Below, piece by piece: positions 1 to 64,000 of a DNA stretch of 64,000 bases. The translations under genes were made by a program, and so were the position numbers. The stretch lies in NCBI GenBank assembly GCA_963823335.1, contig CAWGLD010000006.1, positions 96,001 through 160,000 of the forward strand. Direction: 5' to 3'. A model generated the notes under the pieces. That model saw only the letters and a list, made by a program, of their open reading frames with translations, was not told the origin of the DNA and did not search any database. The first letter of the stretch is position 1, and each line of letters opens with the position of its first letter. This DNA is from an uncultured delta proteobacterium. GTDB lineage: Bacteria; Desulfobacterota; Desulfobacteria; Desulfobacterales; B30-G6.

Positions 1-1106
1 ATGGTAACCCCGAACCAGATGGGGTCGTATCCAAGTTCCATGGCTACAGGAAAGAAAATAGGGATTGTGATCAAGAGCAGTGCCAGGGCATCCATCACCG
101 CACCACCCACAATATATATGGCAAAGATAATTGCCATGATGGCCATGTCAGGAACCGGCAAGCCTACAACCCAGGAGGCGATGTCATAGGGTATCCGGGT
201 TACCGCCAGAAATCGACCGAATATCATGGCACCGGCCACGATAACGATCACCATACAGGAGACCCGGATGGTATCGGTGATGGCCCTCAGAAAACCCTCC
301 CAACTGAGTTTTTTCTGAATCACACTGAGCAGGACGGCGAAAAGAGACCCAACGGCACCGGCCTCGGTGGGTGTAAAAAAGCCGAAATAGAGACCCATCA
401 TCACCAGCATGAACAGAATGGCCATTTCAAAGGCACCCGAGAGACCCTTTATCTTTTCGACAAAGGTGGTCCTGGGTCCCACCGGCCCCCAGTCCGGATG
501 CATTGTGCAGACAACATAGACCGTCAGAATCAGCAAAACCGCCAGAACAACTCCGGCACCGATTCCGCCGTAAAACAGGCGGGCAATGGACTGTTCAGTG
601 GAAAGCCCGATGACGATCAGCACTACGCTCGGCGGTATCACGACACCTAGTGTCGAGCCGCATGCTATCGCTCCTGTACTCAGACGTGAATCATAGCGGT
701 ACTTTTTCATCTGGGGGAGCGCTACCGTGGTCATGGTGGCTGCAGTGGCTGCATTGGAACCGCAAATAGCTGAAAACGCCGAACAGGCCATGATGGTGGC
801 CATGGCCACGCCGCCACGAATCTGGCCCACCCATTGATAGGCCGCTTTGTACAGTTTCTCGTTGACACCCGAATAAAATGCGATCTGCCCCATGAAAATA
901 AACAAAGGGATGACGGTCAGGCCATATTTGGAAAAGGTCTCCCACAAAACGGAGCCCAGCATGTTCAATCCTGCCTTGAAAGAGATAAGATAGCAGAACC
1001 CGCAGAATCCCACGATGCCCATGGCGAAGCCCACAGGAGTACCGAGCAAGAAGAGCATCAACAAGAGGATGACGATGCCGAGGATACCAATAGCAGCTGG
1101 CGTCAC
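1..1106 (-). CDS. dctM: TRAP transporter large permease (DctM), 3' end beyond window start
   Basis: Not in the ORF track because it has no stop in the window. GTG at 1106 overlaps the dctQ TGA (GTGA) and follows GGAGG. Hydrophobic product with GSTLGVVIPPS and GFFTPTEAGA motifs typical of DctM. Confidence 0.9.
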   Translation of the reverse strand, partial: MTPAAIGILGIVILLLMLFLLGTPVGFAMGIVGFCGFCYLISFKAGLNMLGSVLWETFSKYGLTVIPLFIFMGQIAFYSGVNEKLYKAAYQWVGQIRGGVAMATIMACSAFSAICGSNAATAATMTTVALPQMKKYRYDSRLSTGAIACGSTLGVVIPPSVVLIVIGLSTEQSIARLFYGGIGAGVVLAVLLILTVYVVCTMHPDWGPVGPRTTFVEKIKGLSGAFEMAILFMLVMMGLYFGFFTPTEAGAVGSLFAVLLSVIQKKLSWEGFLRAITDTIRVSCMVIVIVAGAMIFGRFLAVTRIPYDIASWVVGLPVPDMAIMAIIFAIYIVGGAVMDALALLLITIPIFFPVAMELGYDPIWFGVT

Positions 1107-1594
1107 GATTCTGCCTCCTTGGTGGAAATGAGCTGTTTTAAGAAATCCGTAAGAAGAATCAATGCGAGCACCCCACACCCAAGGGCGACCGCATACGTGA
1201 ATGGGTAGTAGATGATTCTGAGGGTTTCCGTGACTTCACCGGTACTTCTGAGGGTATTGGCTTTTAATGCCAGCTGCCAGCCGGCCAGGATAAAAAATAC
1301 GGAACACATAGCATTGTTGACTGCCGCAAGAACCCAACGGGTCTTGGGAGGAAAGACATTTACCAGTACATCCACGGCAATATGGCCTTTTTTGATCTGT
1401 GTGTAGGCCAAGGCAAAGGCTGTCAAAAGCGCTCCTGAAAATCCCATCAGTTCATATGTCCCGCTGATGGGCACCCAGAACATACGAAAAACAATATTGG
1501 CACATGTCAACAGAACCATGACAATCAGAACAAGGCCCGCCAGAAACGTCAGTATTTTGTTAAGGTACGCTGTAATCTTCGTTAAATAGTTCAT
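1103..1594 (-). CDS. dctQ: TRAP transporter small permease (DctQ)
   Basis: 163 aa, four hydrophobic segments, GHIAVD motif, lies between dctP and dctM. Confidence 0.9.
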   Translation of the reverse strand: MNYLTKITAYLNKILTFLAGLVLIVMVLLTCANIVFRMFWVPISGTYELMGFSGALLTAFALAYTQIKKGHIAVDVLVNVFPPKTRWVLAAVNNAMCSVFFILAGWQLALKANTLRSTGEVTETLRIIYYPFTYAVALGCGVLALILLTDFLKQLISTKEAES

Positions 1595-1600
1595 GATACA

Positions 1601-1676
1601 TCCGAAGCACGAAATTCGAAATACGAAACAATACTCAATGTTTGGATTTGTTTCGTATTTCGATATTCGAATTTAG
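1601..1676. repeat. 7-bp-period inverted tandem array (GCACGAA/ATTCGAA/ATACGAA ... TTCGTAT/TTCGATA/TTCGAAT)
   Basis: Heptamer units followed by their reverse complements; same unit family at ~61390-61541. Confidence 0.8.
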
Positions 1677-1698
1677 AGTTTTCTTTCGGCCGTACGTT

Positions 1699-2724
1699 TT
1701 ACTTTCCAGCGTGTTTTGCGGTGAGCGCTTTGATGTCGTTCACAATGGCTTCACCGGGATAGCCCTTTTCCGTAGCACTTTTGATCCAGTCTTCAGTCAT
1801 AAAGGTAAGTTTGGCATCCCATTTGGCTTTCTCTGCAGAAGACAGGCGGATGAATTCCACACCCTGTTCTTTTTGCGACCATGCATTGGCCTCTTTCACG
1901 TGATTGTCCATATACGTGCCCGTCCAAAGGGCCTGCTCCACACGCAGGTTTTCAATCACTGCCTTGACATCATCGGGCAATGCATTCCATTTTTCGATAT
2001 TCATGACCACCGCAAATGGATAGATGACCGTATCGGTTTGGGTAACATATTTACAAATTTCTGCAAATTTAAAATCTTTCATGACCTCCGTGGAGGTAAA
2101 GAGACCCTGAACAACACCCTTTTGCAGGGCTTCGGGTGTTTCAGACATGGGCATACCTACCTGGTTGGCACCCCAGGCTTTAAGGATCTGGGCCGCCCCA
2201 CCAGAGGCTCTTAAGTCCAGGCCTTTGATATCATCAAGGGTTCTTACCGGTACTTTGGACATGATATTGGCGGGTGCTGTGGTAAACATGGTCAGGACCC
2301 GGACCTTGGCAAAAGATGTGGGCAGGTATTTCTGATAGAGATCCCAGAGTACCAGACTACCGGTTTTAGCATCGGGCAATCCCAATGGAAGGCTGGTGGC
2401 GTTGGTGGTGATAAAACGGCCGGGCTGATAGGCCATGCAGAGGCAACCGATATCTGCCGTTCCGGCGATGACACCGTCCATCATGTCCATGGCACCCAGG
2501 AGGGTTCCACCCGGGTATGTGTTGATGGCGACTTTGTTGGCAGTTCTTTGCTCAACTTCCGTTTTCCAGCGTTCCATTTGAACACAGGGAAATGTCGGGG
2601 CCGGTGGAAAATTGGCATAGCTGAGTTTTATGGATCCGGCCAGCGTCATTGTCGGCGTCAAAAAGGTCGCGACAAGGGCAGCAGCAAAGAAAATGGTGCC
2701 TAAAAGAACAATATTTTTCCTCAT
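1699..2724 (-). CDS. dctP: TRAP transporter periplasmic substrate-binding protein (DctP)
   Basis: Signal peptide; YPGGTLLG, DIKGLDLR and PMSETPEALQKGVV motifs; GGAGG RBS. Confidence 0.92.
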   Translation of the reverse strand: MRKNIVLLGTIFFAAALVATFLTPTMTLAGSIKLSYANFPPAPTFPCVQMERWKTEVEQRTANKVAINTYPGGTLLGAMDMMDGVIAGTADIGCLCMAYQPGRFITTNATSLPLGLPDAKTGSLVLWDLYQKYLPTSFAKVRVLTMFTTAPANIMSKVPVRTLDDIKGLDLRASGGAAQILKAWGANQVGMPMSETPEALQKGVVQGLFTSTEVMKDFKFAEICKYVTQTDTVIYPFAVVMNIEKWNALPDDVKAVIENLRVEQALWTGTYMDNHVKEANAWSQKEQGVEFIRLSSAEKAKWDAKLTFMTEDWIKSATEKGYPGEAIVNDIKALTAKHAGK

Positions 2725-2762
2725 GATAGATCCTCCTTTTGAGATTAGAGATTTGTTCTAAA

Positions 2763-2908
2763 TAGAAGCCATCTCAAAAAAAGGGTTTTGGCTCAAGTTC
2801 AAGGCGGGCCCGAACTTCAACCCGCAGGCATACTCAAGTATTCCGAGGAGTTGAAGCAAGGGACCAACACAGAAATTGGGCTAAAAAACTTTTTTGAGAT
2901 AGCTTCTA
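2763..2908. mobile_element. 146-bp non-autonomous MITE, copy 1
   Basis: Terminal inverted repeats TAGAAGC(C/T)ATCTCAAAAAA with TA at both ends; near-identical copy at 14557-14702. Confidence 0.85.
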
Positions 2909-2930
2909 ATGTGTTATTTTAAGTTACCTC

Positions 2931-5255
2931 CTAGCACGGCTGTTCTTTTTCGGTCAGGGGGTCGATGCCGCAGGAGTCGATACCTTTTTTCTTTTTTATC
3001 TCAGCCAGCACTCTCTCAGGTGTTATGGGAAGATCCGTAATCCGCACACCGATGGCGTCATAGATGGCGTTGGCAATTGCCGGGGCGGTGGGCACACAAC
3101 CTGGTTCGCCGATTCCTTTGGCCCCATAAGGCCCGTCCGGGTCAATGGTTTCAATGACCACAGGTGTCAAGGGGAACGCATCCTTGGCGGTAAGTATTTT
3201 GTAATCGCGAAAATCAGGATTCATGTTACGTCCTTTTTCGAGTATCACCTGCTCGGTGAGGGCATAACCGACACCCATCATAACCCCCCCATGGACCTGG
3301 CCGTCCAAAAGCATGGGATTGATGGCCCGGCCAACATCATGGGCAGCAACATAATCGAGAATTTCAACTTTTCCGGTTTCTTCATCTACCTTCAACCGTA
3401 CGCCGTGGGTCCCGAAGGCATAGGTCATGGAAAGGTTTCCCCGAAAATCTCTACCCATGTTTTCATTTGCGGGATCATAAAAATAATCGGCCATCATCAT
3501 GGTACCGCCGTGGCTGAAATGAGCCTTTCGAAGCAGTTTGGCAATCGAGATGCTCTTTTCGGGATCGTCCTGGACAAACACATGCCGATTTTGAAGACGG
3601 AGTTTAGCTTGTGGTACACCCAGAGCCCCGGCACCCATTTCTAAAATACGGGTCCTGATTTTTTCTGCAGCTCCAAGTGCGGCATTTCCCGCCACAAAAG
3701 TCGTCCGGCTGGCGTGGGCACCTACATCCCAGGGACAAATGTCACTGTCGTGATGAATAACATGGATATCGTCAACCTCAAGACCCAGGTGTTCAGCTAC
3801 TATTTGGGCCAGCACCGTATCGGCACCCTGCCCCATGTCCGAGGCGCCTGTAAAAACATCGGCTTTCCCGAAGTCATCCAGCTTGATAATTGCACCGCAG
3901 CCATCGGATTTATATATTCGGGCGCCACCCCCGACATGAATTAAAGAAGCGATCCCTATACCTTCTCCTGCAGCTCTGGGTTTATCAAGGTGCAATGCCT
4001 TTTCAACCGCGTCAATACATTCCGGTAAACCGCAGGTGGTAATTTTAAACCCCTGGGGCGTTTCGTCTCCGGGCTGATTGGCGTTGATCCGTCGGATTTC
4101 CAGGCGATCGATACCAGCGGTTTCGGCCAATATATCCATGGCGCTTTCGATGGCAAATGTAGCCTGGGGATTGCCATAACCCCGCATGGCCTGGGAATAG
4201 GTATTGTTCGTGTAAACACATTTGGCCTCGTAACGAACATTGGGCACTCGGTAAAGAGATGTGATCGGCATCATCATCACCGATGGCGTGGTAACACCCC
4301 AGGAGGTATAAGCGCCATTATCCAGCACCATATTTATATCCCGGAACAGCAGACGACCCTGGGCGTCGCAACCCATGGCTATGTCGATGATGGTTGGCTG
4401 CCGGGTGGATGTGGCCTTAAACTCCTCATCCCGGTCAAACAAGATTTTCACCGGTCGGCGGGCCCGCCAGGCCAGCAAAATAGCCACATGTTCATAAGCA
4501 TAAGTGTCAAGTTTGCTGCCAAAGCCTCCCCCGATAACAGGCTTGATGACCCGTACGCGTTTATCAGAGATTCCCAACGCCTTGAGAGTCTCTTGAAAAT
4601 CCTTTTGCGCAAGGGATGGAATCTGGGTGTTGGTATGGATGGTTAGGTTGTTGTTATTGTCAAAGTCAGCGATGGCACCGCTGGTTCCAAGACAGCAGTG
4701 GGTGACCCATGTGGTTGTGAAGCGCTTTTCAACCACATGGGCAGCCTCTTTGCGAGCACTATTTACATCACCGTAGTGCAGCTTCCATGGCATTTTCAGA
4801 ATGTTCGTTTTATGGTTTTCGTGCACCAGTGGTGCGTCGGGTTGCATGGCCGTTATGGGATCGAAAACAGATGGCAGGGCCTGATACGTCACCTCGATTA
4901 AATCGATGGCCTGCTTGGCAATTTCCGGATCCGTTGCTGCCACGGCAGCTACTTCATCCCGGTAGGATCTCACCTTGCCGGCTTTCAAAGGAGGATTGTC
5001 TTTATAGACACCCATGCGGATATTGGGAATATCTTTCCCGGTGAGTACAACCCGAACACCACTGAGTTTCTCTGCTTCGGATGTATCAATGTTGACGATT
5101 CTGGCGTGCGGGTATTTGCTGTATAATAGTTTACCATAAAGCATGCCGGGTAGTTTGACATCCTGAATGTACTGAGCACGTCCCGTGGCCTTGTCAACGG
5201 CATCCAGTTTGGGCACCCGTTTGCCAACCGTTGAAAATTCCTGTTTTGTTTCCAT
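2931..5255 (-). CDS. Xanthine dehydrogenase-family molybdopterin-binding large subunit (candidate indoleacetyl-CoA hydroxylase, IaaIJK-like)
   Basis: GGGFGSK, AMRGYGNPQ, ASRTT, DVGRAINP and GAKGIGEPG (catalytic Glu) motifs; substrate inferred from context. Confidence 0.9.
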   Translation of the reverse strand: METKQEFSTVGKRVPKLDAVDKATGRAQYIQDVKLPGMLYGKLLYSKYPHARIVNIDTSEAEKLSGVRVVLTGKDIPNIRMGVYKDNPPLKAGKVRSYRDEVAAVAATDPEIAKQAIDLIEVTYQALPSVFDPITAMQPDAPLVHENHKTNILKMPWKLHYGDVNSARKEAAHVVEKRFTTTWVTHCCLGTSGAIADFDNNNNLTIHTNTQIPSLAQKDFQETLKALGISDKRVRVIKPVIGGGFGSKLDTYAYEHVAILLAWRARRPVKILFDRDEEFKATSTRQPTIIDIAMGCDAQGRLLFRDINMVLDNGAYTSWGVTTPSVMMMPITSLYRVPNVRYEAKCVYTNNTYSQAMRGYGNPQATFAIESAMDILAETAGIDRLEIRRINANQPGDETPQGFKITTCGLPECIDAVEKALHLDKPRAAGEGIGIASLIHVGGGARIYKSDGCGAIIKLDDFGKADVFTGASDMGQGADTVLAQIVAEHLGLEVDDIHVIHHDSDICPWDVGAHASRTTFVAGNAALGAAEKIRTRILEMGAGALGVPQAKLRLQNRHVFVQDDPEKSISIAKLLRKAHFSHGGTMMMADYFYDPANENMGRDFRGNLSMTYAFGTHGVRLKVDEETGKVEILDYVAAHDVGRAINPMLLDGQVHGGVMMGVGYALTEQVILEKGRNMNPDFRDYKILTAKDAFPLTPVVIETIDPDGPYGAKGIGEPGCVPTAPAIANAIYDAIGVRITDLPITPERVLAEIKKKKGIDSCGIDPLTEKEQPC

Positions 5256-5330
5256 TCCTTATCCGTTCCTTTGGTTGTATATCAAGAAAGGTTGCATTTT
5301 TATCTCATCTGGAAGCACATCAAAATCAGG

Positions 5331-5837
5331 TCAAGTTTGGTTCTTCCAGGCTACGACTTTCACATCCTGTGACCCTTTATCTACAGCGGCCTGGATGGAT
5401 TCGAATATCTGGGTATAGCCGGTACAACGACAAAGATTACCGGCCAGAGCGTGTTTGATGTCGCCCAGCGCGGGAGTCGGGTTTTCATCCAGAAGAGCCT
5501 TAGACGACATGATCATGCCCGGCGTACAAAACCCGCATTGAATACCGCCGTGTTCCACAAATGCACGCTGCAGCGTGTGCAGAGTGCCGTCTGCGCCCGA
5601 CAGTCCTTCAATGGTCGTCAAGACCCGGTCATTGACTTCTGCCGCCAAATACAGGCAGCTGTTGACAGCCTGGCCGTCGATAATGACGGTACAGGCACCG
5701 CATTCGCCACTGCCGCAGCCCTCTTTGGTTCCGGTGAGTCCCATTACCTCTCTAAGCAGATAAAGCAAGGTCCAATGATCCTCTATCTCCATCTGGATAT
5801 CATTACCGTTTAGATTGAACTGTATCTTTGTGGACAT
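5331..5837 (-). CDS. Xanthine dehydrogenase-family 2x[2Fe-2S] small subunit
   Basis: GCGSGECGACT, QCGFCTPG and NLCRCTGY motifs; ATG at 5837 follows GGAGG (the ORF track start 5879 is likely too long). Confidence 0.93.
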   Translation of the reverse strand: MSTKIQFNLNGNDIQMEIEDHWTLLYLLREVMGLTGTKEGCGSGECGACTVIIDGQAVNSCLYLAAEVNDRVLTTIEGLSGADGTLHTLQRAFVEHGGIQCGFCTPGMIMSSKALLDENPTPALGDIKHALAGNLCRCTGYTQIFESIQAAVDKGSQDVKVVAWKNQT

Positions 5838-5897
5838 GTACAAACCTCCAAGGAATTTGAAGTATGTCGCAGCAGGCAAAGAGGAATGCGCTGGCTG

Positions 5898-6779
5898 CTA
5901 ATATTTTTCTTCGATTCGCCTTAGGCACAGCATACCCATTCTTCGAACAAACACAGACACCATTTCACGGCGGTACCAGGCTTGTCCACGGGTGCTGTCT
6001 CGTACCCTGGATTCTTCGGCTGCGATTTTTCCAGCTTCAGTCAGAATATTTTCATTTAGCGCCTTGCCCATGAGAAATCGCTCGGCGCTGAGGGTTCGCA
6101 GCGGAGTGGGTGCGGCTACCCCTAGACAGATTCGGGCTTTTCGACAAGTAGCTGTATCCTGATCCAAGGTCAAGACAATACCCACACCGATAAGGGGTAG
6201 TTCCATTGCAGCCCGCCGGCCGAGTTTTTGATAAGCGCCGCCGGTATGAGGGGGCTGGGGTGGAATGACAATTTCAGTCAGGATCTCACCTGATTCCATT
6301 ACGGTTTGCCCCGGCCCCTCAAAAAAGTGAATCAGATCCACAGTTCTTTCACCGTTTGGGCCATATATTTTAGCCACCCCGTCGAGAGCGATCAAAGGAA
6401 TGGCACCGTCTGCCGACGGTACGGCGTTGACGAGGTTGCCGCCGATAGTGGCCACATTTCGAATCTGCGTAGATCCTATGTGCTGCACAGCATCGTGGAT
6501 GATGGGATATTGATTTCGGATGAGAACGGAGTTTTCCAGGGTTCGGTGAGTTGCCAAGGCACCGATAATCAGTTCATGAGTGTCCGGATTGATCTGCACC
6601 CGTTCCAGACCCGAAAGATGTTTTAAAGAGATGAGATAATCAGGGGCGATCTTTCCTTGTTTCGCCTTGACGATTACATCGGTTCCTCCGGCCACGTACA
6701 TAACGCGATCACCATGGGACTCAAACAAGGACACCGCTTCATCGAGTGTTTGGGGCACAAGGTAAGTAAATGTTTTCAT
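5898..6779 (-). CDS. Xanthine dehydrogenase-family FAD-binding medium subunit
   Basis: AGGTD and IRNVATIGGNL motifs; no Cys-rich [4Fe-4S] insertion. Confidence 0.92.
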   Translation of the reverse strand: MKTFTYLVPQTLDEAVSLFESHGDRVMYVAGGTDVIVKAKQGKIAPDYLISLKHLSGLERVQINPDTHELIIGALATHRTLENSVLIRNQYPIIHDAVQHIGSTQIRNVATIGGNLVNAVPSADGAIPLIALDGVAKIYGPNGERTVDLIHFFEGPGQTVMESGEILTEIVIPPQPPHTGGAYQKLGRRAAMELPLIGVGIVLTLDQDTATCRKARICLGVAAPTPLRTLSAERFLMGKALNENILTEAGKIAAEESRVRDSTRGQAWYRREMVSVFVRRMGMLCLRRIEEKY

Positions 6780-6839
6780 ACGTTCCTCTATACATCACGT
6801 TGGGATAGATTGATATCAGTTAATCCGCAAACTATCATT

Positions 6840-8132
6840 TTATACAGGTCTGTTGTCAAATACACGTTTAGATTTTCGCTCCGACCTCGGCAAGGAGCAG
6901 GTATCGAGCAACTCTACTTCGCAGCTTACCATGATACTGTTTTTAATTTTACGACAAATGGAAGCCTCGAGTTCCCTGGCCTGTTCGGCGTCGGTATCTG
7001 ATCCACATTCCACACGAAGCGTCATGGTATCTTTACCGTTTGATTCCCGTTCAAGTATCACCTGGTACTCACAGGATATTTCAGGTATGGAGGAAAGAAC
7101 TTCATCAATCTGGCCCGGATAAATGTTAACGGCCCGGAAAATAATCATATCGTCCGAACGCCCCAAAATGCTGTCATGCATGGGAAGCAGGTTGCCGCAA
7201 GAACAGGGTGACGGTATCATGCGGGTCAGATCTCGTGTACGATACCGTATCAAGGGTGATGCCTCCTTGCACAGGGTCGTAACCACCATTTCACCGACCT
7301 CACCCTCGGGTACCGGTTCCAGGGTTTCCGGATCGAGAATTTCAAGGAGGTAATAATCGGCCCAGTAGTGAATACCTTCATGCCGGGAACATTCAAGACC
7401 GGTGCCTGGTCCATAGAGCTCGGTCATGCCCGGGATATCAAACATGTCTTCCAGGCCAAGCAAGGTCTTGATACGCTGACGCATGGCATGACTACTTCTT
7501 TCAGACCCGAAAATCATTTTCTTTAAGACTATTTTATCTTTCAGATGCCGTCTTTCGATCTCTTCCGCCATGAGAAGAGCCATGCTTGCGGTGCAACACA
7601 TAACCGTTGTTTGCAGATCCACCAGAAACTGACACTGCATATCGATATTTCCAGGCCCGATGGGCAGCGCCATGGCACCGAAACGTTCACAGCCAAGTTG
7701 AAAGCCGACTCCCGCTGTCCAGACACCATAACCAACGGCGATCTGAACACGATCCTCCTGGGATAGTTCAGCCATTTCGTAGCAACGCGCAAAAAAATGG
7801 CCCCAGTCATCGACATCTTTGCGGGTGTATGCCAGAATTTTTCGTTTTCCGGTGGTACCCGACGATGCATGAATCCGAACCACTTCGGATTCTGGGACAG
7901 ACAAGAGGGGCAACGGGTACCCGTTTCGTAAATCCTCTGCGTTTGTAAAGGGCAGTTTTCGGATATCGTCCAGTGTGTGGATATCTTGCGGAGTTACCCC
8001 TGAGAGATCCATCATCTTTTTGTAAAATGCGGAACCCTCATACACATGGGATGCTGTCCATTGCAGGCCCTTCAACTGGTGTGCTTTCAACTCGTCTCGT
8101 GATTGAAAAGCCGGCATAAATGTTCTACTCAT
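6840..8132 (-). CDS. Phenylacetate-CoA ligase family enzyme (candidate indoleacetate-CoA ligase, IaaB-like)
   Basis: HASSGTTGK, RYRTRD and GRSDDM motifs of the PaaK family; located in the iaa-like operon. Confidence 0.88.
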   Translation of the reverse strand: MSRTFMPAFQSRDELKAHQLKGLQWTASHVYEGSAFYKKMMDLSGVTPQDIHTLDDIRKLPFTNAEDLRNGYPLPLLSVPESEVVRIHASSGTTGKRKILAYTRKDVDDWGHFFARCYEMAELSQEDRVQIAVGYGVWTAGVGFQLGCERFGAMALPIGPGNIDMQCQFLVDLQTTVMCCTASMALLMAEEIERRHLKDKIVLKKMIFGSERSSHAMRQRIKTLLGLEDMFDIPGMTELYGPGTGLECSRHEGIHYWADYYLLEILDPETLEPVPEGEVGEMVVTTLCKEASPLIRYRTRDLTRMIPSPCSCGNLLPMHDSILGRSDDMIIFRAVNIYPGQIDEVLSSIPEISCEYQVILERESNGKDTMTLRVECGSDTDAEQARELEASICRKIKNSIMVSCEVELLDTCSLPRSERKSKRVFDNRPV

Positions 8133-8187
8133 TTCACACCTCCTTCATCAAGATCTCGGCACATCTCTTCGGGAGAAATCGCGCAGT

Positions 8188-9954
8188 TCAGGTTTCCAGT
8201 GATGTTTGATCATCGCTCATGGAAGCGCGCAGTCTCCGGGTAGCATCTTGATCGGCTCTGAGAGACCCTGTGTCGATTACCACGCCATAATCGCTTTTAG
8301 CCTTTTCAACACTTACATATCCATATCTGACATCTCTTTCCACCGCAGGGATATCTCTTTCCAACGGGGCACCGAAACCACCTCCTCCGGCGCTCTGAAA
8401 ATCAATGGTGTCACCCGGGTCGCAAAGCGTCAGGCCACTGGGGTCTCCGGGATGATCGTTTTTCAGAAAGCGGGCCTTGGAGCCGTTTTTCCCGCCGAAT
8501 ATCCCCCTAGGCGGGTATCGAAAACGACCAGCCTGAACGGCAATGGCTACCGGTGGCTCTGGTGCAAGAGCATCATCCGGAACACGGACGCGCATGCGGC
8601 GGCCCAAACCACCCCTCTGCTTTCCGGCACCGCCTGAATCACAGATGAGTTCCCGTGCAAGCACCATCAGAGGTGTGTCGCTTTCCAGGATTTCAACCGG
8701 TGTGTTGGCACCATTGGCGGGGAAAATGGCACACTGGTGTCCATCTTTGGCCCGGCTCGCCCCCAGACCACCGCCGCGAATAATCATGGTGTGAAATGGT
8801 TTCCCGTCATGCCGTTTTCCATAAAATATATTGGTTTGGGCCGGTGTCCCGCCGCTGTCCGCAATTATCCGGTCCGGGACGGCAATGGAAAGCGCCCTGA
8901 AAACCATTTCGGTCATAAAATGACCTACCTGCATGCGTGCGGCAACGGCAGCCGGGAACCGGCAGTTAACAACGCTGCCCTCGGGTGCCGTCATGGTTAC
9001 CGGGCGAATGGCGCCTTCATTTATAGGAAGATCCGGGTCGAAGACACTTTTGATGGCCATAAAAACATAGGCATAGGTGAAGTTATAGACAACATTGACC
9101 CCCCAGTTGACCTGGGGAGATGTGTTTGAAAAATCAACCTGAATGTCACTCCCATTTACCGCAACTGTCAGACAGATATGAATGTCATCACGTTTTCCCG
9201 CCCCCTCGATGACGCCCTCGTAGGGGTATACACCATCGGGAATACGATCGATCGCCTGCCGCATACTCTGCTCGGTTCTCTGAATGATTTCATCGGCGAG
9301 TCCTTCGAGGTTATCGAGACCTTCATCCGCCAGCATTTCAATAATTTTTTCACCGCAGACATGATTTGCCGCAACCTGTGAGCGGATGTCGCCGGTAACC
9401 TCCTCGGGTGTTCGAACATTCCAGCGAATCATCTCGAGGACATCCTTATTCAGTACACCCGCATCGTACAGTTTGACACGGGGAATAAAAAGACCTTCTT
9501 CAAACACCTCACGATTATCAGACGATACCCGTCCGCCGATATCCGAGTGATGAAACACACACGCCGTAAAGGCCACCGGTCGTTTCTTGTAGAAGATGGG
9601 GCTCAGGACGCAGACATCGTTCAGATGGCCTGCCAGTAACCACGGGTCGTTTACGATGATCACGTCACCGGGGTGATATTCACTCAAGGGCAGTGCTTGA
9701 ATCACTTTTTTTACACCCAGCGCCATGGCACCGGCTTGTCCCGGCGTACAAAACGTGCCCTGAACCAGTTCTTGGCCCCTGTGATCTGTAAACATGCATG
9801 TGTAATCATGGGCATCACGCAGCAGGCTCGAAAAGGCTGTTCTGGCAACCGATGCATCGGCTTCATCCACGATGGATATGAGACGACGCCAGAGAATTTC
9901 GAGACGAATGGGATCGAATATCGATTTGATTGGGTGGCTTGATTCAGGTGACAT
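8188..9954 (-). CDS. Hydantoinase B/oxoprolinase subunit (candidate 2-oxoindoleacetate lactam hydrolase subunit)
   Basis: NDPW..GHLND, HHSDIGG, NTPVE, DSGGAG..RGGLG and GGGGFG motifs. Confidence 0.9.
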   Translation of the reverse strand: MSPESSHPIKSIFDPIRLEILWRRLISIVDEADASVARTAFSSLLRDAHDYTCMFTDHRGQELVQGTFCTPGQAGAMALGVKKVIQALPLSEYHPGDVIIVNDPWLLAGHLNDVCVLSPIFYKKRPVAFTACVFHHSDIGGRVSSDNREVFEEGLFIPRVKLYDAGVLNKDVLEMIRWNVRTPEEVTGDIRSQVAANHVCGEKIIEMLADEGLDNLEGLADEIIQRTEQSMRQAIDRIPDGVYPYEGVIEGAGKRDDIHICLTVAVNGSDIQVDFSNTSPQVNWGVNVVYNFTYAYVFMAIKSVFDPDLPINEGAIRPVTMTAPEGSVVNCRFPAAVAARMQVGHFMTEMVFRALSIAVPDRIIADSGGTPAQTNIFYGKRHDGKPFHTMIIRGGGLGASRAKDGHQCAIFPANGANTPVEILESDTPLMVLARELICDSGGAGKQRGGLGRRMRVRVPDDALAPEPPVAIAVQAGRFRYPPRGIFGGKNGSKARFLKNDHPGDPSGLTLCDPGDTIDFQSAGGGGFGAPLERDIPAVERDVRYGYVSVEKAKSDYGVVIDTGSLRADQDATRRLRASMSDDQTSLET

Positions 9955-9995
9955 AAATCAGTTTTATCCTATATGTAACAATGGATGATAAAAAT

Positions 9996-10075
9996 AGTTT
10001 TAAGTGTTAGGTTTTAAGTTTTAAGTTCCGCTAATGGCTGTTAGCTAACCTAACACCTAAAACTTAAAACCTAAA
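9996..10075. repeat. 7-bp-period inverted tandem array (GTTTTAA/GTGTTAG ... CTAACAC/CTAAAAC/TTAAAAC)
   Basis: Directly visible; same unit family at ~14019-14099. Confidence 0.8.
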
Positions 10076-10079
10076 TCCG

Positions 10080-12164
10080 CTATAAATCTATCCACACAAA
10101 CCCATACGAATCCACCGTGCAGGCGGCATCTTCACCGATCACGATGGTGGATTCTCTCTCTTCTATAATTGCCGGTCCCTGAATAGCAGCACCTTGAAAG
10201 AGTTTCATCCGATCATACACCTCGTGAGGCAAAAACATCTTTCGCGTCAATGAAAATGCAGGGCGTGTTCCCTTCAGTGCATCTGTCAGCTGTCCTGTCT
10301 GCTTATCAAACCTGGGAAGTTGAAACGGTCTTTCCGGCTCACTGATCCGGACCTTGAATGTTACAAACTCGATCTGTGTTTCCGGATACGTTCGGCCATA
10401 GAGTTTCTCATAAGCCTGGTCGAAAAGATGACGAATATCAGAAATTTCCCACTCATAGAAAGGTTTGTTTTTCACGCTGAGATCAGTTTCGGCACCCTGA
10501 CCAATGAATCGCATCATAAGGGTTCTCTCAATACGCAAGGAATCGTCATCGATGGATTTTTGCAAAATAGCGGCACCCTCGGTCTCCAGGGTTTGGAAAA
10601 GATTCTCGATATAATCAAAATCGGCTTCGTCAAGTCTTACCCGATGACTCCTGGTCAGATCAAATGCCACCGGCGCTGTAAAAAATCCCAGAGCGGATCC
10701 AACACCTGCCAATGGGGGTACGAGTATTCTGGGTGCGTTGATCTTTTTTGCAAGCCCGTAGGCATGAACAGGCCCGGCGCCGCCGAAGGCCGAAATGGTG
10801 ACGATATTGGGGTTGCCGCCTTTTTCTGCAATGTGTGTTTTTGCTGCTGCGGCCATGGTTTCATTGATAAGGTCGTGGATGCCGAATGCGGCCTCCACCA
10901 GTGTGGTGCCCAGTGGTTTTGCAATTGTTTCCAGGATGGCATTTTCGGCAGCAGATTTGTCCAGTTTCATGCTGCCTCCCAGAAAATACTCCGGGTCCAG
11001 ATATCCCAGCACCAGGTCTGCATCGGTAACGGTCGGGTTGGTCCCTCCCTTACCATAGCAGACAGGGCCGGGGTCTGCGCCGGCGCTCTCCGGTCCCACC
11101 TGAAGCAGACCCATGCCACTTATCTTTGCCATGCTGCCACCGCCGGCACCGATTTCCATCAGATCGACAACCGGAACCTGAATGGGCAGTCCGCTGCCTT
11201 TTTTGAATCGCTGCACCCTTCCCACCTCAAAAGTGGAAACCATGCCTGCCTGCCCTTTTTGTATCAGACACGATTTAGCGGTGGTACCACCCATGTCAAA
11301 ACAGAACATGTCCTTGATCTGAAACAGGCCGCCATAGTGCTGGGATGCGATCACGGCAGCCGTAGGGCCAGATTCTATAATACGTACCGGATATTTACTG
11401 GCGGTTTCGATGGAGGTAATTCCGCCGCTGGATAGCATGATGAAAAGTTTTCCATTAAATCCTAGGGAGTTCAGTCTTGAAGAAAGTTTTTCAAGGTACT
11501 TGGATGTTATGGGCTTAACATATGCGTTCGTGACGGTTGTGCAGGTTCTTTCATATTCACGAATTTGGGGCAGAACCTCGAATGAAGTGGATAGTGAAAG
11601 TCCTGGTGCGAGCTTTTCTATCTCGGCTTTAACTGCTTTTTCGTGAATCGGGTTTTCAAAGGAATTGAGAAGACACACCGCCAAAGACTCGATCTGCATT
11701 TCCTGTAGTTCCTGCAGGACCGCAGCGATATCCTCTACCTGAATCGGCAGCAGGACTCTGCCGTCGCTGGCCACACGTTCGGCGATTTCCTTTCTGAGAA
11801 ACCGGGGAACCAGGGGCTCAGGATATTCCGCAAAAATATCATAGGCATCATAGCGAAGTTCTCTACCAAGTTCCAGCACATCTCTGAAACCCTGGGTGGT
11901 TATGAGGCCGGTCCTGGCACCTTTTCTTTCGATGATGGCATTGATAACCAGGGTGGTCCCATGAATAAATTCATCCGTAGAGGCCATAAATTCAGGGGCA
12001 TTGATTTCGAGCTGGCCAACGCCCTCTGCAACGGCGGTGGATGGATCCGAGGGGGTTGTCAAACACTTGTGCGTCTGGAATTCACCGGTCTGGTCATTCA
12101 CCAGTACAAAATCCGTAAATGTGCCGCCGATATCACAGCCCAAACGAAAGGCATTTTTCTTCAC
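10080..12164 (-). CDS. Hydantoinase A/oxoprolinase ATP-binding subunit
   Basis: DIGGTFTD, HGTT, ESGP, DMGGTT, IGAGGGS, SAGADPGP and FGGAGP motifs. GTG at 12164 follows GGAG; alternative TTG start at 12176. Confidence 0.92.
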   Translation of the reverse strand: MKKNAFRLGCDIGGTFTDFVLVNDQTGEFQTHKCLTTPSDPSTAVAEGVGQLEINAPEFMASTDEFIHGTTLVINAIIERKGARTGLITTQGFRDVLELGRELRYDAYDIFAEYPEPLVPRFLRKEIAERVASDGRVLLPIQVEDIAAVLQELQEMQIESLAVCLLNSFENPIHEKAVKAEIEKLAPGLSLSTSFEVLPQIREYERTCTTVTNAYVKPITSKYLEKLSSRLNSLGFNGKLFIMLSSGGITSIETASKYPVRIIESGPTAAVIASQHYGGLFQIKDMFCFDMGGTTAKSCLIQKGQAGMVSTFEVGRVQRFKKGSGLPIQVPVVDLMEIGAGGGSMAKISGMGLLQVGPESAGADPGPVCYGKGGTNPTVTDADLVLGYLDPEYFLGGSMKLDKSAAENAILETIAKPLGTTLVEAAFGIHDLINETMAAAAKTHIAEKGGNPNIVTISAFGGAGPVHAYGLAKKINAPRILVPPLAGVGSALGFFTAPVAFDLTRSHRVRLDEADFDYIENLFQTLETEGAAILQKSIDDDSLRIERTLMMRFIGQGAETDLSVKNKPFYEWEISDIRHLFDQAYEKLYGRTYPETQIEFVTFKVRISEPERPFQLPRFDKQTGQLTDALKGTRPAFSLTRKMFLPHEVYDRMKLFQGAAIQGPAIIEERESTIVIGEDAACTVDSYGFVWIDL

Positions 12165-12336
12165 GTCATTCTCCAATTATTTTTTGCACCAAACGATTAG
12201 GACATAATTCATGAAACACGCATGTGACGCAATAACGCTGGGATGCCTGGAGGCCTGGAGGCTGGGAAGCTGCTAACAGGCGATAACTCTCAGCCCCCTC
12301 CAACCCTTGTATCACCCTCGGACCCTTGTACCCTCT

Positions 12337-13971
12337 CTAGAAGATGCCCGGCTCTTGCCACTCCCCAAAAATATCACGAAGAACGGCAGTCATCTCCCCG
12401 ACAGTGGCATATTCACGGCAGCAGTCCACCAGCAAGGGCATGACATTGTCCCCCTTTCTGGTTCCCTTGTCGAGTTCTTTTAAGGTGCGGTTCACTGCCT
12501 GGTTGTTACGAGAGCCCTTTAAATCCTGTAGACTTTTGATCTGTTTTTCAACCCAGGCTTCGTTATGCTCGTGAAGTTCCACATCAGGGCCGGTTTCGTC
12601 AACGTCGGTGTATTTATTTAAACCGATCTTGATATATTCCCCACTTTGCAGTCCTTTTTCATATTCATAAGCCTGCTGGGCCACTTTTCTCTGTATATAA
12701 CCGGATGAAACTGCAGCAATCATACCACCGACGTGCTGGATAGCTGTCCTTTCCTCCTGAACTTTGTCTTCCATCTGCTTGGTGAGCGTTTCGATAAAAT
12801 AGGATCCCGCCAAGGGGTCCACAGTGTCCCTCAGACCGACTTCATCCATGATGATTTCAAGCGTTCTGAGAGAAAGCAGAGCTGCACGAGGTGTGGGGAT
12901 GGTGTATGCTTCATCAAAGGAGCACAGCGCGGTTGTCTGGGCGCCACTGAGTGCGGCACCGAGAGCATAGAAGGCACTTCTCATGATGTTGTTTTCCGGT
13001 TGCTCTTTTGTCAGACCGCTGCCACCGCCACCAAAAAGGCCCCGTAAAAAGAGTTTCTTTTTATCCTGAATACCGTATTCATCCCTCAACATCCGGGCCC
13101 AAAGCTTTCTGGCTGACCTGAATTTGGCTATTTGCTCCCACAGGTTTCCAAAGACATTCAGGTTGAAGGAAAAACGCCCCACAAAATCTCCTACATCTAT
13201 ACCTCGCGCCGCTACATTGTCTATGTAGGATTTTGCAATTTCAAAAGCACAGGCGATTTCCTGTGAGGGTGTCGCACCTGATTCCCGGATGTGATAGCCG
13301 CAGACACTCACCGGATTGCACCTGGGCAGCGCTTTCATGCTGTATTCAATACTGTCGCCAACCAGCCTAACGGCATGTTCAACAGGAAATATCCAGGCCC
13401 CGCGACCAATCATCTCCTTCAGGATATCGTTCTGGGGGGTGGCGCTGATACGGTCTATGGCATAACCGGTTTTTTCTGCAAGAGCCTGATACATGGCCAG
13501 CGTGATACATGCAATGGCGTTGATGGTGAGCCCAGTACCAATCCGATCGAGGGGGATACCGTCAAAGGCGATTTCAAAATCCCGCAGAGAATCGACAGCC
13601 ATACCAACGCGACCGACCTCTCCGGCAGCAAGTGGACTGTCGGAGTCCAATCCCATCTGTGTCGGAAGATCAAAGGCGACATTCAGCCCGGTCTGGCCGT
13701 GTGAAATCATATATTTAAATCGTTTGTTGGTCTCTTCCGGTGTTCCAAAACCGGTATACTGGCGTGTCGTCCAGGCCCGACTGCGATAACCCTGGGGGTG
13801 CAGACTCCGGGTGAACGGGTATTCCCCGGGATCACCCAGGTCCTTTTGATAATCGAAACCTACCGCCGTAAGATCATCCGGTGTGTACACAGGTTTGACT
13901 TTGATACCCGATTGATATTCAACCTCTGTGATGGCCCCTTTTTCATCTTTGATATATTTGGCAACACCCAT
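12337..13971 (-). CDS. Coenzyme B12-dependent acyl-CoA mutase, substrate-binding large subunit (candidate (2-aminophenyl)succinyl-CoA mutase)
   Basis: PGEYPFTR, WTTRQYTGF, AFDLPTQMG, QNDILKE, GYHIRESG and DPLAGSY motifs. Confidence 0.9.
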   Translation of the reverse strand: MGVAKYIKDEKGAITEVEYQSGIKVKPVYTPDDLTAVGFDYQKDLGDPGEYPFTRSLHPQGYRSRAWTTRQYTGFGTPEETNKRFKYMISHGQTGLNVAFDLPTQMGLDSDSPLAAGEVGRVGMAVDSLRDFEIAFDGIPLDRIGTGLTINAIACITLAMYQALAEKTGYAIDRISATPQNDILKEMIGRGAWIFPVEHAVRLVGDSIEYSMKALPRCNPVSVCGYHIRESGATPSQEIACAFEIAKSYIDNVAARGIDVGDFVGRFSFNLNVFGNLWEQIAKFRSARKLWARMLRDEYGIQDKKKLFLRGLFGGGGSGLTKEQPENNIMRSAFYALGAALSGAQTTALCSFDEAYTIPTPRAALLSLRTLEIIMDEVGLRDTVDPLAGSYFIETLTKQMEDKVQEERTAIQHVGGMIAAVSSGYIQRKVAQQAYEYEKGLQSGEYIKIGLNKYTDVDETGPDVELHEHNEAWVEKQIKSLQDLKGSRNNQAVNRTLKELDKGTRKGDNVMPLLVDCCREYATVGEMTAVLRDIFGEWQEPGIF

Positions 13972-14104
13972 CTGTTCACCTTTTTTTTGAGCGGTAAGAC
14001 GTAAGCACGAACGTTATTGTTTTAAGTTTTAGGTTTTAAGTTTTAGGAAGACCCAAGCGAGACGATCGTATTTTTCAATGTCAAAACGTAACACCTAAGT
14101 ACCA

Positions 14105-14503
14105 TCATTTATTGCTGATTTCTTTTATTCCTTCAATCATAACGTCAAAAAGGGTTCCACCTGGATAGACGCCTTTGATGCCCATTTGCTCAAGTTTCAC
14201 GATGTCGCGTGCAGGTATGACACCGCCTACCACAACCCCGGTGGACTCAATGCCTTCCTGTGTCATCATCGCGAGAAGCTTTTCACAGATGCTAAGGTGA
14301 GCACCAGACATGATACTGAGCCCAATGATGTCAACGGCTTCCTGAACAGCTGTTCTTACAATCTGCTCAACCGGTTGATGAAGCCCGGTGTATACCACCT
14401 CCATGCCCGCGTCCCGAAGTGCCAGTGCAACAATCTTTGCGCCTCTGTCATGACCATCCAATCCAGGTTTTGCAATGAGTATTTTTATTTTTTTATCGCG
14501 CAT
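14105..14503 (-). CDS. B12-binding small subunit of acyl-CoA mutase
   Basis: KPGLDGHDRG (base-off/His-on) and GGVIP motifs. Confidence 0.95.
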   Translation of the reverse strand: MRDKKIKILIAKPGLDGHDRGAKIVALALRDAGMEVVYTGLHQPVEQIVRTAVQEAVDIIGLSIMSGAHLSICEKLLAMMTQEGIESTGVVVGGVIPARDIVKLEQMGIKGVYPGGTLFDVMIEGIKEISNK

Positions 14504-14556
14504 AAGAAAATCCTTTTATAATTCAGGTTAATCAGACTGTATAGCCTGTCAGTCTA

Positions 14557-14702
14557 TAGAAGCCATCTCAAAAAAAGGGTTTTGGCTCAAGTTCAAGGCG
14601 GGCCCGAACTTCAACCCGCAGGCATACTGAAGTATTCCGAGGAGTTGAAGCAAGGGACCAACACAGAAATTGGATCAAAAAACTTTTTTGAGATAGCTTA
14701 TA
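14557..14702. mobile_element. 146-bp non-autonomous MITE, copy 2
   Basis: Near-identical to 2763-2908 with the same TIRs and terminal TA. Confidence 0.85.
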
Positions 14703-14722
14703 GTCTATCCACCTGAGGGGTC

Positions 14723-15421
14723 CTAGCTCAACTCGTCATACGATTCCATTACCGCTTTCTTCCCACGGGCCAAATGCTCCCGGACAAGATTTTCAACACC
14801 GTCCGCATCTCGCTGTCTGATGCGGTCGAGCATATCTTTATGATCCTCATTGCTCATTTTCGCCAGTTTCTCATTTCTCAGTATCAGCTGTCGAAATCGA
14901 TAGATCTGATCGCGCAGATTATTGATCATATGGATCAGCTTCGGGCTTCTGCTCAAGGCATACAATAGATCGTGAAAATCTGTGTTGATGTCGGGAAGCG
15001 CGTCGAGATCTTTATTATCCAAATGTTTCTGATATATCTTGATCTTTTTCTCAAGAGGTTTAAGGTCTGTCGGACGATGCTTTTCGGCAGCTAATCGTGC
15101 TGCATAGCTTTCCAGAACGCTTCGAATACCGAATGTTTCTTCTACGTCCTCCCGGCTGAGCCCCAGCACATTGAAGCCACCCCGGGGAAGTTTTCGTAAA
15201 TAGCCTTCTCTTTCCAGTTTGTGGATAGCTTCTCTGACCGGTGTCCGGCTGATGCCGAGCGTTTCTGCCAAACGACTTTCGATGAGCCTTCCGCCCGGTG
15301 GCACATCACCTTTGATGATCGCGTTTTTCAGATTCTCGAACACATGCTGTCCGAGTGATTTTCGTTGACCGATTTTATCGAGTTCTTCCAATCCTGTGCC
15401 GCTGTCTTTTTGGGAACCCAT
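14723..15421 (-). CDS. GntR/FadR-family transcriptional regulator (FCD domain)
   Basis: N-terminal wHTH LAETLGISRTPVREA; C-terminal FCD motifs (NTDFH, EDHKDM, EHL). Confidence 0.93.
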   Translation of the reverse strand: MGSQKDSGTGLEELDKIGQRKSLGQHVFENLKNAIIKGDVPPGGRLIESRLAETLGISRTPVREAIHKLEREGYLRKLPRGGFNVLGLSREDVEETFGIRSVLESYAARLAAEKHRPTDLKPLEKKIKIYQKHLDNKDLDALPDINTDFHDLLYALSRSPKLIHMINNLRDQIYRFRQLILRNEKLAKMSNEDHKDMLDRIRQRDADGVENLVREHLARGKKAVMESYDELS

Positions 15422-15470
15422 GGTCTATCCCTGCTGTTTTCAATTGCCCCAACATCTGTTATAACAAGCG

Positions 15471-16661
15471 CTATATGACGCCTCTGCTTTTCAGAGCTTC
15501 GAGAGTTGCTGGATCATACCCCAGTTTCTGACCATAAATTTCATTGTTATGCTCACCAAAGCGGGGTGGAAACGTAAGCTGGCCCCCGCTGTTTTTTATA
15601 AATGAAGTCATGATGGGTGGTGGTGACAACGTAATTTGTTGGGAAGTGATGGGATCTTTGGCGAAGAGCAATTGTTTCTTGACCAATGGGTCTTGAATGA
15701 CATCCGTGATGGACTTGATCTTGCTGACAGGGACCGTTATGGACTGTAAGAGTTCGATAAGATCCTCGGAGGTCATTTCTTGGGTGATGGCATTCATGGC
15801 CTTATTCAAATTTGTAACATCCTGTATTCTACCGGAATTTTTCTCGTATTCTGGTTTGTCAAGGGATTTGAACATTGATTGCTTCACCAGCGTCTTCCAC
15901 TGTCGATCATTTCCGACCGCCATATAAATAAAGCCGTTTTGGGTTTTATAAACCGAAACAGGACAAAAAAATTCATGGGTGTTGCCTCTACGGGTAATTT
16001 TTTTTCCAAAACTGGACGTCAGGGTAATGGGAACCGTTAACCATGAAACAGAAGATTCGAACATGGACAAATCAATACGGCTCCCCTCTCCTGTGAATTG
16101 CTTTTTTAAAAGTGCTTTCATGAGGAGTCCGTAAGCATGTTCGCTGGTTCCCATGTCCGGCAGAGGTATGCCAAGCACCTGCGGATCACCATCCGCTGTC
16201 CCTGTGAGGTCCATCAGTCCTGATCTTGCCTGTAAAATCGGATCATAGGCACCCTCGTTGCTGTCCGGTCCGAATCCGGTGACACCCAGCCAGATGATGT
16301 CTTCCTTGACACTTTTGAGCCGATCGAAATCGATACCCAGTTTCTGATAGTTTTTTGGCAATTGATTGGTGATAAAGATATCGACGTTCAACGCATGAAT
16401 CAACCGATCAAAAATATCCCGTCCATCAGGATCGGCAAGATTCAGAGTTAAAGCCTTCTTTCCGGCATTGATACAAAGGTAATAGGCATTCATACGGTTC
16501 TCACTTAACACATTATCCCCGATCATCCTGTTAGGGTCTCCATAAACAGGGTGCTCCAGACGGATAATATTCATGCCGTCCTGGGCGAGTCGATAGGTAA
16601 GATACGGAACTACCGTGGCCTGTTCCAAGGATAACACCGTTATGGTTTTTAAAAAATCCAT
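15471..16661 (-). CDS. Family III (CaiB/BaiF) CoA-transferase (IaaL-like)
   Basis: NAGKKALTLNL, GFGPD, AYDPILQARSGLM motifs, active-site Asp in PLPDMG, and PPRFGEHN. Confidence 0.9.
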   Translation of the reverse strand: MDFLKTITVLSLEQATVVPYLTYRLAQDGMNIIRLEHPVYGDPNRMIGDNVLSENRMNAYYLCINAGKKALTLNLADPDGRDIFDRLIHALNVDIFITNQLPKNYQKLGIDFDRLKSVKEDIIWLGVTGFGPDSNEGAYDPILQARSGLMDLTGTADGDPQVLGIPLPDMGTSEHAYGLLMKALLKKQFTGEGSRIDLSMFESSVSWLTVPITLTSSFGKKITRRGNTHEFFCPVSVYKTQNGFIYMAVGNDRQWKTLVKQSMFKSLDKPEYEKNSGRIQDVTNLNKAMNAITQEMTSEDLIELLQSITVPVSKIKSITDVIQDPLVKKQLLFAKDPITSQQITLSPPPIMTSFIKNSGGQLTFPPRFGEHNNEIYGQKLGYDPATLEALKSRGVI

Positions 16662-16744
16662 ATGTCTCTCCTTGATATGAAAATAGAATGTAGTGTAATT
16701 AGAGATTGCCTGTCAGTGGTGGGGCTTTCGCTGCTCAGTATAAT

Positions 16745-16761
16745 TTGTATACTGTATACAA
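16745..16761. promoter_or_regulatory. Putative GntR operator TTGTATAC-T-GTATACAA
   Basis: Perfect 8-1-8 palindrome in the divergent promoter, overlapping a minus-strand TTGACA-N18-TATACA; the core recurs at 25897-25911. Confidence 0.75.
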
Positions 16762-16943
16762 GAAACTATTGTCAAGAATTGTTTGTGATGATATGAATGC
16801 TTTCTTGTATTGACTTTAAATTTAAGTGTACAGTAGGTGAGATTGAAGATTCCTTACAGCAAGCCACGGGGAATGCGCTCGCTGTTTCGGTTCACTGTTC
16901 GGTTCAGTAAATTTATCATCTCAAACGCAAGGAGGTTCATGTA

Positions 16944-17156
16944 ATGGCTGATGTTAATGCTCCCATGCCCGGAAAAATCTGCGAAGTAAAAGTCAGTCCT
17001 GGGGATACCGTTATAGAAGATCAGGAAGTTTTGGTTCTCGAAGCAATGAAAATGGAAATGCCGATTGTCGCAACGGCCGCCGGCACGGTTAAATCCGTCA
17101 ACTGTAGTGAAGGGGATGCGGTACAGGGTGGCGATGTCCTTATGGTCATTGATTGA
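16944..17156 (+). CDS. Stand-alone biotin carboxyl carrier protein
   Basis: 70 aa with APMPGKI and EAMKME biotinylation motif; AAGGAGG RBS. Confidence 0.93.
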   Translation: MADVNAPMPGKICEVKVSPGDTVIEDQEVLVLEAMKMEMPIVATAAGTVKSVNCSEGDAVQGGDVLMVID

Positions 17157-17218
17157 TTTCGTGACAGGCATTTTTTTCCGGTTATACGAGTTGGGGTTTA
17201 TAGCGAAAGGGGGCCGGC

Positions 17219-18781
17219 ATGTCCGACCAGACCACACATAAAAGTGAGCTGAAACGCCTAGCGGCTCTCACGGAAAGGGCTGAACTGGGGGGCGGTGTTA
17301 AAACTATCGATAAACGTCATGCCCAGGGAAAGCTTACTGCCAGAGAACGCCTGACTCTTTTATTCGACCCTCATTCATTCGTGGAAATGAATCAACTTGC
17401 CGAGAGCCAGGCCGTTGATTTCGGCATGCAGGAAAAAAAGGTTCCCGGCGACGGTGTCGTCATCGGCTATGGTAACATTGATGAGCGGCTCGTTTTTGCC
17501 TATGCCCAGGATGCCACGGTGCTGGGAGGATCGGTTGGAACCGTTCACGGCCAGAAAATATGCCGTATCATGGATGAAGCTTTGAAGGTCAAGGCACCCA
17601 TCGTGGGGCTTTTCGATTCCGGAGGCGGCAGAATCCATGAGGGCTTTTTCGCATCCAAGGGTGTGGCCGGTATGTTTTACCGCAATACAGCGGCATCAGG
17701 TGTCATCCCCCAGATCTCTGCCATGATGGGACCCTGTGCCGGCGTATCGGTCTACTCCCCTGCCCTGACAGACTTCATTATCATGGTGGAGGGTACCAGC
17801 CAGATGGCCATTACCGGTCCGGGAGTGATAAAATCCGTTACCGGTGAGGATGTGACCCTGGAAGAGCTGGGTGGCGCAAAGGTGCACAGCGAAATAACCG
17901 GCCAGGCTCATCTTGTTGTCAATACCGACCAAGACTGCATTCAGTCAATTCGCAATCTCCTGGCCTATCTCCCCTCAAACAATGAAGCATCTCCACCCCT
18001 TGTAGAATCGAATGAAGACCCCTTTCGCTCGGATCCATCTTTGGAAGATATTGTTCCTGCAGATTTCAGAAAGGCATACGATATGCGAAAGGTCATTACA
18101 CGCGTGGTGGACCAGGAGACCTTCCACGAACTGCTTCCCAGATATGCAAAAAGCATCATCATCGGATTTGCGCGAATGGATGGGCAGACCATCGGCATTG
18201 TCGCTAACCAGCCTATTTATCTTGCAGGATGTCTGGATGTCAACAGCTCGGACAAGGCCGCCAGATTCATTCGATTCTGTGATGCCTTCAATATCCCCTT
18301 GATCAACCTTGTGGATGTGCCCGGATATTTTCCAGGTGTCAAACAGGAGTACGCCGGTATCATCCGGCATGGCGCCAAAATGCTGTATGCCTATGCCGAG
18401 GCAACCGTTCCCAAAATCACCCTGGCCTTGAGAAAGGAATACGGAGGCGCCGTCATGGCCATGTGCTGCGTAGGAATGGGTGTGGACCAGATGCTGGCCT
18501 GGCCGATTGCCAAACTGGTTGTCCTGGACACCACTACGGCCGTGAACCTGATCTTTCGAAAAGAAATCCAATCTGCCGAGGATCCTGACGAATTCAGACA
18601 GCGCATGATCAAGGCCTATGACCAGAAGTATTCAAATCCTTTTCATGCGGCTTCCAACATGCTCGTGGATGCGATCATCGAACCAAGCCAGACACGACCT
18701 GAGCTAATCAAAGCCCTGCGAATGCTTAAAACAAAAAAACGTCCCGGACCTTTCAGACGACATGGGAATATACCACTATGA
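17219..18781 (+). CDS. Acyl-CoA carboxyltransferase/decarboxylase subunit (PccB/MmdA family)
   Basis: GKLTARER, GDGVV, DSGGGRI, GPCAG, LEELGGA, DVPGY and HGNIPL motifs. Confidence 0.92.
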   Translation: MSDQTTHKSELKRLAALTERAELGGGVKTIDKRHAQGKLTARERLTLLFDPHSFVEMNQLAESQAVDFGMQEKKVPGDGVVIGYGNIDERLVFAYAQDATVLGGSVGTVHGQKICRIMDEALKVKAPIVGLFDSGGGRIHEGFFASKGVAGMFYRNTAASGVIPQISAMMGPCAGVSVYSPALTDFIIMVEGTSQMAITGPGVIKSVTGEDVTLEELGGAKVHSEITGQAHLVVNTDQDCIQSIRNLLAYLPSNNEASPPLVESNEDPFRSDPSLEDIVPADFRKAYDMRKVITRVVDQETFHELLPRYAKSIIIGFARMDGQTIGIVANQPIYLAGCLDVNSSDKAARFIRFCDAFNIPLINLVDVPGYFPGVKQEYAGIIRHGAKMLYAYAEATVPKITLALRKEYGGAVMAMCCVGMGVDQMLAWPIAKLVVLDTTTAVNLIFRKEIQSAEDPDEFRQRMIKAYDQKYSNPFHAASNMLVDAIIEPSQTRPELIKALRMLKTKKRPGPFRRHGNIPL

Positions 18782-18967
18782 TATTGATCGGCTCCTTTGG
18801 GGCAAATCAATATTAAAGGTTCAAGGGGCCAAGGATTCGAGGGTTCGAGGGTGGCTGAGGGCGATCAGCTGACAGCAGCATCCTCGCCTCCCAGCATACA
18901 AGGGATCAAGATACTGATTTTACTCGTATGTCTATGAAAAAAAACCAATCGAAACAGGGAGAATATC

Positions 18968-20116
18968 ATGGACTTTACCCTCTCCAAGGAACATAAGGAT
19001 ATCCAGAAAGCAGCCAGAGAATTTGCCGTGGGTGAATTTACCCATGTGGCACGTGAATTCGATTTGAATGAAACCTTTCCGCAAAAGATCCTGGACAAAG
19101 CCCGTAAGCTGGATCTTATCGGTCTGTTCATCCCGGAGGCATACGGCGGACCGGGTCTGGGTTTCCTGGAGCATGCATTGGTGCTGGAAGAATTCTGGAA
19201 AATTGATCCTGGTATCGGTCAGCAGCTCTGTTCAGTTTCGTTTGGTGCCGAAGAGCTGCTCCTGTTTGGTACAGAAGAACAGAAAAAAACATTTCTCAAT
19301 CCGATTTTCAGCGGCAAGGCCATTATGGGATTTGCCATTACCGAACCGGATGCCGGGAGCGACACGGCCGCTGTTGCAACAACCGCTGTAAGAGACGGTG
19401 ACGACTATATTATCAACGGCAGCAAGATCATGATCGGTAATGGCACGGTGGGAACATTTATGCTGGTATTTTGTCTGACCAATCCGGATGAGAAATCAAA
19501 GACAGCCCGGCACAGCGTTATCATTGTCGAAACCGATCGACAGGGGTATAAAGCCGATAAAATGGACGGCAAGATGGGACTCAGATGTTCTGACACAGCC
19601 GCTGTCTACTTCAACAATGTGCGGGTACCCAAAGAAAATCTGCTGGGTAGGGAAGGCCATGGCTTTATCCAACTGATGCATTTCTTCGATCGCTCCAGAG
19701 CCTACGTGGCCGCCCACGGCCTTGGCTTGGCACAGGGCGCCTTGGATCAGGCCGTCAAACACGTCAGAGGCAGAAAACAGTTCGGGCGCCCTTTGGGTGC
19801 TTTCCAGGCGACCCAGTTCAAGATTGCCGAAATGGCAACCAAGATCGAAGCCGCCAGGAACATGGTCTACAAATCCGCCTGGCTTCTGGACAACGGCATG
19901 GCTGATACCAAACTCACCGCCATGGCCAAACTGTATGCCTGTCATGTGGCTGTGACGGTTGTTGACGAAGCTCTTCAATTGCACGGCGGATACGGGTATT
20001 TCAACGATTATGACATCGAACGATTCTACCGGGCCGCCAAGGTACTCGAAATATATGAAGGCACCAAAGAGGTTGAAAAGATAATTATTTCTCGGGAAAT
20101 TTTGGGGAAATTATAG
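18968..20116 (+). CDS. Acyl-CoA dehydrogenase
   Basis: FAITEPDAGSD, RKQFG, LQLHGGYGY and IYEGT motifs. Confidence 0.94.
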   Translation: MDFTLSKEHKDIQKAAREFAVGEFTHVAREFDLNETFPQKILDKARKLDLIGLFIPEAYGGPGLGFLEHALVLEEFWKIDPGIGQQLCSVSFGAEELLLFGTEEQKKTFLNPIFSGKAIMGFAITEPDAGSDTAAVATTAVRDGDDYIINGSKIMIGNGTVGTFMLVFCLTNPDEKSKTARHSVIIVETDRQGYKADKMDGKMGLRCSDTAAVYFNNVRVPKENLLGREGHGFIQLMHFFDRSRAYVAAHGLGLAQGALDQAVKHVRGRKQFGRPLGAFQATQFKIAEMATKIEAARNMVYKSAWLLDNGMADTKLTAMAKLYACHVAVTVVDEALQLHGGYGYFNDYDIERFYRAAKVLEIYEGTKEVEKIIISREILGKL

Positions 20117-20366
20117 ATCTCCGTAGCTTATGGCGGGGCACGCGTCAATTGAAGGACCTCGCAGCAAGCTGCGAAGATGGATGATTCTATTGTTTATCAC
20201 TTCGTTTTTATCCTGAGTTACAGATAAATTTCTTTAGGGTCGACGGTGTCACGAAAATTGCTCTCAAAAAACATCATTTTCTGATGTTTTTTTTTGATTA
20301 AATCGTCAATTATGGAATTGAAATATATCATAGGTTATATTCATTATTAATATAGTACAGCATGTT

Positions 20367-20392
20367 AGGTTGTCATATACATATGACTACCT
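20367..20392. promoter_or_regulatory. Palindrome AGGTTGTCATAT-AC-ATATGACTACCT upstream of the symporter gene
   Basis: 11/12 inverted match in an AT-rich intergenic region. Confidence 0.45.
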
Positions 20393-20599
20393 GCTAATAT
20401 TGAAAATAGAGTTATGACGCTAACCAGGGCACGTTAACTATAAGCCTGCAAATGTTACTTTCATCAAACACTGGCAAGAACAAGCAAGATAAGACTTGCC
20501 ATCTTACAGATATAAACGTAAACGGGGGTAAAAAAATTGTCTGTTTACCGAAAATATTGATGCGCCACGGCGAAACTTCAGGTTCAAGGATTTATAAGG

Positions 20600-21556
20600 A
20601 TGATAAAGAAATACTGGTTTTTTATAGGTATCGCCTGTGTGATCGGCATCGCCTTTATGCTGCCCCACGTGGGGAGCTTTGTACGGACCTACAAAATTCT
20701 AAACATCGGCATTTTTATAGCCTTCCTGCTGACAGGCCTGTCTTTGGAGACGTCCAGTTTTTTTGAGCAGCTGAAAAATATCAAGGTCCTGCTGGCAGCC
20801 CTTATTTCGTCACTGATCTTTTTTCCGGTGGCGGCCTACTACTTGGGGCAGTACGTCTTCAGCGGCTGGCCGGATTTTGCCCTTGGGACACTGATCATCG
20901 GTGTCGCACCGGTGACGGTTGCCTCTGGAACGGTGATGACGGCCATCGCCCTGGGAAATGTTCCGCTGAGTCTGTTTATCTGTGTTCTGGGGAACTTCTT
21001 TTCCATTGTAACCATTCCCATCATGGTCAACTTGCTGTTGCACATGGGGGATGTGTCCATAGAACTTCCGGCTTTACAAATGCTGATGGGATTGACACTC
21101 AAAGTGCTGGTGCCAATAGTGATCGGCCAGCTTTTAAGGCCACGGTTGAAATCGAAGATACTACCGTTTTCCAAAGCTATTTCAATTTTTAACCAGAGCA
21201 TCGTACTCATGATCATTCTCAATGCAGTGTCGAGTTCGAGCCACCGGATTCTCGAGGCAGGGCCGGCCCTGTTTCTGGTTTTTCTTTTTATGATCGGGCT
21301 GCATATTTTTATTGTCCTTGTCAACAAAACAACTGCTGGGCTTATCGGGCTGGATTTGCCTTCTACCGCAGCCTTCACCATTCACACCTCTCAAAAAACC
21401 TTGACCATTTCATATCTGGTTTGGGCCGGTTATTTTGCCGATGCATACCCAATGGCCCTCATTCCAGGCATCGCCTATCATCTTACCCAGATGATTATGG
21501 ACACTTTTGTGGCGCAATGGTTCAGGAACCGTGTGGAAACATCGGCCGTTGGTTAG
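20600..21556 (+). CDS. Bile acid:sodium symporter (BASS/SBF-like) family transporter
   Basis: Multi-TM protein with PVTVASG..MT...GN, SQKTL and YHLTQM motifs. Confidence 0.85.
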   Translation: MIKKYWFFIGIACVIGIAFMLPHVGSFVRTYKILNIGIFIAFLLTGLSLETSSFFEQLKNIKVLLAALISSLIFFPVAAYYLGQYVFSGWPDFALGTLIIGVAPVTVASGTVMTAIALGNVPLSLFICVLGNFFSIVTIPIMVNLLLHMGDVSIELPALQMLMGLTLKVLVPIVIGQLLRPRLKSKILPFSKAISIFNQSIVLMIILNAVSSSSHRILEAGPALFLVFLFMIGLHIFIVLVNKTTAGLIGLDLPSTAAFTIHTSQKTLTISYLVWAGYFADAYPMALIPGIAYHLTQMIMDTFVAQWFRNRVETSAVG

Positions 21557-21595
21557 ATTTATTCCGGGATCAAGCTTGAATGCCAGGGTGGGTTA

Positions 21596-22591
21596 TTGTC
21601 ACGGATCAGACTATACATGGCCCCTATGAAGGGTCTTACCGATCATCTGTTCAGGAGCGCATTCGCCGATCACTTTGGCGGGTTCGACCTGGCGGTGGCG
21701 CCTTTCATCTCCACCAAACAAGGCCGCCGCATCAAGAGAAATTACGTCAAAGACGTTCTTCCGGAAAACAATACCCGCCTTCGAGTTGTCCCACAGATTC
21801 TAAGTAAAACCGCCGGGGATTTTATCGTTCTGGCCAACTACCTCTTTGATCTTGGGTATGACACCATCAACTGGAACCTGGGCTGCCCCTATCCCATGGT
21901 GGCCAACAAGCAACGTGGCTCCGGCATGTTGCCGTACACGGATCGGATTCAGATTTTTCTTGAAAAGGTCATTCCCGAACTTCGTGGTTCACTTTCCATT
22001 AAGCTGCGGCTGGGGTGGAAAGATACCACCGATATCTTCAGGCTGCTGCCGATAATTGACCAGTACCCGTTATCTGAGATCATGATCCATCCCCGGACCG
22101 GTCTTCAGCGTTACGAAGGCTCTGTCGACCTGGACACCTTTGCAGATTGTCTGGCCATGACCCATCACCCGGTGGTTTACAACGGGGATATTCGAACAGT
22201 GGACATTTTCAGGCGTCTTTACCAGCGCTTCGAAAGCGTGCATGCATGGATGATCGGACGCTGGTGTATAGCCGATCCGTTTCTTGCGGGTCACATCACT
22301 TCGGGTGTCGATGATATTCCGGATAAGATCTATCGAATGCAACAGTTTCACAAGGCCCTGTTTGAGGACTACAGCCACGTCCTGGATGGCCCTTCCCACG
22401 TGATGAATAAGATGAAAGGATTATGGCGCTATTTTTCACTCCCCTTCGAAAACTGCAAAAAGACTATGAAAAATATCACAAAGGCGCGCCGGCCGGATCA
22501 GTACCTGGAGCGGGTTAATGATTTCTTCGAGACGGAAGCACAATTGAGGCAATCGCCATACCATAGCCACGACGGTAGAGAGATAAAATAG
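21596..22591 (+). CDS. dus: tRNA-dihydrouridine synthase family protein
   Basis: APMKG, NLGCP, GSGML, SIKLRLG, IHPRT, YNGDI and MIGR motifs. Confidence 0.9.
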   Translation: MSRIRLYMAPMKGLTDHLFRSAFADHFGGFDLAVAPFISTKQGRRIKRNYVKDVLPENNTRLRVVPQILSKTAGDFIVLANYLFDLGYDTINWNLGCPYPMVANKQRGSGMLPYTDRIQIFLEKVIPELRGSLSIKLRLGWKDTTDIFRLLPIIDQYPLSEIMIHPRTGLQRYEGSVDLDTFADCLAMTHHPVVYNGDIRTVDIFRRLYQRFESVHAWMIGRWCIADPFLAGHITSGVDDIPDKIYRMQQFHKALFEDYSHVLDGPSHVMNKMKGLWRYFSLPFENCKKTMKNITKARRPDQYLERVNDFFETEAQLRQSPYHSHDGREIK

Positions 22592-22598
22592 TGTCCGT

Positions 22599-24179
22599 CT
22601 AGAGTTCGACCAGCTTGATATTCTCCACCAGTGGTAAAGCCTCTATTTCTTTCTGGACCTTCTCTGGAATCGGCGTGTCTGTGGCCAGAAAAATAATATT
22701 GGTGCTTCCTTCAGCGCTTTCTCCCACATTCATGCGACTGATATTGATCCCCCTTTCTCCAAGCAACAGTGTTATGCTGCCGAATGCACCAGGTTTATTT
22801 TTATTGCGGATATATGCGAAATGGCCTTTGGGTTCCATGGTGAGATGGAAGTCGTCGATTTTGACAATGGCGGCTCGTTTCTTGCCGAATATCGTACCCG
22901 ATATATCACAGGTGCCGTCGGTGGTCAGCACCCGAACCGTTATCAGATTGATATACTCATCCGGGTCAGATGTCGTGGTTTCAGAGATCTTGATGCCTCT
23001 TTCCTGTGCAAGTACATTCGCGTTCACGTAATTGACGTCATCTTTGACCATGGGGGTCAGCAGACCCTTCAAAACACTGGTGGTAATCGGCGTAAGCGTC
23101 ATCCCCTGAAAATCACCGGCGTATTCTACTCCCACCTCTTTTACAGCACCTTTGCACAATTGTGGCACCAGACATCCCATACGGTCACCAAGATTCAGAT
23201 AGGGTCCTATCTTGTTTAAAAGCTCACCTGCAACCGATGGCGCATTGACGGCATTTGTAATTGTTCCTGTTTTCAGATAATCAATAATCTGTCTGGCCAC
23301 CGCCACCGCTACATTGGTCTGAGCCTCCTTTGTTGAAGCACCCAGATGAGGGGTACATATAACATTTTCGTTTTCAACCAGCGTACAAGTTCCTGGAGGT
23401 TCGGTTTCAAAGACATCCAGTGCTGCTCCGCCAACTTTTCCCGAAGCAATGGCATCATTGAGAGCCTTTTCATTGACAATTCCACCCCTGGCACAGTTGA
23501 TAATCATGACCCCGTCTTTCATTTGCTCAAAGGCTTTTTTGTCTAGTAAGCCTGTGGTCTCTTTAATTTTTGGGACATGGATGGTGATGTAGTCGGCTCT
23601 TCGATAGAGCTCCTCCAGCGAGACGCTTTCAAAACCGTCTTTCCGAATCTGCTCCGGTGATACAAAGGGATCATATACGATGACCTGCATTTTAAGTCCC
23701 TGTGCCCTGTCTGCGACAATGGAACCGATTTTTCCATATCCCACCACCCCCAGGACCTTGTTAAAAACCTCCCTGCCCTGCAGTAGCTTTTTATCCCATT
23801 TTCCCGCCTTTAAAGAACTGGTTCCTCTGGGAATATTTCTTGTCAGGGCCATCATCATTGAAATGGCGTGCTCTGCCGTTGTGATCACGTTTCCGGTGGG
23901 TGTGTTCATGACAATGATGCCATGTTTCGTGGCGGCGGGAATATCCACATTGTCCAAACCGATACCTGCTCTGCCAACAACTTTGAGTTTCTTGGCCGCG
24001 AGCATTAAATCCGCAGTAACCCTGGTGGCACTTCGAATAACAAGGGCATGGTATTCACCGATGATTTTTCGGAGCTCTTCCGGCGACAAACCCGTCTTCA
24101 CATCTACCGTTATACCTTCTTCTTCCTGGAACATACTGATCCCGATATCACCCAACTGATCACTCACCAGAACTTTCAT
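22599..24179 (-). CDS. serA: D-3-phosphoglycerate dehydrogenase (long form with ASB and ACT domains)
   Basis: GRAGIGLDNVD, GYGKIG, NCARGG and TPHLGASTKEAQ motifs; C-terminal ACT domain (NKPG..G.I). Confidence 0.95.
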   Translation of the reverse strand: MKVLVSDQLGDIGISMFQEEEGITVDVKTGLSPEELRKIIGEYHALVIRSATRVTADLMLAAKKLKVVGRAGIGLDNVDIPAATKHGIIVMNTPTGNVITTAEHAISMMMALTRNIPRGTSSLKAGKWDKKLLQGREVFNKVLGVVGYGKIGSIVADRAQGLKMQVIVYDPFVSPEQIRKDGFESVSLEELYRRADYITIHVPKIKETTGLLDKKAFEQMKDGVMIINCARGGIVNEKALNDAIASGKVGGAALDVFETEPPGTCTLVENENVICTPHLGASTKEAQTNVAVAVARQIIDYLKTGTITNAVNAPSVAGELLNKIGPYLNLGDRMGCLVPQLCKGAVKEVGVEYAGDFQGMTLTPITTSVLKGLLTPMVKDDVNYVNANVLAQERGIKISETTTSDPDEYINLITVRVLTTDGTCDISGTIFGKKRAAIVKIDDFHLTMEPKGHFAYIRNKNKPGAFGSITLLLGERGINISRMNVGESAEGSTNIIFLATDTPIPEKVQKEIEALPLVENIKLVEL

Positions 24180-24272
24180 TTTTATTCCTCCGTTTTTCAG
24201 TGTCTCCGCGATTTGGGTAGTCTTCTATCTTAATTTGTATTGCTTGTAAAGCACCCAAACCTGCTTGCTGCG

Positions 24273-24321
24273 AAAAAGAAAACGCTCCCCGTATGCTATA
24301 TACGATGAGCGTTTTCTTTTT
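24273..24321 (-). terminator. Long hairpin ending in a U-tract, between trpB2 and serA
   Basis: AAAAAGAAAACGCTC...GAGCGTTTTCTTTTT with an inner CGTAT/ATACG stem. Confidence 0.5.
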
Positions 24322-24413
24322 GTTACAGCAATTTAAGAACCTCGCAGCATGCGAAGCATCACCGAACGGCAGAACCTGCGAGGAATGTGATCGCTGTTGT
24401 TCTTCAACCCCTG

Positions 24414-25787
24414 TTAGCGGCTTTTCAAGAGCTCTGGTTTTGGGTGTCCAGTCAGCACTTTTTGAGATTCTGCGATGGCCTCTTCGTCGAGAACAATATC
24501 TTCTAATTGACCGGATAGATACTTTTCATATGCGCCAAGATCGATCAAGCCATGGCCACTCCAGTTAAACAGAATCACCTTTTCTTTGCCCTCTTCCTTG
24601 GCCTTCCTGGCTTCATCCACCACGCATGCCAAGGCATGGTTGGTTTCGGGTGCCGGGATCACGCCTTCCGTACGTGCCAGGAGAATTCCGGCCTTATAGG
24701 TGGCAAGCTGGCCCACAGCTTTGGCTTCCATGATGCCCTCAGATACCAACTGACTGACAGTTGGCGCCATACCGTGATACCTCAACCCGCCTGCATGAAG
24801 TGGTGGGGGAACAAAGGTATGTCCCAGACTGTGCATGGGAAGCAGGGGGGTCATTTTAGCATAATCGCCATGATCATAGGCAAAGGGGGCCCTGGTCAAG
24901 GTGGGACATGCTTCGGGTTCCACCGGGTATATGGCAACGTCTTTGCCGTTGATCTTGTCATGGGCGAATGGAAATGCAAGACCGGCGAAATTGCTCCCGC
25001 CACCTGCGCATCCTATAACAATATCCGGATATTCGTTGACTTTTTCCAATTGTTTCTTGGCCTCGAGCCCGATGATGGTCTGGTGAAGCATCACATGGTT
25101 CAATACGCTTCCTAAAGAATACCGTGTCTCACCGGTTTGATCCGTGACGGCCGCCTCGACAGCTTCACTGATGGCGATTCCAAGACTGCCCGGCGTGTCC
25201 GGGTTCATCTCCAGAACACCTCTTCCGGCTTGCGTTTCCGTGCTGGGACTGGCAATACATTGGGCGCCCCAGGTGGACATCATTGCTTTGCGATACGGTT
25301 TTTGGTCGAAACTGATCCGCACCATGAAAACCTTGCACTCGAGTCCGAACTGGGAACAGGCGAAAGCCAGGGCACTTCCCCACTGACCGGCGCCGGTTTC
25401 GGTGGTCAAGCGCTTGATACCGAACTCTTTATTGTAATAGGCCTGTGCGACTGCCGTATTTGGTTTATGACTGCCCGGAGGACTGACGCCTTCATATTTG
25501 TAGTAGATGCGTGCCGGTGTATCGAGGGCTTTTTCCAATTCATAGGCTCGAATCAAGGGGGATGGACGCCAGATTCTCAGGACTCTCAAAACTTCTTCAG
25601 GAATATCGATCCAGCGTTCCGTGCTGACCTCCTGTTCAATGAGGTTCATTGGGAAAACCGGTGCCAGCATATCCGGCGTTATGGGACCATCTGGTCCCAA
25701 AGGAGGGTTCATTTTGATATCCGCAAGGATATTGTACCACTGCCGCGGCATCTCATCTTCTGATAACAGTATTTTTTTAGTTTCCAT
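24414..25787 (-). CDS. trpB2: Tryptophan synthase beta, TrpB2 type (stand-alone)
   Basis: MPRQWYN N-terminus, GSHKPNTA (PLP Lys), [32 protein letters not shown] and SGHG motifs; no trpA nearby. Confidence 0.95.
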
Positions 25788-25896
25788 TGTCTCCTCCTTC
25801 CTGATAGGTATTTAAATGGTTTGATGGATTGCGCTACAGGGTAAGATTTGGTGTAACACGCTGAAAAAGATTCATTTTTTAACTTGACTTCAAACA

Positions 25897-25911
25897 TGTA
25901 TACAGTATACA
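25897..25911. promoter_or_regulatory. Putative GntR operator TGTATAC-A-GTATACA
   Basis: Same palindrome as 16746-16760, flanked by TTGACT hexamers on both strands (25884 +, 25923 -). Confidence 0.75.
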
Positions 25912-25976
25912 GATTTTAGTCAAGAGAATAATGATACGTATCCAATTTTTTAACATAAATAAAGAAGGAAATCTCC

Positions 25977-27998
25977 ATGAAATCACGCATTGAACTGTAC
26001 CCCACCGCCCACAACCCTCTCTTGATCAAACCGGATCGTGGATTGCCCACCGCCGCTGCCGTTATTGGGGCCGGTACCATTGGTCCCGATATTGGCTATT
26101 TTCTAAAAAGCGCCCTGCCAAATATGCCCCTTACCCTTGTGGATGTCGATGACAAACCCCTAAAGGCGGCAGAAAAACGATTGGCCGCTTATGCGGCAAA
26201 GGCTGTCGAGCGAAGAAAAATGCGACCGGAACAGGCAAAAACCGTTTTGAAAGACATCCGCTACACCACGGATTACCAGCAGCTCAAAAATTGTGATCTG
26301 GTCATCGAAGCGGCAACGGAAAACATACCTTTGAAACAGAAAATCTTTGCTCAAGTTGAAAATATTGTCAGTCAAGACACCATCATTACATCCAACACCA
26401 GCTCCATCCCGGCCGACCGTTTATTCATGAAAATGAAACACCCGGAACGAACCTCGGTCACCCATTTTTTTGCGCCTGCATGGCGGAGTCTTCCCGTGGA
26501 AGTTATCTCATGGCCTGGCGCCTCTCAGAAAACCATTGATTATCTTTTCTGGTTTCTGGCAAAAACCGGCAAAGCACCCATCGTGACGGACAATGCCATC
26601 TGTTTTGTCCTGGATCGTATTTTCGACAACTGGTGCAATGAATCCGCGTTCCTCCTGAGCCAGGCGACGGCCAGTCAAATTGACAGGGTGGCCGAAGAAT
26701 TTGTTTTTGCCGGCCCTTTTTTTGTACTGAACATGGCCAACGGCAATCCCATTATTATTGAAACAAATACTCTGCAGATGGAGGAAGGAGATCATTACAA
26801 ACCAGCACCGATACTTCATTCCGTCGATCGCTGGGCAACCCATCGTCCCGGTAGCGGGCCTGAGATCCCTGAAAATCTTCACACCGCCATTCGAGATCGA
26901 CTGCTGGGCATTCTGTTTTCTCAGTCATTTGATATTATCGACAGGGGCATCGGCACTCTGGCAGATCTCAATTTCGGTTGCCAGATTGCCCTGGGATTTA
27001 AAGAAGGCCCCCTTGATGTTATGAAACGGCTGGGAAAGACCGAAGTACATCGCATTATGACACGTTTTCAAGAAGACCGCCCAGGATTTCCTGAGGCTGC
27101 CCAGCCATTTGAAACCTATCAATCGTTTCATCGATACATTCTGACGGACGACATGGACGGTGTAAAGATTATCACCATCCGTCGTCCCCAGGCAATGAAT
27201 GCCCTCAATGACGATGTAACCGAAGAAATATGCCAGGTGCTGGCATCCAGCGAAAAGGACCCTGCCGTAAAAGGGTTTGTCATTACAGGGTTCGGTAGCA
27301 ACGCTTTCTCAGCGGGTGCCGACATCGGCAAGTTTCCGACCATGCTGGGAGATAAGGATGCATCTATGCAGTATGCCAGGGATTGCGCTAAAGTCCAGTG
27401 CTACATGGATCAAATGAACAAACCCGTGGTCGCAGCCCTCAATGGCTTGGCCATGGGAGGTGGACTGGAGGTCGCCATTCGGTGTCATGGTATTGTTTCG
27501 GTTGAAAAGGCAGTTCTGCAATTTCCGGAAATCACGTTGGGTATTCTGCCCGGTATTGGCGGTTGTGTGGTGCCTTACCGTAAGTGGCCCCAGGGGGCAG
27601 CGCTCTTTCATGAAATGATTCTGTTTGGAAAGCCGGTCCCGGCGACAACAGCCGCTGAGATGGGAATCATCAATGGTCTTGTCAAGGATCCGGCGGATCT
27701 GATAGCTGCGGCTATCAAAGAGGTTCAGCGGCTCCAAAACAACATACCGAGAATCAGTAACGCCGCCGTTGACATCCCTGAGATATCGATTCCGGAATCG
27801 CCTGCTGCCGGCAAACAGCTCCTGAGTAAGGAAGCCGTTTCCATTACCGCTGATACCATTCGAAAGGCATCGGCTGCCGACGATCTCGAAACAGCACTGG
27901 AGATAGGGTATGAGGGTTTCGGCGATATCGCCTGCTCTGCTGCCGCCAAAGAAGGAATATCCGCATTTCTACAAAAACGAAAACCGAACTTCAAATAA
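25977..27998 (+). CDS. 3-hydroxyacyl-CoA dehydrogenase / enoyl-CoA hydratase fusion (IaaP-like)
   Basis: GAGTIG, IEAATE, SNTSS and HFFAP (HAD domain); FSAGADI, GGGLE and PEITLGILPG (crotonase domain). Confidence 0.92.
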   Translation: MKSRIELYPTAHNPLLIKPDRGLPTAAAVIGAGTIGPDIGYFLKSALPNMPLTLVDVDDKPLKAAEKRLAAYAAKAVERRKMRPEQAKTVLKDIRYTTDYQQLKNCDLVIEAATENIPLKQKIFAQVENIVSQDTIITSNTSSIPADRLFMKMKHPERTSVTHFFAPAWRSLPVEVISWPGASQKTIDYLFWFLAKTGKAPIVTDNAICFVLDRIFDNWCNESAFLLSQATASQIDRVAEEFVFAGPFFVLNMANGNPIIIETNTLQMEEGDHYKPAPILHSVDRWATHRPGSGPEIPENLHTAIRDRLLGILFSQSFDIIDRGIGTLADLNFGCQIALGFKEGPLDVMKRLGKTEVHRIMTRFQEDRPGFPEAAQPFETYQSFHRYILTDDMDGVKIITIRRPQAMNALNDDVTEEICQVLASSEKDPAVKGFVITGFGSNAFSAGADIGKFPTMLGDKDASMQYARDCAKVQCYMDQMNKPVVAALNGLAMGGGLEVAIRCHGIVSVEKAVLQFPEITLGILPGIGGCVVPYRKWPQGAALFHEMILFGKPVPATTAAEMGIINGLVKDPADLIAAAIKEVQRLQNNIPRISNAAVDIPEISIPESPAAGKQLLSKEAVSITADTIRKASAADDLETALEIGYEGFGDIACSAAAKEGISAFLQKRKPNFK

Positions 27999-28019
27999 AT
28001 TCGCTACGCGAATTTATTT
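27993..28019. repeat. Short REP-like palindrome AAATAAATTCGC-TAC-GCGAATTTATTT
   Basis: Related copies at 47935-47957, 48976-48998 and 53010-53038. Confidence 0.7.
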
Positions 28020-28031
28020 TCAGGAGGTATA

Positions 28032-29888
28032 ATGAAAGAAGATTTTTTTCTCGGTAACGGAGCCATCGCGCTGGGCCTTCTGGAAGCCGGATGCCAGGTA
28101 CTCACATCTTATCCGGGAACACCTAGTTCGGAGATACTGCCCGAAGCGGTCCGTTTGATAAAATCTGAAAAACTCAATACCTATGTGGAATGGTCTACCA
28201 ATGAGAAAGTGGCCCTGGACAATGCATACGCTGCCGCCATTAGCGGCAAACGATCGGCATGTATCATGAAGCAGGTAGGTCTGAACGTTGCAGCAGATTC
28301 GCTGATGAGTGCGGCTTATCTGGGAACCGTGGGGGGGCTGGTCATTATCTCCTGTGACGATCCCGGCCCGCATTCATCTCAGACGGAGCAGGATACACGC
28401 CTGATGGCCCGCTTGGCGAAAGTCCCGGTACTGGATCCGTCTAACCCGCAGGAGGCTCGGGAGATGGTTATAACTGCCTTCGAACTTTCAGAAAAATACA
28501 GACTGCCGGTTATTCTGAGACCGGCTATCCGGGTATGTCATGCCAGGCAAAACCTGACCTGGGACAGCCTCCAGGCCAACCATCGCCCAGCTGAATTTAA
28601 AAAGGATCCCTTGCGTTGGGCCGCCACGCCAAAATATCGATTTCTGCTCCACAAAGAGCTCAATAACAAGTTGAAAAAAATTGCACAAGAATTCGACGAT
28701 CTAAAGCCCTACAACACACATGATCTGAAGCCTGGAATGCATTTCCCTTTGGGTATTATTGCCGGCGGGGTTCCAAGTTCCGTTGTTAAAGACATTTTAA
28801 ATGACTATGGGCGCACAGATATCCCTATACTGAAAATCGGGGCGCCCTACCCCTTTCCCGACAGCCTCGCCATGACATTTTTACAGGCATGCGACAGGGT
28901 TCTGGTGATTGAAGAAACCGATACGCTGATTGAATACTGTCTGCGGAATCGCGCAAAGGTTTTAGGCCGTTTCACCAGTCATGTCCCGTCTGAAGGTGAG
29001 CTGGTGCCCGAGAAAGTTGAAGGAGTTCTGGAAGCGGTTTTGGCAGAACTCGATCTGCCAAAACTGAACAGCGATTCTCTGGATACTGCCCAGGCTCTCG
29101 TAAACAGTCTTGAACTGCCCATACGAAAACCGACCCTCTGTTCAGGGTGTATGCACCGGTCAGTCTTTTACAGCATTCGCAAGTCCCGTCCCAAGGCAAT
29201 TTTTACCTCCGATATCGGATGTTATACACTGGGTCTCAATCTGGGAAGCGTGGACACGGTTCTGGACATGGGCGCCTCCATCACCATGGCTTCAGGGTTT
29301 TACCATGCCTATGCACAGGATGGTAAGCAGCAACCGATCGTTGCGACCATCGGCGACTCTACCTTTTACCATTCCGGACCTGCCGGCCTGTTGAACGCCG
29401 TCTACAATGATGCCCGATTTGTACTGGTAATTCTGGACAATATGACAACCGCCATGACAGGCATGCAGCCGACCCCATCACTTGGAATACGGGCCGACGG
29501 CAGCAAAGGCAAACAGATACCGCTCGAGAGACTCATAGCAGGATGTGGTATCGACTTCATAGAGGTGATCGACCCCTATGGGCTGAAAGATCTGCACAAA
29601 ACACTCAAGAAAGCGTTTGCCTACGTAAAGGACCCTGATGGTGGTATTGCCGTCGTCATAGCCCGTCATGCTTGCGTCATTGCATACAGGGATCTGGCAA
29701 TCCAAAACAGAAAGGAAGTTACCATAACCGATGAGTGTATTGCGTGCAACCACTGCATAGAACGATTCGAATGTCCAGCCCTTTATCATGACGCCCATAA
29801 CGATAAAACGGCTATCAATCCGGCGCTGTGTATCGGATGCGCCGTCTGCGTTGATGTTTGCCCCAAACAGGCGATTGTGGCTAAATAG
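28032..29888 (+). CDS. iorA: Indolepyruvate:ferredoxin oxidoreductase alpha subunit
   Basis: YPGTPSSE, NEKVA, MKQVGLNVAAD, SSQTEQD, CSGCMH, DIGCY and GDSTFYH motifs; C-terminal 2x[4Fe-4S]. Confidence 0.93.
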   Translation: MKEDFFLGNGAIALGLLEAGCQVLTSYPGTPSSEILPEAVRLIKSEKLNTYVEWSTNEKVALDNAYAAAISGKRSACIMKQVGLNVAADSLMSAAYLGTVGGLVIISCDDPGPHSSQTEQDTRLMARLAKVPVLDPSNPQEAREMVITAFELSEKYRLPVILRPAIRVCHARQNLTWDSLQANHRPAEFKKDPLRWAATPKYRFLLHKELNNKLKKIAQEFDDLKPYNTHDLKPGMHFPLGIIAGGVPSSVVKDILNDYGRTDIPILKIGAPYPFPDSLAMTFLQACDRVLVIEETDTLIEYCLRNRAKVLGRFTSHVPSEGELVPEKVEGVLEAVLAELDLPKLNSDSLDTAQALVNSLELPIRKPTLCSGCMHRSVFYSIRKSRPKAIFTSDIGCYTLGLNLGSVDTVLDMGASITMASGFYHAYAQDGKQQPIVATIGDSTFYHSGPAGLLNAVYNDARFVLVILDNMTTAMTGMQPTPSLGIRADGSKGKQIPLERLIAGCGIDFIEVIDPYGLKDLHKTLKKAFAYVKDPDGGIAVVIARHACVIAYRDLAIQNRKEVTITDECIACNHCIERFECPALYHDAHNDKTAINPALCIGCAVCVDVCPKQAIVAK

Positions 29889-30024
29889 AGGGTGGTTGAG
29901 GGTTAGAGGGGTTGGAGGGGTTCGGCTTTTGGTTACCCTTACAAGTGGCTCACCAATTACATGAGCCTAAGAATTCAGAAGTCAGAAGTTCGTAAAGCTC
30001 CAAATTGTTTTAATGCTGGAAACC

Positions 30025-30165
30025 GAATGAACATCGAACATCGAACGTCCAACATCGAATTTTGAATTTGAAAAGACGAACTAACAGAAATAATTTGGTA
30101 TTGGTTTTTTGTTTTCATTCAACATTGAACGTTCGATGTTCGATGTTGGACGTTGGACGTTCGTC
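30025..30165. repeat. 7-bp-period inverted tandem array (AACATCG/AACGTCC ... CGATGTT/GGACGTT)
   Basis: Same family at ~30810-31005, ~35321-35462 and ~56527-56648. Confidence 0.85.
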
Positions 30166-30216
30166 TTTATCATGTCATCAGTAATAAATTAAGCATTCAA
30201 AACTGAAGGAGGCTAT

Positions 30217-30786
30217 ATGCCTACCATAAATTTTGTACTCAGCGGCCTGGGTGGCCAGGGCATCCTGTTTATGACCAAAATCATTGCCAATACGGCATTG
30301 CGTAAAGGCTACAATGTCATGGGAGCGGAAACACATGGCATGGCACAGCGAGGAGGCTCTGTCATTTCTCACCTCAGGTTAGGCAATGTCAACAGCAGCC
30401 TTGTCAAAACTGGTTCAGCACAGTTCCTGCTGGCTCTTGAAGAAAATGAAGCCTACCGCAATCTTCCCTTTCTTGCAAAAAACGGACACCTATACAGCGA
30501 CACGGTTTCAGGCGATTTTCCTATGCCGAAGGTCAAACCCTATCTTGATAAAATGGGTATACGATACGATGCCCTGCCGGCCGGCAAAATCGCTCTTGAA
30601 TTAGGTGCGCCTGTGTCCTCCAATCTGGCCATGATTGGCTTTTTTGCCGCATTTCAGGAGGGACCTTTTGCAGCGGATGATTTTCAAGAGACCATCGAGA
30701 GCATCAGTCCGGGACGATTCAAGGATATCAACTTGCGGGTTTTTGAAAAAGGTCTTTCTGCAGGTAATACGGCTAGAGCATTATGA
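30217..30786 (+). CDS. iorB: Indolepyruvate:ferredoxin oxidoreductase beta subunit
   Basis: GLGGQG and ETHGMAQRGGSV motifs. Confidence 0.93.
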   Translation: MPTINFVLSGLGGQGILFMTKIIANTALRKGYNVMGAETHGMAQRGGSVISHLRLGNVNSSLVKTGSAQFLLALEENEAYRNLPFLAKNGHLYSDTVSGDFPMPKVKPYLDKMGIRYDALPAGKIALELGAPVSSNLAMIGFFAAFQEGPFAADDFQETIESISPGRFKDINLRVFEKGLSAGNTARAL

Positions 30787-30965
30787 CGATATAATTTCTA
30801 ATTAAAAAGATGAACGTCCAACATCGAACGCTGAACATCGAATGAAAACGAATAGTAAAGAGCACTCTGTAACAAGATGTGTCGGCGGGCTCAAGCCCCG
30901 TCGATAGGGGAAATGTGCTCGCTGCCGGCGTTCAATACCGACATCTGTTTCTTCATGTTACAAAT

Positions 30966-32519
30966 TTAACATTCGATGTTGGACGTTCGATGTTCAATGT
31001 TCATTCGTAGTTCGGTTTTTCTGACCTTCCCAAGGGCGGTCCGGGGCAGTTCTTTTACGAAAGTTAATTGTTTTGGATGTTTGTAGCGTGCCAACCGTTC
31101 ATGGCAGTACCGCTGAACATCGGCTAATTCAAAGCTGCTTTCATTTTGCGGTATGACAAAGGCATGACCGGTGAATCCCCAGACTGCATCCGGCATGCCC
31201 ACGACGGCGATATCATCGATGCCATCCATTTCCCGTAATATAGCCTCCACTTCGGCAGGGTAAACGTTTTCGCCTCCGGAAATATACATATCGTCGACCC
31301 TGTCCACCAGGTAATAATAACCGTCTTGATCCACATATGCCAGGTCTCCGGTATGGAGATACCCATTTTTAATGGTTGCATCGGTTTGTTCAGGGTCCTG
31401 CCAGTATTCTTTCATCATAATGGATCCCCGAACGACAATTTCACCGATCTCTCCCGGGCTTACCCGACGGCCGCTCCTGTCAAGAATACTGACCTCGGCA
31501 TGGAAGACAGGTCTTCCAACTGTTCCTGGTCTATTCAAGGAAACATCTTCCGACGCCCACAAAAGAATGGATGTTTCTGTTTGACCCATGATCTGGCGGA
31601 ATCCAAATCCACTCGCCTTGCAGGCCTGAAATAACTCTTTGGATGTTTTTTCTCCGCCGCCTGCAATGGTCTTTAAGGACGACACATCCCTGCGTTGCTC
31701 GGGCGGGACATTGAGAAGTGATCGAAAGACCGTTGGCACACCTAAAAATTTGCTTACACGATATTTTTCGATGTCCCTGTAAACGGATACAGCATCAAAT
31801 TTTGTGTGAAGCAGAATGGTTGCGCCTTTGTAAAGGGTCGGTGCTGCCTGGATAAAAAGGCCGCCGGAGTGAAAAAGGGGTAGCACGATCAACATGATAT
31901 CATCAAAGTTGAGTTTGAAGAATATCTCCGCATTCAGGCAGTTAAAAAAAGTTTTTCTGTGGGAGAGCACGGCGCCCTTGGGTGCACCGGTTGTCCCGGA
32001 AGTGTACATAATCACTTGGGGTTCTTCAGGGTCTGATGGGCCCAGAGATCTTGAAACAAAGGGTTGTTTACCGTCGAGTGCGACCGTTTCGCGATTGTAG
32101 CAGCGGATATTTCCTGAAGGCAAAACATCCCCCACGACAGCCAAGAGCATCGGCGGGAGCTGATTTTCCAAGCCGATGCTTTCAACCATATGCATATATG
32201 CTTGATCGTAAATGAACAACCTGGGCCTGGCGTTGGCGATAGGGTGGTTCAGTTCCCCAGCGGTGACGCGGTAGTTGATGGGGACAAAAATTGCACCCAG
32301 TCTGGAACAGGCCAGAAACACTTCGATGAACTCCAGCGAATTCATAAGCATCACGGCGACCCGGTCTCCCTTTTCTATTCCCAGAGACTGCAGCCATGAG
32401 GCGGTTCGGTTGGATCGACCATGCAGCTCACGGTAGGTAATGACACGGTTATTGAAAATGACAGCCGGTTTTTCAGGATGCAGTTCCCGCCATCGTTGCA
32501 CCCAGAAGGCGATGTTCAT
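30966..32519 (-). CDS. AMP-forming acyl-CoA ligase (FadD/MenE-like)
   Basis: YTSGTTGAPKG, GQTE, TGDL, SGGENVYP and LGKV motifs. Likely start MNIAFW at 32519; the ORF-track extension is repeat-derived. Confidence 0.88.
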   Translation of the reverse strand: MNIAFWVQRWRELHPEKPAVIFNNRVITYRELHGRSNRTASWLQSLGIEKGDRVAVMLMNSLEFIEVFLACSRLGAIFVPINYRVTAGELNHPIANARPRLFIYDQAYMHMVESIGLENQLPPMLLAVVGDVLPSGNIRCYNRETVALDGKQPFVSRSLGPSDPEEPQVIMYTSGTTGAPKGAVLSHRKTFFNCLNAEIFFKLNFDDIMLIVLPLFHSGGLFIQAAPTLYKGATILLHTKFDAVSVYRDIEKYRVSKFLGVPTVFRSLLNVPPEQRRDVSSLKTIAGGGEKTSKELFQACKASGFGFRQIMGQTETSILLWASEDVSLNRPGTVGRPVFHAEVSILDRSGRRVSPGEIGEIVVRGSIMMKEYWQDPEQTDATIKNGYLHTGDLAYVDQDGYYYLVDRVDDMYISGGENVYPAEVEAILREMDGIDDIAVVGMPDAVWGFTGHAFVIPQNESSFELADVQRYCHERLARYKHPKQLTFVKELPRTALGKVRKTELRMNIEHRTSNIEC

Positions 32520-32613
32520 TGATTTTATCATTTTGGCATAAATTGGTGTTTGTGTTTGTGTTTGGTATTTTGTGTTTGGTGCAGGCGTTTGATTACTTGC
32601 AAAACACGAAACA

Positions 32614-33036
32614 CTATTTATTTTCAAACCCTTCCCACTTGTCGTCAATCAGTTCGAGCAGTACACCATTCATTTTGTCCGGGTGGATAAAGGCAAATTC
32701 ACAATCACGGAAGGAACGGGCACCACCGACAAATGGATATGACCTGGGTTCAAGTTCGTCTATGGCCTCCCGGGTGTTGTCGACATTCAGGCTGATCAGC
32801 ATAATGCCTTCCCCTCTTTTTTCGATGAACTTCGCCACCTCTCCATCGGGGGATGTCGATTCCATCAGCTCAAACCCGACATTGCCAAGCCAGTAACGGG
32901 CCACACGTATTTTCTCAGGCTCGTCTACGTAGGCATCATCGGGTTTATCCTTGCCCAGCACCGGCTCCCAAATTTTTCTGGCCGATTCCAGATTCCTGAC
33001 AGCAATACAGATGTGATCAATTTTGTTGATTTTCAT
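32614..33036 (-). CDS. Methylmalonyl-CoA epimerase-like VOC-family protein
   Basis: IDHICIAV, ELMES, KFIEKRGEG and FIHP..MNGVLLEL motifs. Confidence 0.85.
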   Translation of the reverse strand: MKINKIDHICIAVRNLESARKIWEPVLGKDKPDDAYVDEPEKIRVARYWLGNVGFELMESTSPDGEVAKFIEKRGEGIMLISLNVDNTREAIDELEPRSYPFVGGARSFRDCEFAFIHPDKMNGVLLELIDDKWEGFENK

Positions 33037-33351
33037 AGGTGCCCCCTGTCTTCTTGATTAGAACCTATCTCAAAAATGTCTTTTATCCCAATCTCTGTTT
33101 GCATTAAGATGATGCACTGTACCCCAACCTTAAAAAGCAAGTCAAGTTAGAAGGCTGCGCACCACAGGACGTGTCATCAAATTGGTCTTTCCAGCTTGAC
33201 ATTCACCGGGTTATCTGTGAGTTATATAGCCTGTATCAAATGTACATTTTCAGATGGATCAATTCCTACAAACCTTATATTCCTGAAGCCAATTTTCTTA
33301 AAACATGAAACAGGCACTTTTAAGTGTCACTATTTCCAATCCGTCATATTA

Positions 33352-33494
33352 TTAACCTGGCAACTAAATAGCTCACAATGCGTCATGCCGGACTCGATCC
33401 GGCATCCAGTGCCTTTCTGGATAGCGCTAAAGCTTCACTTCATGCCCCGCCTGCGCGGGAATGACAGCCTTAACACATTCAATTGCCGGAGTAA
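33352..33494. mobile_element. Small element with imperfect TIRs enclosing a REP-type GTCATGCCGGA...GCGGGAATGAC palindrome pair
   Basis: TTAACCTGGCAACT...AATTGCCGGAGTAA ends; internal REP at 33382-33465; partial relative at ~48124-48177. Confidence 0.55.
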
Positions 33495-33554
33495 CACGAT
33501 CACTGGTGTTCGCTATACAATCTTCTAACCTACTGAACAGGGAGGGCGTTTACC

Positions 33555-35258
33555 ATGTACGAAGATAGATTCTGGAAAAAAAATTGGGATGAAGGTGTTG
33601 ATGATTTAGATCCAAATCTGTTTGAAACGACTTTTGTCACTATTATCGAAAAAGCGTTTCAAGATGTTCCGGATAAAACAGCCATGGGGTTTTTAGGCAT
33701 CGATATAACTTTCAGTAAATTGAATGATTATGCCAATCAATTTGCCAACATGCTGATGCTAAATGGTTTCAAAAAAGGGGATGTGGTTGGGATCAACCTG
33801 CCAAATATTCCCCAGTATGTTATCAGCGTTATCGGAACCTTACGGGCGGGTTGCATCGTATCCGGGGTTTCACCACTTCTCTCTGCAGAACAGATCAAGT
33901 ATCAGCTCAATGATCTTGGAAGCACAGGCAAAAAAGTCGCCCTTGTCACCCTCGATGCGATCTTTGCTGGTCATCTTGTAAAAATTGCATCCGACATACC
34001 CCAGTTGAAGCTCGTTGTTGCAACGAGTGTTGCGAGTTTCCTTCCAAAAATCAAACAGTTCATGGGAAAACTTCTAAAAAAAATCCCCAGCGGCAAAGTC
34101 ACACCGTTGCCTGGAATCACCGTTCTGGACTACCACAAAGATGTCTTTGCCAGATATAACACCAGGTCGGTTTCCGTCGACTTGACACCGGATGATCTGG
34201 GATGGATTCAATATACGGGTGGCACAACCGGTGATCCCAAAGGTGCCATGCTGACCCATAGAAACGGGTGTCACAACATTATGAGCATCGCTGCCTGGCT
34301 GGGCTGGGCTCGCAATGAGGGTGTTCTGCTTTCTGGCTTTCCTTTTTTCCATATAGCCGGGCTGACCGTTTGCGAGAGCGCCATCTATATGGGTTGGACA
34401 CAGGTGCTGATCCCCAATCCTCGGGACACGGACCACATTTGCAATGAAATGCTGAAATACCACCCTACCAATATGGCCAATGTTCCCTCCCTTTATCAGA
34501 TGCTGATCGAAAACCCAAAATTCCAGGAAATGGACCATGCCAGTCTCGGAACGTGTATTTCTGCGGCAGCCCCCTTTCCAAAGGAGTCTCAAGTAGTTCT
34601 GGAGAATATCATCGGAAAGGGAAAGCTACTGGAACTTTACGGAATGACGGAGACATCACCGGTGTCTACCATGAACCCCTCCAGAGGAAAAAAGAAGCTT
34701 GGAACGGTAGGTATGCCGTTTTTGAATACGCAAATCAAACTTGTGGACCCGGCTTCGGGGGAAAACGTTCCTCCAGGCGAGCCGGGTGAGGTATGTGTCA
34801 AGGGTCCTCTGGTCATGAAAGGGTATTTCAACAAACCCGAAGCCACGGCCCAGGCTATCGATGCTGATGGATACATGCACACCGGCGATGTGGGTATTAT
34901 GGACGAAGAAGGTTACATCAAGATTGTTGACAGAACAAAGGACATGATTATCGTGGGAGGGTTCAAAGTTTTCTCCAGCAAAGTGGAAGACATACTGGCT
35001 CAACACCCAGCTATTTCCGTACTGGCCCTGATAGGTGTCGAAAACCCCGATCGTCCTGGTTCAGAAATAGTGAAAGCCTATATTCAGTTGACACCTGAAG
35101 CCACAAAGGATACTGGCGAGGACGCTCTGAAAGAAGACATCATCGAATTTGCCAAGGATAAGTGTTCACCCTATGAAGTTCCCAAGATTATCGAATTCAT
35201 GGATGAAATACCCCTGACGGCAGTTGGCAAAATCGATAAGAAGGTGCTGAGGAAATAA
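33555..35258 (+). CDS. Long-chain/aryl acyl-CoA ligase (AMP-forming)
   Basis: YTGGTTGDPKG, YGMTETSP, HTGD and VGKI motifs. Confidence 0.9.
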   Translation: MYEDRFWKKNWDEGVDDLDPNLFETTFVTIIEKAFQDVPDKTAMGFLGIDITFSKLNDYANQFANMLMLNGFKKGDVVGINLPNIPQYVISVIGTLRAGCIVSGVSPLLSAEQIKYQLNDLGSTGKKVALVTLDAIFAGHLVKIASDIPQLKLVVATSVASFLPKIKQFMGKLLKKIPSGKVTPLPGITVLDYHKDVFARYNTRSVSVDLTPDDLGWIQYTGGTTGDPKGAMLTHRNGCHNIMSIAAWLGWARNEGVLLSGFPFFHIAGLTVCESAIYMGWTQVLIPNPRDTDHICNEMLKYHPTNMANVPSLYQMLIENPKFQEMDHASLGTCISAAAPFPKESQVVLENIIGKGKLLELYGMTETSPVSTMNPSRGKKKLGTVGMPFLNTQIKLVDPASGENVPPGEPGEVCVKGPLVMKGYFNKPEATAQAIDADGYMHTGDVGIMDEEGYIKIVDRTKDMIIVGGFKVFSSKVEDILAQHPAISVLALIGVENPDRPGSEIVKAYIQLTPEATKDTGEDALKEDIIEFAKDKCSPYEVPKIIEFMDEIPLTAVGKIDKKVLRK

Positions 35259-35356
35259 GGAAAGGGTTCGAGGATTCGAGGGGCCAAGGGATCGAGGGGT
35301 TGTTTTACCGATGGAGAAAGAATGAACATCCAACGTCCAACGTCCAACATCGAATT

Positions 35357-35409
35357 TTGAACCGCAACAGCGAGCGCATTCCCCGTAGCTTGTTGCGAGG
35401 TTCCTCAAT
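35357..35409 (-). repeat. Short copy of the GCAGCAAGCTAC hairpin repeat family, nested in a heptamer array
   Basis: Reverse complement of the ends of 59928-60047. Confidence 0.7.
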
Positions 35410-35522
35410 GTTTCTTTTAATTCGACGTTGGGTGTTTAATGTTTGTTGTTCGACGTTCATCTTTTAAAAAATATGACATTATAACAATTCTACCTTATGA
35501 ATGGTAATAGGCCCCATTAAAC

Positions 35523-36947
35523 ATGATCAATAAAACCAAAATAGTCGCTACGCTGGGTCCTGCATCCAACAGCCGGTCGGTAATTCAAAAAATGATTGAG
35601 GCTGGAATGAATGTTGTCCGTCTCAACTTTTCACATGGGACTTATGAAACCCACACAGAGTCCATCAAGCTGATTCGTTCGCTTTCACGTACAATGAACC
35701 GGCATGTCGGTATTCTTCTCGATCTGCAGGGGCCTAAAATCAGAACCGGTAAACTGAAAGACGGTGAACCGATCTACCTAGAAACCGGAAAAACGATTCA
35801 AATAACGACTCAGGATATCGTCGGTACAACGGATAAAATATCAGCAACCTACGCGGACCTGGCCAATGACACAAAAAAGGGCGACACCATTCTTCTGGAC
35901 GATGGTCTGCTTGAACTTGTGGTTATGTCCAAGAGAAAGGATGTCATAACCTGCAGGATTCGCAATGGTGGCTGGCTCAAAGAAAACAAGGGCATCAACC
36001 TGCCCGGGGTCTCGATAAGCGCGCCTTCTCTGACGCCAAAAGACGTCAGGGACTTGAATTTCGGTATCAAGATGAGTGTCGATTTCTTCGCCCTTTCCTT
36101 TGTCCGAAGTGCCGACGACGTGATGGAGATCAAGAAGCACATCCGCAAACAAGGACAAGACACACCGGTTATCGCTAAGATCGAGAAACCAGAAGCTGTC
36201 GACAACCTGGACGCCATACTGAAAGTTGCCGATGGCATCATGGTGGCCAGGGGTGATCTCGGCGTCGAGATGAAGCCCGAGAAAGTACCCACAATTCAAA
36301 AAACAATCATCAAAGCCGCCATCCTGGCCAACAAACCTGTTATTACGGCGACACAAATGCTGGAAACCATGTCTGTCAACCCAATTCCCACCAGGGCTGA
36401 GGCATCCGATGTAGCCAATGCCATTTATGACGGCACAGATGCGGTCATGCTTTCCGGTGAGACCGCCACGGGTAAGTATCCTGTGGAATCAGTCGGTATG
36501 ATGACAAGAATTGCTGCCCGAACCGAGTGTTCGGTGTTCATGAAATACAATCGCAAACATAAGTGTGTCCCGGACGACCCGGTAGCACATGCTGTTTCCC
36601 GGTCTGCGGTGAAAATTCTGCACGAGCTCAACGCAAAAGGAATTCTGGCCTTTTCCGTGTCAGGCAACACGGCCAGGCTGATTTCCAAAAACCGCCCTTC
36701 CGAACCTGTTTTTGCTTTTTCACCCAGTCTGCCGACCTGCAATCAACTGACCCTTGTCTGGGGTGTCACACCACTCTATTTGCCCAATATCAAGGATGCA
36801 CAGCAACTCATTAAAGCCAGCGTGCGCATAATGATCCATAAGAAGCTGACCAAGGTCAATGATCTCATCGTGATTGTTATCGGACTTGGGTTTAAAAAAG
36901 GATCCACCAATGTGATAAAGATCCATCGAATCGGCCAGGACGACTAA
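35523..36947 (+). CDS. pyk: Pyruvate kinase
   Basis: KTKIVATLGPAS, RLNFSHG, DLQGPKIR, MVARGDLG, ATQML and MLSGETA motifs. Confidence 0.96.
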   Translation: MINKTKIVATLGPASNSRSVIQKMIEAGMNVVRLNFSHGTYETHTESIKLIRSLSRTMNRHVGILLDLQGPKIRTGKLKDGEPIYLETGKTIQITTQDIVGTTDKISATYADLANDTKKGDTILLDDGLLELVVMSKRKDVITCRIRNGGWLKENKGINLPGVSISAPSLTPKDVRDLNFGIKMSVDFFALSFVRSADDVMEIKKHIRKQGQDTPVIAKIEKPEAVDNLDAILKVADGIMVARGDLGVEMKPEKVPTIQKTIIKAAILANKPVITATQMLETMSVNPIPTRAEASDVANAIYDGTDAVMLSGETATGKYPVESVGMMTRIAARTECSVFMKYNRKHKCVPDDPVAHAVSRSAVKILHELNAKGILAFSVSGNTARLISKNRPSEPVFAFSPSLPTCNQLTLVWGVTPLYLPNIKDAQQLIKASVRIMIHKKLTKVNDLIVIVIGLGFKKGSTNVIKIHRIGQDD

Positions 36948-36984
36948 ATACTTTTTAGAAAAATTTTTTGCAGCAACATATCCA

Positions 36985-37320
36985 ATGGCTATCATGACAC
37001 TGCACAAAAAACGAACAGCTTTTTTTCTGATTGCGGGAACACTCGCCATACTTATGCTGTCAGGGACCTTGTCTAGCGCCAAAGATATCACTGGAAACTG
37101 GCAGGCGGCAGATCTGAAAGAGAACAAAAATTTTTTGTTCTCTTTTGGACCTGAGCATGATTTTTTTATCGAGCCGGAAGTCAATGCTGTGTTTATTGGT
37201 GTCGATACCGATCCATCTCATGCGGACAACGAGGATAACGAGGATAATGAGGATGTCGATTGGAATGTCTATGCAAGCTGCTTTATAACGGGACTGGCGG
37301 GTATTTTTGGTTCACCATAA
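36985..37320 (+). CDS. Hypothetical exported protein with an acidic DNE repeat
   Basis: Signal-peptide-like N-terminus; 9-bp GAGGATAA(C/T) repeat; no family recognised. Confidence 0.4.
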   Translation: MAIMTLHKKRTAFFLIAGTLAILMLSGTLSSAKDITGNWQAADLKENKNFLFSFGPEHDFFIEPEVNAVFIGVDTDPSHADNEDNEDNEDVDWNVYASCFITGLAGIFGSP

Positions 37321-37383
37321 ACCTGTGTCCGTTCGATGTTCATTCGTTTTTAGCACCCAGTTATCACCCCAGATATATGGACC

Positions 37384-40300
37384 TTAGACTCTCACCTCCA
37401 GACAGTCTTCAGCCAGTATGCTTCCCAGCGTCTCCACGACATCATCGGCATTCTGCTCTGAAAAAACCATGGGCGGTTTCAGTTTCAGAACATTGTGCAG
37501 CGGACCATCTGTGCTGATCAAAATACCGTGCTCCCGTAATCGGTTGATAATATAGCTCGCCTCTTCCGCGGCTGGTTCCAGGGTTTCACGATTTTTTACC
37601 AGTTCCACGCCGACAAAAAGTCCCTGACCGCGAACATCACCGATCAACGAAAAGCGCTGCTTTAATTTCTTGAAACCCGCTATCAAGCGATGCCCGACAA
37701 TTCGTGCATTTTCCTGCAAGTGTTCTTTTTCAATGACATCCAAGACGGCCATGCCGATGGCACATGAAACTGGGTTCCCTCCAAAGGTATTGAAATATTC
37801 CATGCCGTTATGAAACGCTGCTGCTATCTTCGGGGTCGTAACCACCACCGCCATGGGATGCCCATTGCCGATGGGTTTTCCCAGCGTGACAATATCCGGT
37901 ACGACGTCCTGGGTTTCAAACGCCCAGAAATGACTTCCAACGCGCCCAAAACCGACTTGGACTTCATCGGCGATACAGACGCCCCCGGCATCCCTGACAT
38001 GCTGGAAAGCCTCTTTAAGATAGTTGTCCGGGAGTACAACCTGGCCGCCGCATCCCAGAACGCTCTCACAGATAAAGGCTGCTACGCCATTGCCCTGGGA
38101 GGCCACACGGCCGATGGCTTTTTTTACATCATGCGCGTATGCTGAACCTATATCGCCACCCTGGCCCTTGAAGGGCCCTCGGTATCCATCCGGCATCTTC
38201 ACCGTATGTACCCAGGAGGGGGCTCCGCTACCACCGGGACCAGCATGCTTGTATGGACTGATATCCACAAGCAGATTGGTATTACCATGATAGGCGCCCT
38301 CCACCGTAATGATATCTCTTTGCCCTGTATAGGTGCGTGCCAATCGGAAGGCCAGTTCATTGGCTTCACTCCCGGTGCACACAAAAAAGCAGACACGCAA
38401 CGGCTCGGGAAATTTGGACAGCAGTTTTTGGGAGTACGTGATAATATGGTCATGCAGATATCGGGTATTGGTATTGAGTATTCCCATCTGACGTTGTCCG
38501 GCGGCAACCACCTCGGGATGGCAATGCCCCACATGCGTGACATTGTTGACACCGTCCAGATAGGCCTGACCGTTCTGGTCGATGAGGTATTGCCCCCTGC
38601 CCCTGACAATTTTCAGGGGTTCGCTATAGGAAATGCTGTAATTTTTACCGATGTGTTCATTTCGAAAGTCAAGGATTTCCTCCCGGCTCCTTCCCCGTAC
38701 CGGGAACATACTGTCGGGTATCCTCAATATCAGGTTAGGATCCGGCGAAAGCGCCTTCCACAACCGTTTCTGGCTTGGGGGAGCCACTCCTTTGTAATTT
38801 CCTGTTTCACCCAGCATGTCCGTAATGATCTGAAAATGAAGATGGGGCGGCCAGCCGCCGTTGACAAGGGTGTCACCAATTTCCGCAAATTTCTTGCCGC
38901 AAGCAATCACCTGGCCGACACTGAGATTTTCCAGAGACGCCAGGCTCAAATGACCGTAAAGTGTGTAGAAGGTGAATCCGTCTTGGGTTTCATGTGAAAG
39001 GATGATGGTCGGTCCGAAGTCATACGCAGCGGCGTTATTGTTAAAACTGTGAACCTTTCCATCATAAAAGGCCCGGATGCTGGATCCGGGCGCCATATAT
39101 AGGTCGATACCCATATGAATCGTACGCATTTCAGACATCTGATCACGCAGTTGCCTGTATGCATCTGAAATATATATGGCTCTGGGCTCACCGTAACAGC
39201 CGATACCAATGACGGCATCGTTCTTACGAAGCTGCCCGAAAATAGCCTGAGACATGTCCGAGACGTCGTTTTGGCTTGCGACACTATTGACCAGCGGGCT
39301 TTCAACACTCAGATCGAGCACCATGGATGACCCTTTTCCAGCAGCCGGGTCCACCAGCGGTTCAAAGCGGTCCTTATTGTCCTCAAGCCATTCAATTATT
39401 TTTTGCGCGTGAGGTACCGGTGACATATTGCAGGCATCCCGGAAATGGTATTCAGCAAGTCGCGGGTGAACGTCACTGAGTTGCCTGAGCAGCGTCCAGG
39501 CCGGTTTTTCGGATATTTGCAGATAGGCGTTGTCCGGTGCCAATCGGGATTGATGGGCGGAGTGGCACACACTCATGCATAATCGCATCAGAATCAGATC
39601 CAACAGGACAGAAAGCTCCATGTCCTCCAGGGGATGCGCCTGGTGATATCCGGCCACAACAGGTTTTACGGCGGAAAGCGGATCTTTTTTATCCATCATG
39701 GCATAAGCACATACAATGGCCAGTTCATTTATCGTGTGTGTATAAACCATATCACCATAGTCGATGACACCGTCTACCCTGTTTTTCCAGGTGCGATGCG
39801 GTGCAACCAGGATATTGTTATCATTACCGTCGTTGTGGATAACGCTCTGTCGCAAGCGGCTTAGTTTTGGCTGGGTGTGCGACTGGTAGCGTGTCAGGAA
39901 CTTACGGATCATGGCTTGATTCTCTTTGTCACAAACCATTTCAATCAGACTTTCGATGACCTGGGGTGCCTGCTTGAGATCCCAGTGAAATATCCGGTGA
40001 GCCCCAGGATGATCAAAGCTGCTGAGGGCAGCATCCAGACATCCGAGGAAAAGACCCAAGCTTTTCAGAAGACCGGCATCATGCGGCTTTACCTTTGAAA
40101 ATGGCTTTCCAGGCAGATAGGACAGCATGCGTACATAATGGCTGTCACCTGCAGCGCTGGTAACAGTGTCGATACGTTCCCCATTCCGGGTTGTGCATAT
40201 CTCGGGACATACGCACACACCCTCGGGGAATGTATCTTTGTGACGATTCACGTGGATCATGGCCTGGTTTTGAAATTCCAGTGCCTGTTTTTCTTCTGTT

Positions 40301-40473
40301 TTATTGGCGATCTTGAGGACGTATTCATTCAGCTCTTTTGTCTGAACATGAAAATTCTGATCCCGTTCGCTGGGAAGCTGCCTGAATACGCCGCGAATCC
40401 CGAAAAGATCCTTTGCGATCTGCTCTGCTTCTGTCGCGGAGAATCGAGGAGCATAGGATACGACTGATGGCAT
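37384..40473 (-). CDS. Three-domain fusion: APH-type kinase + M23-like domain + class III PLP aminotransferase/phospho-lyase
   Basis: HNDGNDNN and IDYGD (kinase); HMGIDL, YGHL and PPHLHFQ (M23); [18 protein letters not shown] and FNTFGGNP (class III). Confidence 0.88.
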
Positions 40474-40700
40474 TGGGTTTTCCCTTTGTCCTTAATTATT
40501 GGAGATAATAGTTGAGCCCCGGGCGGCAAGAAATAAGCTGCTTGAATCTTAATTATTTACTGTTTAGGGTTTTTACCACAAACCATTACAAATAAAAACA
40601 GCAGGATTTTGCTGAGCAAAGAAACAATTAAATCTGTCAATTTTGCCATGAATACGATAGATAAGAACAAAAGAGACTTTTATTGACAGGGAGATGAATC

Positions 40701-41600
40701 ATGAATACGAAAAATTCCACTGTATCACTTCTCGTTACCGAAAACAGGAATACCGGTGTCGGTCTCTGTATCGACGCTCTGGGTATTAATCCTGTAATAA
40801 ACAAGAACGTGCTCATCAAACCCAATTTCAACACGGCAGACCCCGCTCCGGGGTCCACCCACAACGACACCCTTGTTTCGCTCATAAAAAAAGTTTGGGA
40901 CATGGGGGCCAGATCCATCAGAATCGGAGAACGTAGCTATCCATTGACCTCTCAAGTCATGGACCAGAAAGGTATCCGTCCGCTTCTTAAAGACCTGGAT
41001 GTCGATGTTGTGGATTTTGATACATTGGACAAAAAAGACTGGATAAAGATTGACCCGGTCGATACGCACTGGCGGGATGGATTCCGGGTGGCCAGACCTG
41101 TTCTGGAGGCGGAATGCCTGATTTCCACCGGTTGCCTGAAGACACACCAGTTTGGTGGTGTGTTTACCTTATCCCTCAAACTCCACGTGGGGGTCGTTCC
41201 CACAACCCGTCATGGGTTTGACTACATGACCGAACTTCACACATCTTCTCATCAGAACAAACTGATCGCTGAAATCAACCAGCCTTTTCAACCTGATCTG
41301 GTTTTGATCGATGGCATCGATGCTTTTGTGGATGGCGGTCCTGCCACAGGAAAACACGTCCAGGGAAACCTTCTGCTGGCATCAACTGATCGTGTCGCCA
41401 TGGATGCAGCAGGTGTTGCCGCACTAAAAACGCTTGGCAGCAACCGGGCGATCATGCAAACCAGGATTTTCGATCACGAGCAGATCGCCAGGGCAGCTGA
41501 AATCGGTATTGGCGTGACTTCCGTTGAGCAGATTGAACTTGTCCCTGTCACAAAAGAAAGCCGTCCGATCCGGGACAAAGTTCTGGCCCAGTTAATTTAA
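40701..41600 (+). CDS. DUF362 family protein
   Basis: VLIKPN, LKTH..G..TLSLK, DG..GGP and DRVAMD motifs. Confidence 0.8.
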   Translation: MNTKNSTVSLLVTENRNTGVGLCIDALGINPVINKNVLIKPNFNTADPAPGSTHNDTLVSLIKKVWDMGARSIRIGERSYPLTSQVMDQKGIRPLLKDLDVDVVDFDTLDKKDWIKIDPVDTHWRDGFRVARPVLEAECLISTGCLKTHQFGGVFTLSLKLHVGVVPTTRHGFDYMTELHTSSHQNKLIAEINQPFQPDLVLIDGIDAFVDGGPATGKHVQGNLLLASTDRVAMDAAGVAALKTLGSNRAIMQTRIFDHEQIARAAEIGIGVTSVEQIELVPVTKESRPIRDKVLAQLI

Positions 41601-41745
41601 ACTTGACGCTTTCTCCATATCTCGTGTATGGTTTTTCAGTCATCCTAAATTACAACTATGTGTACAGGTCACGATTCGGACAGGCATTAACAACAATTAA
41701 TTTGATCCACTCACCCAGACTTGTCAAAAGACATGAGGGAGTGAA

Positions 41746-42303
41746 ATGAAAAAATTTATTGTCGCTGCCGCTTTAGTAGGTTTCGGCGTATTCGTTGCGT
41801 TTCCCCTGTTCAGCCTCAGTTATTACACCATGGTCCGGACCTCCACACCCCAATTTTGTGCATCTTGCCACGAAATCAAATTCGCTTACAATACCTGGAA
41901 AACATCCACTCATGTCAACAATGCCCAGGGTTTTGTGGCGGACTGCATGGACTGCCACCTTCCTGCCCCGCATGATACATTCAATTTTTTTTATGCCAAG
42001 ACAGTCCACGGTATCAAAGATATTTACATCCATCTTACACAAGACATGAGTCAATATGATCATGCCCTTCAGAAAGAGAAAGCCTACGCTTCATTCAAGA
42101 ATGAACAATGCCAGAAATGCCATCGCAATATTCTTTATATACCCGACAAACGCGGGGCCATGCTGGCGCATCGATCCGTTCTGTACGCAAGACCAGGGTA
42201 TGAAAAAAAATGTGTGGATTGCCATAAAAATCTGGTTCACAATCAGAAACCTATTTATGAATACAAGCAATACAAAACAGTTTATCGAGGGTTGGGCATT
42301 TGA
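41746..42303 (+). CDS. NapC/NirT/NrfH-family membrane tetraheme cytochrome c
   Basis: N-terminal TM helix, TSTPQFCASCH, four CXXCH motifs. Confidence 0.92.
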   Translation: MKKFIVAAALVGFGVFVAFPLFSLSYYTMVRTSTPQFCASCHEIKFAYNTWKTSTHVNNAQGFVADCMDCHLPAPHDTFNFFYAKTVHGIKDIYIHLTQDMSQYDHALQKEKAYASFKNEQCQKCHRNILYIPDKRGAMLAHRSVLYARPGYEKKCVDCHKNLVHNQKPIYEYKQYKTVYRGLGI

Positions 42304-42339
42304 CCCGCATATTTCAGAACAAATGAAAGGGGGAGGATT

Positions 42340-43728
42340 ATGAGACCAAGAGCATTTCTGATGATGCTGATCCTGGCCTGTGTCACGGTGATGTTCTGCA
42401 TGTCCACCGCCATGGCGCAGAACATTCCGAAAACCAAGGAGTTTCGGATCGAAAGAGCCATGCCAAAGGAAGCCGTTGCCTGCATTGAATGTCACAAACG
42501 GGAACACCCCGGACTTTTTGCAGACTGGGCTCGCAGTCGTCATGCAAGCGCCAACATCACATGTCTTGACTGTCACCAGGCCGAAGAATCAGATATGGAT
42601 CTTAGCCGTGAGCACTTCAAGCAGTACCAGCGGTCTGACCAGCCCTTCGGTACCAAAGAATACAAAGTTCCCATCACTGCGGTGGTTACACCCAAGGACT
42701 GCTCGCGCTGTCATCCTGATGAAGCCAAACAATACAGTGTTAGCAAACATGCCAATACCATGGAAATTATATGGAAAATAGATCCCTGGCTCAACAAAGG
42801 CATGAACAGCGACTTTGAAAGAACCGCTGGATGCTATCATTGCCATGGAACCATTCTGAAGATGAAAGATGGGAATCTTGATCCTGAAACCTGGCCAAAT
42901 GTCGGTGTCGGCAGAATCAATCTGGATGGAAGCAAGGGCAGCTGCACGAGTTGCCACACGCGCCATATGTTTTCGGTCATGGAAGCCCGCAAGCCTGAAG
43001 CATGTGGCCAATGTCACCTGGGACCGGATCATCCCCAGATTGAAATCTTCATGGAATCAAAACATGGTGACATTTACACCGCCCATGGTGATGATTACAA
43101 CTGGAACGCCGCTCCTGGCACATGGTCACCGGGAGTCGATTTTCGTGGCCCCACCTGTGCATCCTGTCACATGTCCGGTGCCGGCACGACGTTGACGAGT
43201 CATGATGTGACGGAACGTTTGTCATGGGAAATACAGGCACCACTGACCATTCGACCATCCGACTTCAAACCCTTCCCTGCCAAGAACAACTGGGAGACCG
43301 AACGTGATAAAATGAAAGTGGTCTGTACCCAGTGTCATGGAAAAACCTGGGTTGACGATCATTATGTCAAGCTGGACAGGGTGGTGGAAGAATACAACGA
43401 AGTATATTTCAAACCGGCAAAGAGTATGCTGGATCAGTTATACGAGAAGGAGCTGCTGGACAAAACAAGGTTCTTTGACGAACGACTTGAGGTCGAATAC
43501 TATGAGCTCTGGCATCATGAAGGCAGAAGAGCCCGTATGGGTACAGCCATGATGGCACCGGACTATGCCTGGTGGCATGGGTTTTATGAATGTAAAAAGC
43601 GTTTCAGCAATTACATGGAGGAAGCCCGCCACCTCATAGACCAGAACCAGAAAGCCTATGTCGCAAAAGATTTTCCGAATGCCACCGGTAGTACCACCAA
43701 GCCAAAAGAGGTGTTTCCGGATAATTAA
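42340..43728 (+). CDS. Octaheme hydroxylamine-oxidoreductase-family cytochrome (epsilon-Hao-like)
   Basis: Signal peptide, eight CXXCH motifs, CGQCHLGPDHPQ and APDYAWWHG. Confidence 0.88.
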   Translation: MRPRAFLMMLILACVTVMFCMSTAMAQNIPKTKEFRIERAMPKEAVACIECHKREHPGLFADWARSRHASANITCLDCHQAEESDMDLSREHFKQYQRSDQPFGTKEYKVPITAVVTPKDCSRCHPDEAKQYSVSKHANTMEIIWKIDPWLNKGMNSDFERTAGCYHCHGTILKMKDGNLDPETWPNVGVGRINLDGSKGSCTSCHTRHMFSVMEARKPEACGQCHLGPDHPQIEIFMESKHGDIYTAHGDDYNWNAAPGTWSPGVDFRGPTCASCHMSGAGTTLTSHDVTERLSWEIQAPLTIRPSDFKPFPAKNNWETERDKMKVVCTQCHGKTWVDDHYVKLDRVVEEYNEVYFKPAKSMLDQLYEKELLDKTRFFDERLEVEYYELWHHEGRRARMGTAMMAPDYAWWHGFYECKKRFSNYMEEARHLIDQNQKAYVAKDFPNATGSTTKPKEVFPDN

Positions 43729-43882
43729 CGATAAATATGATAGGAAGCCTGGAAGCCATGAGGCTGGGAAGCCGCCTTCAGTGATTGGCTGAAAGCCGAT
43801 ACCAGTCTCATAGCATCCTCGCTTCTCAGCATCACAGCCCATCCTTCATTCACCTTTAAACCCATCCGTACCCGTCAATGGC

Positions 43883-44548
43883 TTATGGTGTTACACCAAA
43901 TCTGAGCCATTTAAATCTCTTCTGATTATCGATCGACACATATTTTCCAGTACGTGCCATAAATAGATTTTCCGGCTTAAGGCATATATTCGGTTCGTTG
44001 GTCTGAAGTTCTTGAAAGCCAAAAGGATCAAATAATCTGATGAGTATTTTTCGATAAGCCAGTGCAGATTTTGCTGTACCATCCAGATCCCATGTCCAAG
44101 AGTACCCCACCATATACACGATCAGTTTCTCCACAATTGAGGGGCGCATCAGCTGCCCCAGGATTCTACCTGCAATCCCGTGGGACCGAAACCGACGGCA
44201 TATTTCTATGGCTTTTACCTCCATCATCAATCCGGGCGTCATTTCTTGCCAGCGGTCCCCTTCGTCTGGGGGGCTGAGAACACCAAAACCGATGATATTC
44301 TCACCTTCCAATGCTAAGGTAACATTCGCATTGGCTTGTGATGTATTGTTTTCAAGACTTTCTCTTTTGGTGTAAAGAGACTTGTATTGCGCATGCATGC
44401 CAAACTGTCTGTCAAACGTATAGCGTCGTATCTCTTCCGGTTTGCAGAAAGAGCGGATGCAGATCTTAGGGTTGGAGGGGGTAAGCGCAGGGTTGGAGGG
44501 TTGGAGGGGTCGAGGGTTCGAGGGGGTGTCTTTTGTAGAATATACCAT
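43883..44548 (-). CDS. AcuA-like GNAT protein acetyltransferase
   Basis: RW..., AIEI..FR..GIA, YSWTWDL and EPNIC motifs resemble AcuA; N-terminus contains a repeat-derived PSNP stretch. Confidence 0.7.
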   Translation of the reverse strand: MVYSTKDTPSNPRPLQPSNPALTPSNPKICIRSFCKPEEIRRYTFDRQFGMHAQYKSLYTKRESLENNTSQANANVTLALEGENIIGFGVLSPPDEGDRWQEMTPGLMMEVKAIEICRRFRSHGIAGRILGQLMRPSIVEKLIVYMVGYSWTWDLDGTAKSALAYRKILIRLFDPFGFQELQTNEPNICLKPENLFMARTGKYVSIDNQKRFKWLRFGVTP

Positions 44549-44656
44549 GCAATGATAGCCTTTTAGGGAGTTAGACTGTAGGCTGTTAGGTGCGTATAGC
44601 TAAAAGCTCTCAGCCACCCTCGAACCCTCGAAACCTTGGACCCTCGAACCCTTGTT

Positions 44657-45211
44657 TTAAAAATCTGTCCATGTTGAATGCAGTCGTTTGACCATTATCA
44701 CCATGTCATGGGTGCCGCCATCCGGGCCGACGGCATAGTTTTGGAGTTCTGCACGTTGAAAAAAATCAAATTTTTTTACGGCCTCGATGGCTGCATCTTC
44801 GATGCCTCTGACAAGATCCGTTCTTAATGTTTCCAGACCTTTGTCCATAGCGGCCTGAATCAAGTCCAGCAATATCCATGTTCCCAGCCGCTTGTTGCGG
44901 AATTCCGGCATAACGACGATACGGAAACGCCCAACATGCTTGGTAGCACCGAATTCCCTGAAATGTAAACTACCGTGCCCGATCATTTCACTGTTACAGA
45001 ATGCGATAATGGAGAACACGGCGCCACTGTCCATGTTTGAAATCCATTTTCGGATAATATCTGGTTTGGTGGTATCATAGCGCATGCACCAACGATCGTT
45101 TTCGGGTATTTTTTTATAAAACCGATTCAGCAGTGATTCGTCCTCCGGTTTCAGTGGACGGATCACTGCTTCTTCACAATCCTTGAGGATACATTCTTTG
45201 GGATATCTCAC
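44657..45211 (-). CDS. GNAT-family N-acetyltransferase
   Basis: VIRPL and VMPEFRNKRLGT (acetyl-CoA binding) motifs; GTG start after GGAGG. Confidence 0.8.
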   Translation of the reverse strand: MRYPKECILKDCEEAVIRPLKPEDESLLNRFYKKIPENDRWCMRYDTTKPDIIRKWISNMDSGAVFSIIAFCNSEMIGHGSLHFREFGATKHVGRFRIVVMPEFRNKRLGTWILLDLIQAAMDKGLETLRTDLVRGIEDAAIEAVKKFDFFQRAELQNYAVGPDGGTHDMVIMVKRLHSTWTDF

Positions 45212-45281
45212 CGCTCGGACACCTCCCTTTTATTGTCAATTAATGACAGATTTCATGCCTTTTGCGACAAACAAATAAATG

Positions 45282-45385
45282 CAATCACGAAAACACGCAC
45301 GAAGTATCCTTAACGGATAAATCTGAAAAACACGAAATTTTTCATGGTCTTTTTCGTGTTTTCGTACTTTCGTGTTTTCGTGATA
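45282..45385. repeat. 8-bp-period (AACACGAA/TTCGTGTT) inverted array element
   Basis: About 77 bp recur nearly identically in reverse orientation at 50908-50984. Confidence 0.8.
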
Positions 45386-45394
45386 AAAGATCGT

Positions 45395-46528
45395 TTATTC
45401 TGGTTTCCCCATGACCTCTGCAAACATATCCATGTCCCAGCTTCTGCACTCGGCGATGTTCTGTCGAAACTTGATAAAGTCGATGGTATCCTGTCCTGTG
45501 ATTTTCTTGGTGTTGAAAGCCCCGAAACCGAGAAACGCCTCTCCGCCCATATTGGCTGCAAGCCAGTGTCTGTGAGAGTTTTTCATGGTATCCCAGAAAT
45601 ATTTTTTCTTCTGTCGAATACTGTCGATGGACTCCATCAGACAACCCGGAAAAAGATTGGCAAATGTCCACACAATTTTGTCGACTTCCTTGTCCAGAAG
45701 TTCAAAATTTGAATTGGGTTGATGTTCCTTGACAAAAGCACGCGCCTCTTTCAACGCCTCACCGGTTTTGTATTCACCAAAGACAATCTCACCGTCTTCC
45801 ACATATTTATCAATAGTAATCATGGGGTTTCGGACCCATCCACCATCGATGTTCAGAACCGGGACCACTTTACTGATCAGATTTTTGGCCTTCATTTTAT
45901 AGGCTGACCACATTTCGCAGGAAATGCAGTTCCACATGGAGTCTTCCATACTTAGAAACCACGGCAAAAAGTCTGATGATCCTCCTACCGGAGCAGACCC
46001 GTGTTTGGGGCCGGCCTGCCCATAAATGGCAAGATCCGAAGAAATGGCAAGATCGCAGGCCATACCAATCTCCTGGCCACCTGCCACCCGCATCCCGTTC
46101 ACACGACAGATAACCGGCTTTTTGCAAGCCAGTATGGCATCGACCATATGATTGAACAATTCCATATACTGGCCGTATTCATCTGGGCGGCGGCTGTAAT
46201 ATTCACTGTATTCTTTTGTATTTCCACCCGTACAGAACGCATAGGGGCCTGTGCCGGTAAAAACAACCGCCACAACGCTGCGATCGAGAGAAGCATTTTC
46301 AAAGCCGGCAATCACTCCTTTGACCATTTCCGTTGTGTAAGAATTGTACTGTCTGGGATTGTTCAAGCGAATCCATGCAGTGTACAGACCGTCGATCATC
46401 TTCCCCGAAGGGTCCTGCAAGGGCTTTTTCTCGAATACGACACAGGGATCTTTGCTCCCCCAGTGTCCTTCCTCATGTAATTGGTGATCTTTTTTTTCGT
46501 TGTCGCGCGGCATCCAGTCTAAAGCCAT
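45395..46528 (-). CDS. oah: 6-oxocyclohex-1-ene-1-carbonyl-CoA hydrolase (BamA/Oah)
   Basis: AWIRLNNPRQYNSYTTEMVK, FCTGGNTKEY, NGMRVAGGQE and QAGPKHGSAP motifs. Confidence 0.95.
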   Translation of the reverse strand: MALDWMPRDNEKKDHQLHEEGHWGSKDPCVVFEKKPLQDPSGKMIDGLYTAWIRLNNPRQYNSYTTEMVKGVIAGFENASLDRSVVAVVFTGTGPYAFCTGGNTKEYSEYYSRRPDEYGQYMELFNHMVDAILACKKPVICRVNGMRVAGGQEIGMACDLAISSDLAIYGQAGPKHGSAPVGGSSDFLPWFLSMEDSMWNCISCEMWSAYKMKAKNLISKVVPVLNIDGGWVRNPMITIDKYVEDGEIVFGEYKTGEALKEARAFVKEHQPNSNFELLDKEVDKIVWTFANLFPGCLMESIDSIRQKKKYFWDTMKNSHRHWLAANMGGEAFLGFGAFNTKKITGQDTIDFIKFRQNIAECRSWDMDMFAEVMGKPE

Positions 46529-46702
46529 GATATTCTCCTTTGTATAAATAATTGATTTTTTGTTTTTGTGTTTTGTATTTTGTGTTTGGTGCTCAGTGTT
46601 TGGTGCCTGGAGATGTTATTGGGTGGTTCTATTTGACGGTAGACCAAACACCAAGGACTAATTACTAAACACCAAATACCAAACACTAAATATGATCTCA
46701 AT

Positions 46703-47806
46703 CTAGAAATCGGGCACCAGCACGATTCTTTTGTCCGGCGACTTCGTGTGTGCTTCTTCAAAAGCAGCTGCAATCGTACTCATGGGACGGGTCTGAACAA
46801 AAGGTTTCATATCGATCTTTCCTGAAAGAACCATTCCGAGAACCTGTGGATAATATTCCGGCAGGCATCCCCAGGTGCCGATGATTTCAGCATCAAATGC
46901 CATAAGGCGACTGATGGAATATTCGAGTTTTTGCATACCAAAGCCCACAATGATCAATTTTCCTGTAAAGCTGAGGAGCCCCAGAGCGGTTTCCTGCCCG
47001 GGCTTGCTGCCGGTGACCTCGAAGATCTTCCATCCATAAGCAGGGAGATGTTTCTGCTTTCTCAGGGCTTTGATTTCATCCGAGATGTCTCTGGGCCCTT
47101 TGCCGGTGGCATTGATAGCCACATCAGCGCCGTAGTTTTGAATTTGTTCCAAGCGTTTTTCATCGATATCCACGGCGATAACGCATCCAGCCCCAAGCGC
47201 CTTGGCTATCTGAACCATATACTGCCCAACACCACCGATACCGATGACAATAACGTTGTCACCGATTTGGAGATCGGCTCTTTTGGCTGCCTGAAACGGG
47301 GTTGTTGCGGCGTCCGCCACAACGGCCAGATGGGCCAAGGGAATCTCTCCCCTGCCCTTGATTTCACACAGATCAATACTCGGCACGGGTATGTGGCTTG
47401 AAAAACCTCCATAAATTCCGATACTGTTGCCAGGCATTTTCTGACTCAAGCACCGGTTTCCCCTGCCGGTTTTACACAAATGGCAACGACGGCACGGCAT
47501 GACGGCTGGTATCAGGACTTCCTTTCCTATCCAGGCATCATCACCGGCTACCACGGTACCGGATATTTCGTGCCCAAGTGTCAAGGGAGGTTTTGAGACA
47601 GTTGGAACGCCATCATAAAAGTAACCAAGATCCGTGTGGCAGACACCACAACCGGCGACTTCCACCAGTACATCCTGAGGCATCAAATCGGGAATTGGAA
47701 GTACTTTTTTTTCAATTTTTCCCGGAATGATTTCATTGGTCTCTTTGTTTCGGGTTGTCGGTTTTACCATTTGCCAGGTCTGGATCTGCTCGGGCATTTT
47801 TGCCAT
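46703..47806 (-). CDS. had: 6-hydroxycyclohex-1-ene-1-carbonyl-CoA dehydrogenase (BamQ/Had)
   Basis: Zn-ADH motifs CGVCHTD and GHE, plus QKMPGN, LMAFDA and GTWGC; adjacent to oah. Confidence 0.93.
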   Translation of the reverse strand: MAKMPEQIQTWQMVKPTTRNKETNEIIPGKIEKKVLPIPDLMPQDVLVEVAGCGVCHTDLGYFYDGVPTVSKPPLTLGHEISGTVVAGDDAWIGKEVLIPAVMPCRRCHLCKTGRGNRCLSQKMPGNSIGIYGGFSSHIPVPSIDLCEIKGRGEIPLAHLAVVADAATTPFQAAKRADLQIGDNVIVIGIGGVGQYMVQIAKALGAGCVIAVDIDEKRLEQIQNYGADVAINATGKGPRDISDEIKALRKQKHLPAYGWKIFEVTGSKPGQETALGLLSFTGKLIIVGFGMQKLEYSISRLMAFDAEIIGTWGCLPEYYPQVLGMVLSGKIDMKPFVQTRPMSTIAAAFEEAHTKSPDKRIVLVPDF

Positions 47807-47884
47807 GCTCTACCTCCTTGTTTTGACAGAATAAATTGTTCTGTAAATTTATGAATGCAAACCTAGTTCTTCTGCAATGAGTTG

Positions 47885-47912
47885 AAGTTATAATTTAGCT
47901 ATAATGTAACTT
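47885..47912. promoter_or_regulatory. Putative operator with TAGCT-N6-TA(G/A)CT core
   Basis: AAGTTATAATTTAG-CTATAATGTAACTT imperfect palindrome; related sites at 48087-48102 and 53054-53069. Confidence 0.5.
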
Positions 47913-48220
47913 TTAGAACCATTTAAAGTCAATAATAAAATCGCTTCGCGTTTTTATCTGCGCGAAATGGGCTCGCTGTTGACGTTCAAAACCAAGACAA
48001 GCAGCGTCAGGGTAAAATGACATTCCAAGTCTAAATCCTGCCTCCTGGCATCGGTGTGGCCATCATTTTTCTCTTGACTATTTATGTAGCTAATATATAG
48101 CTGTTAATGATTTGAACACGTTATCACTCCGGAAATTAAAGAACACACGCTTGTCATTCCCGCCAAGACGGGAATCTTGATAATTACGATGTGCCAGACA
48201 GTTTATAATAAGGAGTTCAT

Positions 48221-48973
48221 ATGAAATTAGAGGGAAAAATCGCATTGGTAACCGGAAGTAGCCGCGGTGTCGGCAAAGCCGTAGCGCTCGGTTTTGCAGC
48301 GAGTGGGGCGGATGTGGTAATCAACTACACCTCCAATCAGACTGCCGCCGATGGCGTGGTCTCAGAAATTCAATCCATGGGTCGTTCGGCGGTGGCTGTA
48401 AAGGCAGATGTTGCCGTCAAGGCGGATGTGGAGCGTCTTGTTGACACCGCTGTGGAGAAGTTTGGGAAACTCGATATTCTGGTCAACAATGCCGGATTTA
48501 CCCGGCCTGCCATGATGGTAAAAATGAGTGAAGAACAGTGGGATCAGGTGGTGGATATCCATTTGAAAGGCGCTTTTATGTGTTCCCAGGCTGCAGGAAA
48601 GGTGATGAAGGAACAAAACAGCGGAAAGATTATCAACGTGACCTCGGTAGCCGGAATTGTGGGAACCGTAGGTCAGATCAATTACAGCGCCGCCAAGGGC
48701 GGGATCATCAGCATGACCAAATCCATTGCCCGGGAAATGGCAAGATACAATGTTTGTGCCAATGTTATCTCTTTGGGGATCGTGGCAACAGACATGACCG
48801 AAAAGATCAGGACCGATGAAAAACTAAAAGAAATTTATATGAATCGTATCCTGCTCAAACGTTTTGCAGAACCAGATGACATATCGCCCGCTTTTGTCTT
48901 TTTTGCCTCTGATGATAGTAATTACATCACCGGGCAGCTGGTGTGTGTAGATGGTGGGTACGGAATGATCTAA
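48221..48973 (+). CDS. SDR-family 3-oxoacyl/3-hydroxyacyl-CoA dehydrogenase (FabG-like)
   Basis: TGSSRGVG, NNAG and YSAAK motifs. Confidence 0.88.
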   Translation: MKLEGKIALVTGSSRGVGKAVALGFAASGADVVINYTSNQTAADGVVSEIQSMGRSAVAVKADVAVKADVERLVDTAVEKFGKLDILVNNAGFTRPAMMVKMSEEQWDQVVDIHLKGAFMCSQAAGKVMKEQNSGKIINVTSVAGIVGTVGQINYSAAKGGIISMTKSIAREMARYNVCANVISLGIVATDMTEKIRTDEKLKEIYMNRILLKRFAEPDDISPAFVFFASDDSNYITGQLVCVDGGYGMI

Positions 48974-49096
48974 AAATAAAATCGTTGCACGATTTTATCT
49001 GGCGCGACTTCGTCGCTTTAAGAAGGTACCGTTCTTCAATTTGTTTGGCGTTTCGATAGTCGAATTTAAAGTTTATCAACAGAGGAGAATCTACGT

Positions 49097-50263
49097 ATGA
49101 GTAAAGTAGCTATCATCGGCGTCGGTCAGAGCACATTTGTTCGATCGTACCCCGGCTCCATTCGGGAGCTTGTCTTCGAAGGATTTAAAGACTGCATGCA
49201 GGATGCCCAGATCGCTGCCAGCGACATCGACGCATCGATTGTCTGTTCGGCTCCCGAATATGACAAGCAACGATCTCCGGCAGGTGTTTTTGCAGAATAC
49301 CTGGGCCTGAATCCACAACCGACATTCTATGTCGAAAGTCTCTGTTCCTCCAGCACAACAGGGTTGAAACTGGCTTATTCCCTTGTCAAATCAGGACTTC
49401 ACGACGTTGTGGCCGTTCTCGGCTTTCAAAAAATGTCCGAGATCTCCTCTTCGGAATCCCAGGAAAGGATGGGACGTGGGGCGGATATTCAATGGGAAAG
49501 CCCGTTTGGCACCATGATGCCGGCGTATTATGCCATGTACGCCAGGGCATACCTGGAACGTTATGGCGCCAGTCTGGATGACCTTGCCCTGATACGAGTA
49601 AAAGCCGCAACCTACGGCCAGATCAATGAAAAGGCCGTGTATCGAAAACCGGTTACATTTGAAATGTTCCAGGATCCCGAAAATATCATGGGAAGACCCG
49701 TATCGACACCCCTTCGGGTTGGCGATTGCTGCGCAAATGCGGATGGCAGTTCGTGCATCATCGTGGCTAGCGAGGAAAGAGCCAAATCCTTGTGTTCCAA
49801 ACCCGTCTGGATTATGGGTTTGGGTTCAGCTACCACCAGTGTGAACCTGGCCGGCAGAGATCTTTTTTCGGGTCTTTCGGTCGCACAGCACGCTGCCAGT
49901 CAAGCTTATAACATGGCCGGGATTACACCCAAACATGTGGATGTTGCTGAGGTGCACGACTGTTTTACCATCGCTGAAATGATGGCATATGAAAATCTCG
50001 GCTTTGCCGAGCCAGGAGAAGGAAAAGATCTCATTAAAGGAAAGGAAACCTACAAAGAGGGAAGTATTCCTGTTAATGTTGATGGGGGGCTGCTCTCGAA
50101 AGGACATCCCATAGGGGCAACCGGTGGATCCCAGGTGCGAACCATTGTTTTACAGCTCAGGGACGAGGCCGGTGATATTCAGGTAAAAAATCCCGAAATC
50201 GGTCTGATCCATAATATTGGCGGTGTCGGACTCTACGGGAATGTGACCATACTCGGACGTTAA
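49097..50263 (+). CDS. SCP2-type/archaeal-type thiolase
   Basis: ESLCSSS, EVHDCF, GHPIGATG and HNIGG motifs. Confidence 0.9.
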   Translation: MSKVAIIGVGQSTFVRSYPGSIRELVFEGFKDCMQDAQIAASDIDASIVCSAPEYDKQRSPAGVFAEYLGLNPQPTFYVESLCSSSTTGLKLAYSLVKSGLHDVVAVLGFQKMSEISSSESQERMGRGADIQWESPFGTMMPAYYAMYARAYLERYGASLDDLALIRVKAATYGQINEKAVYRKPVTFEMFQDPENIMGRPVSTPLRVGDCCANADGSSCIIVASEERAKSLCSKPVWIMGLGSATTSVNLAGRDLFSGLSVAQHAASQAYNMAGITPKHVDVAEVHDCFTIAEMMAYENLGFAEPGEGKDLIKGKETYKEGSIPVNVDGGLLSKGHPIGATGGSQVRTIVLQLRDEAGDIQVKNPEIGLIHNIGGVGLYGNVTILGR

Positions 50264-50429
50264 TTTATATATCATATCAGATTCTTAACAATATCAGATT
50301 TGTCAATAATCTTGTAAATGGGTTCGAGGGATCAAGGATTCAAGGGTTCAAGTGTGGCTGAGGGCTAAAAGCAGACAGCGGCATCCAGGCCTTCAAGCAT
50401 CCTCGCTTCCCAGCATACATGGAGGTAAC

Positions 50430-50864
50430 ATGGGAAAAAAAAATGAAATAGATGCTCGTTTTAATAAATTCGGAACAGTCAGTTTTACTGCGACCACCAA
50501 AACAAATGACTTTATCGACTTCCTGGAGGAGGGAAAGGTCATGGGGTCTCGTTGCACGAGTTGCGGTCTTGTGTTTTTCCCTCCCAGAGCAGATTGCCAC
50601 CATTGTTTGGGAAACGAAATGGAGTGGTTCGAGGTAACAGGTACCGGCAAACTTGTCACCTACAGTAAGCTGACATTTGCGCCCATCGGCTTTGAAGACG
50701 ACGTGCCCTACTGTATCGCACTTCTGGACTATGGTGCATTTAAAATTTTTGGGAGAATAGCATCCGGGTTTCCGGACGAAGAGTTACAGATCGGTATGGA
50801 CATGAAAACAAGCGCCAACACACTTTCAAACGGCCAGTTGAATTATGTGTTTGGCCGGGCATAA
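50430..50864 (+). CDS. DUF35 Zn-ribbon/OB-fold thiolase partner
   Basis: C..CG..FFPPR..C..C motif; ATG at 50430 after GGAGG; follows the thiolase. Confidence 0.88.
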   Translation: MGKKNEIDARFNKFGTVSFTATTKTNDFIDFLEEGKVMGSRCTSCGLVFFPPRADCHHCLGNEMEWFEVTGTGKLVTYSKLTFAPIGFEDDVPYCIALLDYGAFKIFGRIASGFPDEELQIGMDMKTSANTLSNGQLNYVFGRA

Positions 50865-51069
50865 CACGAATAAGCCGGCTAAGAATATGTTTTATTTAAC
50901 ACGAAATCACGAAAAAGACCGTGAACAATTTCGTGTTTTTCAGATTTATCCTTTACGGATACTTCGTGCGTGTTTTCGTGATTGTTTTCTATTACTGTTG
51001 CCAGAAAATCATTTTTTTCAGTTGTGTGACTAAAACAGTATAAAACCATCAAACCCAAGGATTTTAAAC

Positions 51070-51837
51070 ATGACCGACAAAACGATTGTCATCGAAAAAT
51101 CAGACAGTGTTGCAACCGTTTATTTTGCAAGACCCAAGCACAACGTGTTCAACATCGACATGATGAATCTTTTCTGCGAGACCCTGGAGGACCTGTCCAA
51201 AGATCCTGATATTAAATGCCTGGTAATAAGGGGTCAAGGTTCGAGCTGGTGTGCCGGCGTCGATGTGGGCGACCACAAACCGGAGATGGCCGATCAGATG
51301 ATTACAACCTTTAACCGTTCCCTGCTGCTTTTGGAATCTCTCGATGTGCCCACCGTGGCGGCCGTACACGGTGCCTGTCTGGGCGGCGGCATGGAATACG
51401 CCATTGCGTGCGACGTAATCATCGCCGGAGAAAGAGCGAAATTCGGGCAGCCTGAGGTGAAACTAGGATTTCTGCCGCCCTACGCAGCCATTCGTCTGCC
51501 TAAGCTGGTAGGACCGGCCAAAGCTATTGAAATCTGCTGCTCCGGCAAAGTCTACAGCGCCGATGCAGCCAAATCCATGGGTTTTGTCAGCCTGACCGTT
51601 CCGGATGATCAATTTGATGCGGCCGTTGATGACTGGCTTGAAGACATTCAGGCAAGCAGTCCGTTAATTCTTCGCCTCAACAAACAGGCCGTGACGCAAC
51701 ATCTCGGCATGAGAACACCAGAATCATTGCAAAGTGTCGGCAACCTGTTTCTCAACACCCTCATGCAAACAGAGGACACGCTGGAAGGTATTGCCAGTTT
51801 TTACGAAAAGAGAAGACCGAACTGGAAGAATAAATAG
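51070..51837 (+). CDS. dch: Enoyl-CoA hydratase, probable cyclohexa-1,5-dienecarbonyl-CoA hydratase (BamR/Dch)
   Basis: AGVDVGDH, CLGGGME and GQPEVKLG..PP motifs; near oah and had. Confidence 0.78.
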   Translation: MTDKTIVIEKSDSVATVYFARPKHNVFNIDMMNLFCETLEDLSKDPDIKCLVIRGQGSSWCAGVDVGDHKPEMADQMITTFNRSLLLLESLDVPTVAAVHGACLGGGMEYAIACDVIIAGERAKFGQPEVKLGFLPPYAAIRLPKLVGPAKAIEICCSGKVYSADAAKSMGFVSLTVPDDQFDAAVDDWLEDIQASSPLILRLNKQAVTQHLGMRTPESLQSVGNLFLNTLMQTEDTLEGIASFYEKRRPNWKNK

Positions 51838-51861
51838 ATAGGCTGTAGGCTTCTATCCTGA

Positions 51862-52086
51862 ATGAAGATGACTCGCGAACAAATACTCAAAAACGAAGGC
51901 TGGACAAAACAATCCTCCCACGATGAACCCCGCCTGTCCGATATTGTAGAAATGTACGAAGAGATCGGGCTAGAAGTTCTTCTTGAGCCCTTTAACCCGG
52001 ATGAAGAACCCGGATGTACAGATTGCATGCGGGGGTCCGCCCGTAATTACAAGACGATTTACACACGTGATAAACTCAGAATTTAG
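51862..52086 (+). CDS. Small conserved-looking hypothetical protein with CxxC
   Basis: EGW..., EPRLS..VEMYEEIGLEV, CTDC and IYTR; directly follows dch. Confidence 0.7.
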   Translation: MKMTREQILKNEGWTKQSSHDEPRLSDIVEMYEEIGLEVLLEPFNPDEEPGCTDCMRGSARNYKTIYTRDKLRI

Positions 52087-52192
52087 GGGTGGAGGTTTGA
52101 AGGGTTGACTGAAAGCCATCAGCGTTTAGTCACCCTCCACCCCTTCAAACCTCCGACCCTCAAACCCATTTCTGTATACCGGGAGCAACACA

Positions 52193-52807
52193 ATGAACTC
52201 AATAAACACAAAGAACCCAAAAAACGCCGCAGCTGAATCTCCCGCCCTTCTCATTATCGACATGGTTAAAGACAACTTCAAGAAAGAAAGAAACCTTCCC
52301 ATCACACCTCTGGCGATAAAAACCATCGATCCTTTGAATCAGATCATCCGTTTTTTCCGTTCCCATGCATGGCCGGTTGTTTTTTCAACAGACGCATTCA
52401 ATAAAAACGACTTTATCTTTACCGGTAGAATGCTGCCCCATTCGCTGGCCGGAACCGAAGGTGCAGAAGTGGTTGACGCGCTGGATTTTCAGGATACAGA
52501 TACCTGGCTCCCCAAACCGCGGTTTTCAGCATTTTTCAAAACCGGACTCGAGAAGATGTTACATGATCGGGGAATTACACTTTGCGCGGTCGCTGGTATC
52601 GCCACACCCTTTTGTGTACTGACAACTGCCATGGATGCCCTGTGCCATGACTTCAAGGCCGTCATTCTAGAAAACTGCTCTACGGCATTTTCAGATGACT
52701 TGCACCAGCAAACGCTGAGCCTCTATCGGCGCAATCCCCTTTATCCCCTCTTTCGTATCATGACATCCTCTGAACTGATGAATGAACTCAGCCCTGGCAT
52801 TTCATAG
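52193..52807 (+). CDS. Isochorismatase/cysteine hydrolase family protein
   Basis: LLIIDM, KPRFSAF and GIATPFCVLTTA (catalytic Asp-Lys-Cys). Confidence 0.9.
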   Translation: MNSINTKNPKNAAAESPALLIIDMVKDNFKKERNLPITPLAIKTIDPLNQIIRFFRSHAWPVVFSTDAFNKNDFIFTGRMLPHSLAGTEGAEVVDALDFQDTDTWLPKPRFSAFFKTGLEKMLHDRGITLCAVAGIATPFCVLTTAMDALCHDFKAVILENCSTAFSDDLHQQTLSLYRRNPLYPLFRIMTSSELMNELSPGIS

Positions 52808-53036
52808 ATACCCGGATCTGTTTTTATCCTGTAAGGGGTTTGACTACCGAATAACATCTCCTTTGATATAGAATTATACCGTTTGTCCTAATATTATTCC
52901 GAAAATAGGATGGCGGCATACGGGGTTGTAGCAGAAAAAGGCCCTCAATCGGAACGTTTATCTGACAACCCCTTATACGCTCTTGATGTTACTTGCGGCA
53001 AAGCCGCCTAAGATAAAAACGCGCAGCGATTTTATC

Positions 53037-53069
53037 TTGACTTAACCGTTTTGTAGCTGTAATGTAGCT
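53037..53069 (+). promoter_or_regulatory. Sigma70-like promoter TTGACT-N17-TAATGT overlapped by a TAGCT operator motif
   Basis: Hexamers at 53037-53042 and 53060-53065, upstream of iorA2. Confidence 0.5.
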
Positions 53070-53213
53070 TCAATTAAATGTATAATCGAAGAGCACCCAG
53101 GATCAGATACAAGGGCCTCTTCCCGGCAAGAAATCGATCTGATTGATTCTTTTGCATTCCCCTTAGGTTCTGCCTTGCGGCAATACTTCGCATGCTGCGG
53201 GGTTAGCGAGCGA

Positions 53214-53338
53214 GTCAACTACCACCCGTGAAACGGGTGGCTTGGATTTCCCCCAAAATGGGGGAAAAACAAAGGAGACGGCACGTCTCCGCAAGTTCAG
53301 GTTCGGAGCCGCGTGCCAAGCACGCGGTTTGTAGAACA
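53214..53338 (-). mobile_element. IS200/IS605-type palindromic miniature element, copy 1
   Basis: Four hairpins, no TIR or TSD; inserted directly 3' of TTGAT (minus strand) within a GCAGCAAGCTAC repeat; near-identical to 55566-55688. Confidence 0.8.
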
Positions 53339-53486
53339 ATCAAAATTAGACAGAATTCCTTACGGTCGCTGCGAAGCACTTCCGGACGGCAGAACATTCC
53401 TCGTAGCTTGCTGCGAGGTTCTTCAATCGTTATCCAAATATGTTCGTAAAACACTTTTATTCCCCATAAATCTTAAGGAAACGACC

Positions 53487-55336
53487 ATGCACAAATTACT
53501 CACTGATGAGCCGGGCAAGAAAATGCTTCTTCTCGGAAATGAGGCCATCGCCAGAGGTGCCATCGAAGCAGGTGTCGCCTTTGCCACAACCTATCCAGGA
53601 ACGCCGTCTTCTGAAATATCCCTTGCTCTTTTCCAGATGTCTCAGCAGTGCGACCTCTACTTCGAGTACAGCACAAATGAAAAAGTGGCCCTTGAAGTTG
53701 CTGCTGGAGCTGCCAATTCAGGTGTCAAAACCATGTGCATGATGAAACATGTGGGCTTGAATGTTGCAGCAGATCCACTCATGACCCTTGCTTACGTGGG
53801 TGTCAAAAGTGGTCTCGTCATCTTGACTGCAGATGACCCCTTTATGTTTTCGAGCCAGAATGAGCAGGACAACCGCTATTACGGAAAACTTTCGGGTTTG
53901 TCGATCATTGAGCCGTCTTCGGTGGAAGAAGCCAAGGAAATGATCCCTTATGCCTTTGATCTTTCACTAAAACTAAAGGAACCTGTCCTCTTCCGCACCA
54001 CCACCCGCATTAATCACTCCACAGGAATTGTCACCCTTGGTCCCATAGAGGAACGTATTACCAAGGGTACTTTTACAAAAGACCCGTTCAACTTGGTAAC
54101 AGTGCCTGCTGTTTCACGAAAACTTCATGTCAAACTCCTGGATAACATTCAGAAAGCCCAGGAAATATCTGAGACATCAGAATACAATTTTTCTTCTGGT
54201 AATGGCCCTTGGGGTGTTGTCTGTAACGGAGTTAGTTACAATTACGTATGCGATGCCATCAAGGATCTGGGGATCGAAGATAAAACCAAACTCCTGCGAA
54301 TCGGTTTTTCCCATCCCTTGCCGGAAAAACGTATCCAGGAATTTATTTCCAGCTGTGAAAAAATACTCGTGGTCGAAGAAGGCGAACCCTTTATGGAAGA
54401 GGCCATCAGGTCATTTGCACAGGAAATCCAGAGCACCATTCCCATCCAGGGAAAAGGTGAAGGGCTTTTCAGCCAACTTTATGAATTTGACCCCGCCCTG
54501 GTCAGGAGGGTTATGGGCAAGTTCTTTGGGGTTCCCGTTTCAACGGCTGTGATTCCTGATCTGACCGATGTGCCGGAAATTCCCCAACGGCCGCCCAATC
54601 TGTGTGCGGGATGCTCCCACCGTGCCACTTTTTATGCTGTGGGAAAGGCGCTTGAAGGCCAAGAAACCATTTATCCAACCGATATCGGTTGTTACACACT
54701 CGGCTTTCTCCCCCCCTGTCCAAGGGTGATTTTCTCATTTGCATGGGTTCCTCAGTAAGCACATCCTGCGGGTTCTCAAAAACAACCGATAAAAAAGTCA
54801 TTTCCTTTATCGGAGATTCTACATTCTTTCACTCCGGAATAACGGGGCTTGTCAATGCTGTCTTCAACAACCATAACTTCACTTTGATCATTCTCGACAA
54901 CGGTACTACGGCCATGACCGGGCATCAGCCCAACCCAGGTGTGGACATGGGCAATTTTAATCTGACCGATTTTGGCCGTATATCCATTGAAGAACTTGTC
55001 AAAGGAATCGGTGTAAAACATATCTCGAAAATCAAACCCTTCAGATTAAAAAAGAGCATACAGGCGATTAAAGACGCTGTAGCCTACGAGGGTGTCTCAG
55101 TAATCATAGCAGAAGAAATCTGTACCTTATACGCCAAGGGTTTGAAACAGTTAAAGGCCCGCCCCTTCCATGTAACCGACAAATGCAAGGACCATAAGGA
55201 TTGTATCAGCAGTTTGGGATGCCCTGCATTTTTTATTGACGAGGGCCGTGTCAAAATTGATCCCGAGATATGTGTGGGATGTGCTGTCTGTGCTCAGATA
55301 TGCCCTGAAAATGCAATATTGCCCATGAAATCATAG
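53487..55336 (+). pseudogene. iorA: Second indolepyruvate/arylpyruvate:ferredoxin oxidoreductase alpha subunit, frameshifted at a C7 tract (54710-54716)
   Basis: IorA motifs continue across two frames; one extra C restores ...GFLPPLSKGD. May be a sequencing error. Confidence 0.85.
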
Positions 55337-55506
55337 GGACGATTTCATGGAATGCGACCTTGTCGCTCCAACACAAAAGGCTATTAATCACGTATAGTTA
55401 GGACGATATGAAATATGGATCATCTCCCAAAGAGTTGACCCAAATTAAGGATTCAAGGATTCCAGGGATCCAGGGTTCGAGTGAGATGACGTGAGGCGCC
55501 AGCTAA

Positions 55507-55802
55507 ATGCTTAAGAATTATAAAGAGTTAAAGGTTTGGAAACGCAGACGATGATATCCGGTGATTGTTCTACAAACCGCGTGCTTGGCACGCGGTTCCG
55601 AACCTGAACTTACGGAGACGTGCCGTCTCCTTTGTTTTCCCCATTTTGGGGGAAATCCAAGCCACCCGTTTCACGGGTGGTAGTTGACTTGGATTATATG
55701 AACAAGGAAATGCTTGAGGAATTAAGAGAGGATCTTGGGGATGTAGAGAGAATGCTAAAAGCGATGATCAACTCCCTGGAAAACAAACACTTGAATCCTT
55801 GA
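55507..55802 (+). pseudogene. Decayed four-helix-bundle (bAvd/23S-IVP-like) gene with internal deletion and element insertion
   Basis: MLKNYKELKVW N-terminus is fused via TTGG to LETQTMISGD|LDY...VERMLKAMINSL, interrupted by 55566-55688. Confidence 0.75.
55566..55688 (+). mobile_element. IS200/IS605-type palindromic miniature element, copy 2
   Basis: TGTTCTAC...CCACCCGTTTCACGGGTGGTAGTTGAC inserted after GTGAT, with no target duplication. Confidence 0.8.
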
Positions 55803-55924
55803 ATCCTGGACTCCTTGAACCCTTTCTCCCAACTGATTGGGAGAAGATCCTGAAATATTAACAAATTTTCTTTTTCGCGCTGCGCAAGCAGCGTGGAAAA
55901 AGAAAATTAAAGATTGGACACATC

Positions 55925-56530
55925 ATGGAAACAAAAAGACTGATAATTGTAGCGGTGGGTGGCCAGGGAAACCTTCTGGCTTCGAAAGTTCTCGGCGAGG
56001 CGGCATTGATTTCCGACATACCAGTTAAAATGAGTGAAATTCATGGTATGGCTCAGAGGGGCGGCGTTGTTGAGTCCGCTATTGTTTTCGGAGATGCTAA
56101 AAGTACCATCATATCTGACGGAGAGGCAGATATTCTGGTTGGGTTTGAACCTTCTGAAACCTTGCGTGCCCTGAACAAATGCAGCAAGGAGACAGTGGTT
56201 ATTACCAACACATCACCCCTGCCGCCATTTACCGTTGGCATTGGCATCGGAACATACCCTGACATGGATGAGCTCCAGCGCCTGATCAAGGAGAAAACGA
56301 GTCAATTGATTGCCTTTGATGCGTCTTCTCTGGCAAATCAGGCCGGCAACCCCATGTCTTTAAACATCGTTCTGCTGGGTGCGCTGATTCAGACAGGAAT
56401 CCTGCCGTTGTCCGCCGAAAATATAAAGCATGCCATACGTACCACCACAAAACAGGCTTTTGTAGAGACCAATATCAAAGCCTTTGAGCTGGGTTTTTCT
56501 GCAGCAGAAAATGCTATGGAAAAGGAATGA
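55925..56530 (+). CDS. iorB: Second indolepyruvate oxidoreductase beta subunit
   Basis: VGGQG and SEIHGMAQRGG motifs. Confidence 0.92.
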   Translation: METKRLIIVAVGGQGNLLASKVLGEAALISDIPVKMSEIHGMAQRGGVVESAIVFGDAKSTIISDGEADILVGFEPSETLRALNKCSKETVVITNTSPLPPFTVGIGIGTYPDMDELQRLIKEKTSQLIAFDASSLANQAGNPMSLNIVLLGALIQTGILPLSAENIKHAIRTTTKQAFVETNIKAFELGFSAAENAMEKE

Positions 56531-56676
56531 ACATCGAACATTCAACATCGAATTTTGAATGAACAGATGAAGAAACAGATGTGTGACCTGGGGTTGAACT
56601 TTTTTCATTCATCATTGGACGTTCGATGTTCGATGTTGGACGTTCATCTTTTAAAAAATCATCAAGGAGGTATCAA

Positions 56677-57984
56677 ATGCCCTGGAATAAAGAATTCGAG
56701 TGCATGCCGGCCGCAAAACTCAAAGCCTTGCAACTGGAAAAGCTGAAAGAAACGGTTGCGTGGGTATCCAAAAAAGTTCCTTTCTACCAAAAAAAATTCA
56801 AGGAAATGGGGGTTAGACCGGGTGACATTAAACGTCTGGAAGATATCGCCAAATTCCCTGTTACCGTTAAAGAGGATTTGCGCGACAATTACCCCTTTGG
56901 CTTGTGTGCAGTGCCTCTGAAGGAGGTTGTCAGGGTGCACGCCTCCTCAGGAACCACTGGTAAGCCGATTACCGGTCCTTATACCCAAGAAGACCTGGAT
57001 CAGTGGACAGAATGTATGGTCCGGAATTTCTGGGCCGCAGGTGTTCGGCCCGAAGATATCGTTCAGAATGCCTACGGTCATGGACTCTTCACCGGTGGTC
57101 TCGGTTTTCATCAAGGATCGACCGCCCTCAAGTGCACAACGGTTCCAACAAGCGCCGGGCTGACGGAACGTCAGATTACATTGATGAAGGACTTTGGTGC
57201 CGATGTGCTCTGCTGCACACCCTCATATGCATTGACAATTGCGGAACGCGCTGAAGAATTAAAAGTCGATATCCGCAAACTGCCCTTAAGGGTTGGCTTG
57301 TTCGGTGCCGAGCCCTGGACGACTCAAATGCGCATAGAAATTGAAGAACGTATGGGCATCAAGGCGCATGAAGCCTATGGTTTGACGGAACTCGGCGGAC
57401 CTGGTGTTTCATTTGACTGCGAGGCTCAGGATGGCCTGCATATCAACGAGGACCACTTTCTGGCCGAAATTGTCGATCCGGTGACCATGGAACCGCTGCC
57501 TCTCGGTGAAAAAGGCGAACTTCTTTTCACATCTTTGCAGCGCAGGGCCATGCCCATGATTCGATATCGTACCAAAGATATCACCAGTCTCAGGCGGGAA
57601 AAATGTGCCTGCGGCCGCACCTTGATCAAAATGAAGAAGGTGTTTGGACGCACTGACGACATGCTGATCATCAGCGGTGTCAACGTGTTCCCATCCCAGA
57701 TAGAATCCTTGCTGCTCGACATCGATGAAGTCGAACCGCAGTATCGCATGATTGTACGTAAAAAAGGCTATCTCGACCAGCTCGTGGTTCAGGTTGAAGG
57801 CAAAAAAGAAATATATGATGCGGGGCCGGACAAGCGTTCAGAAATCGAAGGCAAGATCATGGGGCATATCAAGGGCAATATGGGCATCGGGGTCGAAGTC
57901 AATCTTGTAGAGCCCAAGTTTATCGCCAGAAGCGAAGGCAAGGCCCTGCGTGTTGTGGATGAACGGCCCAAACAATTAAGATAA
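56677..57984 (+). CDS. paaK: Phenylacetate-CoA ligase
   Basis: HASSGTTGKP, LFTGGLG, YGLTE, INEDHF, RYRTKD and GRTDDM motifs; ATG after AAGGAGG. Confidence 0.9.
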   Translation: MPWNKEFECMPAAKLKALQLEKLKETVAWVSKKVPFYQKKFKEMGVRPGDIKRLEDIAKFPVTVKEDLRDNYPFGLCAVPLKEVVRVHASSGTTGKPITGPYTQEDLDQWTECMVRNFWAAGVRPEDIVQNAYGHGLFTGGLGFHQGSTALKCTTVPTSAGLTERQITLMKDFGADVLCCTPSYALTIAERAEELKVDIRKLPLRVGLFGAEPWTTQMRIEIEERMGIKAHEAYGLTELGGPGVSFDCEAQDGLHINEDHFLAEIVDPVTMEPLPLGEKGELLFTSLQRRAMPMIRYRTKDITSLRREKCACGRTLIKMKKVFGRTDDMLIISGVNVFPSQIESLLLDIDEVEPQYRMIVRKKGYLDQLVVQVEGKKEIYDAGPDKRSEIEGKIMGHIKGNMGIGVEVNLVEPKFIARSEGKALRVVDERPKQLR

Positions 57985-58073
57985 AATACACCCGAGCTAA
58001 GGTAAGCGATACTGATCAAAGATTATATGGATTTTTGCAGATTTTATGCTTCGGATTTAAAGGGGGTATTTAT

Positions 58074-59018
58074 ATGAAAGAAAAATCGTCATTTAGTCCC
58101 CGGAAATTCGCTGTTATCGGTGCTGGCCCTGTGGGATGCATCGTTGCTGCTTTCCTCGCAAAGCACGGCTATGATGTCACCCTTTGCGATATCATGCCTG
58201 AATTGCTGAAACCGGCCCTGGACCCCGGTATCACCCTCGAAGGGGCTGAAAACCTCCTGCAACCGGTAAGCCGTACTTGCCTGACGGTTGACGAACTGGC
58301 AGACCACAAACCAGATGTCATTTTTATTACAGTCAAAGCCAATGCGCTCCCCTTGATCGTATCGGCCATTGAAGGCTTTTATCATGAGGGAATGTTTGTC
58401 GTCAGCTGGCAGAACGGTATCGACACAGAGCTTGTAATTTCCAAGACCCTTGGAGACAAAGCTTCCCTGCGTGCCGTCGTAAATTACGGTTGTGCTTTAA
58501 CATCACCCTGTCACGTCTCCATGCCATTTCACCACCCACCGCACTTTATTCAGGAGCTCAATCCCGAGTCAAAAGATGCCGCCGTTGCCATTGCCAAGTC
58601 CCTAAGCCAGAGCGGTCTTGAGACAGAGCGCACCGACCAGATTATCTCGATGGTATGGCGCAAAGGGGTTTTGAATGCCTGCATGAATCCTGTATGTGCT
58701 GTAACCGGACTCACCATGGCTCAGGCCATGAATGATCCTATTGTCTTCAACATTGTCGACAACCTTGTCAAGGAGTGCATCAAGGTTGCACGGGCTAATG
58801 AAATCAACTTGGGGTGGGACTTCTACCCCAATGCCATTGCCTACATGCGTAATGCCGGCAATCATAAACCTTCCATGTTGATGGATATCGAAAATAAACG
58901 ACGAACGGAGATTGACTATATCAATGGGAAATTCGTCGAGTATGGCCAGCGGGCTGGCATTGAAACGCCCTACAACATCTCATTGCGTTCCCTGGTTAAA
59001 GGGTTAGAATCCAAATAA
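58074..59018 (+). CDS. Ketopantoate reductase (PanE/ApbA)-family 2-oxoacid reductase
   Basis: GAGPVG, QNG, W.K..LN, SMLMD and TEIDYING motifs. Confidence 0.85.
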   Translation: MKEKSSFSPRKFAVIGAGPVGCIVAAFLAKHGYDVTLCDIMPELLKPALDPGITLEGAENLLQPVSRTCLTVDELADHKPDVIFITVKANALPLIVSAIEGFYHEGMFVVSWQNGIDTELVISKTLGDKASLRAVVNYGCALTSPCHVSMPFHHPPHFIQELNPESKDAAVAIAKSLSQSGLETERTDQIISMVWRKGVLNACMNPVCAVTGLTMAQAMNDPIVFNIVDNLVKECIKVARANEINLGWDFYPNAIAYMRNAGNHKPSMLMDIENKRRTEIDYINGKFVEYGQRAGIETPYNISLRSLVKGLESK

Positions 59019-59836
59019 TGGCAGCATCGAAACCCATCTTTGTCGGCGTCGATGTGGGGGCATCCCGAACCAAGCTGGCTATTTTAGACTCAGGGCATCG
59101 GCTTCTCGGTCATGCTGTCCAAAAATCAGGAACTGATTTTTCTGCAACAGCCGACCTCTGCCTTGAAACATCCCTCAAAATGGCCAACGCGGATAGATCC
59201 GATATCAAACGCGTGGTCTCTACGGGCTATGGCCGAAAAAATGTCACCTACTCTGACGAAACCAAAACCGAAATTGGGTGTCATGCAAAGGGCTGCTACC
59301 TGTATTTTCCTTTTGCGACCACCATTATCGATATCGGCGGACAGGACAACAAGGTAATCAAGCTGGACGACAGGGGTCACAGAACCAGTTTTAAAATGAA
59401 CCGCAAATGCGCCGCTGGAACAGGCGCTTTTCTGGAGGAAATGTCCCCACGTTTGGACATCCCTCTCGAAGCAATGGATGGGCTGGCCAGGAAATCTGAG
59501 AACATGATTAAACTGGGTAGCTTCTGTACTGTATTTTCCGGCACTGAAGTGCTTGAAAACATACGCAAGGGTAAAAAAGTCAGCGATATTATCAAGGGCT
59601 TGTTTTATTCGGTCATTAAGCGGGTCATCGAAATGGATGCATTTACAGATTCCGTGGTGATGACGGGTGGTGTGGTTGCTCATAATCCTTATCTCGTAAC
59701 CATGATGGAAGAAATCATTAATAAACAGATTCTCGTGCCCGAGTTTCCCCAATTGACCGGAGCCATCGGGGCGGCACTGTATGCACATGAAGGGTTTGAG
59801 GGTTCGAGGGGTGGAGGTTTGGAGGGGGGTAGCTGA
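59018..59836 (+). CDS. HgdC/BcrA-type ATP-dependent [4Fe-4S] activator
   Basis: GVDVG, TGYGR, EIGCH, IDIGGQDNK, KCAAGTG, CTVF and GAIGAA motifs. Confidence 0.92.
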   Translation: MAASKPIFVGVDVGASRTKLAILDSGHRLLGHAVQKSGTDFSATADLCLETSLKMANADRSDIKRVVSTGYGRKNVTYSDETKTEIGCHAKGCYLYFPFATTIIDIGGQDNKVIKLDDRGHRTSFKMNRKCAAGTGAFLEEMSPRLDIPLEAMDGLARKSENMIKLGSFCTVFSGTEVLENIRKGKKVSDIIKGLFYSVIKRVIEMDAFTDSVVMTGGVVAHNPYLVTMMEEIINKQILVPEFPQLTGAIGAALYAHEGFEGSRGGGLEGGS

Positions 59837-59927
59837 ACGCCTACAGCTGTAAGCACCTAACAGCCTACAGTCTAATCCCCTGAAAAACGAATGCTATTGG
59901 TAAAGAAATAAAAAATCAAAACTCATA

Positions 59928-60047
59928 ATTGAAGAACCTCGCAGCAAGCTACGAGGAATCTTCGACCGTAAGGAATTCTTTCTAATTTAGATGCGCTCGC
60001 TAACCCCGCAGCAAGCTACGGGGAATGCGCTCGCTGTTGCGGTTCAA
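59928..60047 (+). repeat. Full-length GCAGCAAGCTAC double-hairpin repeat element
   Basis: TTGAA...TTCAA ends; partial or variant copies at ~16856, ~20147, ~24330, 35357 and 53193-53427. Confidence 0.75.
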
Positions 60048-60070
60048 CATTAAACTAGTGAGGTAAACCG

Positions 60071-61318
60071 ATGAACGACGAAAAAAAGATCAATATTCGA
60101 CGATTGAAAACAGCCCGGGATATGGGGAAATTCATGGCAGACTACTACTATGAATTGGATGATGCATCAAAAAGCGGCAAGCAGAAAATCGCCTGGTGCA
60201 CCAGTGTGGGGCCTGCTGAAATCCTCAGGGGCATGGGGTTCCTGACGTACTTTCCGGAAACCCACTCTGCCATGCTCGGCACGACCCGAATGGCTGTGGA
60301 TCTTATACCCAAAGCCAATGCAATGGGATATTCTCCGGAAATTTGTTCTTATCTGACTGCCGATATCGGGGCTTTTTTAGAGGGTGTCTCACCTCTATCC
60401 AGGGCATTTAAAGGAATCGAAGGGGTCCCCAAGCCGGACGTGCTGGTATTCAACACCAATCAGTGCCGGGATGTACAGGACTGGTTTGCATGGTATGGTG
60501 AAAAATTTAATGTACCGGTTGTGGGTGTCCACACCTATCGGGGCGTGAAAGATGTAACACCTTCACACATTACCTCCATTGCCAGGCAGATGGAAAACAT
60601 TGTCGAGCCGCTGGAAGAAGTTGCCGGACGAAAACTGGATATGGACGAGTTCAAGCACGCCGTTGGTTTATCCAGGGAGTGCTCAGACCTGTGGGAAAAA
60701 TGTCTTGCTGCAGCAGCGGCTAAACCTTCTCCCCTTTCTTTTTTTGATGCCACCACCCTTATGGGCCCGGCTGTCGTTGGTCGCGGAACCCAGAAAGCAC
60801 TCGATGCATACAAGCTCCTCCTGGAAGAACTGGAAGAGCGTGTTAGCGATGGAATCGGCACTATAGACAATGAGCGGCACCGCATTTACTGGGACGGCAT
60901 GCCGGTCTGGGGCCGTTTGAGCATGCATTCCAAACTGTTTGCAGGCTTGAATGCCAACGTCATTGCATCCACCTACTGCAGTTCCTGGATATTCTCTGCC
61001 CTTGAAGCCGAGGATCCTTTTAACAGCATGGCCCGGGCCTATACAGAGCTCTTTATCGTCAGGTCCGACGAATATAAAGAACAATATATTAAGGACAAAC
61101 TCAGCTTGTTCGGTATCGATGGGGTTGTCTACCATGACGCCAAAACCTGCCCCAACAACTCCAACTGCAGATATGGTATGCCGCAACGACTTGAGGATGA
61201 AACTCACATACCAAGCCTGACCATCAACGGGGACTTAAATGATCTGCGACTTCTATCCGACGAACAGACCAAGACCAATGTGGAAGCGTTTATCGAACAA
61301 CTGGAAGAAAATAGTTAA
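60071..61318 (+). CDS. 2-hydroxyacyl-CoA dehydratase / class I benzoyl-CoA reductase-family subunit (HgdA/B, BcrB-like)
   Basis: ICSY, PKPD...NQC, DGVVYH..TC and GD..D.R....Q.KT.VEAF motifs. Confidence 0.85.
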   Translation: MNDEKKINIRRLKTARDMGKFMADYYYELDDASKSGKQKIAWCTSVGPAEILRGMGFLTYFPETHSAMLGTTRMAVDLIPKANAMGYSPEICSYLTADIGAFLEGVSPLSRAFKGIEGVPKPDVLVFNTNQCRDVQDWFAWYGEKFNVPVVGVHTYRGVKDVTPSHITSIARQMENIVEPLEEVAGRKLDMDEFKHAVGLSRECSDLWEKCLAAAAAKPSPLSFFDATTLMGPAVVGRGTQKALDAYKLLLEELEERVSDGIGTIDNERHRIYWDGMPVWGRLSMHSKLFAGLNANVIASTYCSSWIFSALEAEDPFNSMARAYTELFIVRSDEYKEQYIKDKLSLFGIDGVVYHDAKTCPNNSNCRYGMPQRLEDETHIPSLTINGDLNDLRLLSDEQTKTNVEAFIEQLEENS

Positions 61319-61555
61319 CCCAGGGAATCAAAAAGCCGGTTAGAAATTGAAATCCAGAGAAATTGGAAATAATCGTTAATGATAAACTTTAAATCCGAAT
61401 ATCGAAATACGAGACAAATTTTACTATCGAATGTTCAAAGAATCAAAACAACGCAAGGGCTTGGAGTTAAGTTCTTGTTTTAATCATTTGAATTTGGGTA
61501 TTTTTGTATTGTTTAGGATTTCGATATTCGTGCTTCGTATTTGATGGAGGATACC

Positions 61556-63634
61556 ATGTTAGACACCCTATTCAGACCCAAATCCGTCGCCATTATCGGC
61601 GCATCGACCAAAGAGCTGTCCATCGGTAACCGCATCATTCGAAACCTTGTGGATTTTGGCTTCAAGGGACCCATTTTCCCTATCAATCCCAAAGCGGATG
61701 AGGTCAGGGGCATCAAGGCCTACAAGTCCATATTGGATGCGCCGGACAATATCGATGTTGTCCACATGGTCATTCCAGCAAAATTCGTACCCATGGCTGT
61801 GGAAGACTGCGGCAAAAAAGGTGTCAAAAACATCATTATCAACTCGGGTGGTTTTTCCGAAATCGGCCCCGAAGGCGCTGTCTATGAAAAGGCGTTTCTT
61901 AAAAAAGCCAGACAATACAATATTCGCGTTTTAGGCCCCAATTGCCAGGGAATCATCAATTCAGATCCCGAAGTAAGAGCCTACTGCAATTTTACATTTA
62001 CCAAGCCCGATACTGGTCATATCTCCATCGTGGCCCTCAGCGGTGGGGTAGCTGAAGTTATTCACCAGGGCTTTTCCGCCATGGGCGTAGGCACACGCAT
62101 CTATGCTTCAAACGGTAACGCCTGCGACATCACAATTCCGGAAATCATTCAATACCTCGGTGATGATGACGGGACGCGGGTAATCGTCACATACGTCGAA
62201 GGGTTGAGGGATCCGGCGACCTTCATGAAAGTCGCCCGGGAAGTTGCAGCAAAAAAACCGATCTTGGCTATGAAGGCCGGCAGAACCATGCAGGGGGCCA
62301 AAGCTGCAGCTTCTCATACCGGTGGTTTGGCCAAAGAAGATCTTGCAACAGACCTGATATTTAAAAAAGCCGGCGTACTGACTTTCATGGACGAGGGTGA
62401 GTTGATCCAGGCAGCCGCTGCCTTTGCATCCCAGCCTGTTCCAAAAGGTAATCGTGTGGGTATTATCACCAACACAGGGGGTCCGGCCGTCATCGCTACC
62501 GACATACTGGTGGGTGCCGGTGCGGAAATACCCCCGCTGTCAAAAAAAACAGAAACCCTCCTGAAAGACAGTCTCTTTCCGGAAGCATCTGTCAACAATC
62601 CGGTAGATGTGCTTGCCACGGGGAATGCCGCGCATTACCGAACATGTATGGATGCCATGATAGCAGACGATAGTTTTGATGCCCTCTATATCAATTTCGT
62701 AACACCCTTTTTTGTTGACACGGACAGCATCGCCAAGGAGATTGCCGCGGTCAATCAACAGGGGCGAAAGCCAATGGTCTGCAACCTGATGACGGACAAA
62801 AAACAGTGGGCGGAAACTACAAACATTCTGATGCAGGCGCAAGTTCCGACATATGCCCTGCCGGGCGAGGCTGCACGTGCCATGACTGCGCTGGTACGTT
62901 ACCAGGGTATTCTGGCCCGTGACATAGGAGACGCTGCTGTTTTCAACGATGTAGACAAAGACAACGTCAGTGGAATTCTTAGCCGTGCCAAAGAGGCTGG
63001 GCTCACGTTTCTGACGGCTGCGGACGCATACGATATACTGGGGGCATATGGCATTCCTTCGGCAAAATGGTCCATGGTGAACACGGCCGAACAGGGAGCC
63101 GCTGCCGCCGAAGACATGGGGTATCCTGTTGTTGTCAAGGCAGACGCAGCTTCCATTGTACACAAAAGCGACATGGGTGCTGTGGCTGTGAATCTCAAGA
63201 CTGCCGCCGAGGTTCAAAAAACCATCTCTGGAATGCGTGAACGTCTTAAAACGGACGATCTCAAGTTCTTTGTCCAGAAATATCTTCCAGGAGGACTTGA
63301 AATTATTCTGGGCGCCAAGGCGGAACCCGGTCTGGGTCATTTGATCATGTTCGGGATGGGAGGTATCTACGTCGAAGTACTCAAAGATGTGGTGTTCAAC
63401 CTGACACCGGTAACTTCATTTGAGGCTAGAGAAATGCTCGATGCCATTCAGCTGTCACCTATTTTAAAGGGTGTCCGGGGTCAGAAAGGGATATGTCGAG
63501 ACGGCGTCACGGACATCATTCAACGTTTGTCACAGCTCGTTTTGGATCACCCCATGATCCAGGAGCTGGACTTGAATCCCACATTGGCGTTTGAAGACAG
63601 GGTGGTAGTGGTGGATGCGAGGATCAGCATTTAG
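61556..63634 (+). CDS. ADP-forming acyl-CoA synthetase (fused alpha/beta)
   Basis: PKSVAIIGAS, GPNCQG, ASHTG (phospho-His), NPVD, HKSD and ELDLNP motifs. Confidence 0.9.
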   Translation: MLDTLFRPKSVAIIGASTKELSIGNRIIRNLVDFGFKGPIFPINPKADEVRGIKAYKSILDAPDNIDVVHMVIPAKFVPMAVEDCGKKGVKNIIINSGGFSEIGPEGAVYEKAFLKKARQYNIRVLGPNCQGIINSDPEVRAYCNFTFTKPDTGHISIVALSGGVAEVIHQGFSAMGVGTRIYASNGNACDITIPEIIQYLGDDDGTRVIVTYVEGLRDPATFMKVAREVAAKKPILAMKAGRTMQGAKAAASHTGGLAKEDLATDLIFKKAGVLTFMDEGELIQAAAAFASQPVPKGNRVGIITNTGGPAVIATDILVGAGAEIPPLSKKTETLLKDSLFPEASVNNPVDVLATGNAAHYRTCMDAMIADDSFDALYINFVTPFFVDTDSIAKEIAAVNQQGRKPMVCNLMTDKKQWAETTNILMQAQVPTYALPGEAARAMTALVRYQGILARDIGDAAVFNDVDKDNVSGILSRAKEAGLTFLTAADAYDILGAYGIPSAKWSMVNTAEQGAAAAEDMGYPVVVKADAASIVHKSDMGAVAVNLKTAAEVQKTISGMRERLKTDDLKFFVQKYLPGGLEIILGAKAEPGLGHLIMFGMGGIYVEVLKDVVFNLTPVTSFEAREMLDAIQLSPILKGVRGQKGICRDGVTDIIQRLSQLVLDHPMIQELDLNPTLAFEDRVVVVDARISI

Positions 63635-63776
63635 CTCATAGCCTTTAGCTGTTAGATAGCTATCAGCTAAGGGCTAACAGCTATGAGCTGCGTCGTGTTG
63701 ATAGATTCAGAATAGTTTTAACTTCTCTTACTTACATAACAAGCAACGCTTTAATAAGACGCATAAGGAGACGCCC

Positions 63777-64000
63777 ATGACCGCCTGGATGAATTTGGGT
63801 CAGCAGTTAAAAATAAATGCATCCAAGTACCCCGACACCATCGCACTGGCAGATAAAGACCGTAAATTTACCTATCCCGAGACCAACCAGCGGGTAAACA
63901 GAGTGTGCCATAGCCTACTGTCGTTGGGTTTGCGTAAGGGCGACAAGATAGCGGTGTTCATGGAAAACAGCATCGAGATCGTGGAAATTTTTCTGGCGAC
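63777..64000 (+). CDS. AMP-binding acyl-CoA ligase, N-terminus only (runs off window)
   Basis: AAGGAG RBS; MTAWMNLG...FTY...NQRVNR..HSLLSLGLRKGDKIAVFMEN. Confidence 0.8.
   Translation, partial: MTAWMNLGQQLKINASKYPDTIALADKDRKFTYPETNQRVNRVCHSLLSLGLRKGDKIAVFMENSIEIVEIFLA

Follow-up and report, generated by a model that had tools for sequence, protein, structure and literature searches.

A possible biotin-dependent two-step variant of the anaerobic indoleacetate pathway in an iaa-type gene cluster

Related systems and the proposed pathway

The closest described counterpart of the locus studied here is the anaerobic pathway of Aromatoleum aromaticum for the plant hormone indoleacetate (iaa), in which, according to the published account, a single enzyme, IaaF (benzylmalonyl-CoA dehydrogenase), performs an oxidative decarboxylation (PMC8360864). 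As far as that account extends, the two systems have in common a ligase, a CoA-transferase, a split B12 mutase, a regulator and a transporter. The window (the whole 64,000-nucleotide stretch of DNA analyzed) differs in that a biotin carrier, a carboxyltransferase (CT) and an acyl-CoA dehydrogenase (ACAD) with a YEG motif are found instead of the GGG-type IaaF, so that decarboxylation and oxidation would be separate steps.

Several other systems resemble parts of this arrangement: (i) the non-decarboxylating glutaryl-CoA dehydrogenase which, together with the Na+-pumping glutaconyl-CoA decarboxylase (Desulfococcus type, NF045552), also splits an oxidative decarboxylation, but in the reverse order, the window proposal being that a malonyl-type thioester is decarboxylated first and dehydrogenated second (this system is also present in the host, and its membrane beta/gamma pair could be shared with the window CT); (ii) the Na+-translocating methylmalonyl-CoA decarboxylase MmdABCDE, in which an alpha-substituted malonyl-CoA likewise yields CO2 to biotin, whereas the window CT and carrier score below the mmdA and MmdC cut-offs, the beta/delta genes are unlinked and the pocket motifs are altered; (iii) anaerobic alkane degradation, where a mutase and then a carboxyl transferase have been proposed as the route for (methylalkyl)malonyl-CoA (PMC6776118, PMC5606693) – here too a bulky substituted malonyl-CoA arises from a B12 mutase reaction and is decarboxylated by a PCC/Mmd-type CT, but the substrate is aliphatic, the clusters are others and, in the text of these papers, the route is itself only a genomic proposal; and (iv) MccB, the beta subunit of medium-chain acyl-CoA carboxylase (PDB 5INF/5INI), described as a PccB-like CT whose pocket is reshaped by a few substitutions (PMC5187497).

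Our best reading is that the window, from a sulfate-reducer-type bacterium, encodes a variant of the iaa pathway without the usual one-step IaaF; the variant would be new, the pathway known. It is probably fed by tryptophan via indolepyruvate:ferredoxin oxidoreductase. The early steps would be as published (CoA activation, Mo-dependent hydroxylation, ATP-dependent lactam opening and CoA transfer), as would the subsequent B12-dependent rearrangement to (2-aminobenzyl)malonyl-CoA. The CT would then move the free carboxyl of this compound to the biotin of the 70-aa carrier, giving 3-(2-aminophenyl)propionyl-CoA, which the ACAD, with its catalytic Glu, would oxidise to 2-aminocinnamoyl-CoA for further processing by the fused hydratase/dehydrogenase. 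Carboxybiotin might be discharged either (i) by an orphan Na+-translocating decarboxylase beta/gamma pair, conserving energy, or (ii) by handing the carboxyl to another acceptor. From the comparisons given below, we consider it reasonably probable that the CT decarboxylates (2-aminobenzyl)malonyl-CoA onto biotin and that the ACAD then oxidises the arylpropionyl-CoA.

Gene content, conserved linkage and a shared palindrome

An earlier note on this DNA had described carrier, CT and ACAD genes transcribed divergently from the mutase operon. Both the ORFs and their families were confirmed (Table 1): an ORF check placed the three genes on the plus strand at exactly the positions given there (16944–20116), and the minus-strand iaa-type genes diverge from them, starting at 16661. 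The split mutase shares only 36% identity with the fused methylmalonyl-CoA mutase of the host. The note also held for the absence of a biotin carboxylase and a Na+-pump beta subunit from the window, since neither a biotin carboxylase nor OAD_beta was found among the 47 window ORFs scanned against Pfam. No ETF genes lie within the window, and the nearest ETF pair in the genome adjoins genes for a dimethylglycine-dehydrogenase-like enzyme. Whether the SBF-like gene belongs to the unit is uncertain; a copy with 88–91% identity occurs downstream in four of the 80 best related loci (L022, L029, L030 and L082).

Table 1. Features of the window
Feature	Position	Strand	Evidence
TRAP transporter (DctM, DctQ, DctP)	3..2724	-	Pfam matches
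Mo-hydroxylase Mo subunit	2931..5255	-	Pfam/NCBIfam matches
Mo-hydroxylase FeS subunit	5331..5879	-	Pfam/NCBIfam matches
Mo-hydroxylase FAD subunit	5898..6779	-	Pfam/NCBIfam matches
PaaK-like CoA ligase	6840..8132	-	Pfam/NCBIfam matches
Hydantoinase B	8188..9954	-	Pfam/NCBIfam matches
Hydantoinase A	10080..12176	-	Pfam/NCBIfam matches
Mutase large subunit (split; IaaGH-like with small subunit)	12337..13971	-	MM_CoA_mutase, 568.9 bits
B12-binding mutase small subunit	14105..14503	-	B12-binding
GntR/FCD transcription regulator of the cluster	14723..15421	-	GntR and FCD domains
Family III CoA-transferase, IaaL-like	15471..16661	-	CoA_transf_3, 247 bits
Palindrome TTGTATAC-T-GTATACAA	16745..16761		CoA-transferase/carrier divergent promoter region
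Free-standing biotin carboxyl carrier, 70 aa	16944..17156	+	Biotin_lipoyl, E 8.9e-22; EAMKM motif
Carboxyltransferase (CT), 520 aa	17219..18781	+	Pfam Carboxyl_trans, 598.5 bits
Acyl-CoA dehydrogenase (ACAD), 382 aa	18968..20116	+	All four ACAD domains; IYEGT motif
SBF-like membrane protein (Na+/solute symporter family)	20600..21556	+	SBF_like, 158.6 bits; 3' of ACAD
Palindrome, second copy	25896..25912		Differs from the 17-mer at 2 positions; lies 65 nt 5' of the hydratase/dehydrogenase gene
Fused 3-hydroxyacyl-CoA dehydrogenase/enoyl-CoA hydratase	25977..27998	+	Pfam matches
Indolepyruvate:ferredoxin oxidoreductase IorA	28032..29888	+	IOR_alpha TIGR03336, 658 (cut-off 650.9)
Indolepyruvate:ferredoxin oxidoreductase IorB	30217..30786	+	Pfam matches

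Metatranscriptome contigs from four runs, with at least 95% likeness, span both divergent gene sets, and one of 608 nt joins the carrier and the CT; this support is weak, because DNA carry-over remains possible.

The best 80 CT relatives (70–92% identity) all come from one phylum, as do the other loci sampled, and those from related genomes are non-independent samples. Of the 71 loci with 1.4 kb or more of sequence downstream of the CT, 49 had an ACAD (≥70% identity) directly 3' of it, and YEG was present in 52 of 53 CT-linked ACADs, the remaining one being incomplete. At least one iaa core gene (≥60% identity) accompanied the CT in 48 of the 80 best loci, and three or more did so in 29. Gene order varies by lineage between divergent and collinear arrangements; the persistence of the CT-ACAD linkage through such rearrangement argues for selection. 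In many related loci the hydratase/dehydrogenase and Ior genes are contiguous with the CT-ACAD pair, and the hydantoinase A/B, ligase and Mo-hydroxylase genes recur. CoA-transferase homologues (56–74% identity) were detected in 83 of the 401 genomes sampled from the phylum; in the loci fetched they adjoin mutase genes and GGG ACADs, and mutase homologues of 63–78% identity co-locate with them.

The palindrome TGTATAC-N-GTATACA, for which 0.14 sites are expected by chance within the window, has only two sites (≤1 mismatch) in the 4.37-Mb genome, both of them in the iaa-type cluster. Among the 49 ACAD-linked loci whose flank was long enough, 44 have it in the 800 nt preceding the CT, and none of 10 hydantoinase-only loci has it. 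Eleven of 20 IaaF-type loci carry it upstream of CoA-transferase/IaaF-like genes (upstream of the CoA-transferase in 10), and an equivalent of the second site exists in L023, L029, L049, L057 and L082. The GntR/FCD regulator gene is conserved in related loci between the CoA-transferase and mutase genes. The palindrome is the probable operator of this regulator, and the iaa genes and the CT-ACAD pair seem to belong to one regulon.

The dehydrogenase and the search for IaaF

IaaF orthologues are described as having GGG instead of YEG and as being encoded, in all cases, in iaa operons (PMC8360864). The window ACAD keeps the catalytic YEG (IYEGT), and in an IQ-TREE phylogeny of 57 ACADs it fell outside the IaaF-syntenic clade and inside a clade of CT-linked ACADs with 100/100 support; it is thus not the IaaF orthologue that the earlier note had named as part of what would refute its proposal. 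Among solved structures, 1UKW, 4L1F, 5OL2 and 6FAH (caffeyl-CoA reductase CarC) are the nearest. We propose that this Bcd/MCAD/CarC-like enzyme would act as a 3-(2-aminophenyl)propionyl-CoA dehydrogenase.

Of the 20 iaa loci that were fetched from the phylum, 16 contain a GGG ACAD; the 18 GGG sequences obtained from them form a clade (support 98/97), assigned to IaaF by the two criteria of PMC8360864, motif and synteny. The idea that strict anaerobes generally split the iaa step finds no support in this sample, and according to the published text, too, strict anaerobes carry iaaF.

The host, however, yielded no such gene in the 4.37 Mb searched (roughly 6% of the genome is not assembled). Of its 30 ACAD homologues, the 24 with lengths of 340–470 aa entered the tree and none fell inside the GGG clade; the 18 GGG queries gave matches of 40.1% identity or less only, and the best hit of a six-frame search with one of them reached 38%. 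Five other genomes with a CT-type cluster contained nothing above 40% identity to three IaaF queries, one per subclade, and the seven best matches inspected there showed GEG (5), YEG (1) or a non-IaaF IGGGTSEIQ motif (1). An IaaF-clade gene was thus not found in the host genome or in these five relatives, as searched. The resulting pathway gap, which the CT-ACAD pair would fill, counts in favour of the two-step reading, as do the absence of IaaF from the five relatives, the conserved linkage and the shared palindrome.

The CT could instead be accessory to a decarboxylating dehydrogenase rather than its replacement, serving in aryl-malonyl-CoA salvage or interconversion, in arylpropionyl-CoA carboxylation, or on another aryl-malonyl thioester derived from lactam hydrolysis. 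Evidence of this kind comes from relatives. In one family (at least six loci, with no iaa gene nearby) the CT and a GGG ACAD from a sister group of the IaaF clade are transcribed divergently; two of these genomes, G312 and G360, have scattered iaa genes and the CT-linked GGG ACAD as the sole IaaF-like gene seen, which means that the CT can coexist with a likely decarboxylating dehydrogenase. In 11 further loci the CT is immediately preceded by hydantoinase A/B and no mutase lies closer than 10 kb (a YTG ACAD occurs in at least five of them); in locus L110, two IaaF-like genes are accompanied by a CT of another kind (31% identity) and an ACAD with YEG (56% identity). These contexts count against the two-step reading. 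We nevertheless regard an accessory role as improbable: the six genomes searched offer no IaaF-clade gene to assist; the CT has no linked biotin carboxylase, so that carboxylation would depend on one encoded elsewhere; and the non-iaa contexts group in a single nested clade of the CT tree (21 rows; 99*), a pattern more easily explained by secondary recruitment than by an ancestral role.

The earlier idea that a biotin route replaces IaaF is therefore borne out in part. The genome has no IaaF-clade gene, and the pair is syntenic with the iaa genes under the same palindrome, but the two routes are not strictly alternatives, as the family combining CT with a GGG ACAD and the IaaF-like genes of L110 illustrate. 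The chemistry also counts against two steps, in that free 3-(2-aminophenyl)propionyl-CoA, which the one-step IaaF reaction bypasses, should readily cyclise to a six-membered lactam.

The carboxyltransferase, its carrier and the discharge of carboxybiotin

The best family match of the CT is mmdA (TIGR01117), at 738.9 bits against a model cut-off of 998.8. With the methylmalonyl-CoA CT of the host it shares 52% identity, with the host's GcdA-like CT only 21%. The methylmalonyl-CoA enzyme is encoded elsewhere, beside genes for the fused mutase, MeaB, succinyl-CoA synthetase and a 5S-biotin subunit. The window CT is distinct from it, which supports the earlier proposal and counts for the two-step reading.

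The window CT has the motifs AGVSVYSPA, YGGAVMAM and GVAG, as against AGGAVYSPA, YGGAY(I/D) and GYG in canonical enzymes, and its pocket Tyr is replaced by a small residue. Wherever the columns were covered, all of the best 80 subfamily members share the Gly to Val change in the AGG oxyanion motif and the Tyr to Val change beside the specificity residue, whereas the canonical pocket residues are retained in the five best solved relatives (PCC-beta or Mmd-alpha-like enzymes, E 1e-165 to 1e-177). In MccB, Tyr157 and Ala423 are reported to line the acyl pocket, which takes larger alpha-substituents through Phe161 to Gly and Asp to Ala changes (PMC5187497). The window CT keeps the Phe and is changed instead at the pocket Tyr, the second Gly of AGG and the Tyr before the specificity residue; a further difference is that MccB acts in the carboxylating direction, partnered by a biotin carboxylase. 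The CT is a member of a distinct MmdA/PccB-like subfamily with altered acyl-pocket motifs, and we propose that it would act as a (2-aminobenzyl)malonyl-CoA:biotin carboxyltransferase.

The mmdA match and the PCC-beta or Mmd-alpha-like structures would also suit an ordinary methylmalonyl-CoA/propionyl-CoA carboxyltransferase, acting with its carrier and a short-chain (acryloyl/butyryl-type) ACAD on succinate- or propionate-derived side products while an unrecognised enzyme performs the benzylmalonyl-CoA step. The best NCBIfam match of the ACAD is indeed acryloyl-CoA reductase AcrC (404.8 bits; cut-off 640), and the CoA-transferase is described as using succinate/succinyl-CoA (PMC8360864). There is little to recommend this explanation, since a complete methylmalonyl-CoA module already exists elsewhere in the host, the CT is below the mmdA cut-off with pocket motifs unlike those of all five canonical enzymes compared, the CT-ACAD pair carries the cluster-specific palindrome, and the essential decarboxylating step would then be missing in all six genomes examined.

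The carrier consists of a biotinyl domain only, and lacks the longer N-terminal part of the MmdC and GcdC carriers. Its best NCBIfam match is a 70-aa BCCP model (NF006079; 81.7 bits, cut-off 95), and on the MmdC model it scores 45.5 (cut-off 200). A carrier homologue adjoins the CT in 15 of the best 80 loci, all of them closest relatives; this limited adjacency and the lack of ETF genes in the window count against the two-step reading.

The earlier note had advised a genome-wide search for OadB/GcdB or a transcarboxylase 5S subunit, and both of these candidate acceptors turned up. The sole OAD_beta match of the whole genome is on contig C1, and Biotin_carb_C matches are on C1 and C3 (the window is on C6). 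This single Na+-pump beta subunit (TIGR01109; 472 bits, cut-off 190.6) has an OAD_gamma-like protein beside it but, in a check of its neighbourhood, no alpha subunit or carrier, and therefore some CT must serve the pair in trans. The other find is a 670-aa 5S-biotin-carrier fusion with HMGL-like, PYC_OADA and biotinyl domains.

Decarboxylation onto biotin and oxidation could take place just as proposed with no Na+ pumping, the CO2 of carboxybiotin passing to pyruvate via the transcarboxylase 5S subunit (giving oxaloacetate) or to an acyl-CoA via another host CT. This is a minority possibility in our estimation. The 5S-type subunit and the six other CTs in the genome could provide acceptors, the carrier is a bare biotinyl domain, and a marker search of the best 80 loci revealed no membrane subunit linked to the CT. 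Against this, the 5S subunit already has its own fused carrier and adjacent 12S-type CT, the orphan beta/gamma pair has to be served by some CT, and OAD_beta is present in all five other CT-type genomes tested, with an adjoining OAD_gamma-like gene in three of them.

Two precedents favour the two-step reading. The host already splits glutaryl-CoA oxidation and decarboxylation, its non-decarboxylating glutaryl-CoA dehydrogenase (NF045552; 777 bits, cut-off 470) adjoining a 577-aa CT, and the mutase and carboxyl transferase of alkane degradation would form a comparable sequence of reactions. Overall, the biotin-decarboxylation interpretation is partly supported, and Na+ pumping on discharge of carboxybiotin is possible. 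Because we infer both the substrate of the CT and the destination of the carboxyl, the energy saving stays conditional on them: if the two-step reading is true, the cell might conserve the energy of the decarboxylation.

Gene content of the cluster and its surroundings

The earlier note had placed a biotin carrier, a carboxyltransferase (CT) and an acyl-CoA dehydrogenase (ACAD) divergently from the mutase operon, and had stated that the window encodes neither a biotin carboxylase nor a pump beta subunit. All three ORFs, on the plus strand, lie exactly where they had been placed, and the absence of the other two genes was borne out among the 47 window ORFs that were scanned. A 5S (HMGL-like/PYC_OADA) gene was also absent from the window.

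Genes and gene groups of the window
Feature	Coordinates	Strand	Remarks
Biotin carrier	16944-17156	+	70 aa, biotinyl domain only, sequence LEAMKMEMPI; Biotin_lipoyl E 8.9e-22
CT	17219-18781	+	520 aa; family confirmed by Pfam and NCBIfam
ACAD	18968-20116	+	382 aa, four ACAD domains
SBF-like transporter (Na+/solute symporter family)	20600-21556	+	Downstream of ACAD
Fused hydratase/3-hydroxyacyl-CoA dehydrogenase, then indolepyruvate:ferredoxin oxidoreductase		+	Downstream of ACAD
Family III CoA-transferase, GntR/FCD regulator, split B12 mutase		-	Divergent from carrier, CT and ACAD; Pfam/NCBIfam
Hydantoinase A and B, PaaK-like ligase, three-subunit Mo-hydroxylase, TRAP transporter		-	Same divergent gene set; Pfam/NCBIfam
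Fused ORF	37384-40473	-	1029 aa; APH-type phosphotransferase, M23 peptidase and class III aminotransferase domains
Second aromatic 2-oxoacid module	53313-63634		Ior-like alpha split into two overlapping ORFs (53313-54758, 54689-55336), beta subunit, PaaK-like ligase, ketopantoate-reductase-like gene, BcrAD/BadFG-type activator, 2-hydroxyacyl-CoA dehydratase D component, ADP-forming acyl-CoA synthetase

The genes by which a cluster of the anaerobic indoleacetate (iaa) pathway is recognized, i.e. those for a ligase, a family III CoA-transferase, a split B12 mutase, a regulator and a binding protein, are co-located in the window; the match to the published gene list (as given in a Fig. 1 legend) is one of gene content, not of similarity to Aromatoleum sequences. 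IorA scored 658 bits (NCBIfam cut-off, 650.9). The carrier has a biotinyl domain with the (E)AMKM lysine motif, the site of biotinylation, and reached 45.5 bits with the MmdC biotin carrier model NF047903, under the cut-off of 200. A consensus scan for promoters and terminators gave weak matches only, and it revealed no plus-strand terminator between the carrier, CT and ACAD genes. Nothing was found at E <= 0.01 in an Rfam scan of positions 14300-20700. The SBF-like gene is kept after the ACAD gene in 4 of 80 related loci.

Parts of the region 12300-20200 are held by 16 metatranscriptome runs. Contigs of four runs (at least 95% likeness) touch 25 to 30 of 30 bins, with both divergent gene sets covered, and one 608-nt contig, corresponding to positions 16865-17472, starts upstream of the carrier gene and ends within the CT gene. 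Such contigs give no transcript, strand or level, their depth cannot rank genes and uncovered parts carry no meaning; since DNA may be present in the libraries, they say only that near-identical sequence occurs in RNA libraries. At two short stretches without coding sequence (14412-14675 and 16788-17051), the contigs are stacked 10- to 100-fold, and many loose contig ends occur at 14554-14700 and 16859-16894. The first of these stretches is located between inverted repeats (14557-14575 and 14684-14702). No Rfam match was found; a repeated element, or a small RNA common to other organisms, is a possible explanation.

The dehydrogenase, IaaF and the acyl pocket of the carboxyltransferase

The passages of PMC8360864 that deal with this step describe the conversion of (2-aminobenzyl)malonyl-CoA into 2-aminocinnamoyl-CoA and CO2. 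According to the same passages, the orthologues of IaaF, the single enzyme responsible for this type of oxidative decarboxylation, (i) carry GGG where other ACADs have YEG, (ii) form an ACAD branch of their own ('BMal'), all members of which are encoded in iaa operons, and (iii) are accompanied in the iaa operons of strict anaerobes by an ETF paralogue.

The ACAD of the window carries the motif IYEGT in place of the GGG of IaaF, and its four domains and the catalytic Glu within YEG are those of a conventional enzyme of the Bcd/MCAD type. Its best NCBIfam model was that of the acryloyl-CoA reductase AcrC (404.8 bits, cut-off 640). The nearest solved structures are 1UKW, 4L1F and 5OL2, with 6FAH (CarC) also close; these relatives include MCAD-type enzymes, butyryl-CoA dehydrogenases and the caffeyl-CoA reductase CarC, which works on phenylpropenoyl-CoA. 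MCAD oxidises 3-phenylpropionyl-CoA.

In order to find IaaF-type sequences, the CoA-transferase of the window was used as the query against 401 sampled genomes of the phylum. Homologues were present in 83 genomes, the host included (48-74% identity, all but one match at least 56%), and 20 of these loci (L102-L121) were fetched. In 16 of the 20, one or two ACADs with the motif RFLL(Y/F/S)GGGT (18 sequences in total) are encoded beside CoA-transferase or mutase genes. The CoA-transferase marker occurs even in genomes of only 1.5-1.9 Mb. It was used instead of the mutase large subunit, which was dropped because the 142 of 401 genomes retrieved at E <= 1e-150 mix two kinds of homologues (63-78% identical ones and methylmalonyl-type ones of about 45%).

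An IQ-TREE phylogeny of 57 ACADs placed the 18 GGG sequences in one clade (support 98/97), and the window ACAD in another (100/100), together with ACADs encoded downstream of CT genes in related loci. The GGG clade is called IaaF by the motif and synteny criteria of PMC8360864, not by comparison with the Aromatoleum aromaticum protein; in a protein search intended to tie it to a characterised IaaF, the 120 matches listed were all at least 76% identical and bore generic names only, and no link emerged. That the dehydrogenase might itself be an IaaF orthologue, the objection foreseen in the earlier note, was thus answered in the negative by both motif and tree position.

The host assembly (4.37 Mb), in which the window spans G000:C6:96001-160000, is 93.9% complete. 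All of its ACADs included in the tree (24 of 340-470 aa, from 30 homologues) lie outside the 18-member GGG clade. No IaaF-clade gene was found in this genome, the best identity to any of the 18 GGG queries being 40.1% (38% in a six-frame search). Because members of the GGG clade themselves go down to 38.7% pairwise identity (maximum 91%, median 50%), identity alone is not decisive, and the argument is carried by tree and motif. The motif alone was rejected as a test for IaaF, since the host has four GGG ACADs, in Atu-like and other contexts, which all fall outside the IaaF clade: three belong to a clade of their own, and the fourth (C1:384695) branches without resolution at the tree base. In the available assemblies of the five other genomes with a CT-type cluster, three IaaF queries retrieved nothing above 40% identity; the seven best hits had GEG (5), YEG (1) and IGGGTSEIQ (1).

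An ETF pair of the host (C6:83518-85675) was considered as a partner of the iaa cluster and rejected, its neighbourhood being of the dimethylglycine-dehydrogenase-like/MttB kind. Just outside the window, a homologue of the trimethylamine methyltransferase MttB (G000:C6:92839-94356, equivalent to 16839-18356 of the fetched locus L020, minus strand) contains a single in-frame TAG (L020 17373-17375), as expected for pyrrolysine; its neighbours are a DeoR regulator, a CCG Fe-S protein, a dimethylglycine-dehydrogenase-like gene and an ETF pair.

The CT of the window is 52% identical to the housekeeping methylmalonyl-CoA CT of the host and 21-42% identical to the other host CTs. It scored 738.9 bits with the mmdA model TIGR01117, under the cut-off of 998.8, but this test discriminates poorly because the housekeeping CT (872.3 bits) also scores below the cut-off.

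The motifs of the window CT (AGVSVYSPA, YGGAVMAM and GVAG) depart from the canonical methylmalonyl-/propionyl-CoA set (AGGAVYSPA, YGGAY(I/L/D)xM and GYG); the housekeeping CT has AGGAVYSPA and YGGSYLAM. AGV(S/A)VYSPA and YGGAVM(A/G)M are common to all 80 relatives studied, wherever the columns are covered. In five solved entries (1VRG, 1X0U, two of human PCCB, and Streptomyces coelicolor PccB), AGGAVYSPA and the GYG-type Tyr are conserved throughout, and the specificity residue is preceded by Tyr or His.

We counted these sites on the PccB alignment (G182/G183, Y156, Y421 and position 422); the MccB paper (PMC5187497) numbers them one higher. Its relevant passages name Tyr157, Tyr187, Leu191 and Ala423 among the acyl-pocket residues of MccB, and state that an Asp-to-Ala change at the specificity position makes PccB accept longer chains. 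The window CT has a small residue instead of the pocket Tyr, Met at the specificity position and Val in place of the adjacent Tyr. It retains the Phe by which short-chain enzymes exclude long chains. We infer that these changes would make room for a benzyl group. They give a concrete sequence signature for CTs that may accept bulky alpha-substituents, which is of interest for unusual polyketide extender units.

Linkage to the iaa genes and loci outside the pattern

A scan of species-representative genomes revealed 297 relatives of the CT, of which the best 80 (70-92% identity; nearly all in genomes labelled Desulfobacterales or 'delta proteobacterium') were studied, with ORFs called by a simple script rather than taken from curated gene models. 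Genus labels among the related loci include Desulfobacula, Desulfotignum, Desulfosarcina and Desulfatibacillum. In the 71 loci that had at least 1.4 kb downstream of the CT gene, an ACAD gene (at least 70% identity) comes immediately after it, in the same orientation, in 49, is close by in 3 and is absent in 19. YEG is present in 52 of 53 linked ACADs, and the remaining one is truncated. At least one iaa core gene (at least 60% identity) accompanies the CT in 48 of the 80 loci, and at least three do so in 29.

In the closest relatives of the window, the CT-ACAD pair is divergent from the CoA-transferase gene. The loci labelled Desulfobacula or Desulfotignum are collinear, in the order CT, ACAD, IorA, IorB, CoA-transferase, GntR, MeaB, mutase and hydantoinase. 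A CT of the window subfamily was found in none of the 20 IaaF-type loci, and the subfamily is represented in only five genomes of the 401-genome sample, the host included. A quick CT tree, with the housekeeping CT as its root, consists mostly of iaa-linked genes; genes from the other contexts form one nested 21-row clade (99*). The window CT falls in a 16-row clade (99*) holding the loci with an adjoining carrier gene; such a gene adjoins the CT in only 15 of the 80 loci.

The intergenic region between the CoA-transferase and carrier genes holds the palindrome TTGTATAC-T-GTATACAA. Its core, TGTATAC-N-GTATACA (up to one mismatch), occurs at only two sites genome-wide, at window positions 16745-16761 and 25896-25912, the latter 65 nt upstream of the hydratase/dehydrogenase gene. 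Among the related loci with a linked ACAD and enough flanking sequence, the palindrome is present within 800 nt upstream of the CT gene in 44 of 49 (24/24, 10/12 and 10/12 by context class). It also occurs in 11 of the 20 IaaF-type loci, adjoining the start of the CoA-transferase gene in 10 and found, in one, also upstream of the GGG ACAD gene. The simplest reading would be that the GntR/FCD regulator of the cluster controls the CT-ACAD operon together with the iaa genes, the palindrome being its predicted binding site.

Several groups of loci do not fit a simple replacement of IaaF. In 11 loci, genes for hydantoinase A, hydantoinase B and a CT occur in a row, and no mutase or CoA-transferase gene lies within 10 kb. 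An IYTGT ACAD, which also lacks the catalytic Glu, is encoded in at least 5 of these loci. The group includes L038-L041, L047, L050, L053, L056, L085 and L098. The palindrome was found in none of 10 hydantoinase-only loci. These loci may represent a different N-heterocycle pathway yielding an aryl-malonyl thioester. In L038, a MarR regulator, an AMP ligase, a Mo-hydroxylase and HdrA/GltD-like genes are added to the row.

In at least six further loci (L033-L037 and L051), the CT gene is divergent from that of a GGG ACAD sister to the IaaF clade (98/96), and none of the L033-L037-type loci was found to have the palindrome. Two sampled genomes of this family have their iaa genes scattered over contigs, and no other IaaF-like gene was seen near these genes. 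The CTs of these six loci and those of L136 and L137 (from genome G312, which has two copies) belong to the same subfamily (75-77% identity); the neighbours of the CT/GGG-ACAD pair are unrelated genes (glycogen phosphorylase, sigma-54 activator).

Locus L110 (G396:C6, 1434-8913) has an IaaF-type cluster with two tandem GGG (IaaF-like) ACADs and MeaB; just upstream of it are genes for another kind of CT (31% identity to that of the window) and for a YEG ACAD (56% identity). Three overlapping matches to the palindrome, 7 nt apart, are located at 4282-4310, between the CT-ACAD pair and this cluster.

These cases show that the CT subfamily is tied more broadly to aryl-malonyl-type chemistry, and that the presence of a CT does not preclude that of a likely decarboxylating ACAD. 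Because of them, and of the many loci without an adjoining carrier gene, our confidence that the pair is a clean substitute for IaaF everywhere is lower. They bear less on the window's own genome than on such a general substitution.

Fate of the carboxyl group and implications

We regard it as fairly probable, judging from comparative sequence data, that the CT and ACAD of the window together replace IaaF. The same net reaction would be achieved in two steps: (i) transfer of the carboxyl group of (2-aminobenzyl)malonyl-CoA to biotin by the CT, and (ii) alpha,beta-dehydrogenation of the resulting arylpropionyl-CoA by the Glu-bearing ACAD. A mutase followed by a carboxyl transferase has already been proposed for alkane degradation, which follows the same logic. 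The saturated 2-amino intermediate should lactamise easily, and given this the two-step route might require channelling.

Decarboxylation of malonyl-type thioesters releases approx. 25-30 kJ/mol, which Mmd, Gcd and Oad use to pump Na+. The earlier note had proposed looking elsewhere in the genome for OadB/GcdB or a transcarboxylase 5S subunit, and a genome-wide search revealed both a beta/gamma pair and a 5S-carrier fusion, on contig C1. The single OAD_beta gene (C1:966408-967535; TIGR01109 472 bits, cut-off 190.6) is preceded by a gene for a 142-aa OAD_gamma-like protein, with no CT or carrier gene beside the pair. The only biotin carboxylase of the genome is encoded within an AtuA-type cluster with its own CT and carrier.

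The genome contains seven CT genes in all. The housekeeping CT on C1 is accompanied by a fused methylmalonyl-CoA mutase, MeaB, a 670-aa 5S-plus-biotinyl subunit and succinyl-CoA synthetase, and this group is the housekeeping methylmalonyl-CoA module. A 577-aa CT adjoins an ACAD matching the model of the non-decarboxylating glutaryl-CoA dehydrogenase (777 bits, cut-off 470), so the host already splits the glutaryl-CoA step. The orphan beta/gamma membrane pair must already be served in trans by some CT head. On contig C8 (94431-99718, L013), two tandem CTs, 36-39% identical to that of the window, occur without a biotin carboxylase, together with a 111-aa biotin carrier, an enoyl-CoA hydratase, an NMO-like protein and a GGG ACAD; this gene group is another candidate biotin-dependent decarboxylase head.

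A beta gene is present in all five of the other genomes with a CT-type cluster, and an adjoining OAD_gamma-like gene was found in three. The OAD_gamma-like proteins of those genomes share a conserved C-terminal DDPHPHL(T/S)I tail, which could be a docking site. Glutaconyl-CoA decarboxylation probably requires the beta/gamma genes anyway, and their presence therefore does not discriminate between Na+ pumping and transcarboxylation. If the two-step chemistry is right, we consider these two fates of the carboxyl group about equally likely.

A more specific and decidedly tentative idea is that the cluster might encode the head of a new Na+-translocating (amino)benzylmalonyl-CoA decarboxylase, in which the CT and the 70-aa carrier dock in trans on the orphan OadB/gamma module. 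This module would be shared with a glutaconyl-CoA decarboxylase head and perhaps with the CT pair of contig C8, so that one membrane pump would serve several exchangeable substrate-specific heads. Were the decarboxylase to pump Na+, the adjoining SBF-like gene, as that of a Na+-coupled importer, would make physiological sense, and each molecule of tryptophan or auxin broken down in these sulfate-reducer relatives would yield part of an ATP, which is lost by the IaaF route.

The terms 'indoleacetate' and 'carboxyltransferase' were not found together among the top-ranked matching full-text papers. Schuhle et al. 2016 and Ebenau-Jehle et al. 2012 reportedly describe the iaa clusters of other organisms and may already mention CT genes. 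In PMC8360864 neither 'carboxyltransferase' nor 'decarboxylase' occurs, and biotin appears in the introduction only.

The presence of the CoA-transferase marker in 83 of the 401 sampled genomes shows that iaa-type clusters are common in the phylum, and anaerobic indoleacetate turnover in sediments may therefore be widespread. A two-step variant of the pathway appears well supported by comparative genomics. If it is true, there are two solutions to one chemically unusual step of this recently described pathway: the decarboxylating flavoenzyme IaaF on its own, and a biotin-dependent carboxyl transfer with an ordinary dehydrogenation after it. Aryl-substituted malonyl-CoA would then join the few substrates of biotin-dependent decarboxylases, and organisms near the thermodynamic limit would have a possible energy-conserving step in the degradation of tryptophan and auxin.

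Follow-up and report, generated by a model that had tools for sequence, protein, structure and literature searches.

Shared operators join a stand-alone tryptophan synthase and serine supply to indoleacetate-degrading genes and suggest indole breakdown via tryptophan

In an uncultured, anaerobic sediment bacterium of the Desulfobacterota (genome G000, 4.37 Mb; G- and f-numbers are genome and family labels), a tryptophan synthase β-subunit of the TrpB2 type and serine supply share a switch with indoleacetate-degrading genes, which suggests that indole is broken down via tryptophan. Judged by comparative genomics, the route probably runs from indole and (phospho)serine through Trp, indolepyruvate and indoleacetyl-CoA into the iaa pathway, while the C3 carrier is regenerated. 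A preliminary description of the stretch of DNA analysed here (the window, 64,000 nucleotides) had proposed that TrpB2 and SerA feed indole into the indoleacetate pathway, and the comparison of relatives supports this. The evidence consists of observed gene identities, a shared operator, rearrangements and changes in SerA, read together with TrpB2 and IOR chemistry and iaa steps taken from the literature. How indole is degraded anaerobically was, mechanistically, a black box to the authors of a 2018 review (PMC6221969). The regulon provides genes, an operator and an isotope signature, with which the question can be put directly to purified enzymes and to labelled enrichments.

Gene content of the window

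The trpB2 and serA genes are co-oriented and diverge from fadB-like-iorA-iorB; coordinates, strands and family scores agree with the arrangement first described.

22599-24179 (-): serA, second SerA, type I PGDH; 526 aa; TIGR01327, 641.6 bits (cut-off 454)
24414-25787 (-): trpB2, stand-alone tryptophan synthase beta; 457 aa; TIGR01415, 624.7 (cut-off 518.85); NF009057 passed
25897-25911: operator TGTATACAGTATACA, between back-to-back sigma70-type promoters of trpB2-serA and fadB-like-iorA-iorB
25977-27998 (+): fadB-like 3-hydroxyacyl-CoA dehydrogenase/enoyl-CoA hydratase fusion; 673 aa; under the FadB/FadJ cut-offs
28032-29888 (+): iorA, indolepyruvate:ferredoxin oxidoreductase alpha; TIGR03336, 658 (cut-off 650.9)
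30217-30786 (+): iorB; TIGR03334 match of 130.1, under the cut-off of 205.8
30966-33036 (-): acyl-CoA ligase (30966-32648) and methylmalonyl-CoA epimerase-like gene (32614-33036), operator-linked in relatives

IorA lies above its family cut-off with IorB adjoining, as in IOR enzymes; specificity of the pair for indolepyruvate among aryl-pyruvates is putative, and iorA paralogs number four in G000. A second iorAB-paaK string lies within the window. The fadB-like fusion, presumably IaaP-like, is likely to act in beta-oxidation of 2-aminocinnamoyl-CoA, and the operator adjoins it in every relative viewed; no operator was found at the window copy of the epimerase-like/acyl-CoA ligase pair. As described before, SerC and an aromatic aminotransferase are absent among the 45 window proteins scanned, the sole aminotransferase being a class III fusion (37384-40473). 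Contigs from four estuary RNA runs (four studies) cover all 30 bins of positions 11001-31000, passenger genes included; since they show presence only, may derive from DNA and do not allow genes to be ranked, they were not used as evidence of expression.

A second group of genes forms the iaa-like cluster.

1103-2724 (-): TRAP transporter dctP and dctQ; dctM extends past the window start
2931-6779 (-): xanthine-dehydrogenase-family Mo enzyme, three subunits, which we take to be IaaIJK-like
6840-8132 (-): PaaK-like CoA ligase (IaaB-like)
8188-12176 (-): hydantoinase/oxoprolinase B (8188-9954) and A (10080-12176), ring opening, presumably IaaCE-like
12337-13971 and 14105-14503 (-): split B12-dependent acyl-CoA mutase (IaaGH-like)
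14723-15421 (-): GntR/FCD regulator, presumed from co-occurrence to bind the operator
15471-16661 (-): family III CoA-transferase (IaaL-like)
16746-16760: second operator, in a divergent promoter that serves the iaa core to the left and bccp-pccB-acd to the right
16944-20116 (+): biotin carrier (bccp, 16944-17156), carboxyltransferase (pccB, 17219-18781) and YEG-type acyl-CoA dehydrogenase (acd, 18968-20116)

With the hydantoinase pair and Mo enzyme counted as members, as we assume they are, CoA ligase, CoA-transferase III, B12 mutase, hydantoinases, Mo enzyme and regulator stand together in one cluster. Its designation as iaa-like holds for the core genes and fails for IaaF: the window acyl-CoA dehydrogenase carries a YEG motif and not the GGG motif of IaaF, and G000 has no IaaF ortholog (best match 35%). 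Relatives sharing the iaa core have IaaF with the GGG motif in 44/44 distinct sequences. In the window lineage, bccp-pccB and an ordinary YEG acyl-CoA dehydrogenase apparently replace IaaF, and the cluster would represent a second solution to this step. A protein search with the window mutase gave only generic names among its matches.

A shared operator and its promoters

Both divergent promoters had been said to carry the same palindrome, and they do: the whole 4.37-Mb genome holds just two exact copies of TGTATACNGTATACA, at 25897-25911 and 16746-16760 (0.02 exact sites expected from base composition), and the same two sites are returned at 0 or 1 mismatch. At two or fewer mismatches the window holds three matches, where shuffled sequence gives 0.02 on average; the additional one falls within the mutase gene. 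TTGAC flanks the first operator at 25884 (+) and 25919-25923 (-), and stands beside the second at 16771-16775 (-). A consensus promoter scan found 2 promoters versus 4.7 expected and missed those at the operators; TTGAC spacing over distinct operators was counted in its place, and TTGAC lies 11-17 nt upstream in 112/120 distinct exact operators (shuffle mean 1.8). No Trp-rich leader was found downstream of the operator. A GntR-type repressor would bind TGTATACNGTATACA, covering the promoter -10 region, and, in response to a predicted inducer, control a regulon with which anaerobic Desulfobacterota break down indolic compounds.

Gene context in relatives

Synteny extends well beyond this genome, with linked genes and shared operators widespread among relatives. 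Many different gene orders are found there, with the same operator upstream of trpB2, serA, serC, iorAB and the iaa core. The SerC and aminotransferase missing from the window are encoded in relatives, either behind this operator or as part of one string with the other genes. Eight genomes of family f29 have trpB2 and serC diverging from one operator, and G378 carries four operators on four contigs, upstream of the iaa core, trpB2, pccB-acd-iorAB and serC-serA. In other classes, where wider context was viewed for four trpB2 loci outside the order, trpB2-aminotransferase-ior strings were seen in G523, G551 and G818 and a serA-trpB2-iorA-iorB-serC string in G761.

Across 401 genomes of the order, in which kin are not independent, 62 have both the operator and a hydA ortholog, 14 the operator only, 15 hydA only and 310 neither; the iaa-type hydantoinase is present in 77/401 order genomes and 57/401 phylum genomes sampled. 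The trpB2 gene is preceded by an operator or adjoins a pathway gene in 52/62 hydA-positive versus 8/47 hydA-negative order genomes, seven of these eight carrying the exact operator, elsewhere or at trpB2. Outside the order, a pathway gene was found adjoining trpB2 in 20/30 hydA-positive versus 4/30 hydA-negative genomes, the neighbour in the latter four being iorA, serC or an aminotransferase. Among the hydA-positive order genomes, seven retain ribH or mbl as neighbours of trpB2, with iorAB adjoining as well in G091, and four have trpB2 in neither pathway nor ancestral context. Chance adjacency of the genes is ruled out by the operator counts in G000, the shuffles and the comparisons of trpB2 context inside and outside the order.

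In methanogens, aryl-acid salvage runs the ior and aminotransferase steps reductively, and the module could do likewise here (indoleacetate to indoleacetyl-CoA, indolepyruvate and Trp) or degrade Trp only, with trpB2, serA and serC gathered as general 'Trp-related' genes. Such a role would fit the iaa clusters that occur without linked trpB2 and the iorAB-paaK strings, which are common and include the second one in the window. We consider it very improbable, as neither direction needs TrpB2 or serine, and the stand-alone operators at trpB2 and serC-serA in G378 cannot be passive hitch-hiking.

TrpB2 and SerA

The window TrpB2 scores 149.4 against the trpB1 family TIGR00263, under the cut-off of 392.45, and its motifs are intact (SHK108, E130, GGGSN, R336, S410). 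When aligned to 4QYS and 6HUL, the PLP lysine, catalytic Glu, phosphate loop and GGLRYHG Arg, which we take to bind phosphoserine, are intact and invariant across 13 rows; no regulon-specific TrpB2 residue was found in this alignment. O-phospho-L-serine use and high indole affinity of TrpB2 are mentioned in passing in PMC11917138, and the window enzyme may likewise use phosphoserine. The idea that normally biosynthetic enzymes were recruited stands for serA, which is a second copy, and has to be amended for trpB2: the possibility of an extra copy was rejected, the gene being the only TrpB2 of G000, moved away from the ancestral ribH-nusB site. TrpB2 is near-universal in the order (57/61 relatives at E<1e-60). 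Copies of 60-67% and of 82-97% identity both occur in the regulon, and the TrpB2 tree needs two changes, one origin remaining compatible (40% of bootstrap trees).

The window SerA holds catalytic, ASB and ACT domains, as does a type I PGDH, and departs from serine-inhibited PGDH in having Asn, Asn461 and Asn479 at M. tuberculosis Y461, D463 and N481, so that Asn461 occupies the site of the serine-binding Asp463; the housekeeping SerA of G000 has Asn, Asp and Asn there. Asp is changed to Asn in 7/7 family-f1 regulon copies shown and kept in 13/14 non-regulon copies, the exception being in G029; sole-copy regulon SerAs of f11, f29, f31 and G378 also keep Asp. In plants, Asp by itself does not settle serine sensitivity (PMC5471267). 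Five genomes of four families have an ACT-less SerA adjoining trpB2, and PGDH without an ACT domain is not inhibited by serine (PMC6300728). In a core tree (FastTree, 32 rows) the short forms fall in three places, suggesting independent losses of the domain. If the route holds, the biosynthetic enzymes of the regulon would have been rewired for catabolism and, apparently, deregulated.

Separate housekeeping serA, serC, serB and trpEGDCFBA, all without the palindrome, are present in G000. Neither a lack of synteny in other genomes nor a lack of further serA and trpAB copies, either of which would have refuted the first proposal, was seen. All 402 loci examined are without serB; tryptophanase was not found in G000. 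A rival reading is salvage or detoxification, in which the regulon would sense indolics and degrade Trp and indoleacetate, with TrpB2 scavenging indole at low flux to supply protein synthesis or clear a toxin, and indole no growth substrate. TrpB2 has been described as an indole-salvage enzyme (PMC2700814; PMC11085991), it is single-copy and near-universal, and the partial linkages in hydA-negative genomes outside the order would also fit. Biosynthetic Trp demand, however, would require neither a duplicated, altered SerA nor operators at serC-serA, a complete trp operon is kept in G000, and trpB2 stands under the operator of a catabolic cluster, without a Trp leader; we regard salvage as unlikely.

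Proposed route

In the route via tryptophan, the entry module of the regulon would activate indole without O2. TrpB2 would join indole to O-phospho-L-serine or serine, giving Trp; a class I aminotransferase (housekeeping in G000, whose locus and two-site regulon lack both aminotransferase and serC; co-encoded in other classes) would convert Trp to indolepyruvate; IorAB would yield indoleacetyl-CoA, CO2 and reduced ferredoxin; and the iaa core would produce 2-aminobenzoyl-CoA and acetyl-CoA. SerA and SerC would be recruited because one C3 unit is spent per indole; they would regenerate phosphoserine from 3-phosphoglycerate, and glutamate would carry the amino group back. A single transaminase shuttling this group, as first envisaged, is not needed, since relatives use SerC and a separate class I aminotransferase. 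We infer the flux through the route, its direction and its size. Against the route stand the near-universal occurrence of TrpB2 in the order, the missing aminotransferase at the window locus and the ancestral position of trpB2 in some iaa genomes.

TrpB2 of the regulon might instead take another nucleophile (substituted indoles, indoline), with indole hydroxylated to oxindole by a Mo enzyme, for example the second, HcrB-like one that several families carry under the operator. Oxindole and isatin have been reported (PMC6221969), and in five genomes (G025, G108, G160, G148, G523) the trpB2 operon includes a second Mo enzyme. This enzyme has no ortholog in G000 (best match 38%), no isatin-hydrolase-like gene was noticed by eye in the loci viewed, and the downstream enzymes suit an indole-3-acetyl skeleton, which makes this alternative very improbable.

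In the literature searched, which took in few subscription papers, no proposal of the indole-via-Trp route was found, and to that extent its genes had not been proposed before. If true, the route would give TrpB2 a catabolic role, and its genes could serve as markers of indole turnover in sediments and digesters. We lean slightly towards a broader reading, that indole is alkylated at C3 in a PLP-dependent step by a serine-derived C3 carrier that is recycled, that this is a further O2-free aromatic activation in addition to those by fumarate addition, by carboxylation and by water-dependent hydroxylation, and that the regulon, spread across many uncultured Desulfobacterota, could be a main indole sink in anoxic sediments, with oxindole a side product.

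Comparison with known systems

The anaerobic indoleacetate (iaa) pathway of Aromatoleum aromaticum was reportedly described by Ebenau-Jehle in 2012. Compared by description (PMC8360864), its iaa genes and the window have in common a CoA ligase, a CoA-transferase of family III, a split B12 mutase and a regulator. The hydantoinase, the Mo enzyme and genes for beta-oxidation are further presumed counterparts; the regulon adds trpB2, iorAB, serA, serC and in places an aminotransferase, and the window lineage has bccp-pccB and the YEG dehydrogenase without IaaF. Strict anaerobes have IaaF with the GGG motif and its own ETF (PMC8360864), and the relatives match them in both. Like the TrpB2 family (TIGR01415; Sulfolobus TrpB2, PDB 4QYS; Thermococcus indole salvage), the window copy is above the cut-off, stand-alone, apart from trpA and intact in its motifs, but instead of serving biosynthesis it is placed, together with IOR and iaa genes, under an operator of catabolism.

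Oxindole, isatin and anthranilate were obtained from indole in Desulfobacterium indolicum, the only isolate studied, and in anaerobic consortia (reviewed in PMC6221969), and the oxindole and isatin reports count against the proposed route. The two routes have the substrate, a sulfate-reducing lifestyle and convergence on anthranilate or its CoA ester in common, whereas that of D. indolicum, whose genes are unknown, hydroxylates indole directly at C2 and forms no C-C bond at C3. Bifidobacterium converts exogenous indole to Trp and indole-3-lactate by TrpB condensation, as shown with 13C-indole; there the product is excreted, the ring stays unopened and TrpB is a TrpC fusion (PMC11085991), but both that system and the proposed route bring exogenous indole in via TrpB condensation and Trp.

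A shared operator and the genes that it precedes

The preliminary description had placed serA and trpB2 divergently from fadB-like, iorA and iorB, and had seen one palindrome at both the trpB2/fadB-like and the iaa-like promoters (iaa, the anaerobic indoleacetate pathway). The positions and identities of the five genes were borne out, and the 15-nt palindrome (the operator, op) was found at both promoters:

25897-25911, palindrome TGTATACAGTATACA, in the 189 bp that separate trpB2 from the fadB-like gene
16746-16760, second copy, between the CoA-transferase heading the iaa-like cluster and bccp-pccB-acd

The window's own 4.37-Mb genome (G000) has no other site at up to 1 mismatch, against an expectation of 0.02. 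Among 120 distinct exact sites pooled from all loci collected, TTGAC starts 11-17 nt before the palindrome in 112 (shuffle mean, 1.8), so that the palindrome overlies the -10 region, the position expected of a repressor site. The operator-linked gene set is a real regulon, and the likely, putative binder of the operator is the GntR encoded inside the iaa-like cluster, whose closest relatives are mostly records titled uncultured Desulfobacterales or Deltaproteobacteria. Repeated palindromic elements of other intergenic regions (e.g., 2750-2900, 14545-14700; 30020-30170; 53200-53320, 55570-55680) are multi-copy in the RNA-run contigs.

Housekeeping copies and the former site of trpB2

Separate housekeeping copies, which the preliminary description had asked about, are present elsewhere in G000: a second serA, 65% identical to the window serA, and a complete trpEGDCFBA operon. 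Both serC and serB are also encoded outside the trpB2 locus, and no operator was detected upstream of any of these at up to 3 mismatches. TrpB2 itself is present as one copy. Its ancestral site in many relatives reads ribBA-ribH-nusB-trpB2-(88-aa Cys-rich ORF)-MBL hydrolase; at G000:C1:704770-705456 trpB2 is gone and nusB is fused in frame to the Cys-rich ORF, a scar of trpB2 loss. In most of the Desulfobacterota loci viewed, this ORF (RCPRLG...C...C.....CW) comes after trpB2; it is absent after the window's trpB2. No tryptophanase was found in G000, because the best beta-eliminating-lyase match is a 350-aa threonine-aldolase-like protein. Class I/II aminotransferases outside the regulon gave 15 strong matches (E<1e-29), and a thiolase gene that other families carry within their iaa clusters is located 1.7 kb past the window end.

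The iaa-like cluster and its apparent replacement of IaaF

Compared by gene class and by description, the left cluster agrees with the iaa scheme in the available text of PMC8360864, which also gives a GGG motif as the mark of IaaF. In relatives with the same iaa core, an acyl-CoA dehydrogenase and its own ETF adjoin the CoA-transferase, and all 44 distinct sequences of this dehydrogenase carry GGG. No IaaF-type dehydrogenase was found in the window lineage (best match, 35%), which carries another set:

16944-20116, biotin carrier (bccp), carboxyltransferase and YEG acyl-CoA dehydrogenase

The YEG motif occurs in 24 of 25 sequences of this type, and none of the Desulfobacterales loci viewed showed both sets. 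From these sequences, the window set appears to be a non-orthologous replacement of IaaF/ETF. Since G000 also encodes, elsewhere, an OAD beta subunit and a domain of pyruvate-carboxylase-B type, the replacement set could conceivably pump Na+ or hand its carboxyl group to pyruvate.

Distribution and gene order

Among 401 Desulfobacterales (order) genomes, the exact operator occurs in 76 (reversed-pattern control, 5) and an ortholog of hydA, the hydantoinase marker of the iaa core, in 77 (E<=1e-220), with both in 62. The proposed search for trpB2-serA-iorAB co-localised with iaa homologs returned varied gene orders across families with persisting membership.

Gene orders at the operator, by genome family
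f1 (own family): serA-trpB2 <-op-> fadB-iorAB
f11: fadB <-op-> trpB2-serA-iorAB
f29: trpB2 <-op-> serC (8 genomes); also fadB <-op-> serA-iorAB
f12 and f77: op-Mo enzyme-...-trpB2-iorAB
f83: op-fadB-trpB2-iorAB
f85 and f32: op with 60%-identity trpB2 and short serA
G378: op before the iaa core; a lone trpB2; pccB-acd-iorAB; serC-serA

The four sites of G378 lie on four contigs and are still four at one mismatch; in its congener G297 a one-mismatch site precedes trpB2, and serC-serA lacks one. In the sample of the phylum Desulfobacterota, hydA (E<=1e-200) occurs in 57 of 401 genomes, and the operator again precedes the CoA-transferase in many of 20 regions viewed.

Scoring of the context of trpB2 (1.5 kb on either side, with the operator no more than 500 bp away) covered 62 of 77 hydA-positive and 47 of 324 hydA-negative order genomes, chosen non-randomly by operator, hydA and best-hit lists. 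On this basis, trpB2 has the operator or a pathway neighbour in 52/62 hydA-positive versus 8/47 hydA-negative genomes, stands at the ancestral site in 7/62 versus 22/47, and is in neither context in 4/62 versus 17/47. Seven of the eight hydA-negative genomes carry the exact operator, and in two of these seven the iaa genes are on contigs ending before hydA. In the phylum sample, serA, serC, iorA or a class I aminotransferase adjoins trpB2 in 20/30 hydA-positive and 4/30 hydA-negative loci, these being the 30 best-scoring per group (hydA-positive: 6 families, 10 rows from one). Since related genomes do not count as independent cases, no p-value is claimed. At L405, in the hydA-negative genome G477, serC is co-oriented with trpB2 and shares 65% identity with the SerC of the f29 regulon. 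A 237-aa ABC-ATPase-like gene (L081:3076-3786) lies near trpB2 at many loci, hydA-positive and hydA-negative alike.

TrpB2, SerA and the aminotransferase

In a TrpB2 tree of 39 rows, the regulon copies divide between a single large group and three sequences on long branches, needing 2 changes, with which a single origin is still compatible. One genome (G044) has trpB2-serA with neither operator nor hydA, and its TrpB2 falls within the large group, suggesting secondary loss.

Residues Y461, D463 and N481 of M. tuberculosis PGDH bind serine (PMC5471267, available text). The window SerA aligns Asn461 to D463, and Asn occurs there in 7/7 f1 regulon copies shown, a single inherited event; a second serA is present in each of 6 f1 genomes searched, and in G000. 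Asp is kept in 13 of 14 non-regulon copies and where a full-length regulon SerA is the sole copy. The f1 change may entail a loss of serine inhibition. In five genomes of four families, a 314-328-aa SerA lacking ASB and ACT adjoins trpB2, a type described in the available part of PMC6300728 as not inhibited by serine.

Four of the phylum-sample loci at which a pathway gene adjoins trpB2 were viewed more widely. All four have co-oriented sets, none with an operator before trpB2 at up to 3 mismatches:

G523: Mo enzyme-dehydrogenase-class III transaminase-epimerase-trpB2-aminotransferase-ior
G551, G818: trpB2-aminotransferase-ior
G761: serA-trpB2-iorA-iorB-serC

The order trpB2, aminotransferase, ior matches the succession of the proposed reactions, and these sets supply the SerC and aminotransferase steps for which the preliminary description had seen no clear gene in the window. 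At 364 aa, the aminotransferase belongs to class I, scores under all named cut-offs and would putatively convert Trp to indolepyruvate. None of 402 loci contained serB, consistent with TrpB2 using phosphoserine, an activity mentioned in passing in PMC11917138.

Other genes in and around the loci

A second Mo enzyme stands under the operator at L080:13745-17527 (G025) and in G108, G160, G148, G015, G310, G032 and G523; no ortholog was found in G000. The nearest counterpart of its FAD subunit is 4-hydroxybenzoyl-CoA reductase beta, and the genes that often accompany it encode a saccharopine-dehydrogenase-like protein and a transaminase of class III. A deaminating 2-aminobenzoyl-CoA reductase and tryptamine entry are candidate roles. 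Within the window we observed:

20600-22591, bile-acid-symporter-like and Dus-like genes, found between the two operons solely in close relatives; both are probably passengers, though the former could encode an uptake protein
35523-36947, pyruvate kinase, still adjoining the cluster in f1, without operator
37384-40473, 1029-aa protein in which phosphotransferase, M23 and class III aminotransferase domains are fused (above the NF004799 cut-off)
45395-63634, benzoyl-CoA pathway oah and had (above cut-off) and a dch-like hydratase
53313-55336, second iorA split across two frames (481 and 215 aa) by either frameshift or sequence error, then iorB2-paaK2-panE-like
59018-61318, HGD-D/BcrAD-type pair, with two further paralog pairs in G000, one of which three may reduce 2-aminobenzoyl-CoA

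A proposed route for indole through tryptophan

Read from gene content and context, the regulon would best be explained, with fair probability, by anaerobic indole catabolism via Trp. Breakdown of Trp or indoleacetate requires neither TrpB2 nor serine, and salvage of indole for protein synthesis places only a small demand on serine. Indole breakdown through Trp needs all of these, at one C3 unit per indole, which would explain why serA and serC were recruited, why the SerAs are altered and why serB is absent. By our accounting, indole would yield 2-aminobenzoyl-CoA and CO2, acetyl-CoA being recycled to 3-phosphoglycerate with ferredoxin from IOR, at a cost of about three ATP equivalents and without a ligase step. 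Against this route, TrpB2 is near-universal in the order (57/61), and in some iaa genomes trpB2 has stayed at its ancestral location, compatible with a separable entry module but also with a looser link. In addition, the only strictly anaerobic isolate formed oxindole, isatin and anthranilate, according to the available text of PMC6221969; speculatively, oxindole could be a side product of the C2-hydroxylating Mo enzyme.

No earlier proposal of an indole-via-Trp route was found in the literature searched, which left out the primary iaa and TrpB2 papers. In the texts available, gut acetogens are reported to turn indolepyruvate into indoleacetyl-CoA by an IOR-type reaction (PMC13290082), and entry of indole into Trp is shown in Bifidobacterium (PMC11085991). 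The regulon adds a new entry module, made of known enzymes, to a known pathway.
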